Shown here piece after piece: positions 1-31,198 of a DNA stretch of 31,198 nt. The notes below the pieces were generated by a model. That model was not told the origin of the DNA. It saw nothing but the letters and a program-made list of their open reading frames with translations, and did no database searches. The stretch is from NCBI GenBank assembly GCA_013003675.1, contig JABDIP010000452.1, positions 1 through 31,198 on the forward strand, read 5' to 3'. The DNA is from Inquilinus sp. (GTDB lineage: Bacteria; Pseudomonadota; Alphaproteobacteria; DSM-16000; Inquilinaceae). How positions within the stretch are numbered: position 1 is the stretch's first letter; every line of letters starts with the position of its first letter. Made by a program: the position numbers and the translations under genes.

Positions 1-526
1 CGCCGGCGGCGGCGGTTCGCGCGGCCGGCGACGGCTCGCCGTCGTCGTGACGGGCCCGGCTCGGCGCCGTGGTCGGTGGCGCCTCGAGATAACGGCGGAT
101 GGCTTCGAGTGCCGCCGTGTCATCGGCTGCCCGCAGCAGCCAGCCATAGGCGCGGCCCAGAATACCCAGCGCATGGGCGGCGAGGTTGATACCGCACAGC
201 GAGTTGAGCCGCAGCCGGCCGCCGCTGCGCGACTCCGGGAACGCCCATAGGACGATCGGCGCGTCGACCGCCCGCGCGGCGGCCTCGGCCATGCCGGCAT
301 CCGTGAAGGTGACCTGCAGCACCAGCAACAGGTCGAGACGCTCGCCGGCGAGGACGGACAGGGCGCTCTCCGTCGCCGCGGGGTCGAACAGCAGATCCCG
401 CGCCCCGACGATCTCGGCATCGAGCCGGTCGAGGGTGGCGAAGGCGGCCTCGGCCGTCGCCTCGGCGAACGGCACGTCGAAGGTCGGTCGGGCGAGCGGC
501 AGGACGCCGATGCGCGGCCGGGCCAT
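1..526 (-). CDS. L-fucose/L-arabinose isomerase-family protein, N-terminal part (runs off the window edge); probable SqvD/SftI-type sulfoquinovose isomerase
   Basis: Not in the ORF track. Hand translation from ATG at 526, 3 nt after the aldolase stop, gives MARPRIGVLPLARPTFDVPFAE...LLLVLQVTFTDAG...PIVLWAFPESRSGGRLRLNSLCGINLAAHAL, open to position 1. The RPTFD and GGRLRLNSLxG segments match my recollection of this isomerase family; the neighbours are sulfoglycolysis genes. Confidence 0.7.
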   Translation of the reverse strand, partial: MARPRIGVLPLARPTFDVPFAEATAEAAFATLDRLDAEIVGARDLLFDPAATESALSVLAGERLDLLLVLQVTFTDAGMAEAAARAVDAPIVLWAFPESRSGGRLRLNSLCGINLAAHALGILGRAYGWLLRAADDTAALEAIRRYLEAPPTTAPSRARHDDGEPSPAARTAAAG

Positions 527-529
527 CGA

Positions 530-1570
530 TCAGCCGATCCCGCCATAGGTGGAGTTGAACCCGGGGCCGGCGTCGGCGAGTTCGACGCCGTCCGGGAAGC
601 AGGGGTGGTCGTGCCAGGGGGTCGCCGCCGCATAAGTCAGCGCATTCAACTCGCGCATATAGGGTACGGCGTTCTCCATCAGGGCGCGGTTCATCCGATC
701 CATGTCGGGGAAGTGCTGGCCCGCCTGCCACCAGATCGCGCGACCGGCGAGAAAACCGCTGGCGCCGGCACGGTAGGCGTATGTCAGGATGTGGCGGAAG
801 ACATCCTGGCCAGCGCCGGCCGACAGCATCACCCAGGGCCTTGGGCATGCCTTGCCGAGCGCGTCGAACCAGGCCTGAATCTCATCCGATCCCTCGGCCC
901 CAGGTTTGACCAGATTGTCGGCGGCGACCGGGCTTTCCAGCTTGTAGATATCGACGCCGTATTTCGGATCGGCGAAATCCTTCATGCTGTCGATCACCAG
1001 CTGCGGGCGCTTCGCCGCGTGCTCGATATAGTCCTGGGTCTGTCCCGACTCGCCGGGCAGCGGGTAGACCAGCAGTTCGAGCAGGAAGCAGATGTCATGG
1101 GCACGGCAGGCCTGGCCGACCGACTCCACGAAGCGTTGCTGGTGCTCGACGATCTCCGGTGCGGCGTCCGGACGGTACCACGCCAGAAGCTTCACACCGT
1201 CGGCGCCGAGCCGGCGGATCTTCTCGACGCTCCAATCGGCGATGGCGTGGGTGCGACGCCCGCCGGCGACCTCCTCGAATTGGGAGTCCTCCAGCGTGAG
1301 CAGCAATCCCTGGCTCGGCCGGACATGCCCCACCGCCGCCGGATAGGCGTAGTAGGGGTCGAGCAGCACGGCCGAACTCATCGGCGCCAGGGCGCCGACC
1401 AGCGCCGCCTTGAAGTCGCAGATTTCGGCGAAGTCGGCCTCGGCGACGCCGCGCTTCTCCTTGATCAGGTTGATGATCGGCGGGCGCTGGTCGACGGCGG
1501 TCATCTTGAACCGTCCGGTGTCGTCCGCCAGCCGACGAAAGCCCCACAGTTTACCTGCCGACATCGCCAT
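530..1570 (-). CDS. Class I tagatose-1,6-bisphosphate aldolase (LacD/YihT family); probable sulfofructose-1-phosphate aldolase
   Basis: Motifs AVDQR, SAVLLDP, GADGVKLL, YKLESP, PWVMLSAG and GASGFLAGRAIW. Start placed at 1570 (GGAGG upstream; TGATG overlap with the kinase stop) rather than 1645. Confidence 0.85.
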   Translation of the reverse strand: MAMSAGKLWGFRRLADDTGRFKMTAVDQRPPIINLIKEKRGVAEADFAEICDFKAALVGALAPMSSAVLLDPYYAYPAAVGHVRPSQGLLLTLEDSQFEEVAGGRRTHAIADWSVEKIRRLGADGVKLLAWYRPDAAPEIVEHQQRFVESVGQACRAHDICFLLELLVYPLPGESGQTQDYIEHAAKRPQLVIDSMKDFADPKYGVDIYKLESPVAADNLVKPGAEGSDEIQAWFDALGKACPRPWVMLSAGAGQDVFRHILTYAYRAGASGFLAGRAIWWQAGQHFPDMDRMNRALMENAVPYMRELNALTYAAATPWHDHPCFPDGVELADAGPGFNSTYGGIG

Positions 1571-2487
1571 CACGCAGCCTCCCGCAGCAAAGTGTCCACC
1601 TCGGCCCGGCTGGGGATTCCCGCGCGACCGCCGGGCCGGGTGCATTTCAGCGCCGCCGCCGCGCTGGCGAACCGCACCGCCGCCTCGATCGGCTGTCCCT
1701 CGGCCAGGGCGAGGGCAAGGGCGCCATGGAAGACGTCACCGGCACCGAGGGTGTCGCGGATTGCGACCGGGAAGGCCGGCAGGTGCGCAAGACGCTCGCC
1801 GTCCCGCCAATAGCAGCCATCGCCGCCGGCGGTCACCGCGACCCAGCCCTCGGTCATACGCGCGGCGCGCGCCAACCCTTCGGCCGGGTCGGCGCTGCCG
1901 GTCACCTGCTCCAGGCCGCCGCTCGAAAAGGCGGTGTGGCTGGCCAGGGGCAGCAGAGCGCGCGCCGCGTCGTCGGGCGTGGTGTCTGCGTCGAGGATCG
2001 CCGGCAGGCCGCGCTCCCGCGCCGCTTGCAGCACCGCGCGGGCGCCGTTCGGCCATCTTGCATCGACGAGCACCGCTTGCGCGGAATCCAGATCATGAAG
2101 TGGCAGGAAGCCGGTGTCCGGGTCGAGCGTCTTGTCGGCGAAGGCGATGATCATCCGCTCGCCCTTGGCGTCGACCATGACCGCCGATACCGACGAGCGG
2201 CCGTCCGGGATCCGCCGCGCCGCGGCGATGTCGACGCCCAATTCAGCCAGCTCGTCAAGGATTCGACAGCCCGTGGCGTCGCCGCCGACCCGGCCCCAGA
2301 ACCGGGCGCGTCCGCCCAGCCGGGCGACGGCAACTGCGGCGGTGGCCGCCGGCCCGCCGCCGACCTCGGTGAAACCATCGGCGAAATGCTTGCCGGCCCG
2401 CGCCGGCAGGGCGGCGGTGGCGAATATTTGGTCGAGCACGGCGATGCCGGCGCAGACGACCGCCGGGCCGGTGGCGCTCATCGCCAT
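1570..2487 (-). CDS. yihV: PfkB-family sugar kinase, sulfofructose kinase YihV-like
   Basis: EVGGGPAATAAVAVARLG, SAVMVDAKGERMII, DTLGAGDVFHGALA and AALKCTRPGGRAGIP closely follow E. coli YihV as I recall it. Confidence 0.85.
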   Translation of the reverse strand: MAMSATGPAVVCAGIAVLDQIFATAALPARAGKHFADGFTEVGGGPAATAAVAVARLGGRARFWGRVGGDATGCRILDELAELGVDIAAARRIPDGRSSVSAVMVDAKGERMIIAFADKTLDPDTGFLPLHDLDSAQAVLVDARWPNGARAVLQAARERGLPAILDADTTPDDAARALLPLASHTAFSSGGLEQVTGSADPAEGLARAARMTEGWVAVTAGGDGCYWRDGERLAHLPAFPVAIRDTLGAGDVFHGALALALAEGQPIEAAVRFASAAAALKCTRPGGRAGIPSRAEVDTLLREAA

Positions 2488-2580
2488 CGCCGATCGGCCG
2501 AACCGGCATATCGCGGCCGTTGCGCCATTCGTATCTCCCCCGACCCGGCTTCACGTGGCGCGGGTCCGTATTCGGCGCCA

Positions 2581-2623
2581 ACACTACCTAGCGGCCGGTT
2601 TGTCCGTCAACTCATCTATAAGA
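2581..2623 (-). promoter_or_regulatory. Putative sigma70 promoter (TTGACG-N18-TAGTGT) with adjacent operator-like TCTTATAGATGA, upstream of the kinase-aldolase-isomerase genes
   Basis: The -35 is at 2610-2605 and the -10 at 2586-2581. Positions 2612-2623 match the 3407-3418 palindrome at 10 of 12 positions. Confidence 0.5.
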
Positions 2624-2642
2624 CCTAAGAGTTAGAAGATCT

Positions 2643-3377
2643 CTAGGTCAGTTCACTCAGATAGGCCAGCTTGTCGGTCAGGCAGCGGCTGACGCGCCAT
2701 TCCACCGGGCGATGCTCGATGTCACGGGCGATGCGGTCGATCTCCAGCAACGGCGTGCCGGGCGCGACGGCAAGCTGGGCCGCTTCCTCCGGTTCAGCGG
2801 CCACGGCACGCAGCCGCTCGACGGCGTGCCCGACGGTGACACCGTACCGCCGCTGGTACAAGTCGTAGAGGGTGTTGGGCAGCGGCTCACCGCCCGGACT
2901 ATCGAGATCCGGGAACAGGGCCTGCGGGACAACGATACGCTCGACGATGATCGGATCGCCGTCGATCGACCGGCGGCGATCGATGCGCAAGACCACGGCG
3001 CCGGCCCGCAAACCCAGCGCCGCCGCCTCGGCCGCTCCGGCGATTCCCTTGCGGCAGTCCAACAGTTCGCTTTCCGGCAACTGCCGGTCGCCGTCCGCAT
3101 CGACCAGATGAAAGAAATGGAACAGCGCGGTGTCCGGCGAGTGGGCGGCAACGAAGGTGCCGCGTCCCTGCCGGCGCACGACGAGGTGCTGCGCCGCCAA
3201 ATCGTCCAGGGCCTTCCGCACCGTTCCCTGGCTGACGCCGAGTTCGGCGGCGAGGCGGCCCTCGCTGGGCAGCGCCTCGTCGGGTCGCCAGGTGCCGTCC
3301 GAGATGCGCCGCCGCAGCAGCTCGATCACCTGCTGGTAGAGCGGCCGATAGCCGGGCATCTGCTGTATCGGGTCCAT
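2643..3377 (-). CDS. GntR-family (HutC/UTRA) transcriptional regulator, SuyR-like position
   Basis: N-terminal wHTH (LPSEGRLAAELGVSQGTVRKAL...RRQGRGTFV) followed by a UTRA domain (NTLYDLY...ERLRAV); divergent from suyAB. Confidence 0.92.
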   Translation of the reverse strand: MDPIQQMPGYRPLYQQVIELLRRRISDGTWRPDEALPSEGRLAAELGVSQGTVRKALDDLAAQHLVVRRQGRGTFVAAHSPDTALFHFFHLVDADGDRQLPESELLDCRKGIAGAAEAAALGLRAGAVVLRIDRRRSIDGDPIIVERIVVPQALFPDLDSPGGEPLPNTLYDLYQRRYGVTVGHAVERLRAVAAEPEEAAQLAVAPGTPLLEIDRIARDIEHRPVEWRVSRCLTDKLAYLSELT

Positions 3378-3406
3378 GGAGCGGTCTCTTCAGCCAGCGT
3401 GAGGAC

Positions 3407-3418
3407 TCTTATATAAGA
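3407..3418. promoter_or_regulatory. Perfect 12-bp palindrome TCTTATATAAGA, candidate operator of the GntR regulator
   Basis: Self-complementary AT-rich element in GC-rich DNA, between the divergent gntR and suyA genes. Confidence 0.6.
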
Positions 3419-3429
3419 TATCGGACTGC

Positions 3430-3459
3430 TTGACAGCCCCTCTTCGATCGCCCTAGCTT
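3430..3459 (+). promoter_or_regulatory. Putative sigma70 promoter of suyAB (TTGACA-N18-TAGCTT)
   Basis: Consensus TTGACA at 3430-3435 and a TANNNT hexamer at 3454-3459, about 55 nt upstream of suyA. Confidence 0.55.
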
Positions 3460-3515
3460 CGGCGGTCCGGCGGCGGCCGGGTCGAATTGGGAAGCGCGAG
3501 CGGGGGATCGAGGCG

Positions 3516-3800
3516 ATGCAGCCGCATTTTCTGGTGCATGACAATGGCGACAATGTTGGCGTCGCGGTGGTCGAGGGGATCGCCGCCGGGGCCGAACTGT
3601 CGGGTTGGGTGATGGATACCGACGAGACGATCACCTTGAAGGCGAAGGACGCCATCCCGCTCGGTCACAAGATCGCGCTGAAGGCGCTCCCGGAGGGTGA
3701 GACGGTGGTCAAGTACGGTCACGACGTCGGCCGGGTCGTGGCCGGCGTCGAGCCGGGCGGACACGTCCATGTTCAGAACGTCAAGACGAAGCGCTGGTAA
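3516..3800 (+). CDS. suyA: (R)-sulfolactate sulfo-lyase small subunit (SAF domain, UxaA family)
   Basis: 94 aa with [21 protein letters not shown] and a C-terminal [10 protein letters not shown]; lies directly before the SuyB-like gene. Confidence 0.85.
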
Positions 3801-3814
3801 GGGGGACAACGGAC

Positions 3815-4984
3815 ATGGCCGCGGAACGGATCTTCATGGGCTATCGGCGCGAAAACGATCGCGTCGGCATCCGCAACCACGTCGTCGTCCTGCCGGTCGA
3901 CGATATCTCCAACGCCGCCTGCGAGGCGGTGGCGAACAATATCAAGGGCGTGCAGGCGCTGCCGCACTCCTATGGAAGGCTGCAGTTCGGCGCCGATCTG
4001 GAGCTGACTTTCAGGACGCTGATCGGGACCGGCTGCAATCCGAACGTCGCCGCCGTCATCGTCATCGGCATCGAGCCCGGCTGGACCAAGCGTATCGTCG
4101 ACGGCATCGCCGCCACCGGCAAACCGGTCGAAGGCTTCGCCATCGAGGAGCATGGCGACATCGATACCGTGGCCCGCGCCTCGCGCAAGGCCAAGGAATT
4201 CGTGCAATGGGCGACCGAGAAGCAGCGCGAGGAGGCGAGCCTCGACGAGTTGCACATCGCGACGAAATGCGGCGAATCCGACACCACGTCGGGCCTGGGT
4301 TCCTGTCCGACGGTGGGCAATCTGATCGACAAGGTCGACGTCGCCGGGGCAACGACCTGCTTCGGCGAGACGTCGGAATTGACCGGGGCGGAGATGATCT
4401 GCGCCGACCGGGCGGCAACGCCCGAGGCGCGCGAGAAGTTCGTGCGGACCTGGAATGCCTATAACGACTTCATCAACGAGAACAAGACCGACGACTTGTC
4501 GGAGAGCCAGCCGACCAAGGGCAACATCGCCGGCGGTCTGACCACGATCGAGGAAAAGGCGTTCGGCAACCTTCAGAAGATCGGCAAGGTCGCCCGCTAT
4601 ATCGATGTGTTGGAACCGGCGGAGACTCCGGCCAAGGGTGCCGGCCTCTATTTCATGGACACGTCGTCGGCGGCGGCTGAGTGCAACACGCTGCAGGCGG
4701 CGGCCGGGTTCGTCGTCCATCTGTTCCCGACCGGCCAGGGCAACATCATCGGCAACCCGATCATGCCGGTGATCAAGCTGACCGCCAATCCGAAGACGGC
4801 GCGCACGATGGCCGAGCATATCGACCTCGACGTGTCCGGGCTGCTGCGTCGGGAAATGAACCTGGATGAGGCCGGCGACCGGCTGATCGACATCACACTG
4901 CGGACCTGCAACGGCCGGATGACGGCGGCGGAGGCCCTGGGCCACCGCGAATTCGTCATCACCAAGCTGTACCGCAGCGCCTAG
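3815..4984 (+). CDS. suyB: (R)-sulfolactate sulfo-lyase large subunit (UxaA/GarD family)
   Basis: [62 protein letters not shown] and the C-terminal [14 protein letters not shown] are characteristic of SuyB as I recall it. Confidence 0.88.
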
Positions 4985-5013
4985 TCGGCTGGAACCAAGG
5001 CCGGACGGAGTCG

Positions 5014-5042
5014 CTTTGCGCCGGCTTGCCGTCCGCTATACT
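5014..5042 (+). promoter_or_regulatory. Possible internal promoter for the TTT genes (-10 TATACT at 5037-5042)
   Basis: Strong -10 hexamer with a weak upstream CTTTGC, inside the 122-nt gap between suyB and tctC. Confidence 0.3.
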
Positions 5043-5106
5043 CGGTGGCGAAGAAAGAGCCGGGCCCCTGGAGGCCCAGCCTCAATCAAGATCGGGAGGT
5101 ATCGCC

Positions 5107-6063
5107 ATGAGAATTCTTCGGACGCTGTTGACCGCCGTCGCCGCTGTCGCGGTGATCGGAGCCCCCGTCGCCCAGGCCGAGTTTCCGGAAAAACCGATGA
5201 ATTTCATCGTCGCCTTCAACCCGGGCGGCGAGACCGACGTGACGGCGCGGCTGCAGCAACCCTACTACGAGAAAGTTGCCGGCCAGCCGCTGGTGATCCA
5301 GTACAAGCCCGGCGCCGGCGGTGCCCAGGCCTGGGCCGGTCTGAACGAGCTACCGGGCGACGGCTACACGATGGTCGGCACCAATCTGCCGCACATCATC
5401 CTGCAACCGATGGAGAAGGACGTCGGGTACGAGACCGCCGATATCACCAACGTCTACATGTTCCACTACACGCCGGATGCCGTGCTGGTGCCGCAGGACA
5501 GCCCGTTCCAGACACTGGCCGACCTAGTCGCCTACGCGAAGTCGACGCCCGGCGCGGTCACCTTGTCCGGCTCCGGCACCAATACGGCCAACCATCTGGC
5601 GCAGCGGCGGTTCAGCGAGATGGCCGGGATCACCACCACCTATGTGCCGTTCGGCGGCACCGGGCCGTCGGTGACCGCGGTGCTCGGCAACCAGGTGAGT
5701 GGCGCGATGGGCTATTCCACGGTCGGTGTCGCCCAGGAAGGCCAGCTTCGCATGCTGGCGGTCGCCACCGATCAGCGGCTGCCCCGCTTCCCCGACGTGC
5801 CGACCTTCAAGGAATTGGGCTACGACCTTGTTTCGGGCGCCTATCGCGGCATCGCGGTGCCGAAATCGACATCGGAGGAAGTTCGCCACCAGGTCTCCGA
5901 CATCATCGGCCGGATCAATGCCGATCCCGATTTCATCCAACAGATGGAGGATGGCGGCTTCGTCGTGATCGACGTGCCCTATGACGAGGTGCCGGCATTC
6001 ATGGCGGCGAAACAGAGCGAGTATGGCGAACTGGCCGACGCCATGGGCATCCGCAAGCGCTAG
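5107..6063 (+). CDS. tctC: Tripartite tricarboxylate transporter substrate-binding protein (Bug/TctC); probable sulfolactate binding
   Basis: Signal peptide, FNPGGETDVTAR, KPGAGGA and VPFGGTGPSVTAVLG. GGGAGG precedes the ATG at 5107, so this start is preferred over the TTG at 5026. Confidence 0.9.
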   Translation: MRILRTLLTAVAAVAVIGAPVAQAEFPEKPMNFIVAFNPGGETDVTARLQQPYYEKVAGQPLVIQYKPGAGGAQAWAGLNELPGDGYTMVGTNLPHIILQPMEKDVGYETADITNVYMFHYTPDAVLVPQDSPFQTLADLVAYAKSTPGAVTLSGSGTNTANHLAQRRFSEMAGITTTYVPFGGTGPSVTAVLGNQVSGAMGYSTVGVAQEGQLRMLAVATDQRLPRFPDVPTFKELGYDLVSGAYRGIAVPKSTSEEVRHQVSDIIGRINADPDFIQQMEDGGFVVIDVPYDEVPAFMAAKQSEYGELADAMGIRKR

Positions 6064-6099
6064 GCGGCCCTGGCCACCGCCGGCCCGGCCGCAACCGGC

Positions 6100-7602
6100 A
6101 TGCTGGACTTCCTCGCGCAGGCGCTGACGCCGTTCAACCTGACGCTGGCCTTGGTCGGTGTCGTGTTGGGGACGGTGATCGGCGCCCTGCCGGGGTTGTC
6201 GGCGACCATGGCGGTGGCGGTGCTGGTGCCGTTCACCTTCGCGATGGACCCGGCCTCGGGGCTGATCGCGCTCGGCGCCATCTATACCGGCGCCATCTAT
6301 GGCGGCGCCTTCGCCGCCATCCTGGTCAACACGCCGGGGACGCCGTCGGCAATCGCCACAACCTTCGACGGCTATCCGATGGCCCGGCGCGGCGATGGCA
6401 GTTTGGCAGTGACCCTGGCTACCCTGTCCTCGGTCACCGGCGGGCTGGTCGGCGCCGTCTTCCTGTTGCTGCTGGCGCCGCCGCTGGCCAAGGTGGCGCT
6501 GGCCTTCGGGCCGCCGGAGTATTTCTGGCTGGCGGTGTTCGGGCTGACGCTGATCTCCGCCCTGTCCACCGGCAATATGCTGAAGGGGCTGATCGGCGCC
6601 TGTTTCGGCCTGTTGTTGTCGATGGTCGGGGTGGCGGTGGTCGGCGGCGACATCCGCTTCACCCTCGAGAGCCAGACGCTGCTCGGCGGCATCAACGTGA
6701 TCGCGGCGCTGATCGGGCTCTATTGCATCCCGGTGCTGATCGATCTGGTCGCCACTCCCGATCCGCATCTGAAGGTCGCCGCGGGAGCCGGCGGTTTCCG
6801 CTTGGCCGAGGCGGCGCGGCTGGCGTGGCGCAGCAAGGTGAACCTGCTACGCAGTTCGGTCATTGGCACGCTGGTCGGCATCCTGCCCGGGGCCGGCGGT
6901 TCGATCGCCGCGCTGGTCTCTTATTCCGAGGCGCGGCGTTCGTCAAAGCGGCCGGAGCGGTTCGGCCAGGGCGAGCCGGACGGCATCATGGCCACTGAAA
7001 GCGCCAACAACGCCACGGTCGGCGGCGGCTTCATCCCGACCCTGGTGCTCGGCATCCCCGGCACACCGCCCGACGCGGTGATCCTCGGGGCCTTGCTGGT
7101 GCAGGGTATCCGCACCGGCCCGACCCTGTTCGTGCAACAGGGATCGATCGTCTACACCTTCATCTTCGGGCTGCTGATCGCCACCGTGCTGATGCTGCCG
7201 ACCGGCCTGGTGCTCGGCCGCTACGCCTATCAGTCGATCGTCTCGATCCCCAAGGCGGTGCTGGTGCCGACGGTGGCGTTCATGACCGTCATCGGCTCCT
7301 ACGCCATCCAGAACAGCCCCTCCGACGTGGTCATCATGTGGGCGCTGGGCGTGATGGGCTGGGGGTTGAACCGCTTCGGCTTCTCGCCGTCGCCGATCGT
7401 GCTCGGCCTCATCCTCGGGCAGATCGCCGAGCAGGGGTTCGTGCAGGCTTATCTGATCGGCAACGCGACGGGCAACGTGGCGGGCATGTATTTCGGCCGG
7501 CCGATCAGCCTGGCGATCCTGGCCCTGGCCCTGCTGACGCTGTTCTATCCCTGGCTTTCGGATCGCTGGCGCAGGCGCCGGCGGGGGACTCCGGATGACT
7601 GA
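6100..7602 (+). CDS. tctA: Tripartite tricarboxylate transporter large permease
   Basis: Hydrophobic 500 aa with GALPGLSATM, NTPGTPSAIATTFDGYPM and LGIPGTPPDAVILGAL. Confidence 0.92.
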   Translation: MLDFLAQALTPFNLTLALVGVVLGTVIGALPGLSATMAVAVLVPFTFAMDPASGLIALGAIYTGAIYGGAFAAILVNTPGTPSAIATTFDGYPMARRGDGSLAVTLATLSSVTGGLVGAVFLLLLAPPLAKVALAFGPPEYFWLAVFGLTLISALSTGNMLKGLIGACFGLLLSMVGVAVVGGDIRFTLESQTLLGGINVIAALIGLYCIPVLIDLVATPDPHLKVAAGAGGFRLAEAARLAWRSKVNLLRSSVIGTLVGILPGAGGSIAALVSYSEARRSSKRPERFGQGEPDGIMATESANNATVGGGFIPTLVLGIPGTPPDAVILGALLVQGIRTGPTLFVQQGSIVYTFIFGLLIATVLMLPTGLVLGRYAYQSIVSIPKAVLVPTVAFMTVIGSYAIQNSPSDVVIMWALGVMGWGLNRFGFSPSPIVLGLILGQIAEQGFVQAYLIGNATGNVAGMYFGRPISLAILALALLTLFYPWLSDRWRRRRRGTPDD

Positions 7603-8083
7603 CGGCATCGAGGGCGGCGGCCCGAAATACCGCGACTACCCGTCGATCGGCCTTGCCGTTCTGTTCGCTCTGCTCGGTGTCTGGGTGCTGTTCGAGACAA
7701 CGGCGATGACGGCGTTCGGCTCGATCTTCCCGCGCGCCATCGCGATCGCCATGATCGTCCTGTCGATGGCGCTGGTGGTCCAGCAGCTCCGGCGCCCGAG
7801 GCGGCCGGGCCCGGGCCGGCCGTCGTCAGGGCCTGAGTCGACGCCGCGGCGGGTGGCATTGGCGGCAGTCATGGCGGCCTGGGCATTGTCGATGCCGGTG
7901 GTCGGCTTTTTCGTGACCAGCCTGCTGGCGTTCCTGGTGCTCTTGGCGGTCGCCAATTATGACGGCTGGACGCCGCGCCGTATGCTCCTCTATGGCGCAT
8001 CCGGGGTCGTGGTAGTCGCTGGCTTCTATCTGCTGTTCGTCAAGGCGCTGCTGGTGCCGGTTCCGAGCGGTTGGCTGTTCTGA
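7595..8083 (+). CDS. tctB: Tripartite tricarboxylate transporter small permease
   Basis: 162 aa with about four hydrophobic segments, FPRAI, and C-terminal LLVPVPSG; overlaps the tctA stop. Confidence 0.85.
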   Translation: MTDGIEGGGPKYRDYPSIGLAVLFALLGVWVLFETTAMTAFGSIFPRAIAIAMIVLSMALVVQQLRRPRRPGPGRPSSGPESTPRRVALAAVMAAWALSMPVVGFFVTSLLAFLVLLAVANYDGWTPRRMLLYGASGVVVVAGFYLLFVKALLVPVPSGWLF

Positions 8084-8096
8084 GGAATTTCCCGGC

Positions 8097-9029
8097 GTGA
8101 CCGACATCTTGATCTCCGAGTTCATGGACGCGGCGGCTATCGACGGGCTGTCCGCCGACTTCGCCGTCCGCTACGACCGTACGCTGGTCGACCGGCCGGA
8201 CGAGCTTCGGGCGGCGGTGGCCGGCGTGCGGGCGCTGATCGTCCGCAACCGCACCCAGGTGCGCGGGGCGCTGCTGGGGGCGGCCGGATCGCTGGAGGCG
8301 GTCGGTCGGCTCGGCGTCGGACTCGACAACATCGATGTCGACGCCTGCAAGGCGCGAGGGATTGCCGTGCTGCCGGCAACCGGCGCCAACGACGTCAGCG
8401 TTGCCGAATACGTCGTCGGCGGCTTGCTGATGCTGCTGCGCGGCGCCTATTTCGCCAGCGCTGCCGTGGCCGCCGGCGACTGGCCGCGCGAGCGGCTGAT
8501 CGGACGCGAGGCCGCCGGGATGACGCTCGGCCTGGTCGGCTTTGGCGGGATTGCCCGCGCCGTCGCGCGCCGGGCGGCGGCACTGGAGATGCGGCTGGTC
8601 GGCCACGACCCGTACCTCGCCGACGACGATCCGGCCTGGGCCGGGCATGGGACGACGCCGGTGCCGTTCGACCGGCTGCTCGCCGGGGCCGACGTGGTCA
8701 GCCTGCACGTGCCGCTGACCGACGCCACCCGCCATCTGATCGGCGCCGCGGCGCTGGCCGCGATGCGTGACGGCGCGGTGCTGATCAACGCCGCGCGCGG
8801 TGGCGTCGTCGATGAGGCGGCGCTGGCGGACGCCCTGCGCGGCGGGACGCTGGGGGGTGCGATGCTGGATGTCTTCGAGCGGGAACCGCTGCCGGCCGGC
8901 GCCGGGTTCGAGGATCTGCCGAATCTGATCCTGACCCCGCACATCGCCGGGGTGACGCAGCAATCGAATGTGCGGGTCAGCGCGGTGGTCGCCGACAAGG
9001 TGCGCCGGATTTTGGGGGTGCGGCAATGA
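8097..9029 (+). CDS. slcC: D-isomer 2-hydroxyacid dehydrogenase, (S)-sulfolactate dehydrogenase SlcC-like
   Basis: GRLGVGLDNID, GLVGFGGIA, SLHVPLT, INAARG and TPHIAG; N-terminus ILISEFMD; sulfolactate gene context. Confidence 0.8.
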   Translation: MTDILISEFMDAAAIDGLSADFAVRYDRTLVDRPDELRAAVAGVRALIVRNRTQVRGALLGAAGSLEAVGRLGVGLDNIDVDACKARGIAVLPATGANDVSVAEYVVGGLLMLLRGAYFASAAVAAGDWPRERLIGREAAGMTLGLVGFGGIARAVARRAAALEMRLVGHDPYLADDDPAWAGHGTTPVPFDRLLAGADVVSLHVPLTDATRHLIGAAALAAMRDGAVLINAARGGVVDEAALADALRGGTLGGAMLDVFEREPLPAGAGFEDLPNLILTPHIAGVTQQSNVRVSAVVADKVRRILGVRQ

Positions 9030-10033
9030 GTAGCAAGCGTCTTTCTCTCGCCGAGGCCCGCGACTTGGCGGCCCTGGTCCTGCGCAGGGCGAACACCGAA
9101 TCTGCGAATGCGGCGGTGGTCGCCGAGGCGCTGGTGCTGGCCGAGGCCGATTTGCTCTCCTCGCACGGGCTCGCCCGGCTGCCGGCCTATGCCGATCAGG
9201 CCGCCGCCGGCAAGGTCGATGGCCATGCGGTACCCACCCTCCGACAGACCAGGCCGGCGGCATTGCTGGTCGATGCCGGGACCGGGTTCGCCTTTCCCGC
9301 CATCGACAAGGGACTGCCGGCACTGCAGGCCCTGGCCGGTGAGACCGGGATTGCCGCGCTGGCGATCGGCAATTCGCACCATTTCGGCGTCGCCGGCCAC
9401 CCCGTCGAGGCGCTGGCGCGGGCCGGCATGCTCGGCATTGCCATGGGCAACGCGCCGGCAGCGATCGCCCCCTGGGGCGGCCACAAGCCCTTGTTCGGCA
9501 CCAATCCGATCGCCTTTGCCTGTCCGCGCGAGGGCCATGACCCGATCGTCGTCGATCTGAGCCTGAGCCGCGTCGCCCGCGGCAAGGTGATGCTCGCCGC
9601 CCAGCGCGGCCAGCCGATCCCCGACAATTGGGCGCTCGACGCCGACGGCAGCCCGACCACCGATGCGAAGGCGGCGCTGGAAGGCAGCATGCTGCCGTTG
9701 GGCGATGCCAAGGGCGCGGCGCTGGTCCTGATGGTGGAGATCCTGGCGACCTGCCTCACCGGGTCGAATTTCGGCTACGAGGCTTCGACCTTCTTCAATG
9801 CCAAGGGCGGACCGCCCCGGGTCGGCCAGTTCTTCCTGGCGATCGCGCCGGAGGCCATGGGAGGAGACAATTTCGCCACCCGCGTCGAGACGCTGATCTC
9901 GGCGATTCTTGACCAGCCGGGGACCCGGCTGCCCGGCATCCGGCGCTTCGAGGCCAGGGCGCAGTCGGAACGCGACGGGATCGTGCTGCCCGAAGCGCTT
10001 TACGCCGATATCGCGGCGCGTGCCGCCGGGTAG
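9026..10033 (+). CDS. comC: Ldh_2/ComC-family dehydrogenase, (R)-sulfolactate dehydrogenase-like
   Basis: SHGLARL, NSHHFG, FGTNPIAFA and GDAKGAAL; ATGA overlap with slcC. Confidence 0.8.
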   Translation: MSSKRLSLAEARDLAALVLRRANTESANAAVVAEALVLAEADLLSSHGLARLPAYADQAAAGKVDGHAVPTLRQTRPAALLVDAGTGFAFPAIDKGLPALQALAGETGIAALAIGNSHHFGVAGHPVEALARAGMLGIAMGNAPAAIAPWGGHKPLFGTNPIAFACPREGHDPIVVDLSLSRVARGKVMLAAQRGQPIPDNWALDADGSPTTDAKAALEGSMLPLGDAKGAALVLMVEILATCLTGSNFGYEASTFFNAKGGPPRVGQFFLAIAPEAMGGDNFATRVETLISAILDQPGTRLPGIRRFEARAQSERDGIVLPEALYADIAARAAG

Positions 10034-10256
10034 CGAACCCTCACAGGCTCCGGCCGCCGGTTCCGCTCGCATTTCACCAAATCTATACACTTCCCGCTGA
10101 CTATAGCGATCAGACACTTATTCGTGTCTTGGTAGTAGTCACCCCTAGCGGACTGACGTTTTCAGACGTTCTGTCGTCAGATTGCCTATTTAAATCGCCC
10201 ATGGACTATGAGGGCGGCGGCGACCCGGCTGGGGCCAAACATAGGGGGAAGATACC

Positions 10257-11195
10257 TTGTTCAAGCAACCGAGATGGACGCGACTGGCGGCGGCCATCCT
10301 GGCCGTCGTGCTTTCTTCCGGTCCTTCGCGAGCCGACGAACCGACCGCCTCTCGCGAGCAGACGCTCGTGGTGGGGCGGGTGTCGCAGGACCCGGTCAAG
10401 ACGTTGCCGCGCCTGCGCGCCATGGCCGCCTATCTGGAAACCCGGCTGGCGAGCGCCGGCATCACCGCCAGCGAGGTCATTGTCGTTCGCAGCAACGCGG
10501 AAATGGTGGAGCTGCTGCGCTCGGGCGCCGTCGACATGGTCTCGGAAACCGCCATGTCGGCCTTTCAGTTCGTCGAGAAGGCGGACGCCGAAATCCTCTT
10601 GCGCGAATGGAAGCGCGGCGTTGCCGAATACGAGTCGATCCTGATCGTTGGGCGGAACAGCGGCATCACCATGATCGAGGAACTGCGCGATCATGTGATC
10701 GCCTTCGAGGACCCTGGCTCGACCAGCGGTTTCCTGATGCCGATGGCGCTTCTCAGCGAAAACGGCATCTGCGCCGTCCAGCTCGCGGCCCCCGGCCAGC
10801 GGCCGCCGGCCGGCTGCGTCGGCTATCTGTTCACGAATGGCGAGATCAACATCGCCGCCTGGGTCGCGCGGGGCATCACCGACGCCGGCGCGCTCAACAA
10901 CCTCGATTGGGCCGATGAGTCGCGGACGCCGCCGGCGTTGCAGGCGGAGCTGGACATCTTCATGGCCAGCCCGCGGATTCCGCGGTCGGTCGTTCTGGTC
11001 CGCGGCAACACGCGCCCGGAACTACGTGCGGCGCTCCGCGATACCCTGATCGGCATGGAAGCTGACGAACTGGCGGTGGAGGTTCTCAAGATCTACTACG
11101 GCGTCAGCCGCTACGATCCGTTCGTTGGCCAGACCGCGCTCGACCTTGCGGCCGTCCAGCGTCACTACGAGGCGGTCCGCGCCCGACTGCAGTAG
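10257..11195 (+). CDS. PhnD/SsuA-like (phosphate/phosphite/phosphonate) periplasmic substrate-binding protein
   Basis: TTG start after GGGGG, Sec-type signal peptide, YESILIV and IAFEDPGSTSGFLMP oxyanion-binding motif. Confidence 0.8.
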   Translation: MFKQPRWTRLAAAILAVVLSSGPSRADEPTASREQTLVVGRVSQDPVKTLPRLRAMAAYLETRLASAGITASEVIVVRSNAEMVELLRSGAVDMVSETAMSAFQFVEKADAEILLREWKRGVAEYESILIVGRNSGITMIEELRDHVIAFEDPGSTSGFLMPMALLSENGICAVQLAAPGQRPPAGCVGYLFTNGEINIAAWVARGITDAGALNNLDWADESRTPPALQAELDIFMASPRIPRSVVLVRGNTRPELRAALRDTLIGMEADELAVEVLKIYYGVSRYDPFVGQTALDLAAVQRHYEAVRARLQ

Positions 11196-13115
11196 ATGCG
11201 CCTGCGCCTTGAAACACGCTACTCGCTGGCGATCCTGGGCCTGATCGGGTTCGTGGTCGCCAGCCTGTCCACCAGTCTCGTGGTGGCGTCGTGGCGGACC
11301 GCCGAGGCGACAAGGACGGCCAGCGTAGCCGCCATGCAAGAGGCGTTGAGCCGGCAGATCGAGGAGAATGCGGTTGCCGAGGCCGAAGTGCTCGCCGCTT
11401 CGCTCGCCGCGCCGGTCTATTTTCTCGATTTCAGCGTAATCGGCGATCTGCTTGGGTCGACCAAGGCGGCGCAACACATCGTTATCGTGAATCTCGAGGA
11501 TACCGCCGGACGCATCATTCACGACGGCTCGCTCACCCTCGAGAATTACGGCCTGACGAGTGGCAACGCGTCGCGCCGGGACCGTGCCCTGGGCGGCGAG
11601 CGGATAACATGGATCGAGGGCGACGTCTTCAATGTCTACATGCCGGTGGCGATCGGCGATGAGCCGATGGCCTTGCTGCATCTCGGTCTTTCGATGGAGC
11701 GGGCGCGGACCGCGGTGGCGTCGCTGGACACCGACATGCGCCGGATCAGCGAATCCGGTACCGCCCGCACCCTGGCCCTGTCGATCCTGCTATCCCTGCT
11801 GCTGGCGGCGCTCGGCGTATTGCTGGCCTTCTTGGTCGCCCGCCGATTGACCAAGCCGATCCTCAAGCTGTCCGAACTGACCCACCGCGTCGGCCAAGGC
11901 GACTATGACGGCGATCTCGACATCGAGCGCGGCGACGAGATCGGCGATCTGGCGCAGTCCTTCAGCCAGATGACCAAGGATCTGAAACGCACGACGGTGT
12001 CGACCGCCTATCTCGACAATATCCTGCGCAGCATGATGGATCCGCTGTTCGTCCTAGGACCGACGGGCGAGATCCGTACCGTCAACCAATCGGCCTGCGA
12101 TCTGCTGAAATGCGCGGAGGCGGATCTGATCGGCCGACCCGTCGACGGCATGATCCAGGTTGACGACCCCGCGGCGTCACCGGGCATGGGCGGCGCGGAA
12201 GGCGAGTTGTTGTGCTGCGACGGCAGCCGTGTCGCGGTACTGGTCTCGCGCTCGGCGATCGAGCTGCCGAACGGGGCCGGCAGCGTCTGCGTCGTGCGCG
12301 ACATCACCGAACGCAAGCGGTCGGAGATCGCCCTGCGCGCCGCCAAGGAAGACGCCGAACTGGCCAGTCGCACCAAGAGCGAGTTCCTGGCCAATATGAG
12401 CCATGAACTGCGGACGCCGCTCAACGCCATCATCGGCTTCTCCGAGACGATGGTGAACGAACTCTTCGGGCCGGTCGGCTCACCGCGCTATGGCGAGTAC
12501 GCCAACGATATCCGGGAGAGCGGACGACATCTCCTCGGCATCATCGGCGAGATCCTCGACATGGCGAAGATCGAGGCCGGCAAGCTCGACCTCGACGACG
12601 GACCGATGGATCTGGGCTCGGTGGTCACTGCGGCGATGCGGCTGGTCCACTCGCGGGCGGAAAGCCCGGACCTGTCGGTAACTGTGGCGGTGGCGGATGA
12701 CGCCGTCCTCTACGGCGACGAGAAGCTGGTCAAGCAGATCATCCTCAATCTCGCCTCGAACGCCTTCAAGTTCACGCCGGCCGGCGGGCTGGTCTCGATC
12801 AAGGTCCGATATCGCGCCGATGACGGCCTGACGCTGGCGGTCCGGGACAATGGCGTCGGGATCGCCCGCGGCGAGATCGCCAAGGCGATGCAGCCTTTCG
12901 GCCAGGTCGACAGCACGTTGTCGCGCGCCCAGGGCGGCACGGGGCTAGGCCTGCCTCTGGTCCGCGCCTTCACCGAGTTGCACGGTGGCAATTTCCGGCT
13001 GCTGAGCGGCTTCGGGCGCGGCACCGTGGCGCTGGTCGATTTCCCCCCGGTACGGACCCGGCGCAGGAACAAGCCGAACAAGCGGCGACCGGCCGACCGC
13101 GCGAGGGCGTCGTAG
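11196..13115 (+). CDS. Membrane sensor histidine kinase (TM-periplasmic-TM-HAMP-PAS-HisKA-HATPase), PleC/DivJ-like H box
   Basis: HAMP (RGDEIGDLAQSFSQM), PAS (YLDNILRSMMDPLFVL...VNQSAC), EFLANMSHELRTPLNAIIGFSE, NLASNAFKFT, DNGVGI and GGTGLGL; no receiver domain. Confidence 0.93.
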   Translation: MRLRLETRYSLAILGLIGFVVASLSTSLVVASWRTAEATRTASVAAMQEALSRQIEENAVAEAEVLAASLAAPVYFLDFSVIGDLLGSTKAAQHIVIVNLEDTAGRIIHDGSLTLENYGLTSGNASRRDRALGGERITWIEGDVFNVYMPVAIGDEPMALLHLGLSMERARTAVASLDTDMRRISESGTARTLALSILLSLLLAALGVLLAFLVARRLTKPILKLSELTHRVGQGDYDGDLDIERGDEIGDLAQSFSQMTKDLKRTTVSTAYLDNILRSMMDPLFVLGPTGEIRTVNQSACDLLKCAEADLIGRPVDGMIQVDDPAASPGMGGAEGELLCCDGSRVAVLVSRSAIELPNGAGSVCVVRDITERKRSEIALRAAKEDAELASRTKSEFLANMSHELRTPLNAIIGFSETMVNELFGPVGSPRYGEYANDIRESGRHLLGIIGEILDMAKIEAGKLDLDDGPMDLGSVVTAAMRLVHSRAESPDLSVTVAVADDAVLYGDEKLVKQIILNLASNAFKFTPAGGLVSIKVRYRADDGLTLAVRDNGVGIARGEIAKAMQPFGQVDSTLSRAQGGTGLGLPLVRAFTELHGGNFRLLSGFGRGTVALVDFPPVRTRRRNKPNKRRPADRARAS

Positions 13116-13177
13116 GTCAGCCGCTGAAATCTCAGCCTTGGTTCCCGGTCCACGTCAGCGGATCAGGGGCCGATCGC

Positions 13178-16100
13178 TCAGCCGAAGAAGCCGATCCGGT
13201 GCGCGGTCGCCGTCGAGATGCGGCGGACCAGTTCATGGAGCCCCAGCAGCGGCTGGAACAGCCCTTCATTCTCGAAGCGATAGCCCTGGCTGTCGTCCGG
13301 CAGATAGTTGGCCGGCTCGCCGAAATCCTGCAACACGATCGTGTCGTGCGTCGTCGGGAAGATCTCCTGCAGCAATTCGACCACCGCCGGCACGTCGAGG
13401 TGCAGCAGGCGCGTGACGATCTGCTGCGGCGTGGCGGCGTGGCGGCTGGAGAATTCCGGGATGCGCACGGCCAGTGCGAAGATCTCGTGGATCACCGCCA
13501 GCCGGATGGCGTGAAGCAGGCCGATGGCGTCCTTTGTCTCCCGGGTGACCAGGGCGCCGCACCCGGCCGGGCGTCCCTCGGTCGCCATCCCGGCGAGGGA
13601 TTTGACCAGGATCTGGAAGTCCTTGTGGAGGCGGCGGAACACTCGCATCTGGCGTTCGTGGAGGGCGGATTCCTCCAGATAACTGGCCAGGGTGAACATC
13701 TCCTCCGCCTTGCCGCGATCCTCCACGGTTCCGGCACGGATGATCCAGAATCCAGGGTCGAGGCTGTCGACGTAACCCTTCATGACATTCGGATCGCTGA
13801 CCGCGGCGCCGTATTCGACGATTCCCATCAATTGGCGCAGCCGGCGCGACTTGCCGTAGAGCTCGCGGAACTGCTCCGGCTCCTTGGCGATCGCGGCGCC
13901 GACGCCGCCGATGCTGTTGGCCAGCAGTCCGAGTTGCATCAGTACCGCGTTGTGCGGGATCGCGCGAAGCTGCGAGGCGTGCGCGTGATCGATCTCGCTG
14001 GGGTCCTCATGCTGCCGTTTCGGCGCCCGGCTGCCGGACGGGAACAGCAGGTTGGCGCCGAACGCCATCAGCAGGACGCCATAGTTGCGGTCGTCCATCA
14101 GCCCGACCTGGAACTCCTTCACGGTGGTGAAGAACTCGCGGATGTAGGAGGCCTCGTCATAGAACGGATCGTCGGCGCTGCCCACCGGCCGGGCCAGCGT
14201 GTGCTCCAGGACCCGGGTCACCACGGCGAAGGCGGCGGCCTGGTTGGCGAAATAGAGGAAGCCGTCGCCGCCCTGAAAGCTGACCTCCTGTTTAAAGTCG
14301 ACGCCGCAATCGGCCATGTAGCCGCGCGTCGCCTGGGTGTCGACGTAGTTCAGCCGTTCCTCGAAGCTGGCCGGATGGGCGCCGCGGCCGATCGACTCGC
14401 CATGGGTGTCGAAGATCAGCAACTGGACGCCGGCCAGCTTGTGCTTGGCCATTACCCGGATCAGGCGCAGGCGTAGCCGTTCGATCGACGCCGAGGCCGG
14501 GGTCTGGCCGAGATAGCGCCCGGCGTCGGAAAACCCGGTCTGGATGCACAGTCGCCCGCGCGCCTCGACATAGGCGCGGTAGTGGGGGTTCTCCAATAGC
14601 TGTTCGACGACCCGGCTGCCCGCTTCCAATGCCCGCTCGGTCTCGAATAGCGGCGAGATGTCGACATCGCGATCGACGCCGAACAGCCGGGCGAAATAGA
14701 GCGCCGTCAGCACCGTGAAGGCGCTCTCGGTTTCCGCGATCAGGAAGCGCACCGGCGCCGACCGGCCGCCGTATTTGAGCATCTGGGCCACGACCATGAA
14801 GAGCTGCTTGACCGAGGTGCGCTCGCTCAGGATCGAACCGAAATTGATGCTGACCGGTTCGACCGCGTCCAGCAGCTCGTTGAGGCGGTCGATATACGAT
14901 TGCCGGTAGCGGGGATCGCCGGGGTCGCTGACCAGTCCGACCAACCGGCGGACCCCGTTGTGCACCTGCTTGGCATTGATGCGGACATGGGTGTGCGCCA
15001 TGCCGAGACCGAGATTGGAAAGTTCGGCACGCAGGGTGCACAGCCTGGTCAGCAGATCGGGGTCGTCGGTTCGGCCGATCGCCCTTGCGACCATCTCGAT
15101 CAGATCGCCGGCATCGGCGAGGCGGAGCGTCATGCCCTCGTACATGCGCCGCGAGACAGCCTTGATCTGCTCGCGCGCCTCGGCCTCGCTGGGCTCCGCG
15201 CCGCCGAATACCGACAGTTCGTCGGAGATCTGGTTGATGGCGAGCGCGATGCGGCTTTCCATCAGGTCCAATGGCTCGCGCAGCGAGCGCGCGTCGCGCC
15301 CGGCATCGCCGCGGATCGAGCGCACCGTTTCAAGATAATGCGCCAGCTGGTGGCGCACGATCTTCAGCCGCTTGACCAGCGTGTCGGTCCAGCGAATGTC
15401 CGAGCGGCCGTCCAGATCGTAGCCGACCCAGGTGGCGACGGTGACCAGCCGGGGGACCAACTCGGTCCATCGGTCCGGATAGGTCTGGCGGGCGACGTCG
15501 AGCAAGATGCCGTTGGCGCGGCGCAATGCGACCTGGATGTTGGCGATGGCCTCCAACGACAGATCATGCTCGCGGGTCAGGTCCAGATCGCGGTCGGGAC
15601 GGTGCTCCTCGCGACGGGCGCGGGAGACCAGCGCCGCCTTGCCGTCGTCGGTGAGCGGCTGGCCGTCCTCGCCGTGGCCGGTCGCCAGCGCCGCCAGGCC
15701 GCGCATCAGCGATGCGGAATTGCTGAAGGTCGGATGGGCGGTGGTGACGATGCCGAAATCCTCCCGCGACACGCGCCGGGCGAATTCCTCGAAGGGCACC
15801 GTCTGGCTGTTCTCGCCAGACTGGGTGAGGGCGGCGAATACCGCGCGCAGCCGTGCCTCGTTCGCTTCCGGTCCGGTTTCGCCGAGATAGCGCCCGAAAC
15901 GCCGGGCCCGGTCGAGATAGCCCTCCACCGTCAGATGCTGGACCAGCTGTTCGAGGGCGCCGAGGCTAAGATGGCCCTGCTCGAGACGGCGCGAGAGATC
16001 GAGCGCCAGCAGCAGGATCGGGTTGCTGAACGGGTTTTCGTCGGTCGCCCTTGAGAACTGCCGCAATTCGGCGGTCAGTTCCGTTGCCAGAGCGGCGGCG

Positions 16101-16219
16101 TCGGTCGGCACCGAGGACGGGAAGACGGCGGCGTCGCCGAGCATGTCGCCCGGCGCGGCGGCCGCCTTCGCCGGGTCGTGCGACGCGCGCCGGCGTGTCG
16201 CCTTGGCCCCTTCCGCCAT
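13178..16219 (-). CDS. ppc: Phosphoenolpyruvate carboxylase, divergent type
   Basis: TAHPT, WVGYDLDGR, PLFET, GFSD, THGESIGRG and LRAIP. The start at 16219 (MAEGAKA) has GAGGAG upstream. Confidence 0.85.
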   Translation of the reverse strand: MAEGAKATRRRASHDPAKAAAAPGDMLGDAAVFPSSVPTDAAALATELTAELRQFSRATDENPFSNPILLLALDLSRRLEQGHLSLGALEQLVQHLTVEGYLDRARRFGRYLGETGPEANEARLRAVFAALTQSGENSQTVPFEEFARRVSREDFGIVTTAHPTFSNSASLMRGLAALATGHGEDGQPLTDDGKAALVSRARREEHRPDRDLDLTREHDLSLEAIANIQVALRRANGILLDVARQTYPDRWTELVPRLVTVATWVGYDLDGRSDIRWTDTLVKRLKIVRHQLAHYLETVRSIRGDAGRDARSLREPLDLMESRIALAINQISDELSVFGGAEPSEAEAREQIKAVSRRMYEGMTLRLADAGDLIEMVARAIGRTDDPDLLTRLCTLRAELSNLGLGMAHTHVRINAKQVHNGVRRLVGLVSDPGDPRYRQSYIDRLNELLDAVEPVSINFGSILSERTSVKQLFMVVAQMLKYGGRSAPVRFLIAETESAFTVLTALYFARLFGVDRDVDISPLFETERALEAGSRVVEQLLENPHYRAYVEARGRLCIQTGFSDAGRYLGQTPASASIERLRLRLIRVMAKHKLAGVQLLIFDTHGESIGRGAHPASFEERLNYVDTQATRGYMADCGVDFKQEVSFQGGDGFLYFANQAAAFAVVTRVLEHTLARPVGSADDPFYDEASYIREFFTTVKEFQVGLMDDRNYGVLLMAFGANLLFPSGSRAPKRQHEDPSEIDHAHASQLRAIPHNAVLMQLGLLANSIGGVGAAIAKEPEQFRELYGKSRRLRQLMGIVEYGAAVSDPNVMKGYVDSLDPGFWIIRAGTVEDRGKAEEMFTLASYLEESALHERQMRVFRRLHKDFQILVKSLAGMATEGRPAGCGALVTRETKDAIGLLHAIRLAVIHEIFALAVRIPEFSSRHAATPQQIVTRLLHLDVPAVVELLQEIFPTTHDTIVLQDFGEPANYLPDDSQGYRFENEGLFQPLLGLHELVRRISTATAHRIGFFG

Positions 16220-16560
16220 GGTCGGCCGCTCCTCTTTCCCAATCCAAGTGTATGCTAGTGCTTCGGTTGTGCGGCGCGGCAACGGTCTTGTCAACGCCGC
16301 GCCTCGGCAGGCGGCCACGCGACCGGTGTTTTCCTAAAATGCCAATCGAATGCTTTTAACCTCCTATTAAAAAGCTCGGGATAGGATCACGAACTTACGG
16401 CAACGAGCGCAGCCCAATCCGGCTGGATCCGGAACGAGGCGCTTCGGGATAAGGGCAGTGGGGCCGTGTTGTGTCGGAATGGCGGGCTTGGCGGGTCGCC
16501 CTGACACGAGGTCGAAAAAGGGACTGCCGACCGGGCGCCGATGGCGCGCTCATCTGCCGT

Positions 16561-16775
16561 TAAAGAAGAGGCCCTGGTGCTTTGGGGGAGCACCAGGGCC
16601 TCTTTATTGGTGGCCGGGTTTACCAGGGTTTCGGAGGGGAAGGGCCCGAAACGCTAGCCAGGAGCCACCCGCTGCAGCCTCTCTAGACGGACAGGGCGTA
16701 AAGGTGCGGTTGGGGGGACACCGAACGCTCTAGGAACTCCGCTTTAAGACCGCAACTCTGCAGCGGACGCTGCAG
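16561..16775 (-). ncRNA. Candidate structured small RNA with C-rich loops (family not recognised)
   Basis: Three hairpins whose minus-strand loops read UCCCCCCAACCG, GCCCUUCCCCU and CCCCCAA, the last being terminator-like; no credible ORF. Boundaries and strand are uncertain. Confidence 0.4.
16566..16604. terminator. Perfect 16-bp stem hairpin with U-rich flanks on both strands; intrinsic terminator-like
   Basis: AAGAGGCCCTGGTGCT / TTGGGGG / AGCACCAGGGCCTCTT. Confidence 0.7.
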
Positions 16776-16967
16776 GAGCCAATGCAACAGGCTTACAATC
16801 CTGAACATGCCCAAACAAAGTTAATAAAACCTTACCAGGGCCTGAAGAATCGTCCCGATCTCCAAAAAAACGAAACTGTGTCGGAACCGCCGTCACCCGT
16901 CGGCTTCCCCGCGTCATGGCCATTCGCTACGATCGTCAATAATCCAGGCACAGGGAGACACAAGCCA

Positions 16968-18044
16968 ATGAAACGTCGAAACTTTCTTGCGACTACCGGC
17001 ATCGGCGCGGCAGCGGCGGTCGCCGCCCCGGCGATTGCGCAGGGCCGCACCGAGTGGACGATGGTGACACCGTGGCCGAAAGGCGCCCCGGGTGTCGGCG
17101 TCAACGCCCAGCGCGTCGCCGACCGCATCACCGAGATGAGCGATGGCCGGCTGACCATCAAGCTCTACGCCGGCGGCGAGCTGGTCCCGCCATTCGAGTC
17201 GATGGATGCGGTACAGAGCGGCAATGCCGACATCATGCATGCGACGCCCTATTACTGGGTCGGCAAGACACCCTCCCTCAACTACTTCACGACAGTACCG
17301 TTCGGATTGAACGCGGTGGAACTCGCCGGTTGGCTCTATCATGGCGGTGGACAGGCATTGTGGGACGAGGCCTATGCCGGGTTGGGCGTGAAGGCGTTCT
17401 ATGCCGGTTCCAGCGGCGTCCAGGCGGGGGGCTGGTTCCGCCAGGAAATCAACACGCTCGATGATATCCGGGGCCTGAAGATCCGCATCGCCGGTCTCGG
17501 CGGCGAGGTGTTCCGGCGTCTCGGCGCCGCCGTCGTGCTGTTGCCGCCGGGCGAGATATTCCCGGCCATGCAGGCCGGTACCGTCGACGCGGCGGAATGG
17601 GTGGGGCCATGGAACGACCTCGCCTTCGGCCTTCACCGGGTCGCCAAATACTACTACACGCCGGCTTTCCACGAGCCGGGCCCGGGGCTGGAAGTGGTGG
17701 TCAACAAGGCGAAGTACGAGGTGCTGCCGCCCGACCTGCAGAAGATCGTGCAATACGCCGCGCAATCGGTCGCGGACGAGACGGTGGCGGATTTCCACTA
17801 CCACAACGTCGTCTCGCTGCGGCCGCTGGTCGAGGAGCATGGCGTCCAACTACGCGAGTTCAGCGACGCCATCGTCGCCGAGTTGGGGCGCGTGAGCCTC
17901 GAGGCGCTGGAAGAGATCGGCGCCAGCGACCCGTTCACCGCCCGCGTTCATGCCTCCTACATGGACTTCCTACACCAGGCGGCGCCGTACAGCGCCCGCA
18001 TGGAGCAAACGATGCTGCGCCAACGCGCGGCAGTGTTGGGCTGA
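16968..18044 (+). CDS. dctP: TRAP transporter substrate-binding protein (DctP, TakP-like), Tat signal
   Basis: MKRRNFL...APAIAQ Tat leader, GGELVPPFE, GLKIRIAGLGG and DAAEWVGPWND; AGGGAGA precedes 16968. Confidence 0.9.
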   Translation: MKRRNFLATTGIGAAAAVAAPAIAQGRTEWTMVTPWPKGAPGVGVNAQRVADRITEMSDGRLTIKLYAGGELVPPFESMDAVQSGNADIMHATPYYWVGKTPSLNYFTTVPFGLNAVELAGWLYHGGGQALWDEAYAGLGVKAFYAGSSGVQAGGWFRQEINTLDDIRGLKIRIAGLGGEVFRRLGAAVVLLPPGEIFPAMQAGTVDAAEWVGPWNDLAFGLHRVAKYYYTPAFHEPGPGLEVVVNKAKYEVLPPDLQKIVQYAAQSVADETVADFHYHNVVSLRPLVEEHGVQLREFSDAIVAELGRVSLEALEEIGASDPFTARVHASYMDFLHQAAPYSARMEQTMLRQRAAVLG

Positions 18045-18052
18045 GAAGAGGC

Positions 18053-18084
18053 GGCCGAGTCCCGCCCCAGGGCGGCACTCGGCC
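18053..18084. other. GC-rich hairpin between dctP and the next gene
   Basis: GGCCGAGT...ACTCGGCC outer stem with an inner CCGCCC/GGGCGG stem; no U-tract. Confidence 0.4.
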
Positions 18085-18093
18085 GGCTCGCCA

Positions 18094-18438
18094 ATGACCG
18101 GCGCGACACCCGACGCCATCACCGGCTACCACGCCCACGTCTACTACGACGCCGGCAGCAAGGGGGTTGCCGTGGCCGTTCGAGGCGCGCTGGAGGCGGC
18201 ATTTCCGGTGCGCATGGGCCGCTGGCACGACCGGCCGGTCGGGCCGCACCCCGCCTGGAGCTATCAGGTCGCCTTCCCGCCCAACCTCTTCGCCGCGGTC
18301 GTGCCATGGCTCGCCCTCAACCGGCGCGGCTTGACCGTGTTCATCCATCCGGAGACCGGCGACGACATCGCCGACCACACGGATCACGCGATCTGGCTGG
18401 GCGAGCGCCAGCCCCTCGATCTCGACGCCTTGCGGTAG
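18094..18438 (+). CDS. DOPA 4,5-dioxygenase family protein
   Basis: YHAHVYY, PVGPHP and VFIHPETGDDIADHTDHAIWLG; start at ATG 18094. Confidence 0.85.
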   Translation: MTGATPDAITGYHAHVYYDAGSKGVAVAVRGALEAAFPVRMGRWHDRPVGPHPAWSYQVAFPPNLFAAVVPWLALNRRGLTVFIHPETGDDIADHTDHAIWLGERQPLDLDALR

Positions 18439-18493
18439 CCCTCGCATGCGGTCGGCCGAAGCGTCCCCGGCCGGCGGGGCGATCGCCGTCGAA

Positions 18494-18519
18494 TGGTCCA
18501 AGGGCGGTCCGGCAACGTA
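18494..18519 (+). promoter_or_regulatory. ECF11/sigma-E (RpoE-ChrR)-type promoter TGGTCC-N16-CGTA
   Basis: One mismatch to TGATCC, an exact 16-nt spacer and CGTA at 18516-18519, about 95 nt upstream of DUF6134. Confidence 0.6.
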
Positions 18520-18614
18520 TAGTCTTCCGGGCAAAGTCGAGGCCGCTGCCCTCGCCTCCGGGGCGAACCGCCATCGGCGGCAAGGGCGGCGACGAGCCAT
18601 AGCGGGCAGTCAAG

Positions 18615-19304
18615 TTGAGTAGAGAGACCAAGATCGACACCACCGGCGCCATCGCTGCGCTCGGCCGCCGCGGCTTCGTCGCCGGTGCCGGCGCGATGGG
18701 GTTGGGATTGCTGGTGCCGCCGGCGGTTGCGGCGCATCCTTATCGGGAGCCGCTGCGTTTCGCGGTTTTTCGCGATGGCGCGCCGCTCGGCGAGCACGTC
18801 GTGACCATCCGGGACGAGAGTGGCCGCCTGACCGCCGAGATCGATATCCGGCTTGAGTACAAGATCGGCCCTTTCACCTTCTATCGGTATGCCCATCGCA
18901 ATATCGAAGTGTGGGAGGATGGCCGGCTGGTGTCGCTCGACAGCGAGACCTATGACGACGGGCGCGACTATCGGCTGACGGTGCGGCAGGACGGTCGCGA
19001 CCTGCTGGTCGACGGCGCCGCAGGGCGCTTTCGCTGCCCGCCGGAAACGCTCACCAGCAGCTATTGGAACCGCGAGACGATCCATCGGTCCACCATACTC
19101 GACACCCAGCGGGGTCGGCTGCTGTCGGTCGACGTCAAGCCGGCGGGACAAGACGCGGTGGTGGTCGACGGTGTGCCGGTTGCCGCCGATCGCTTCAGCG
19201 TCAGCGGCGATCTCGACCTCGACATCTGGTACACGTCCGATGGCCGCTGGGTGAAGCTGGACTTCATGGCGCGCGGCGCGCCGATCACCTACCAACCCAC
19301 GTGA
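18615..19304 (+). CDS. DUF6134-like exported beta-rich protein with Tat signal
   Basis: GRRGFVAG twin-arginine leader; F+VFRDG..LGEH, FYRYAHRNIE.WEDGRL, SYWN and D+WY..DGRWV pattern. Confidence 0.7.
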   Translation: MSRETKIDTTGAIAALGRRGFVAGAGAMGLGLLVPPAVAAHPYREPLRFAVFRDGAPLGEHVVTIRDESGRLTAEIDIRLEYKIGPFTFYRYAHRNIEVWEDGRLVSLDSETYDDGRDYRLTVRQDGRDLLVDGAAGRFRCPPETLTSSYWNRETIHRSTILDTQRGRLLSVDVKPAGQDAVVVDGVPVAADRFSVSGDLDLDIWYTSDGRWVKLDFMARGAPITYQPT

Positions 19305-19381
19305 CGGATCGGCGCACGGGCCGGCTGCCACCGGGCGAGCCGATGCACTGCTTACTCGTTCCCAAGAACGGAGCCTAGTCA

Positions 19382-20149
19382 ATGAACGCAGCGAGCGACG
19401 GTTGCGCCTGGGTCACCGGCGCCAGTTCGGGGATCGGACGCGCGGTGGCCTTGCGCCTGGCCCGCGACGGCTGGACCGTTGCCGCCAGCGCCCGTGGTGA
19501 GGACGCGCTGACGGAACTGGCCGCGGCGGCCGAGGCCACGCCCGGCAGGATCGTCCCGGTCCTGTGCGACGTCGCCGACCGACAGCAGGTCGAAAAGGCC
19601 GTCGAGGGCTTGGTATCGGATCATGGCGGCGTTGCGCTGGCGGTCCTCAATGCCGGGCTTTACCTGCCGGACCGGGCCGACGAGCTCGATCTGGACGCTT
19701 TCGGCAAGCAGGTGAACCTGAACCTGATGGGCACGGTCGGCTGCGTGGGCGCGTTGATGCCTCATTGGCTGGAGACCGGAAAGGGGCATCTGGCCGTGGT
19801 CTCCTCGGTCGCCGGCTATCGCGGCCTGCCCGGTTCCCTCGCCTATGGCGCCACAAAGGCGGCGCTGATCAATTTCTGCGAGGGGCTCCGCTTCGATTTC
19901 GACCGGCTGGGGCGGAAGGTGCAGGTGGTCAACCCGGGCTTCGTGAAGACCCCGCTGACGGACAAGAACAATTTCCCGATGCCCTTCCTGATGGATGTCG
20001 ACAAGGCCGCCGACCGGCTGGTCGACGGGCTGGCCGGATCCGGATTCGAGATCACCTTCCCGCGCCGTTTCACCTATGGGCTGAAGCTGCTGCGCAGCCT
20101 CCCCTACCGGCTCTATTTCCCGTTGGTCGCGCGCGCCACGGGGAAATAG
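19382..20149 (+). CDS. Short-chain dehydrogenase/reductase
   Basis: VTGASSGIG, NAG, YGATK and NPGFVKTPLT...FPMPF. Confidence 0.92.
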   Translation: MNAASDGCAWVTGASSGIGRAVALRLARDGWTVAASARGEDALTELAAAAEATPGRIVPVLCDVADRQQVEKAVEGLVSDHGGVALAVLNAGLYLPDRADELDLDAFGKQVNLNLMGTVGCVGALMPHWLETGKGHLAVVSSVAGYRGLPGSLAYGATKAALINFCEGLRFDFDRLGRKVQVVNPGFVKTPLTDKNNFPMPFLMDVDKAADRLVDGLAGSGFEITFPRRFTYGLKLLRSLPYRLYFPLVARATGK

Positions 20150-20158
20150 GGCGGGTCG

Positions 20159-20740
20159 CTATTCGGCGGCCTCGGCGGCTGCGGCGGTTTGCCGGGCGAT
20201 GTCGTCCTGGTCCTGGCGGGTGAAGAAGATGCTGACCTCGCCAAGGGTGAAGCCCCATTTGATGACTTCCGCGCGGTTGATCATCACTTCCTGGTCCTGC
20301 AGGAACATCCAGTCGTCGAAGCGGACCCGGATGCGGCGCTCGCCGACCAGAAGATCGAAATCGTACGACCAGTTTAGCGCGTTGCCATAGGCGATGCCGA
20401 CGGCGGTGCCGACCACGTCGTCGGCGGTGCCTTCGTAACGGTGCTCGTCCAGCTTGCGGATGTGCCAGATACGCTGGTCCAACTCGCCGTCGTCGTAGAC
20501 GAAATCCTCGACGAGGGTCAGCGTCTCGCCGTCCCAGGTACCGGTTATGTCGACGACGAACTGGCGGCGCAGGCGGCCGAACCGGTCCTGGAAGATGCCC
20601 CAGGCGCGAACCTTGCCGTCGAAATAGTCCTCCAGGGCAAAGGTCGGCGTCGTGCCGGCGAAATCCTGCGGCTTCATGCTGCTACATCCCGTCAACGCGA
20701 ACAGGAAGGCCAGGCAAAGAACCAGCGTGCGTGGCATCAT
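20159..20740 (-). CDS. DUF3833 family lipoprotein
   Basis: Lipobox LTGC after a hydrophobic leader; YFDGKVRAWGIFQDRFG and FDDWMFLQD. An alternative start lies at 20767. Confidence 0.85.
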   Translation of the reverse strand: MMPRTLVLCLAFLFALTGCSSMKPQDFAGTTPTFALEDYFDGKVRAWGIFQDRFGRLRRQFVVDITGTWDGETLTLVEDFVYDDGELDQRIWHIRKLDEHRYEGTADDVVGTAVGIAYGNALNWSYDFDLLVGERRIRVRFDDWMFLQDQEVMINRAEVIKWGFTLGEVSIFFTRQDQDDIARQTAAAAEAAE

Positions 20741-20753
20741 GTCCCGATCCGCT

Positions 20754-22094
20754 CTATTGCGATCCATCCACCGCGTCGATGCGCCTACGGACTTCCGACA
20801 GGCGCTCGGCGTCGAGCGGAAACCTCCAAACCAATACGATGGCGAAGGCCTTGAAGATCACCGGCGCCAGGCTGTAGAGCCCGGACACGGCGAACAGCGA
20901 CGCCGGGTCGTTGCTGGCGCCATCCTCGAAGCCGACCAGTTCGAGCAGCGGAAAAGCGAGCCCGACGGCGAGCGCCAAGGCGAATTTGGTCACCATCCCC
21001 CAGAGCGCGAAATAGAGGCCGGTACGCTGGTCGCCCGATTCCGCGGTGTCGAGGTCGACGACATCCGCCTGCATCGAGGACGGCAGCACCAGATCGGCCC
21101 CGAGGCTGACGCCGGTCAGGACACAGACCGCGGCGAACCACCACAAATCGCCGGCACCGAGAAACGGCACCCAGATGAAGATCAGCGATGTCCAGATCAT
21201 CGCGTAGCACCAGGTGCGGTGCTTGCCGAACCGATAGCTGAGGCGCAGCCAGAACGGCACCGCCAGAATGCCGGACAGGAAGTAGACGAACAGCAGGATC
21301 GCCGTATTGCCCGGTTCCTCCAGCACGTTGGCGACAAACAACACGAACAGGGTCGCCGGCAGCCCGTTGGCGATACCGTTGATCAGATAGGCGGCGATCA
21401 GCCGGCGAAAGGGCGCGTTCGCGGCGATCACCGCGATCCCCTTGCGGATGGTGATCCGCCGCCGGGAGCGGCGGGCCGGCTCCGGGACCAGGACCAGAAG
21501 CGCGATCACGCTCGGCGGCAGCAGGGCGATCACCGCCCAGGCGATCGGCTCCAGCGCTTGGCCGTCCGACGGTCCGTCGCCGTTGCCGATCAGCAGGGGC
21601 AGGCCGAGCGCCAGCAACGTGCCGCAGATGATCGCGGTTTCCCGAAAGGCGGCGATACGGCTGCGCTCGTTGTAGTCGGTGGACAGTTCCGCGCCCCAGG
21701 CGGTCAGCGGCAGGATCATCATCGTCCAGCCGGTGTAGAGGACGAGACTCCAGCCGAGCAGATGCGCTGCCCCGGCGCCGTGTCCGGGCACGAACAGGAA
21801 CCAGACCGCCGTCATCACCAGCGGGGCGCCCGCCACCAACCAGGGTCGCCGCCGGCCGAACCTCGTGTCCAGCCGGTCGCTCAACTGGCCGACCAGCGGG
21901 TCGGTGACGACGTCCCAGATGCGCGCGACCAGCAGAACGAAGCCGACGCTGGCGAAGCCCAGGCCGATTTCGGCGGCGTAGAAACTCGGCAGCAGGATAT
22001 AGGCCGGCAGGCTGAGCGCCGCCAGCGGCAGCGCCGGCGCGCCGTAAGCGAGCAGCACGGTCAGGTGGGTCGGCGTCGGCCGCGGTTCGGACAT
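20754..22094 (-). CDS. MFS transporter (GPH / MFS_2-like)
   Basis: ARIWDVVTDPLVGQLSDR...RFGRRRPW, WGAELSTDYNERSR and MQADVVD; start at MSEP (22094). Confidence 0.88.
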   Translation of the reverse strand: MSEPRPTPTHLTVLLAYGAPALPLAALSLPAYILLPSFYAAEIGLGFASVGFVLLVARIWDVVTDPLVGQLSDRLDTRFGRRRPWLVAGAPLVMTAVWFLFVPGHGAGAAHLLGWSLVLYTGWTMMILPLTAWGAELSTDYNERSRIAAFRETAIICGTLLALGLPLLIGNGDGPSDGQALEPIAWAVIALLPPSVIALLVLVPEPARRSRRRITIRKGIAVIAANAPFRRLIAAYLINGIANGLPATLFVLFVANVLEEPGNTAILLFVYFLSGILAVPFWLRLSYRFGKHRTWCYAMIWTSLIFIWVPFLGAGDLWWFAAVCVLTGVSLGADLVLPSSMQADVVDLDTAESGDQRTGLYFALWGMVTKFALALAVGLAFPLLELVGFEDGASNDPASLFAVSGLYSLAPVIFKAFAIVLVWRFPLDAERLSEVRRRIDAVDGSQ

Positions 22095-22120
22095 CGGATC
22101 GGCGGCGACGGTGTCGACAG

Positions 22121-23380
22121 CTAGTCGCGGGTGACGGCGAGCTGGACGACGTCGATGGTGCCGACGCCGAAACCGGCGGCGCAATAGTGGAGATACTGCT
22201 CCCACATGCGCTTGAACCTTTCGTCGAAACCGAGCGGCTGGATCTCCGGCCACGCCGCCTGGAAGCGCTCGTTCCACAGTCGCAGGGTCTGGGCATAGTC
22301 GCCGCCGAACCCGGCCATCTCACGCAGCGTCAGGCCGGCGGTGCGAAGCTGGCCGCGCAGTTCCGAAGGGCTCGGCAGCATGCCGCCGGGGAAGATGTAC
22401 TTCTGGATGTAGTCCGCCTTGTGCCGGTACTCCTCGAAATAGCGGTCGGCGATGGTGATGATCTGCAGTGCTGCGCCACCGCCCGATACCAGCCGCTCGC
22501 GCAGCGTGCCGAAGAAACGCGGCCAATAGGCCTCGCCGACCGCCTCGAACATCTCGATCGAGGCGATGCGATCGAACTGCCCGTCGACCTCGCGATAATC
22601 CTGCAGGCGAATATCCACGCGCTCCGCCAAGCCCGCTTCGAAGATGCGCCGGCGGGCGAAATCGTGCTGCTCGCGACTGATGGTGATGCCGGTGACCTGC
22701 GCGCCGACCTCGCCGGCCGCGAATTCGGCGAATCCGCCCCAGCCACAACCGATCTCCAGCACGTGGTGGTCGGCCGCCAGGCCCATCCGACGGGCCAGCG
22801 CCTGGTATTTGCGATGCTGGGCGGCGCTGAGGTCGGACCCGGCTTCGGGACGGTCGAAAACCGCGCTGGAGTAGGTCATGCTGGGATCCAGCCACTTCTC
22901 GTAGAAGGCGTTCCCCAAATCGTAGTGATAGGCGATGTTGCGCTTGGCGCCGCGACGGTTGTTGCGGCGCATGGCGTGACTGAGGAACTGCACGGCGCGG
23001 TACCAGCCCCGGCCGGCGAGCAACTCCTGCAGGCGGTGCTCGTTCAGCAGCGTGACGACGAACAGCGTCTCCATGTCCGGGCTCGACCAGTCGCCGTCGA
23101 GATAGGCCTCGCAGAAGCCCAGCGTGCCGCCAATGATGAAGCGCCGCGCGATCCGTTCATGGTGAACCTCGAATACCGCCTGCGGTCCCGGCTCCGGCCC
23201 GGTCATGCACTCCTTCGAGCCGTCGGGAAAGACGAAGGTCAGACTGCCGACCTGGATGTTGCGAGCCAGTGTCAACAGCCAGCGCATGGCGCGGCCCGGG
23301 CGATAGGGGCGGTCAACTATCGGGTTCGGTATCGTCGTTTCGATCTCGCCGCCTTGGCGCGGCAGTCTTTCGTGGGTCAT
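22121..23380 (-). CDS. cfa: Cyclopropane-fatty-acyl-phospholipid synthase-family SAM methyltransferase (UfaM-like)
   Basis: NIAYHYDLGNAFY..WLDPSMTYS, VLEIGCGWGG, SIEMFEAVG and YIFPGGMLPS; ATGA overlap with the DUF1365 stop places the start at 23380. Confidence 0.9.
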   Translation of the reverse strand: MTHERLPRQGGEIETTIPNPIVDRPYRPGRAMRWLLTLARNIQVGSLTFVFPDGSKECMTGPEPGPQAVFEVHHERIARRFIIGGTLGFCEAYLDGDWSSPDMETLFVVTLLNEHRLQELLAGRGWYRAVQFLSHAMRRNNRRGAKRNIAYHYDLGNAFYEKWLDPSMTYSSAVFDRPEAGSDLSAAQHRKYQALARRMGLAADHHVLEIGCGWGGFAEFAAGEVGAQVTGITISREQHDFARRRIFEAGLAERVDIRLQDYREVDGQFDRIASIEMFEAVGEAYWPRFFGTLRERLVSGGGAALQIITIADRYFEEYRHKADYIQKYIFPGGMLPSPSELRGQLRTAGLTLREMAGFGGDYAQTLRLWNERFQAAWPEIQPLGFDERFKRMWEQYLHYCAAGFGVGTIDVVQLAVTRD

Positions 23381-24198
23381 GGGACAGAGTCTTCCGGCGT
23401 CTCTGCAAGGCAGTAGCTGACGGGTGCCGCCGGCGGCTTCGGCCGGCGGTGAAAGGCGGCGCCCTTCAGCCACAACCATAGCGCCTGCCAATGGATCGCG
23501 CCCATCACCTTTAGCGTCATCAGCGGATGGGCGAAGAAGGCGCGTAGCAGGGTCGCGTCGGAAAGCGCCACGCGGCGGCCGGTCATCGTGGCCAGCAGCA
23601 GTTCTTCCTCGGGCGTCGATTCACGGATCAGGATCGACAGGCGCTCATCCGGCTCCTTGACCCGGAAGCGATATCGCGCGGCCATTTCGATAAAGGGGGA
23701 GACGTACATTTCCTTGTCGCAGGCCTGGACGATCGGCTCCTCGGGATTGCGGTCCTGCGCGACCGGCAGCAGATAGCTGTGCATGTCGCCGAGTGTGTTG
23801 CGCACCTCATAGAGCACCGCCCGCAGCGACCCGTCGGCGTGGCGGCAGAAGTAGATGCTGAGCGGGTTGAAGACGTAGCCCAGCACCCGCGGAAAGCAGA
23901 GCAGGTGCACCCGACCGCCGGCAAGGTCGATGCCGGCCCGGTTCAGAACCCGGTCGACATGGCGGCGCACCCCGCCGCCGTCGCACGATCCGTGATCGCG
24001 GTCGTGGAAGGCGAACAGGTTGAAGCGGTTGTGCGAAAACAGCCGCAGCCGGCGCGCGAGCCGCGGAACCTCCTGCAGGTCGAGCCAGAGCGAGAAGACG
24101 CGGTAGTCGAAGCGATGGGTGAACGGCCGCAGCCGCTTGTGCATCACCCGGTTGAAATAGAGCGCCGAGGTGCCGGCATCGGGCGGGGCGCCGGTCAT
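23377..24198 (-). CDS. DUF1365 family protein (UfaO-like)
   Basis: VMHKRLRPFTHRFDY, PRVLGYVFNPLSIY, EVRNT, KEMYVSPF and IHWQALWLWLKG. Confidence 0.9.
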   Translation of the reverse strand: MTGAPPDAGTSALYFNRVMHKRLRPFTHRFDYRVFSLWLDLQEVPRLARRLRLFSHNRFNLFAFHDRDHGSCDGGGVRRHVDRVLNRAGIDLAGGRVHLLCFPRVLGYVFNPLSIYFCRHADGSLRAVLYEVRNTLGDMHSYLLPVAQDRNPEEPIVQACDKEMYVSPFIEMAARYRFRVKEPDERLSILIRESTPEEELLLATMTGRRVALSDATLLRAFFAHPLMTLKVMGAIHWQALWLWLKGAAFHRRPKPPAAPVSYCLAETPEDSVP

Positions 24199-25526
24199 TC
24201 CGCCGCCGCGAGTTCGCCGATCGCGACCGGTGCCGCGTTGCGCCCGGCCGGCGATGTGTCATCGCAGCGCCAGGGACGTTGGCCGCCGAGCGCCTCGGCG
24301 ACGGCGAGGCCGGCCGACAGCCCGTCCTCGTGGAAGCCGAAGCCGCAATAGGCGCCGCAGAACCATGTCCGCTGTCGTCCCTGGATGCCGCCGATCTCCG
24401 CCTGCATGCTCACCGCCGCTTGATCGAATACCGGGTGATCATAGACGAAGCTGGCATGGGTAAGCTCGGCCGACGGCTCGGAAAGCGGGTTGAGCGAGAC
24501 GAAGACCTGCTGCGACCGATCGATGTTCTGCAATCGGTTCATCCAATAGGTGACCGACACTCCGTTGCCCTTCTCGCGCCCGTCGCTCAGGTAGTTCCAA
24601 CTCGCCCAGGCGCGCTTGCGCCGCGGCATCAGCGACGGGTCGCCATGAAGCACCGCGCGGTTCTCGGTGTAGCGGAAGGCGCCCAGCACCTGGCGTTCCT
24701 CCGCCGAGGCATCGAGCAGAAGGTCGAGCGCCTGGTCGGCATGGGCGGCGACGATCGCCTGGTCGAAACGCTCGCAACCGCCGGTGCCGTCGGCGACGGT
24801 GACCCCGGCCGGGTCGCGCTGCAGCGCCACCGCCGCCCGGTTGCGGTGGATGCGGTCGGCGAACCCGGCGGTGAGGCGCCGGACGTATTCGCGGCTGCCG
24901 CCGCTGACGGTGCGCCATTGCGGCCTGTCGTTGATCTTCAGCAGGCCGTGATTGTGGAAGAAGCGGACGAAGCTCTCGGCCGGGAAGGCCATGATCTCCG
25001 CCATCGTCGCCGACCAGATCGCCGCCCCCATCGGCAGCAGGTGGTTGTAGACGAAACCGCGGCCATAGCCGCCGGCGGCGAGGTAGTCGCCCAATGACAG
25101 CGACGGGCTGCTGCCGGCCGCCATCAGTGCCGGCGCCTCGCGATAGAAGCGCACGATGTCGCGCAGCATCGCGTAGTGCGACAGGCGCAGCAGGTTGCGC
25201 CGTTGCGCGAACAAGGCGGCGAGGTTGGTGCCGGAATACTCCAGCCGGCCGCGGTCGATGCTCACCGCGAATGACATGTCGCTGGCCTCCGTCGGCACCT
25301 CGAGGTGTTCGAACAGCCGCACGAGGTTGGGGTACGTCGCCTCGTTGTAGACGATGAAACCGGTATCGACCGGGACCGGGTCCAGGCCCTCTTCCTCGAC
25401 CATCACCGTATTGGAGTGTCCGCCGACATGGCCGTTTTGTTCGAAGACGGTGATCTCGTGGTCGCGGTGCAGCAGCCAGGCGGCGGCCATGCCGCTGATG
25501 CCGGTGCCGATGATGGCGATCTTCAT
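24195..25526 (-). CDS. FAD/NAD(P)-binding oxidoreductase, amine-oxidase-like (UfaD-like fatty acid desaturase)
   Basis: IAIIGTGISG, GGHSNT, VDTGFIVYN..TYPN, WASWNY and WFCGAY.GFGFHEDG. Confidence 0.88.
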   Translation of the reverse strand: MKIAIIGTGISGMAAAWLLHRDHEITVFEQNGHVGGHSNTVMVEEEGLDPVPVDTGFIVYNEATYPNLVRLFEHLEVPTEASDMSFAVSIDRGRLEYSGTNLAALFAQRRNLLRLSHYAMLRDIVRFYREAPALMAAGSSPSLSLGDYLAAGGYGRGFVYNHLLPMGAAIWSATMAEIMAFPAESFVRFFHNHGLLKINDRPQWRTVSGGSREYVRRLTAGFADRIHRNRAAVALQRDPAGVTVADGTGGCERFDQAIVAAHADQALDLLLDASAEERQVLGAFRYTENRAVLHGDPSLMPRRKRAWASWNYLSDGREKGNGVSVTYWMNRLQNIDRSQQVFVSLNPLSEPSAELTHASFVYDHPVFDQAAVSMQAEIGGIQGRQRTWFCGAYCGFGFHEDGLSAGLAVAEALGGQRPWRCDDTSPAGRNAAPVAIGELAAAE

Positions 25527-27037
25527 GCGGTCGCTCTCTTCTTGCTCGGTGTCATGGGGATCGGAATCGTCTTGGCGCCGTCGTTCTTGATGGCGTCGAA
25601 GGCCGCAAGCGCCCGCCGGCGGGCCGCCGGATGGTCGACGATCGGTTCGGGATAGGTTTCGCCCAGCGCCACGCCGGCGTCCGACAAGACCTCGTCGAGG
25701 GCCTGCCAGGGCGCGTGGATGTAGTCCGTCGGCAGCGCCGCCAGTTCAGGCACGAAGCGGCGGACGTAAGCGCCGTCGGGATCGAACCGCTCGCCCTGCA
25801 GGATCGGGTTGAAGATGCGGAAGAAGGGCGCGGCGTCGGCGCCGCAGCCGGCGACCCATTGCCAGCTCGCCGCGTTGCTGGCGAGGTCGGCGTCGACCAG
25901 CGTGTCCCAGAACCAGGCCTCGCCTTCCTGCCAGGGCACCAGCAGGTGCTTGGTCAGGAACGAGGCGACGATCATCCGCACCCGGTTGTGCATCCAGCCG
26001 GTCTGCCAGAGCTGGCGCATGCCGGCGTCGACGATCGGATAGCCGGTCATGCCGCGGCGCCAGGCGGCAATTGCCGCGCCGGTGTCCTGGCGCCAAGGAA
26101 AACCGTCGAAGCGCGTATCGAGCGGCCGGTCGACGATCCGCGGGAAGTGGTAGAGCAGGTGATAGGCGAATTCCCGCCATACAAGCTCCTTCTGGTATTT
26201 CTCCGCCTGCGCCTCGCGTCCGGTGAGGGCGCCGCTCTCCAGCCGGGCGGCGACCGCGTGCCAGATCTGCCGCGGCCCGATCTCGCCCCAGTGCAGATGC
26301 GGCGACAGCGCCGAAGTGCCGTCGATGTCCGGCCGGTTGCGCCGCTCGCCATAGCGGTCGAGACCGTCATCGAGAAAGCGCGACAGGCGGTCCAGGGCGC
26401 CGGCCTCGCCGGGGGTCCAGCTTTGCCGCATGCCCCCCGCCCAATCGGGCGCGGTCGGCAACAACTCCCACGCCTCGAGCCGGTCGCTGGCCGGCCAGAT
26501 ATCGGGAGTTTCGAGCGTCGTCGGCGCCGCTGCCGGACGCGGTGGTTCCGTGCCAAGCCTCTCGCGCGTCGCCCGCCAGAACGGCGTGTAGACCTTGTAC
26601 GGCCCGCCGCCGCCGGTCTTCACCTGCCAAGGCTCGACCAGCAGGGCGCTGTTGAAGCTGCGTGCCTCGATGCCGCGCGCCCGGAGCGTCTGCTTCAGCT
26701 TGCCGTCGCGATCGACCGCCGCCGGCTCGTAGCGACGGTTCCAGACCAGGCGGCCGGCACAGGTCTCGTCGATCAGCCGATCCAACTCGGCGGCACTGTC
26801 GCCGCGACGCAGCACTAGGCGACTGCCCCGCTCGGCCAAGGAAGCGCCCAGCCGGGCCAGACTGTGGTGCAGCCACCAGCGGCCGGCCGCACCGGGCGGG
26901 CGCGGCTCGGATTCGTCCAGAATGAAGACGGGAATGACAGGCCCGCCAGCGGTGATGGCGTCGGCCAGAGCCGGGTTGTCGGCCAGACGCAAATCCTGGC
27001 GGAACCATACGACGGTCGGGGCGGCGGTGCTAACCAT
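25523..27037 (-). CDS. phrB: Deoxyribodipyrimidine (class I CPD) photolyase
   Basis: VWFRQDLRLADNPAL, SALSPHLHWGEI, GMRQLWQTGWMHNRVRMIVASFL, DADLASN..SWQW and FRIFNP. Confidence 0.93.
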   Translation of the reverse strand: MVSTAAPTVVWFRQDLRLADNPALADAITAGGPVIPVFILDESEPRPPGAAGRWWLHHSLARLGASLAERGSRLVLRRGDSAAELDRLIDETCAGRLVWNRRYEPAAVDRDGKLKQTLRARGIEARSFNSALLVEPWQVKTGGGGPYKVYTPFWRATRERLGTEPPRPAAAPTTLETPDIWPASDRLEAWELLPTAPDWAGGMRQSWTPGEAGALDRLSRFLDDGLDRYGERRNRPDIDGTSALSPHLHWGEIGPRQIWHAVAARLESGALTGREAQAEKYQKELVWREFAYHLLYHFPRIVDRPLDTRFDGFPWRQDTGAAIAAWRRGMTGYPIVDAGMRQLWQTGWMHNRVRMIVASFLTKHLLVPWQEGEAWFWDTLVDADLASNAASWQWVAGCGADAAPFFRIFNPILQGERFDPDGAYVRRFVPELAALPTDYIHAPWQALDEVLSDAGVALGETYPEPIVDHPAARRRALAAFDAIKNDGAKTIPIPMTPSKKRATA

Positions 27038-27209
27038 GCTGGAATGGCCGATGCCTACCGGATCGGACGATCGGTAGACGGATTCCGCGCGGCGGGCCGC
27101 TGGCGATCCGGCGCGGCGGCGACCGCAGGTGAGTGGTCGACGGCGGACGTCGCGGCCGTTCCCTGGCGCATGGCGGCTCGAAGCTCTTGGTCATTGTGCA
27201 CCGGATTTG

Positions 27210-27236
27210 TACGTGGCCGGCGGCGCGACGGATCAC
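27210..27236 (-). promoter_or_regulatory. ECF11/sigma-E-type promoter GTGATCC-N16-CGTA
   Basis: The minus strand reads GTGATCC GTCGCGCCGCCGGCCA CGTA, an exact match to the consensus as I recall it; it heads the photolyase-ufa operon. Confidence 0.8.
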
Positions 27237-27256
27237 TTGCCTCGCGAACGAAGCGA

Positions 27257-27919
27257 TCAGTGGACCAGGGCGCCGCGCGGCAGGCTGTAGAGGCGTGAGC
27301 GGCCGACCAGATGGACATGGAAGCGGCGGTCCAGCAGCCCGGCGATGGCCGGGTCCAGCACGTCGAGCCCGCCGGTATAGGCGCCGAAGGCCGGCAGGAT
27401 CAGCCGCCTTCCGTCGCCGACGAAGCAGCGTGCGGTCACCCGCCGGCCACGGGTGCGGATCGTCGCCTTCGGATGGTAGTGGCCGGAGAGCTCGCCAACC
27501 GCTCCGCGCTGCGCCTCGTGGCGGAATACCAGCGCCCCGTCGGTCAGGCTGCCGAGCACGCGGCCGCCCCAGACGTCCGGTGGTGATGGATCGTGATTGC
27601 CGGCGATCCAGATCCAGTCCCGTCCAGCGATCAGGGCCGACAGCCGGGCGGCGTCGGCCGGTGCCAGCCGTCCGGCCGCACCCCGGTCATGGAAGCTGTC
27701 GCCGAGGCAGATCACCCGCTCCGGCTGCAACCGCACGATCACTTCCGTCAGGCGCGCCAGTGTCTCGGTCGTGTCGTATGGCGGCACGAGGGCCCCCCGG
27801 GCGGCATAGCCGGAGCCCTTTTCCAGATGCAGATCGGCGACCGCGACCGTGGACCGCGCCGGCCACCACAGCACGCCGCAGCGGTCGGCGACCAGTTCGA
27901 CGCCGTTGACGGTCAGCAC
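27257..27919 (-). CDS. pdeM: Ligase-associated DNA damage response endonuclease (metallophosphoesterase)
   Basis: VADLHLEKG, LVPPYDT, CLGDSFHD, WIAGNHD, GHYHPK and LPAFGAYTGG. The start is uncertain: GTG 27919 or TTG 28006. Confidence 0.85.
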   Translation of the reverse strand: MLTVNGVELVADRCGVLWWPARSTVAVADLHLEKGSGYAARGALVPPYDTTETLARLTEVIVRLQPERVICLGDSFHDRGAAGRLAPADAARLSALIAGRDWIWIAGNHDPSPPDVWGGRVLGSLTDGALVFRHEAQRGAVGELSGHYHPKATIRTRGRRVTARCFVGDGRRLILPAFGAYTGGLDVLDPAIAGLLDRRFHVHLVGRSRLYSLPRGALVH

Positions 27920-28010
27920 GGCCTGGGTCGGAGGAGGAAGAATGCCGATCGGTCTGCTCCGGCGAAGTGGACGATCCTGGATAGGCGGTCGGGCAACGCC
28001 AGGCAAGCGG

Positions 28011-30503
28011 TCATAAGGGGAGCGCGGGCTGTCCGGCCGCCCGCTCCGACAGTTCGGGCATCGCGTCGGCGAGCAGGGCGTCGATCGTCTCGTCGAGCAG
28101 CCGGTCGACGGCGCCGCCATAGACCTGCTCGCGGCCGATCTCCAGCAGGATCGGCACCGCCAGCGGCGAGATGCGGTCGAGCCTGCGGTGCTCGATGCGC
28201 CCGGCGGCGCGCTTCAGCAGGGCGCCGACCCGCTCGATATCGGTCAGTCCCCGCGCCGCGTCGGCGCGGGTGGCGCGCAGCAGCACATGGTCGGGCTCGT
28301 GCTGGCGCAGGACGTCGTAGATCAGGTCCGAGCTGATGGTGACCTGGCGGCCGGTCTTCTCCTGTCCGGGATAGCGGCGCTCGATCAGCCCGGCGATCAC
28401 CGCCACGTTGCGGAAGGTGCGCCGCAGCAGGCTGGATTCCTCAATCCAGGCCTCCAGATCGTCGCCCAGCATGTCCTCGGCGAACAGGCTCGCCATGTCG
28501 GTCGGCCGCTCCAGGCTCCAGGTGGCCAGCACGTAGTCGGTGGCGACGAAGCCGAGCGGGCCGAGGCCGGCGCGCTCCATGCGCCGGGTCAGCAGCATGC
28601 CGAGGGTCTGGTGCGCGTTTCGGCCCTCGAAGGTATAGGCGACCATGAAGAACTTGCCGCCGCGCGGGAAAGTCTCGACCAGCAGGTTGTTCCGTTTCGG
28701 CAACACCGAGCGATAGCCCTGGAGACGCAGCCATTCCTGCACCGCCGCCGGCAGGTGCCGCCAGGCGCCCGGGTCCTCCAGCATCGCCCGCACCCGGTCG
28801 GCGAGATGGGTGGAGAGCGGCAGGCGGCCGCCGCCATAGGCCGGCACCTTCGGGTCGCCCTCGCCGCCGCGGCTGCACAGCAATACCGTCTGGCGGATGC
28901 CCTCGAAACGCAGCAACTGCCCGGCGAACATGAAGGTGTCGCCGGGCACCAGGCCGTTGGCGAAATACTCCTCCACCTCGCCCAGCAGCGGGCCGCGCCG
29001 AACCTTCACCTTCAGCGTCACCGCCTCGACGATGGTGCCGACATTCATCCGATAGGCGCGGGCGACGCCGGGTCCGGCGACCCGCCAGCGGCCCTTCCCG
29101 TCGCTTTTCAGCCGGCGATAGCGCTCATAGGCGCCGAGCGCGTAGCCGCCGGTGGCGACGAAGTCGAGCACATCGTCGAAATCGTGCCGGGCCAGAGCGG
29201 CATAGGGGGCGGCGCTGGTCACCTCGGCATAAAGAGACTCGGCGTCGAAGGGGCCGGAGCAGGCGGTGCCGGTGACGTGCTGCGCCAGCACGTCGAGCCC
29301 GCCCGGCGGCGGCGGGTCGCCGTCCAGGGTCATCTCCCGCACACCGTCCATGGCGGCGCGGCATTCCAGCACCTCGAACCGGTTGGCCGGCACCAGCAGC
29401 GCCTGCGACGGCAGGTCGAGCCGGTGGTTGGAGCGGCCGATCCGTTGCAGCAGCCGGCTCACCCCCTTCGGCGCCCCGACCTGGACCACCAGATCGACCG
29501 CCGCCCAGTCGATGCCGAGGTCGAGGGAGGAGGTGGCGACGACGGCGCGCAGATTCCCGGCCGCCATCGCCGCCTCGACCTTGCGGCGCTGCTCGCGCGC
29601 CAGGCTGCCGTGGTGCAGGGCGATCGGCAGCGTGTCCTCGTTCAGCCGCCAGAGCTCCTGGAAGACCAGTTCGGCCTGGGCGCGGGTGTTGACGAAAACG
29701 ACCGTGGTCCCGGCGTCGCGGATCCGCTGATAGACCTCGGCGATGGCATGGACCGCCATATGGCCCGACCAGGGCAGCCGTTCCTTGGTTTTCAGGATCG
29801 ACATCTCCGGCTGCAGGCCGGGCGGGCCGGTCACCACGCGCACGTCGCCGGCATCGGCACGGCCGGTTTTCGACAGCCAGGCGGTCAGCGCCTGCGGATG
29901 GGCGACGGTGGCGGACAGGCCGACCCGGCGGCAGGCGGGGGCGAGGGCGGCCAAGCGGGCCAACCCCAGCGCCAGCAGGTCCCCCCGCTTGATCCCGGCC
30001 AGCGCGTGCAGCTCGTCCACGATCACACAGCGCAGCCCGCCGAAGATCTGTTTCGCGTCCGTATAGGAGAGCATCAGCGCCAGGCTTTCCGGCGTCGTCA
30101 TCAGCATGTGCGGCGGATGGCGGCGCTGCCTCTCGCGCTTGTCGGCCGGTGTGTCGCCGGTCCGCGTCTCGTGGCGGATGGTCAGTCGCATCTCGGCGAT
30201 CGGGATTTCCAGGTTGCGGTGGATGTCGACCGCCAGCGCCTTCAAGGGCGAGATGTAGAGCGTGTGCAGGCTGCCACGGCCCCAGCCGGGGCGCGGCCGT
30301 TCCGCCAGCTCGACCAGGCTGGGCAGGAAGCCGGCCAGGGTCTTGCCGCCGCCGGTCGGGGCGATCAGCAGGGCGTTGTCGCCGGCCGCCGCCGCATCCA
30401 GCATCCCCAGCTGGTGGGCGTGCGGCACCCAGCCGCGCTGCGCAAACCAGCCCGTGAACAGCGGCGGCAACGGGTCGTCGGGCAGGGCGGGCCGGGCATC
30501 CAT
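28011..30503 (-). CDS. lhr: Ligase-associated DNA damage response DEXH-box helicase (Lhr-core)
   Basis: APTGGGKT, YISPLKAL, TTPESL, VDELH, GLSAT, HHGSL, TSSLDLGID and QRIGRSNH. Confidence 0.93.
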   Translation of the reverse strand: MDARPALPDDPLPPLFTGWFAQRGWVPHAHQLGMLDAAAAGDNALLIAPTGGGKTLAGFLPSLVELAERPRPGWGRGSLHTLYISPLKALAVDIHRNLEIPIAEMRLTIRHETRTGDTPADKRERQRRHPPHMLMTTPESLALMLSYTDAKQIFGGLRCVIVDELHALAGIKRGDLLALGLARLAALAPACRRVGLSATVAHPQALTAWLSKTGRADAGDVRVVTGPPGLQPEMSILKTKERLPWSGHMAVHAIAEVYQRIRDAGTTVVFVNTRAQAELVFQELWRLNEDTLPIALHHGSLAREQRRKVEAAMAAGNLRAVVATSSLDLGIDWAAVDLVVQVGAPKGVSRLLQRIGRSNHRLDLPSQALLVPANRFEVLECRAAMDGVREMTLDGDPPPPGGLDVLAQHVTGTACSGPFDAESLYAEVTSAAPYAALARHDFDDVLDFVATGGYALGAYERYRRLKSDGKGRWRVAGPGVARAYRMNVGTIVEAVTLKVKVRRGPLLGEVEEYFANGLVPGDTFMFAGQLLRFEGIRQTVLLCSRGGEGDPKVPAYGGGRLPLSTHLADRVRAMLEDPGAWRHLPAAVQEWLRLQGYRSVLPKRNNLLVETFPRGGKFFMVAYTFEGRNAHQTLGMLLTRRMERAGLGPLGFVATDYVLATWSLERPTDMASLFAEDMLGDDLEAWIEESSLLRRTFRNVAVIAGLIERRYPGQEKTGRQVTISSDLIYDVLRQHEPDHVLLRATRADAARGLTDIERVGALLKRAAGRIEHRRLDRISPLAVPILLEIGREQVYGGAVDRLLDETIDALLADAMPELSERAAGQPALPL

Positions 30504-30508
30504 TACCG

Positions 30509-30523
30509 GAATATAACAAGAAC
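30509..30523 (-). promoter_or_regulatory. Alphaproteobacterial LexA (SOS) box GTTC-N7-ATTC
   Basis: The minus strand reads GTTC TTGTTAT ATTC, ending 5 nt before the helicase ATG; one mismatch to GTTC-N7-GTTC. Confidence 0.7.
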
Positions 30524-30571
30524 ACCGGGCATCGCGAGGGACATTGCGGGATGCCCCTTTCCCTGGTCGAC

Positions 30572-31198
30572 CTAGAGCGGCCGCTTGTCGCCAGTCACCA
30601 TGGCGCGGACCAGGTTCTCCCGGTGAGCGAAGCTGGCGAGGGCGACGCCGCCGATATGCGCGAATACCAGGATCAGCGTGAGGTTGCTGAAGAATTCGTG
30701 CAATTCCTCGAGCGTCTCTGCGCGTTCGTCCTCATCGTCGTCGTCATCCTCCTCGTCGCCCTCGCGACGATCCAGGGAGAATTCGGCGCTGTCGCGCGGC
30801 ATCGCCGGTACGGCGATCAGGCCGGCCAGCGGCCCCCGCCCATCCTCGGCGGCCAGGGTTGCCATGCCGGTCGCGACCGTCGCCGCCAGCGAAAGCAGCA
30901 GCACCACCGCCATGGCGCCGCCGGCGGGGCTGTGGCCGAGATAGCGCTTGGATTTCGAGCGTAAGAGGTCGCCCAGATAGGCGAATACGGTGGAAGGGCG
31001 GTAGAGGAAATCCCCGAACCGCGCATGTCTGGGGCCGACCAGCCCCCAAAGCACGCGGACGGCGACCAGACCGGCAACGATGTAGCCGGCCCATTCGTGG
31101 ACCAGCCCGACCCCGTCGTCGTGCTCGGTCAGGTAGGCGACGGCGAAGGCGACAACGAGCGCCCAGTGAAAGACCCGGACAAGCGGATCCCAGACGCG
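30572..31198 (-). CDS. Cytochrome b/b6 domain protein (Ni-hydrogenase cytb-like), 5' end outside the window
   Basis: The frame is open to the window end: RVWDPLVRVFHW, HEWAGY, RVLWGLVG, GHSPAGG, ELHE and AHIGGV...HRENLVRAMVTG. Confidence 0.85.
   Translation of the reverse strand, partial: RVWDPLVRVFHWALVVAFAVAYLTEHDDGVGLVHEWAGYIVAGLVAVRVLWGLVGPRHARFGDFLYRPSTVFAYLGDLLRSKSKRYLGHSPAGGAMAVVLLLSLAATVATGMATLAAEDGRGPLAGLIAVPAMPRDSAEFSLDRREGDEEDDDDDEDERAETLEELHEFFSNLTLILVFAHIGGVALASFAHRENLVRAMVTGDKRPL

Follow-up and report, generated by a model that had tools for sequence, protein, structure and literature searches.

The window analysed here (the whole stretch of 31,198 nucleotides, which is an entire contig) carries at positions 1–10033 a gene cluster that probably forms a single GntR-controlled regulon by which one cell would degrade sulfoquinovose (SQ) completely. 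Its predicted proteins are best read as a hybrid sulfo-EMP pathway that continues into sulfolactate desulfonation; the main weakness of this reading is the absence of a sulfolactaldehyde (SLA) dehydrogenase gene from the cluster. The gene content, the orthology to characterised YihV, SuyB, SlcC and GH188 proteins, the conserved synteny and a common candidate operator are direct observations. The source is an uncultured Inquilinaceae alphaproteobacterium from soil or water, represented by a 90%-complete MAG.

Sulfoquinovose is an abundant plant sulfosugar with a production of roughly 10 Pg a year. Reviews usually assign its splitting and the release of sulfite to two cooperating organisms, and the coexistence of both in one organism has been called unusual in the literature.

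Gene layout and the sulfolactate arm

The cluster consists of a minus-strand arm with gntR and the genes of a YihV-like kinase, a LacD-like class I aldolase and an SftI/SqvD-type isomerase (the sugar arm), and a divergent plus-strand arm with suyA, suyB, the genes of a TTT transporter, slcC and comC (the sulfolactate arm). All genes named in an earlier sequence-only reading of this DNA were found where it had placed them, including the one GntR gene between both arms, which encodes a GntR/UTRA (HutC-type) transcription regulator (2643–3377, minus strand; Pfam GntR and UTRA). The kinase and aldolase genes overlap by 1 nt, the aldolase ATG lying over the kinase stop, and the gap between the aldolase and isomerase genes is 3 nt; on the plus strand, slcC overlaps with comC (the comC start lies over the slcC stop) and tctA with tctB. 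Because the window is the entire contig, the isomerase gene is truncated by its end. Contig C283 of the same MAG abuts the window and contains the remaining part of the isomerase gene, a TRAP transporter and a GH188 NAD-dependent sulfoquinovosidase. The gene order of the window plus C283 is matched in the complete same-genus genome G004, and the arrangement is kept in the same-genus genomes with spanning contigs (the aldolase in four of four).

The small subunit of (2R)-sulfolactate sulfo-lyase, SuyA (3516–3800, plus strand; 94 aa), is encoded directly upstream of suyB, matches the N-terminal part of galactarate dehydratase (TIGR03248 positions 7–79) and has copies in 33 related loci with 48–77% identity. 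The large subunit, SuyB (3815–4984, plus strand; 389 aa; Pfam GD_AH_second and GD_AH_C), is 69% and 68% identical to the Swiss-Prot entries Q1QWP0 (Chromohalobacter) and Q58Y43 (Paracoccus pantotrophus), respectively; the next entries, altronate dehydratases, have 24–25% identity, and altronate/galactarate dehydratases do not exceed 25%. Judged by their sequences, SuyA and SuyB are a split UxaA-type enzyme with a SAF-like small subunit, SuyB being an orthologue of the characterised protein.

The transporter genes sit between suyB and slcC on the plus strand and encode a TctC-family, SlcH-like solute-binding protein (about 5107–6063; Pfam TctC; 318 aa in the database gene call), the large membrane subunit TctA (6100–7602; Pfam TctA, 471 bits) and, downstream of it, the small membrane subunit TctB (7595–8083; Pfam TctB). 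The order TctC-TctA-TctB is the unusual slcHFG order; tctB also follows tctA in sulfolactate transporters slcHFG (PMC5812351). The product of slcC (8097–9029, plus strand), (S)-sulfolactate dehydrogenase, has Swiss-Prot Q1QWN6 as its top match (59% identity, TM 0.93, full length; next matches 36–41%), and its structure model has a pLDDT of 93.5. Hence the comparisons proposed earlier for SuyAB and SlcC proved favourable. The comC-like gene (9026–10033, plus strand; Pfam Ldh_2, 342 bits) encodes a candidate (R)-sulfolactate dehydrogenase, for which the top NCBIfam model is NF040650 (L-sulfolactate dehydrogenase) with 211 bits against a 500-bit cut-off. SuyAB is specific for the (R) form, and the pair SlcC and ComC is exactly what (S)-sulfolactate from sulfoglycolysis requires to become its substrate (PMC12421959).

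The sugar arm and its glycosidase neighbours

The isomerase gene fragment (2–526, minus strand) comprises the N-terminal 175 codons of an SftI/SqvD-type sulfoquinovose isomerase of the fucose-isomerase family. It is 65% identical to residues 1–173 of the 467-aa orthologue from G004, and the C-terminus (residues 287–467) is found on C283. The sole NCBIfam match of the full-length G004 protein is NF048012 (sulfoquinovose isomerase SftI), with 287 bits against a 700-bit cut-off over positions 6–439 of 443, while Pfam Fucose_iso_C scored 26.8 against 29.3. By sequence, the isomerase is homologous to SftI/SqvD (PF02952 family) and is not an equivalog; the full-length match to SftI bears out the suggested comparison with SqvD/SftI. 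Homologs of YihS (PF07221, AGE family) were found neither in the window nor in any of 80 related loci.

The PfkB kinase, a candidate sulfofructose kinase (1570–2487, minus strand), has Escherichia coli sulfofructose kinase YihV (7AG6) as its top PDB match with 271 bits, ribokinases having at most 121, and is 49% identical to YihV over 292 residues. Residues D13, K27, S95, R138, D162 and the catalytic D244 are retained. Of the residues K27, N109 and R138, which form the sulfonate-binding KRN triad of YihV (PMC8006165), N109 is replaced by Ala in this genus and retained in 56 of 70 related kinases. The label "YihV-like" is thus appropriate: YihV is the best solved relative, and K27 and R138 are kept.

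The class I (Schiff-base) aldolase of the LacD family (530–1570, minus strand; Pfam DeoC/LacD), a candidate sulfofructose-1-phosphate (SFP) aldolase, exceeds the 184-bit cut-off of NCBIfam PRK12858 with 356 bits. In YihT, K193 forms the Schiff base, S226 and S227 bind the phosphate and R253 binds the sulfonate. The residues K193, S226 and R253 are conserved in the aldolase, S227 and A26 are replaced by Ala and Pro, respectively, and an equivalent of R253 also aligns in LacD; the sulfonate specificity of the aldolase is putative. Its PDB scores are 313 bits for 8TNF, 145 for LacD and 84 for YihT, to which it is 29% identical, so that of the earlier description "LacD/YihT-like" the first half holds and the second does not. 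Sulfo-EMP2 uses a PfkA-family kinase (SqiK) and a class II aldolase (SqiA); here the kinase is of the PfkB and the aldolase of the DeoC/LacD class I type.

The GH188 gene lies outside the window, on C283. Its G004 orthologue matches the SqgA structures 8QC3 and 8QC2 with 404 and 400 bits, respectively. GH188 enzymes have a Gfo/Idh/MocA fold and bind the sulfonate by R166, L170 and K172 (PMC11465081); the motif EHRFPFLxK fits this spacing, and reads EHRFPFLKK on C283 and EHRFPFLTK in G004. The glycosidase linked to the cluster in other lineages belongs to GH31 and resembles YicI; it lacks W304 and Y508 of YihQ and has an alpha-xylosidase model as its top NCBIfam match (419 bits). The GH188 neighbour, together with synteny and the common candidate operator, ties both arms to sulfoquinovose, as had been proposed.

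The sugar arm could instead serve the C4 epimer sulfofucose, with sulfotagatose as intermediate, or a sugar that carries no sulfonate (a ketohexose or a 6-deoxy sugar). In favour of this, the aldolase is nearer to tagatose-bisphosphate aldolases than to YihT, the kinase has lost N109, the GH31 enzymes of other lineages lack the YihQ sulfonate residues, and Paracoccus wurundjeri, which has an orphan PfkB and DeoC pair beside SuyAB, does not grow on SQ (PMC12421959). We nevertheless consider another sugar unlikely, as no other kinase of known structure comes near YihV in similarity to the kinase of the cluster, which keeps K27 and R138, the isomerase matches SftI only, and the similarity of the GH188 neighbour to proven sulfoquinovosidases is about that of orthologues, with the sulfonate motif retained; moreover, the product of the sugar arm must be sulfonated because this arm is apparently co-regulated with sulfolactate lyase.

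Candidate operator and related loci

The divergent gntR–suyA region contains a perfect 12-bp palindrome, TCTTATATAAGA (3407–3418), which is a candidate operator. A second operator-like site, TCATCTATAAGA (2612–2623; 10 of 12 positions), lies between gntR and the kinase gene, so that a candidate operator of this type precedes both arms; relatives have a copy with zero or one mismatch at the equivalent position. These are the only two matches to TCTTATATAAGA with at most two mismatches in 31 kb, where 0.03 are expected. Orthologues of GntR (46–81% identical) occupy the equivalent position at 34 of 80 related loci; TCTTATATAAGA with at most one mismatch occurs in 32 of these 34 loci vs. four of the 46 loci lacking the orthologue, and operator-bearing loci span Alphaproteobacteria, Gammaproteobacteria and SAR324. 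The GH188/TRAP operon of this genus showed no such operator copy upstream.

The census covered these 80 loci at the species level, with suyB counted within 10 kb. The trio of kinase, aldolase and isomerase genes is present in 66 loci; 32 of the 66 also have suyB, 43 have GH31 or GH188, and 27 loci join the trio with suyB, slcC and comC. The arrangement is unlikely to be due to chance because it is conserved in same-genus genomes and present in 32 of 66 trio loci of different species. A TTT importer like that of the window was found in none of the 80 loci. In particular, the same-genus genomes G004 and G018 have suyAB-slcC-comC and lack the sulfolactate importer; therefore, in these genomes the substrate of SuyAB, SlcC and ComC must arise inside the cell.

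These data bear on the possibility that the arms are two independent modules lying side by side, the sulfolactate arm degrading imported sulfolactate as in Chromohalobacter and the sugar arm being an ordinary hybrid sulfo-EMP pathway excreting a C3 sulfonate. The suy operon of the window does contain its own sulfolactate-type importer, no SLA dehydrogenase connects the arms, and every sulfo-EMP organism characterised to date releases DHPS or sulfolactate (PMC12890257). Against this stand the common candidate operator before both arms in nearly all loci with the GntR orthologue, the 27 loci joining the trio with sulfolactate genes, and the retention of these genes in importer-free genomes of the same genus, which together make independent modules improbable.

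Proposed pathway and known systems

We infer the following route, including all substrates, the SLA oxidation step, the transporter specificities and the fate of sulfite. SQ or SQ glycosides would be taken up, probably via the TRAP transporter encoded on C283, and the glycosides cut by the NAD-dependent GH188 sulfoquinovosidase. The SftI-type isomerase would convert SQ to sulfofructose, the YihV-like kinase sulfofructose to SFP, and the LacD-like class I aldolase SFP to DHAP and (S)-sulfolactaldehyde. The latter would be oxidized to (S)-sulfolactate by an aldehyde dehydrogenase encoded elsewhere in the genome; SlcC and ComC would convert (S)-sulfolactate via sulfopyruvate to (R)-sulfolactate, and SuyAB would cleave this to pyruvate and sulfite. 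In this species, and not in most relatives, the SlcHFG-like TTT transporter may additionally import external sulfolactate. The central claim of the sequence-only reading, EMP-type sulfoglycolysis joined to sulfolactate desulfonation in one organism, is thus supported by protein comparisons, synteny, the candidate operator and GH188.

For the SLA oxidation step, no aldehyde dehydrogenase gene was found in the window, and no SLA dehydrogenase gene within 10 kb in same-genus loci; a cluster-encoded Aldedh protein is present in only eight of the 66 trio loci. The unlinked contig C258 encodes a GabD-type enzyme (854 bits, above the housekeeping GabD equivalog cut-off of 828), which shares 63% identity with the dehydrogenase encoded in the Exilibacterium cluster and is a candidate SLA dehydrogenase. 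No YihU-like reductase was found in the window, and none with more than 30% identity in any of the 80 loci. An incomplete pathway, in which poorly oxidized SLA is reduced and excreted as DHPS and SuyAB serves only scavenged sulfolactate, would fit the missing dedicated dehydrogenase, and is very unlikely given the lack of such a reductase in these loci, the GabD-type enzyme and the finding that P. wurundjeri forms sulfolactate from SLA with no dehydrogenase identified (PMC12421959).

Several known systems resemble parts of the cluster. The clusters of PMC10665668 and Wei et al. 2022 (PMC9594981) likewise combine a PF02952 SftI/SqvD-type isomerase, a PF00294 YihV-type kinase and a PF01791 class I aldolase, with equal predicted intermediates (sulfofructose, SFP, DHAP and SLA). 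However, the final genes of those clusters encode an exporter and either an SLA reductase or an SLA dehydrogenase, and three of the six carbons are stated to be accessible; in the window, suyAB-slcC-comC come under the same regulator and candidate operator as the sugar genes, and the aldolase is closer to LacD than to YihT. The sulfolactate locus of Chromohalobacter salexigens DSM 3043 (SuyAB, SlcHFG, SlcC and ComC), as the work of Denger and Cook (2010) is summarized in PMC5812351 and PMC12421959, likewise places tctB after tctA and has a ComC of the Ldh_2 family, and a two-dehydrogenase racemase supplies SuyAB with (R)-sulfolactate, as predicted for the window. The 69% and 59% identities of SuyB and SlcC given above are to the Swiss-Prot entries of this organism. 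According to these summaries, Chromohalobacter imports sulfolactate as a secondary degrader, while the sulfolactate genes of the window lie divergently next to an operon for splitting a sulfosugar, and the importer is missing from most relatives.

The tandem sulfofucolytic-sulfolactate sulfolyase pathway of P. wurundjeri strain Merri (PMC12421959) combines sulfosugar cleavage with SlcC, ComC and SuyAB in one alphaproteobacterium and yields sulfite, as proposed here; in neither cluster was an SLA dehydrogenase identified. Unlike the EMP-type window with its sulfoquinovosidase neighbour, strain Merri uses an ED-type route for sulfofucose with an ABC importer and fails to grow on SQ (PMC12421959). 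Actinobacterial clusters with a Tyr variant of GH188 (Backlund and Higgins 2024, PMC11465081) encode an SLA dehydrogenase, a PGDH-like dehydrogenase, SuyA, SuyB, an SFP aldolase, a sulfofructose kinase, a fucose isomerase, a regulator and GH188. That in-silico note on one actinobacterial representative speaks of "possible new pathways", gives no complete-mineralisation reading, operator or census, reports an ABC transporter and does not mention ComC. The earlier statement that no description of such an arrangement was known therefore needs to be narrowed: a similar gene set (PMC11465081, 2024) and a proven analogous sulfofucose pathway (PMC12421959, 2025) exist, so that the arrangement is not entirely new to the literature.

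We slightly favor the wider proposal of a widespread, uncharacterised regulon with a GntR repressor and the operator TCTTATATAAGA, by which uncultured Alphaproteobacteria, Gammaproteobacteria and SAR324 would mineralise SQ alone through a hybrid sulfo-EMP pathway with a LacD-type SFP aldolase feeding SlcC, ComC and SuyAB. Two-organism cross-feeding would then be the exception in soils and waters, and this species, with its acquired SlcHFG importer, would act as a primary as well as a secondary degrader. [quoted passage not shown] It would sharpen the question of which enzyme oxidizes SLA in clusters with no encoded SlaB, and would provide a LacD-type SFP aldolase for characterisation, a regulator/operator pair and a cultured test organism, Exilibacterium tricleocarpae R142.

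Gene layout and the predicted sugar arm

The whole of the 31,198-bp contig C457, one of 583 in a metagenome-assembled genome (MAG) that is 90% complete, is taken up by the window, and related loci with aldolases of 77-80% identity come from Inquilinaceae (Alphaproteobacteria). Between positions 1 and 10033, the genes form two divergently oriented strings. The minus strand encodes a GntR/UTRA regulator (2643-3377), a PfkB kinase (1570-2487), a DeoC/LacD class I aldolase (530-1570), the start of which overlaps the kinase stop, and, 3 bases past the aldolase, the N-terminal part (175 codons) of a fucose-isomerase-family protein (2-526), which runs off the contig end. The plus strand carries suyA (3516-3800), suyB (3815-4984), tctC (about 5107-6063), tctA (6100-7602), tctB (7595-8083) and genes for an SlcC-like D-2-hydroxyacid dehydrogenase (8097-9029) and a ComC-like Ldh_2 dehydrogenase (9026-10033). 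The gene inventory of the sequence-only reading was right, every gene that it named being located here; no further sulfonate-related genes were found in the window outside the cluster, including the remaining 13-31 kb.

Another contig of the same MAG, C283, ends in isomerase residues 287-467 in an orientation matching the window, which leaves a gap of roughly 340 bp within the isomerase gene at the C283/C457 junction. Also on C283 are genes for a MauG-like di-haem protein, for the TRAP transporter DctPQM and for a protein of the Gfo/Idh/MocA family. The same gene order is found gap-free in the complete genome G004 of this genus, the full-length isomerase of which has NF048012 (sulfoquinovose isomerase SftI) as its sole NCBIfam match, with the entire model covered at 287 bits, under the 700-bit equivalog cut-off. 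A sequence search of the PDB gave no match for either the fragment or the full-length isomerase.

The kinase is YihV-like, as had been read from the sequence: sulfofructose kinase YihV of E. coli is its top solved relative in the PDB sequence search (271 bits, 49% identity), followed by an uncharacterised Agrobacterium kinase (223 bits) and ribokinases (at most 121 bits). In the alignment to YihV, it retains K27 and R138 of the sulfonate triad K27-N109-R138 defined by Sharma et al. (PMC8006165), the partner D162 and the catalytic D244; N109 is replaced by Ala, as in six of 70 related kinases, 56 of which have Asn. For the aldolase, proposed to be LacD/YihT-like, the resemblance to LacD held (145 bits) and YihT proved more distant (84 bits, 29% identity to the E. 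coli protein). It scores above the cut-off of PRK12858, the 'tagatose-1,6-bisphosphate aldolase' subfamily, and two YihT residues are conserved in it: the lysine forming the Schiff base and the Arg by which YihT binds phosphate and sulfonate, the latter also present in LacD. Its top PDB match, 8TNF (313 bits), is an uncharacterised DUF2090 protein, and a literature search on this code returned unrelated papers only. Judged by the identities of the three proteins, the predicted sugar arm is a hybrid sulfo-EMP1/2 set with a LacD-like aldolase; such sets have already been described bioinformatically (PMC10665668). The orphan PfkB/DeoC pair of Paracoccus wurundjeri was rejected as a counterpart of this arm, being in a different context (ABC-transporter, SDR, MDR and enolase-family genes, with no isomerase; PMC12421959 supplement) and, since the neighbor genes differ, not clearly orthologous.

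In G004, the orthologous Gfo/Idh/MocA protein is 74% identical to the MAG copy and matches the GH188 sulfoquinovosidase structures 8QC3 (404 bits) and 8QC2 (400 bits), and both copies contain the motif EHRFPFLxK with the spacing of the GH188 sulfonate-binding residues R166/L170/K172 (PMC11465081). No GH31 gene of the YihQ type sought was found in the MAG, at its 90% completeness. Cluster-linked GH31 proteins of other lineages, seen at L018:11396-13507 (Exilibacterium) and 30 other loci, are closest to the YicI alpha-xylosidase and 5F7C and show 25-30% identity to YihQ; they retain the catalytic Asp but have Phe in place of both W304 and Y508, the sulfonate residues of YihQ. By these residues, the YicI-like proteins would be either a new sulfoquinovosidase lineage or enzymes for another glycoside. 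The gene for the MauG-like protein (di-haem cytochrome c peroxidase family, 580 aa; L102:5445-7412, which is C283, and L014:1549-3291) is conserved in the genus between the genes for the isomerase and those for the TRAP transporter.

The desulfonation arm and its transporter

The names suyAB and slcC given to this arm are borne out by the Swiss-Prot comparisons. Full-length alignments give SuyB 69% and 68% identity to the two Swiss-Prot SuyB proteins, and its identity to altronate and galactarate dehydratases is at most 25%; because its predicted structure is poor (pLDDT 47.7), these sequence identities alone were relied on and fold scores were not used. The slcC product has a confident model (pLDDT 93.5), and its top Swiss-Prot match is the Chromohalobacter (S)-sulfolactate dehydrogenase SlcC (59% identity, TM 0.93), further matches being at 36-41% identity. 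For the Ldh_2 protein, the top NCBIfam family is L-sulfolactate dehydrogenase, with a score under the cut-off.

The TTT genes are in the order C-A-B, which a review names as what sets the slcHFG sulfolactate transporters apart (PMC5812351). A TTT system like that of the window was found in none of the 80 related loci analyzed (best 80 of more than 520), but one close metagenomic relative (L103) does have it. That contig also encodes an EamA/DMT permease, a candidate exporter, between suyB and tctC (L103:8202-9119) and an additional 2-hydroxyacid dehydrogenase after comC (L103:14352-15287). The closest named TctC homologs (60-66% identity), from Aurantimonas sp. (L105:8001-16957) and Arenibaculum sp. 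(L104), likewise belong to C-A-B sets and adjoin genes of an enolase-superfamily dehydratase and an isocitrate/tartrate-dehydrogenase-family protein; the Aurantimonas set also adjoins comC-slcC-suyB. Since homologs adjoin such dehydratase and dehydrogenase genes, sulfolactate may not be the sole ligand of this TTT clade.

A shared palindrome and conservation of the gene set

A perfect palindrome, TCTTATATAAGA, is situated in the gntR-suyA spacer (3407-3418), and a second copy matching at 10/12 positions lies between gntR and the kinase gene (2612-2623); these are the sole matches in the window, with 0.03 expected. Scanning of species-representative genomes with the aldolase alignment yielded more than 520 loci, the best 80 of which were analyzed with 10-kb flanks each. 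Among these best 80, 32 of the 34 loci with a GntR orthologue and four of the 46 without one contain the same 12-mer (at most one mismatch). It is located between suyA and gntR, ahead of the sugar genes and frequently ahead of the TRAP genes. In this genus, no match with up to two mismatches precedes the GH188/TRAP operon, and a sigma-70 consensus scan of window positions 2400-3600 gave no match. The presence of this candidate operator before both arms is the strongest argument that they form one functional unit.

The synteny search proposed by the sequence-only reading showed that 66 of the best 80 of more than 520 loci contain the isomerase, kinase and aldolase genes together. Among these 66 loci, 32 also contain suyB and 27 suyB, slcC and comC (21/34 have suyB when only loci of at least 20 kb are counted), while GH31 is found in 31, GH188 in 12 and an aldehyde dehydrogenase in eight. 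The taxa represented include Inquilinaceae, Caulobacterales, Steroidobacteraceae, Lysobacterales, Exilibacterium, Alsobacter and SAR324. In the cultured Exilibacterium tricleocarpae R142 (L064), the complete set is found at one site, slcC-comC-suyB-suyA with divergent gntR-aldehyde dehydrogenase-kinase-aldolase-isomerase-GH31-TRAP. In two genomes of the same genus as the window (G004 and G018), suyB is directly followed by slcC without a dedicated importer, so that the sulfolactate used by SuyAB must be made inside the cell.

Seven loci with the three sugar genes and without SuyAB (L017:5874-7121 from Inquilinus sp. CAU 1745, L035, L036, L042, L055, L071 and L079) encode an SlcC-like dehydrogenase and a threonine-synthase-family PLP protein, which scores 681 bits with NF006050 and just 61 bits with the cysteate synthase model. 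This pairing could represent a different, undescribed desulfonation step. The Inquilinus locus also encodes a low-molecular-weight phosphatase.

Predicted route from sulfoquinovose to sulfite

Sulfo-EMP would yield (S)-sulfolactaldehyde, to be oxidized to (S)-sulfolactate by a candidate GabD-type enzyme; SlcC and ComC would then invert this product to (R)-sulfolactate, the form required by SuyAB (PMC12421959). The chemistry is coherent, with sulfolactaldehyde oxidation as a proposed link, and the interpretation offered by the sequence-only reading is supported at the genomic level. In P. wurundjeri, the aldehyde-oxidation step was likewise left open experimentally, and coexistence in one bacterium was called unusual in the same 2025 sulfofucose paper (PMC12421959).

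One GabD-type dehydrogenase, encoded on contig C258, is the only strong candidate for this oxidation in the MAG and shares 63% identity with the dehydrogenase inside the Exilibacterium cluster. It scores above the GabD equivalog cut-off. Against 8C54, a Rhizobium GabD entry taken to be the sulfolactaldehyde dehydrogenase of that Rhizobium, it gives 662 bits; E. coli GabD is closer (774 bits). Sulfite-oxidase-family and TauE genes are present elsewhere in the MAG, unlinked to the cluster.

No description of this arrangement had been known to the sequence-only reading. This stands for the proteobacterial regulon, as our literature search found no paper on it, its operator or its breadth, but not for the gene set, since a near-identical one around GH188 variants in Actinobacteria was published in a 2024 microPublication and called a possible new pathway (PMC11465081). 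The cluster type is widespread and experimentally testable.

The content of window positions 13178-16318 and 22121-27037 is unrelated to the sulfosugar cluster: these stretches encode a 1046-aa protein with a weak partial PEP-carboxylase match and a gene string for a cyclopropane-fatty-acid-synthase-like methyltransferase, DUF1365, an amine oxidase and a photolyase. At 10257-13115, a gene for a HAMP/PAS histidine kinase comes immediately after one for a PhnD-like binding protein, with no permease or response regulator nearby; this pair also lies beside comC in G004 and in L103, and may belong to the locus.

Follow-up and report, generated by a model that had tools for sequence, protein, structure and literature searches.

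We propose that the open reading frame cut off by the end of an Inquilinaceae contig encodes a SqvD/SftI-type sulfoquinovose (SQ) isomerase, and we consider it likely from the encoded proteins and their neighbors that this enzyme serves a hybrid sulfo-EMP locus extended by SuyAB. The window analyzed here (31,198 nucleotides in full length) comprises bases 1-31198 of contig C457 from a 90%-complete metagenome-assembled genome of 583 contigs. What we observed directly, and what this reading builds on, are protein homologies, residue conservation, gene order and the occurrence of the same arrangement in other genomes.

According to the proposed pathway, SQ glycosides would enter via a TRAP transporter and be cleaved by SqgA, a GH188 NAD-dependent sulfoquinovosidase. 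A metal-dependent aldose-ketose isomerase, predicted to be encoded at the end of a translationally coupled kinase-aldolase-isomerase operon, would convert SQ to 6-deoxy-6-sulfofructose and most likely replaces the YihS-type enzyme of E. coli. The YihV-like kinase would then form sulfofructose-1-phosphate, which the LacD-like class I aldolase would split into DHAP and sulfolactaldehyde. Oxidation of sulfolactaldehyde to (S)-sulfolactate would be left to an aldehyde dehydrogenase whose gene lies outside the locus, SlcC and ComC would racemize sulfolactate through sulfopyruvate, and SuyAB would release pyruvate and sulfite. Recovery of a gene hidden by an assembly break would complete, in one locus of an uncultured Inquilinaceae bacterium, a route that leads from SQ glycosides to DHAP, pyruvate and sulfite, in contrast to the usual two-organism picture in which the products of sulfoglycolysis are exported to secondary degraders.

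Organization of the locus

The locus joined from contigs C283 and C457 carries the GH188 enzyme SqgA, the TRAP transporter and a MauG-like gene, and on the opposite strand the isomerase, aldolase, kinase and GntR genes; past gntR it continues with suyAB, a TTT transporter, slcC and comC (Table 1).

Table 1. Positions of the features assigned to the locus within the window
Feature	Position	Strand	Remarks
SqvD/SftI-like sulfoquinovose isomerase, putative, 5′ fragment	2..526	-	175 codons; remainder at G000:C283:7471-8013 (-)
LacD-like class I aldolase, candidate sulfofructose-1-phosphate aldolase	530..1570	-	Pfam DeoC/LacD; NCBIfam PRK12858, 356 bits
YihV-like PfkB sulfofructose kinase, predicted	1570..2487	-	PDB 7AG6, E 1.4e-79; 48% identical to E. 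coli YihV
Palindrome TCTTATATAAGA, 10/12 copy, candidate operator	2612..2623		Upstream of kinase
GntR/UTRA-family regulator	2643..3377	-	Between the two arms
Palindrome TCTTATATAAGA, perfect, candidate operator	3407..3418		Between gntR and suyA
SuyA-like small subunit, (R)-sulfolactate sulfo-lyase	3516..3800	+	Weak match to galactarate dehydratase N-terminus
SuyB-like large subunit, (R)-sulfolactate sulfo-lyase	3815..4984	+	Pfam GD_AH_C, GD_AH_second
Tripartite tricarboxylate-type (TTT) transporter, SlcHFG-like	5026..8083	+	tctC 5026-6063, tctA 6100-7602, tctB 7595-8083
SlcC-like D-2-hydroxyacid dehydrogenase	8097..9029	+	Found in 31/79 loci
ComC-like Ldh_2-family dehydrogenase	9026..10033	+	Found in 17/79 loci, nearly all with SuyB

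An isomerase gene split over two contigs

At the very start of the window, an open frame runs on the minus strand from an ATG at 526-524 down to base 2 without a stop. Three nucleotides (527-529) separate this ATG from the TGA of the aldolase gene (532-530), and the translation contains GGRLRLNSLCG; coordinates and translation thus confirm the first-pass annotation, which had pointed out an ORF with this spacing and motif. The frame looks coding, with a GC3 of 0.89 against a window GC of 67.6%, and the fragment is 66-68% identical over 173 residues to full-length genes (467 aa) in four same-genus genomes. Since the window starts where contig C457 starts, the gene is cut by the assembly and not by mutation.

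A search of the same assembly with the homologue of the same-genus genome G004 found a C-terminal piece of 181 codons, 81% identical to residues 287-467 of that homologue, at the end of contig C283. With both pieces on the minus strand, an order of C283, gap and C457 is consistent. The full gene, whose recovery had been suggested together with the ORF, was in this way regained except for approximately 113 codons (about a quarter of the gene), which are unassembled in a gap of approximately 340 bp between the two contigs. The contig end truncates a sulfosugar isomerase gene, and the ORF is the genuine 5′ third of it.

Family assignment of the isomerase

The assignment of the fragment to the SqvD/SftI type within the FucI/AraA superfamily is supported by profile, fold and residue comparisons. 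A Pfam search with the 175-aa N-terminal fragment alone gave no match; hence, the family is visible only via NCBIfam and the full-length relatives. The sole NCBIfam match of the isomerase is the SftI SQ isomerase model (NF048012), at scores below that model's cut-off. The fragments cover model positions 6-146 (67.7 bits) and 263-439 (133.9 bits) and the full-length same-genus homologue matches end to end with 287 bits, while the NCBI equivalog cut-off is 700 bits, a value that none of ten more distant representatives reaches either (214-482 bits). By NCBI's rule, the isomerase is therefore a relative and not an equivalog. Neither the fragments nor the full-length homologue matched the NCBIfam models for FucI or AraA, and the C283 fragment passes the cut-off of Pfam Fucose_iso_C (PF02952; 32.5 versus 29.3 bits).

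A PDB sequence search with the full-length homologue matched no chain, which made a fold search necessary. Using the AF2 model of this homologue (pLDDT 97.4), Foldseek retrieved L-arabinose isomerases (AraA; E 8e-23, TM ~0.57) and L-fucose isomerases (FucI; E 3e-17), with 12-14% identity to the solved FucI and AraA; no SqvD structure was among the PDB entries searched. Alignment of a 71-member family profile with E. coli AraA by hhalign (96.4% probability) pairs E307, H346 and H440 of the isomerase with E306, H350 and H450 of AraA, residues with established metal-binding or catalytic roles. E307, D309, D331, H346 and H440 are near-invariant (kept in 68-71 of the 71 representatives) and all five are present on the C283 fragment. 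In the N-terminal domain, motif positions L105, N108 and S109 are kept in 66-70 of the same 71 representatives, which range from 28 to 86% identity, R104 in 57 and R106 in 49. Judged by this alignment, GGRLRLNS(L/F)CG is a signature of the N-terminal domain of the family; neither E. coli FucI nor AraA contains it.

With E. coli AraA and FucI the isomerase thus has the fold and the aligned metal and catalytic residues in common, whereas the identity is low, a match to either family model is lacking and the gene context is entirely different. The likeness to the SqvD/SftI SQ isomerases comprises the superfamily, the length class, the end-to-end model match, the E/D/H/H metal-site residues and presumably also the reaction from SQ to sulfofructose. 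The differences are an identity of approximately 30-35%, the score of 287 versus 700 bits and the placement in a distinct proteobacterial/actinobacterial clade. We found no published assays for any member of its proteobacterial clade. The partners are different as well: here, the isomerase goes with a PfkB kinase and a class I aldolase, while the known SqvD/SftI isomerases are associated with a transaldolase, a transketolase or PfkA and a class II aldolase instead. SqvB (DUF4867) was not seen in the locus. There is no similarity of the isomerase to YihS (PF07221), and the lone YihS-like match in the genome (24% identical) lies on the unrelated contig C110.

The isomerase tree has 99 rows, was built without an experimentally characterized Firmicute SqvD/SftI and includes the window protein as its N- and C-terminal fragments with X over the gap. 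The window isomerase groups with Inquilinaceae relatives inside a well-supported clade of 44 rows, hereafter the starred clade, together with members from Yersiniaceae, Zymomonas, Pseudovibrio, Cohaesibacter, Roseobacteraceae (including Jannaschia faecimaris), Hyphomicrobiales, SAR324 and Chloroflexota. Both E. coli FucI and AraA fall outside the starred clade on branches of 2.9 and 3.7 substitutions per site, respectively, so that the grouping with bona fide L-fucose or L-arabinose isomerases, named beforehand as the outcome that would contradict the assignment, is not observed. The node that places FucI inside the tree is unsupported, and we treat this position as long-branch noise and not as a relationship.

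Two further observations were made on the wider superfamily. A distant subfamily represented on a Rahnella plasmid (L108) and in Listeria (L109) has approximately 26% identity, does not have the motif and adjoins a split transketolase and an FGGY kinase. In Yersinia aldovae ATCC 35236 (L101), the isomerase match has stops in one frame, due to either a frameshift or a draft-assembly error, and was left out for that reason.

Kinase and aldolase

The kinase keeps K27, R138, D162 and the catalytic D244 of YihV, and the position of N109 is occupied by Ala in both the window gene and the same-genus homologue. The sulfonate triad of YihV consists of K27-N109-R138 (PMC8006165).

The aldolase is by homology a class I enzyme of the DeoC/LacD family with the Schiff-base lysine kept. 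Its best PDB match is 8TNF (E 3e-92; 44% identity in the fold alignment), followed by LacD (~1e-41) and YihT (8e-23). With YihT it is 29% identical; the Schiff-base K193 and R253 are aligned and S227 of YihT is Ala. The entry title of 8TNF names a sulfohexulose-1-phosphate aldolase of Paracoccus onubensis strain Merri. As the nearest solved relative thus bears the name “sulfohexulose,” homology does not fix the configuration of the sugar. The open frame of the aldolase extends up to 1645; in this long version, the first 23 residues are modelled as disordered, with a pLDDT below 50, and the stop codon of the kinase gene overlaps an ATG at 1570-1568 (ATGA). The true start is probably this ATG, in which case kinase, aldolase and isomerase are translationally coupled. 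The first-pass annotation had described a SqvD-type isomerase, a YihV kinase and a class I aldolase as a mix-and-match variant, a description that holds, with the correction that the aldolase is closer to LacD than to YihT.

Compared with the yih system of E. coli (YihS, YihV, YihT), the inferred intermediates are the same and the kinases are homologous. The isomerases, in contrast, are non-homologous (FucI/AraA fold versus YihS family PF07221) and the aldolase is LacD-like and 29% identical to YihT. In addition, sulfolactaldehyde would be turned into sulfolactate and passed to SuyAB here, whereas in E. coli it is converted to DHPS through YihU.

Recurrence of the locus and relation to published hybrid clusters

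A scan of one genome per species yielded 79 loci with an isomerase homologue (L023-L101), including 47 full loci with at least 8 kb on both sides of the isomerase. YihV-like kinases are found in 41 of the 47 full loci and SFP-type aldolases in 39; the latter are represented by the window-type LacD-like class I aldolase (32/47, always directly adjacent and on the same strand) or the SqiA-type class II aldolase (7/47). A sulfoquinovosidase is present in 37 full loci, as SqgA in 32 and as YihQ in five. SuyB occurs in 15 full loci and a sulfolactaldehyde (SLA)-dehydrogenase-like ALDH in 17. YihS was found in none of the 47 full loci and in none of the 79 loci overall. Starred-clade isomerases with 47-58% identity are located in Yersiniaceae and Pseudovibrio loci beside YihQ, YihU and YihV. 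These neighbors are 51-78% identical to their E. coli counterparts, and the isomerase clearly stands in for YihS there. More distant relatives on Zymomonas pZZM402 (42% identity), a Chlorohelix plasmid (35%) and a Deinococcus plasmid (28%) adjoin aldolases, kinases, sulfoquinovosidase candidates and SLA-dehydrogenase-like genes. Genes of this clade, currently labelled “L-fucose/L-arabinose isomerase family,” are good markers of SQ catabolism and deserve a better annotation.

Hybrid sulfo-EMP1/2 clusters are defined by a PF00294 kinase and a PF01791 aldolase of EMP1 mixed with a PF02952 isomerase of EMP2 (Sharma 2023, PMC10665668), and the module on the window and C283 fits this combination. 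Replacement of YihS by a SqvD-type isomerase and swapping of class I and class II aldolases have been described in such clusters (PMC9594981, PMC10665668), and experimental work exists for a Vibrio hybrid (PMC13372026). GH188 SqgA has been found within them, e.g., in Jannaschia faecimaris (PMC10755693), and “extended” sulfoglycolysis with SuyAB has been reported (PMC9594981). The actinobacterial cluster IMCC26103 combines GH188, a fucose isomerase, a sulfofructose kinase, an SFP aldolase, SuyAB and a PGDH-like dehydrogenase (PMC11465081). The idea of a hybrid module put forward in the first-pass annotation is thus correct and backed by the Pfam combination and the homologies, but the novelty it implied fails: hybrids have been published (PMC9594981, PMC10665668, PMC11465081, PMC10755693), the arrangement is common, and the cluster type is widespread and not a new kind of pathway. 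Nor are SqvD-type isomerases confined to Firmicutes.

The window locus shares its isomerase clade with Yersiniaceae (SqvD and SqiA) and Jannaschia at 47-50% identity, and it agrees with published hybrids in the Pfam combination and in having GH188 in place of GH31. With the actinobacterial IMCC26103 cluster it shares SuyAB and a PGDH-like dehydrogenase in one locus. It differs from published hybrids by its host (an Inquilinaceae MAG), by the TRAP and TTT transporters and by the MauG-like gene, and from the actinobacterial cluster by having no SLA dehydrogenase gene, one being reported for the latter.

Alternative readings of the isomerase

A gene truly truncated or disrupted in the organism, i.e., a pseudogene, would also account for an isomerase that is present in the assembly only as two pieces with approximately 113 codons absent. 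Both pieces, however, stop exactly at contig ends, are consistently oriented, are free of internal stops and retain the conserved residues; moreover, the neighbors on C283 follow the gene order of a complete same-genus genome, and the MAG is fragmented into 583 contigs. We consequently regard a pseudogene as very improbable. An equally slim chance is given to an ordinary sugar isomerase of an L-fucose, L-arabinose, D-galactose or tagatose route that came to lie beside sulfonate genes by accident, even though the public annotation reads L-fucose/L-arabinose isomerase family and the NCBIfam name of the aldolase is tagatose 1,6-diphosphate aldolase. Against it stand the absence of an NCBIfam FucI or AraA match, the 12-14% identity to the solved enzymes, and the very long branches on which FucI and AraA lie outside the starred clade. 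There are also no fucK/fucA or araB/araD neighbors, and the association with sulfoquinovosidase, SuyAB and SLA-dehydrogenase-like genes recurs across phyla.

A somewhat stronger, though still unlikely, competitor is that the three enzymes (isomerase, kinase and LacD-like aldolase) use a different sulfohexose as substrate, for example sulfofucose via sulfotagatose and its 1-phosphate, or several sulfohexoses. It draws on the origin of the closest solved aldolase, 8TNF, a sulfohexulose-1-phosphate aldolase from the sulfofucose-degrading Paracoccus strain Merri, and on the isomerase fold being nearest to AraA. AraA also isomerizes D-galactose, and LacD aldolases discriminate poorly at C3/C4, which both count in its favor. 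An EMP-like sulfofucolytic route with PF00294 and PF01791 genes has been proposed as well, but it was not found: sulfofucose did not induce the kinase and aldolase of strain Merri, and sulfotagatose was not detected (PMC12421959). Furthermore, the GH188 enzyme of the locus has the catalytic and sulfonate residues of solved sulfoquinovosidases, and in SQ loci that otherwise resemble the one of E. coli, YihS is replaced by an isomerase of the same clade.

Sulfolactate arm, transporters and the missing dehydrogenase

The SuyA-like ORF corresponds in size and position to the small UxaA-family ORF past hpsNOP in Cupriavidus pinatubonensis. In the same species, the product of the gene that follows hpsN-hpsO shares 66% identity with SuyB, and the identity to Paracoccus genes is approximately 70%. 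The tctCAB genes are inserted between suyB and slcC only in the window genome; they are absent from G004, suyAB-slcC-comC are contiguous in the same-genus genomes, and TctA is present in just three of the 79 loci. The TTT transporter may add uptake of external sulfolactate.

On C283, the plus strand encodes a Gfo/Idh/MocA oxidoreductase, the TRAP components dctQ, dctM and dctP and a MauG-like di-haem protein, in the gene order of a complete same-genus genome. The oxidoreductase matches the NAD-dependent sulfoquinovosidases SqgA (8QC3, 8QC2 and 8ZN9; E 1e-113 to 1e-119) and keeps the sulfonate triad R166/L170/K172. YihQ, a mutarotase and a class II aldolase were not found in the 90%-complete genome with the queries used, which does not prove their absence.

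The joined locus contains neither an ALDH-type SLA dehydrogenase gene nor a mutarotase gene. The versions of the locus that bear SuyAB (15) and those that bear an SLA-dehydrogenase-like ALDH (17) overlap in one of the 47 full loci, a figure that is not a statistical test because the genomes compared are mutually related. The most promising ALDH of the genome (C258:217-1641) shares 57-67% identity with cluster-linked genes of other genomes, but in complete same-genus genomes its orthologue and the cluster are approximately 180-220 kb apart, and linkage thus gives no support. Clustering of all ORFs of the 79 loci revealed no replacement SLA dehydrogenase family specific to SuyAB loci; the families specific to these loci were SuyA/B, ComC, GntR, a solute-binding protein and antisense shadow ORFs without a Pfam match. 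In this lineage, a hybrid sulfo-EMP arm and a SuyAB-SlcC-ComC arm may share one GntR regulator and, given the single overlap, an unrecognized enzyme may oxidize sulfolactaldehyde; alternatively, the trio of isomerase, kinase and LacD-like aldolase may act on several sulfohexoses. We hold this reading to be rather unlikely. Oxidation of sulfolactaldehyde is likewise reported as a “missing step” in the study of Paracoccus strain Merri (PMC12421959), and our survey of loci provides a comparative pointer to this unsolved reaction.

Regulator and accompanying genes

A homologue of the GntR regulator is present in 21 of the 79 loci, mostly in those with SuyAB. The palindrome TCTTATATAAGA has two matches in the window, where 0.03 are expected, one before each of the divergent arms, and the pair is a candidate operator of the GntR/UTRA regulator.

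The MauG/cytochrome-c-peroxidase-like di-haem protein (656 aa; G000:C283:5445-7415 (+), L019) is encoded between the TRAP genes and the isomerase, on which its gene converges. We found no role for such a protein in published SQ pathways. Homologues with 47-80% identity are present in 21 of the 79 isomerase loci, 18 of which also have the TRAP component DctM, including those of Inquilinaceae, Jannaschia and Litoreibacter.

Follow-up and report, generated by a model that had tools for sequence, protein, structure and literature searches.

A PhnD-fold binding protein and an abutting histidine kinase of Inquilinus as a probable two-protein receptor of the XAC2383 type

The locus considered here raises the question of what a binding protein from a family of transporter components does when its gene is directly followed by the gene of a sensor histidine kinase. 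The two genes lie at positions 10257–13115 of the window, i.e., the whole stretch of 31,198 nucleotides that was analysed, and all features described below are on its forward (+) strand. A first-pass annotation of this DNA proposed that the binding protein acts as a receptor rather than a transporter, with sulfite or a sulfonate as one candidate ligand. The first of these proposals gains support from the present analysis and the second loses it. The pair very probably forms a bipartite periplasmic receptor, in which the binding protein would serve as the ligand detector of the membrane kinase. Receptors of this design are already known from Xanthomonas and from arsenite sensing, and the pair adds a member to this architecture.

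The first gene (10257..11195) encodes a protein of 312 amino acids and begins with a TTG start codon, 5′ of which a Shine-Dalgarno-like stretch, GGGGGAAG, is found. Its TAG stop codon occupies positions 11193–11195 and the ATG of the kinase gene begins at 11196, with 0 nt between them, just as the first-pass annotation had read it. Both genes lie in one frame without being fused, the TAGATG sequence (11193..11198) being a junction of stop and start codon and a putative site of translational coupling. On sequence grounds, the abutting of the two genes is not due to chance, because the spacing is 0 nt in four of four same-genus genomes and 5 nt in a second genus, the five other genomes in which the pair is kept. 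At distant homologous loci the gap to the downstream gene is mostly −4 to +113 nt. The surroundings of the pair also agree with the earlier claim that no ABC permease, ATPase or response regulator is nearby: every large open reading frame of the 31-kb window has a family assignment, and there is no ABC permease, no ABC ATPase and no receiver domain among them. A tblastn search of the same window with a receiver-domain query gave no match even at an E-value of 1.

The product of the first gene is a periplasmic PF12974 (PhnD-fold) binding protein (Pfam Phosphonate-bd, E 1.2e-45), assigned to the XAC2383-type co-sensors by its PDB match. Residues 1–26 (10257..10334), as read from the translation, form a signal peptide cleaved after SRA, with the boundary to the mature protein at MFKQPRWTRLAAAILAVVLSSGPSRA/DEP and no lipobox Cys. 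The best match in the PDB is 5UB3 (E 1.8e-43, residues 36–290), which is XAC2383 (PMC10942540); its crystal construct aligns with the binding protein from residue 36 on. The other matches are AioX (6e-14), PtxB (8e-10) and PhnD (1e-5), so that the E-value of 5UB3 is better by about 30 orders of magnitude, at an identity to XAC2383 of only about one third. The anion-binding loop S155-T156-S157-G158 (10719..10730), recognised by homologue conservation and the alignment with AioX, is intact, as had been claimed before. Among 43 homologues, S155, Y125 and P162 never vary, S157 occurs in 40, and R243 and R249 occur in 41 each. S155 and S157 align with Ser161 and Ser163 of AioX, and Y125 with its Tyr131 (PMC5908839). 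The STSG motif is generic to PF12974 and is no pointer to any ligand.

The alignment with AioX bears on the reading of the pair as an arsenic-oxyanion sensor of the AioX, ArxX or ArrX type. In the AioX-AioS-AioR and ArxXSR/ArrXSR systems the genes are adjacent and co-transcribed, and a PF12974 periplasmic protein signals to an sCache-like kinase instead of serving as a transporter (PMC8050422, PMC5908839). The pair shares with them the fold family and the logic of a binding protein working with such a kinase, for which AioX-AioS is the precedent, and AioX is the second-best group of the PDB matches. However, when the alignment is read against the AioX pocket (PMC5908839), only three of its seven residues are kept (Y125, S155 and S157): Tyr88, Cys106, Tyr131, Ser161, Ser163, His192 and Asp210 correspond to N80, T98, Y125, S155, S157, E196 and N214, respectively. 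The arsenite-specific Cys106 is thus replaced by Thr98, His192 by Glu196 and Asp210 by Asn214. Furthermore, the 31-kb window contains neither an AioR-type regulator nor aio, arx or arr genes. The binding protein belongs to a clade distant from AioX, and the pair differs from the arsenic systems in having no AioX pocket, no Cys, no adjacent regulator and no arsenic-enzyme target operon. It is therefore hardly credible that the pair senses arsenic oxyanions.

The second gene (11196..13115) encodes a sensor histidine kinase of 639 amino acids, in which TM1, sCache, TM2, HAMP, PAS, HisKA and HATPase_c follow each other. Its N-terminus, MRLRLETRYSLAILGL, fits the conserved M-x-L-R...RY-x-L start common to the partner proteins of such binding proteins. 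The periplasmic part (residues ~35–185, 11298..11750), assigned with the use of AlphaFold2, Foldseek and phmmer, is a single-Cache/PAS-like domain and the predicted docking site of the binding protein. The AlphaFold2 model of residues 1–270 has a mean pLDDT of 86.5 and contains a single Cache/PAS fold, which in Foldseek resembles the extracellular domain of WalK (4ywz; TM 0.78, rmsd 2.4 Å), as well as CitA and DcuS. The Pfam match to sCache_3_2 reaches 26.8 bits, just under the gathering score of 28.4, and the Cache assignment therefore relies on the fold prediction together with the family alignment, which has D102 as an invariant position and Y75, P150 and G159 as nearly invariant ones. On the cytoplasmic side, a HAMP domain (residues 213–264, 11832..11987; Pfam E 8.7e-14) is followed by a PAS domain (residues 273–375, 12012..12320; PAS_4 E 4.4e-6, PAS E 2e-5) and by a kinase core apparently of the DivJ/PleC/PdhS type (12375..13046). 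The core consists of HisKA (residues 394–462), with the phospho-acceptor His403 at 12402–12404, and HATPase_c (residues 507–617), both matched in Pfam.

The closest known counterpart of this arrangement is XAC2383-XAC2382 of Xanthomonas citri. The study of XAC2383 (J Biol Chem 2018, 293:10767; PDB 5UB3–5UB7) reportedly describes this protein as working in the periplasm with XAC2382, a diguanylate cyclase with a Cache domain, and is said to include further homologous pairs, from several phyla, whose cytoplasmic output modules differ. In both systems a secreted PF12974 protein of the same clade is encoded immediately 5′ of a coupled gene for a TM-sCache-TM-HAMP protein, and no transporter is involved. 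The periplasmic domains of the membrane partners are homologous as well, as judged via the partners of two XAC2383 homologues. One of these, L087, is an XAC2383 orthologue (E 1.2e-107 to 5UB3), the gene of which overlaps an sCache_3_2-HAMP-GGDEF-EAL gene by 4 nt. In a phmmer search of the fetched partners with kinase residues 35–185, this XAC2382-like partner was matched at 9e-12, and the partner of the other homologue, L083, at 4e-15. A word-based search with the periplasmic region of the kinase gave only one weak relative, a HAMP-GGDEF-EAL protein (E 9.5e-4). What distinguishes the two systems is the output, PAS-HisKA-HATPase_c here and GGDEF(-EAL) there.

Such exchange of the output module is common within the family. 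Of 43 homologous loci that were fetched, 39 have a same-strand downstream open reading frame, and the products of these frames have TM helices near residues 8 and 190. When Pfam domains were tallied over 40 proteins, i.e., the 39 downstream neighbours and the present kinase, HAMP was found in 35, HisKA in 26, HATPase_c in 25, Response_reg in 14, Hpt in six, GGDEF, EAL and SpoIIE in four each, and MCPsignal in one. The neighbours thus include kinases, hybrid kinases, GGDEF-EAL proteins, SpoIIE proteins and a chemoreceptor (MCP), among which kinase outputs are the commonest. The pairing is conserved and the outputs are interchangeable. Because HisKA occurs in 26 of the 40 proteins, the diguanylate cyclase output is, as far as the domain composition of these loci tells, a feature of the type pair XAC2383-XAC2382 and not of the family.

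The same survey informs the choice between a receptor and a transport protein. If the binding protein served an ABC importer encoded elsewhere or unassembled, its adjacency to the kinase would reflect dual use or coincidence. PF12974 and TIGR01098 are indeed families of transporter components, some binding proteins have a part in transport as well as in signalling (PMC8050422), and the genome is a MAG of 90% completeness in 583 contigs, in which a transporter or a regulator could be unassembled. Against this, the binding protein scores below the cut-offs of both TIGR01098 (100.1 bits vs 112.05) and the PhnD equivalog TIGR03431 (81.5 bits vs 261.1), and most of the downstream neighbours are HAMP signalling proteins. 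No transporter family is among the 25 commonest of the 35 Pfam families in the downstream neighbours. With PhnD of the PhnCDE importer the binding protein shares the fold and the D-P-x-S-T-S-G-F-L-x-P anion loop, whereas neither phnC nor phnE lies beside its gene; no PhnE or PhnC is encoded on this contig, and none scores above cut-off in the 90%-complete genome. A role in transport is accordingly very unlikely. The homology to XAC2383-XAC2382, the conserved adjacency to Cache-HAMP proteins and the lack of a genomic PhnC or PhnE above cut-off argue for a receptor partner and not a transporter, in line with the earlier claim.

For the bipartite receptor we infer the physical interaction, the sign of the regulation and the response regulator, and the course of signalling may be outlined as follows. 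The two lobes of the secreted PhnD-fold protein would enclose a small anionic ligand, and the protein, in its liganded or unliganded form, would dock on the single-Cache periplasmic domain of the kinase encoded downstream. [quoted passage not shown] The output would then reach a response regulator whose gene lies elsewhere, with a single-domain receiver as the likeliest kind. Such reporting of ligand occupancy to a membrane kinase by a periplasmic binding protein is also the principle of LuxP-LuxQ and TorT-TorS. These systems, however, employ unrelated binding-protein families (Peripla_BP) and hybrid kinases, and the likeness is one of analogy, not homology, at the sensor end.

The ligand probably resembles phosphate or a phosphonate, as a tetrahedral oxyanion or an ester; we know of no member of the XAC2383-type family, XAC2383 included, with an assigned physiological ligand. 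The genomic position of the pair has suggested another candidate, namely that the binding protein senses sulfite, sulfolactate or a related sulfonate and that the kinase tunes the adjacent sulfoquinovose/sulfolactate cluster. The pair lies directly 3′ of suyAB-like, 2-hydroxyacid dehydrogenase and sulfolactate-dehydrogenase-like genes. Two same-genus genomes, those in which the locus reaches suyAB, share this gene order, the contigs of the other two breaking before it. The second genus with the pair also encodes a suyB homologue, away from the pair. Moreover, with their tetrahedral or pyramidal shape, sulfonate and sulfite belong to the general kind of oxyanion bound by the fold. The synteny of the pair with suy genes is nevertheless limited to one genus and therefore counts as a single evolutionary observation. 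In the second genus (G014), the pair is located among Fur, AhpC, Rieske and cyclase genes, with suyB on another contig. The co-occurrence of the pair and suyAB, proposed earlier as a check, lends no support either: eight related genomes have suyB without the pair, and at none of the 38 other homologous loci is a suy or Ldh_2 gene among the neighbours. The nearest characterised relative, for its part, was deposited in the PDB as a phosphate-binding protein.

The DNA between the cluster and the pair points in the same direction. After the Ldh_2 gene, a gap of 223 nt (10034..10256) separates the cluster from the binding-protein gene, and this intergenic region is likely the pair's own promoter region. 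Judged by eye, it is more AT-rich than the flanking coding DNA, and in a promoter scan it gave no match to the sigma-70 consensus. The sulfo cluster already has its own GntR/UTRA regulator, and a motif search found no counterpart of the GntR operator-like palindrome of the cluster upstream of the pair. In the same-genus genomes the equivalent region is a conserved AT-rich stretch located 3′ of an extra 2-hydroxyacid dehydrogenase gene; when the upstream regions of the orthologues are aligned, the four other members of the genus are alike and the region of this window is not conserved with them. Four terminator-like matches were dismissed as not credible, as all of them fall within coding DNA, three in the pair and one in the PEP-carboxylase-like neighbour. 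With adjacency confined to one genus and no GntR operator-like motif in front of the pair, the sulfite or sulfonate ligand of the first-pass annotation is not upheld and appears unlikely.

The kinase core bears on the output of the proposed receptor. From a PleC/DivJ-like H box, the first-pass annotation derived an output through a single-domain regulator. The core appears DivJ/PleC/PdhS-like, as its best NCBIfam matches are DivJ (225.8 bits) and PdhS (217.6 bits), with a lead of about 25–30 bits over the next families, but these values fall far short of the cut-offs (1000 and 2000 bits). Within its own genome, the kinase scores highest against the DivJ model. The single-domain regulator is plausible as the putative recipient, since in the nearest paralogous clade non-hybrid kinases are followed by single-domain receivers. 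In all six genomes of the orthologous clade, the DNA around the pair lacks a response-regulator gene over a distance of about 7 kb or more. The single-domain regulator beside the paralogue on contig C297 (1931–2293) was considered as the missing partner and is not favoured, as the DHp of that paralogous kinase differs (best matches TorS/BarA). The DHp motif FLANMSHELRTPLNAIIGFSE...FGPVGSPRYGEYANDI of the present kinase recurs in at least seven further kinases encoded by the genome, and not in the kinase on C297.

Its best NCBIfam matches and a family-like DHp sequence relate the present kinase tentatively to the PdhS kinases, its scores being far below the equivalog cut-offs. To our knowledge, no kinase of the PdhS family has been described with a periplasmic binding-protein/Cache input or a defined small-molecule input of that kind. 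On contig C387 of the genome, a divK-like gene is located next to pleD (634.7 bits vs a cut-off of 474). For the PdhS kinases, the single-domain regulator DivK and PleD are the predicted targets (PMC7003649). It is conceivable, if rather doubtful, that through the pair a chemical signal from the periplasm feeds into the alphaproteobacterial DivK/PleD network of cell polarity, motility and c-di-GMP. In this tentative scheme, a PdhS-type core would be joined to an XAC2383-type binding-protein/Cache sensor, and the level of DivK~P would be set by the occupancy of the binding protein with an anion from outside the cell, perhaps a metabolite that is phosphorylated or sulfonated.

The practical value of the locus is modest, and its meaning lies mainly in annotation and in the knowledge of the receptor family. 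The probable database label of the first protein, "phosphonate ABC transporter substrate-binding protein", would be corrected to that of a signalling co-receptor. The XAC2383-type receptor family would gain a kinase-output member with a DivJ/PleC-like core. Together with its relatives, the pair presents the sensor cassette of binding protein, Cache and HAMP as a unit that is joined to kinase, hybrid kinase, GGDEF-EAL, PP2C and chemoreceptor outputs across Pseudomonadota.

The two open reading frames of the pair have a third-position GC of 0.85 alike, compared with an average GC of 0.68 for the window, and look like real genes. The binding protein (10257-11195, + strand, 312 aa) begins with a TTG start, with a purine-rich ribosome site upstream, and carries a classical signal peptide ending in SRA/DEP. 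As described in the first-pass annotation, its TAG stop (11193-11195) touches the ATG of the histidine kinase at 11196 (11196-13115, + strand), and the STSG motif is intact (nt 10719-10730, residues 155-158). The absence of an ABC permease, ATPase or response regulator nearby was confirmed as well: all large ORFs of the 31-kb window could be assigned to Pfam families, with no ABC permease, ABC ATPase or receiver among them, and a receiver-domain tblastn of the window gave no match even at E 1.

The binding protein is a member of PF12974 (E 1.2e-45) that scores under the curated TIGR01098 cut-off (100 vs 112 bits) and under the PhnD equivalog cut-off (81.5 vs 261 bits). Its closest solved relative is 5UB3-5UB7 (E 1.8e-43 over residues 36-290, identity about one third). 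The 5UB3 structure is XAC2383 of Xanthomonas citri (PMC10942540), the subject of a 2018 study that appears as reference 41 in PMC12271599. More distant solved relatives include AioX (6e-14), PtxB (8e-10), ArrX (6e-8) and E. coli PhnD (1e-5). In the 2018 study, the diguanylate cyclase XAC2382 is reportedly inhibited by XAC2383, which binds to its periplasmic Cache domain and has a preference for phosphate-containing anions; homologous pairs whose output modules differ are said to occur in several phyla. One of the fetched loci, L087, encodes a Xanthomonadales-type XAC2383 orthologue (E 1.2e-107 to 5UB3), whose gene overlaps by 4 nt with that of an sCache_3_2-HAMP-GGDEF-EAL protein. Residues 35-185 of the kinase match the periplasmic domain of this protein (E 9e-12) and the partner at a further locus, L083 (E 4e-15). 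Since the kinase domain thus matches the partner of an XAC2383 orthologue, both halves of the pair are homologous to XAC2383-XAC2382. The pair is most likely a bipartite receptor of this already known kind, differing in that its output is a kinase, and it resembles the arsenite-sensing AioX-AioS in its logic.

The kinase is composed of TM1 (about residues 10-32), a periplasmic domain of 150 residues, TM2 (about 190-212), HAMP (213-264), PAS (273-375), HisKA (394-462, with the phospho-acceptor His403) and HATPase_c (507-617). The periplasmic domain reaches 26.8 bits against sCache_3_2, slightly short of the gathering score of 28.4. Residues 1-270 were modelled with AlphaFold2 from an alignment of 22 partner N-termini (mean pLDDT 86.5), and the globular part of the model superposes on the extracytoplasmic PAS/single-Cache domains of WalK (4ywz, TM 0.78, rmsd 2.4 A), CitA and DcuS.

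The binding protein is uncommon: at E <= 1e-30 it turned up in 8 of 401 genomes sampled from the class and in 24 of 401 sampled from the phylum. Searches of relatives, class and phylum yielded 43 homologues with flanks, and in 39 of these loci a same-strand ORF lies downstream, mostly at -4 to +113 nt and with TM helices around positions 8 and 190 of its product. Among these 39 neighbours and the present kinase (40 proteins), Pfam assigned HAMP to 35, HisKA to 26, HATPase_c to 25, Response_reg to 14, Hpt to 6, GGDEF, EAL and SpoIIE to 4 each and MCPsignal to 1; none of the 25 commonest of the 35 families is a transporter family. The alignment of the partner N-termini extends from the start codon up to and including HAMP; an Asp (D102 in the present kinase) is invariant, and Y75, P150 and G159 are nearly so. 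It follows from the tallies and the alignment that the sensor cassette of binding protein, Cache and HAMP is conserved, while the output is interchangeable. PhnE and PhnC were found above cut-off neither in the own genome (a 90%-complete MAG in 583 contigs) nor on the contig of the pair, and homologous loci are not usually accompanied by phnCE permeases, in agreement with the earlier proposal of a receptor rather than a transporter. At one locus (L072:3653-6238, genome G190), the gene downstream of a homologue with 40% identity encodes an IS1595-family transposase in place of the Cache partner, whose gene may have been displaced or destroyed.

Within the binding protein, D93, Y125, L143, S155 and P162 are invariant across the 43 homologues, S157 is kept in 40, and R243 and R249 in 41 each. 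The published AioX pocket consists of Tyr88, Cys106, Tyr131, Ser161, Ser163, His192 and Asp210 (PMC5908839); in the HMMER alignment these correspond to N80, T98, Y125, S155, S157, E196 and N214, respectively. The generic anion cradle (Tyr and the S-x-S loop) is therefore common to both proteins, whereas neither the Cys specific to arsenite nor the other discriminating positions are conserved, so that STSG points to an oxyanion-type ligand and nothing more specific. By analogy with XAC2383, the best guess would be a phosph(on)ate-like anion.

Sulfonate or sulfite had also been raised as the ligand, from the adjacent suy cluster. This reading draws on local synteny, its sole support: the pair comes after a cluster of suyAB-like, TctCAB, 2-hydroxyacid dehydrogenase and sulfolactate-dehydrogenase-like genes. 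Two of the four same-genus genomes (G001, G004) share the order suyAB ... Ldh_2, extra dehydrogenase, binding protein, kinase and a convergent PEP-carboxylase-like gene; the contigs of G002 and G003 end short of suyAB, with an unchanged gene order between the extra dehydrogenase and the PEP-carboxylase-like gene. However, the synteny represents one lineage, and what was seen outside it speaks against the idea. Only one other genus has an orthologous pair (G014); there, Rieske, Fur, AhpC, adenylate cyclase and molybdopterin oxidoreductase genes surround it, and suyB is located on a different contig. Moreover, eight related genomes have suyB (E <= 1e-184) without the pair, and none of the 38 other homologous loci has suy or Ldh_2 neighbours. 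The sulfo cluster has a GntR/UTRA regulator of its own, and the 223 nt separating it from the pair lack the GntR operator-like palindrome seen at 3407 and 2612. A sulfonate or sulfite ligand is thus unlikely, and the proposed check for co-occurrence with suyAB across genomes gave it no support.

TctCAB genes between suyB and the 2-hydroxyacid dehydrogenase (5026-8083) are present in the window only, as compared with L032 and L033; same-genus genomes lack them at that site and have instead, between Ldh_2 and the binding-protein gene, an additional paralogue of the 2-hydroxyacid dehydrogenase. The suyB homologue of G003 (C15:32018-33185) looks as though it were frameshifted, matching in two segments that overlap (residues 1-201 and 194-389). 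At 16782-18044, a gene for a DctP-family (TRAP) binding protein has no adjoining DctQ/DctM membrane genes; a DOPA-dioxygenase-family gene comes next, in an arrangement kept across the genus. The pair itself (10257-13115) diverges much faster than its neighbours: identity to the loci of the four other genus members (L032-L035) is 54-59% for the binding protein and about 50% for the kinase (periplasmic domain 39-41%, DHp 71-76%), against 70-89% for most flanking genes. Over the orthologues, identity remains at 71-76% in the DHp region but is just 32-41% in the periplasmic domain. In those four genus members (L032, at 10060-10301, L033, L034 and L035), the binding-protein gene is preceded by some 150 nt of well-conserved AT-rich sequence, reading CATAAGTTTACCGAAT ... 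TATACCTAAAGTAGAA ... GTAAGACTCTAT, that is not recognisable upstream of that gene in the window.

The own genome also encodes a paralogous system, split over C108:2351-3953 and C297:3-2296, which comprises a PF12974 binding protein, a Cache-HAMP-PAS kinase (624 aa in a 643-codon open frame, interrupted by the contig break) and an overlapping single-domain receiver of 121 aa. This set of three genes recurs in same-genus genomes and at three more distant loci. This receiver is not an obvious partner for the pair's kinase, because the paralogous kinase has a different DHp type, best matching TorS and BarA. Contig C108 carries a second binding-protein paralogue (46-1161); the ORF between it and the first corresponds to GNAT acetyltransferases in G001 and G004.

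Across all six orthologous-clade genomes, the surroundings of the pair are free of receivers out to about 7 kb or more, and the earlier proposal that output would run through a single-domain regulator encoded elsewhere is reasonable as a hypothesis. The best NCBIfam matches of the kinase core, DivJ (225.8 bits) and PdhS (217.6 bits), lead PnpS, WalK, BarA and TorS by about 25-30 bits, and all of these scores are far below cut-off; the kinase is the highest scorer for the DivJ model in its genome. Its DHp sequence FLANMSHELRTPLNAIIGFSE...FGPVGSPRYGEYANDI...HLL is kept in the orthologues and common to at least seven other own-genome kinases. At least eight kinases of the 3.6-Mb MAG carry the DivJ/PleC-type sequence FLANMSHELRTPLNAI.GF.E...G..G...Y..Y..DI (contigs C559, C430, C212, C38, C373, C449 and C280), a seemingly large PdhS-like complement given the size of the genome. 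The predicted targets of PdhS-family kinases are DivK and PleD (PMC7003649), and in the own genome a bona fide pleD (634.7 bits vs a cut-off of 474) follows a divK-like gene. The pair might couple a chemical signal from outside the cell to the DivK/PleD network, although this is considered unlikely.
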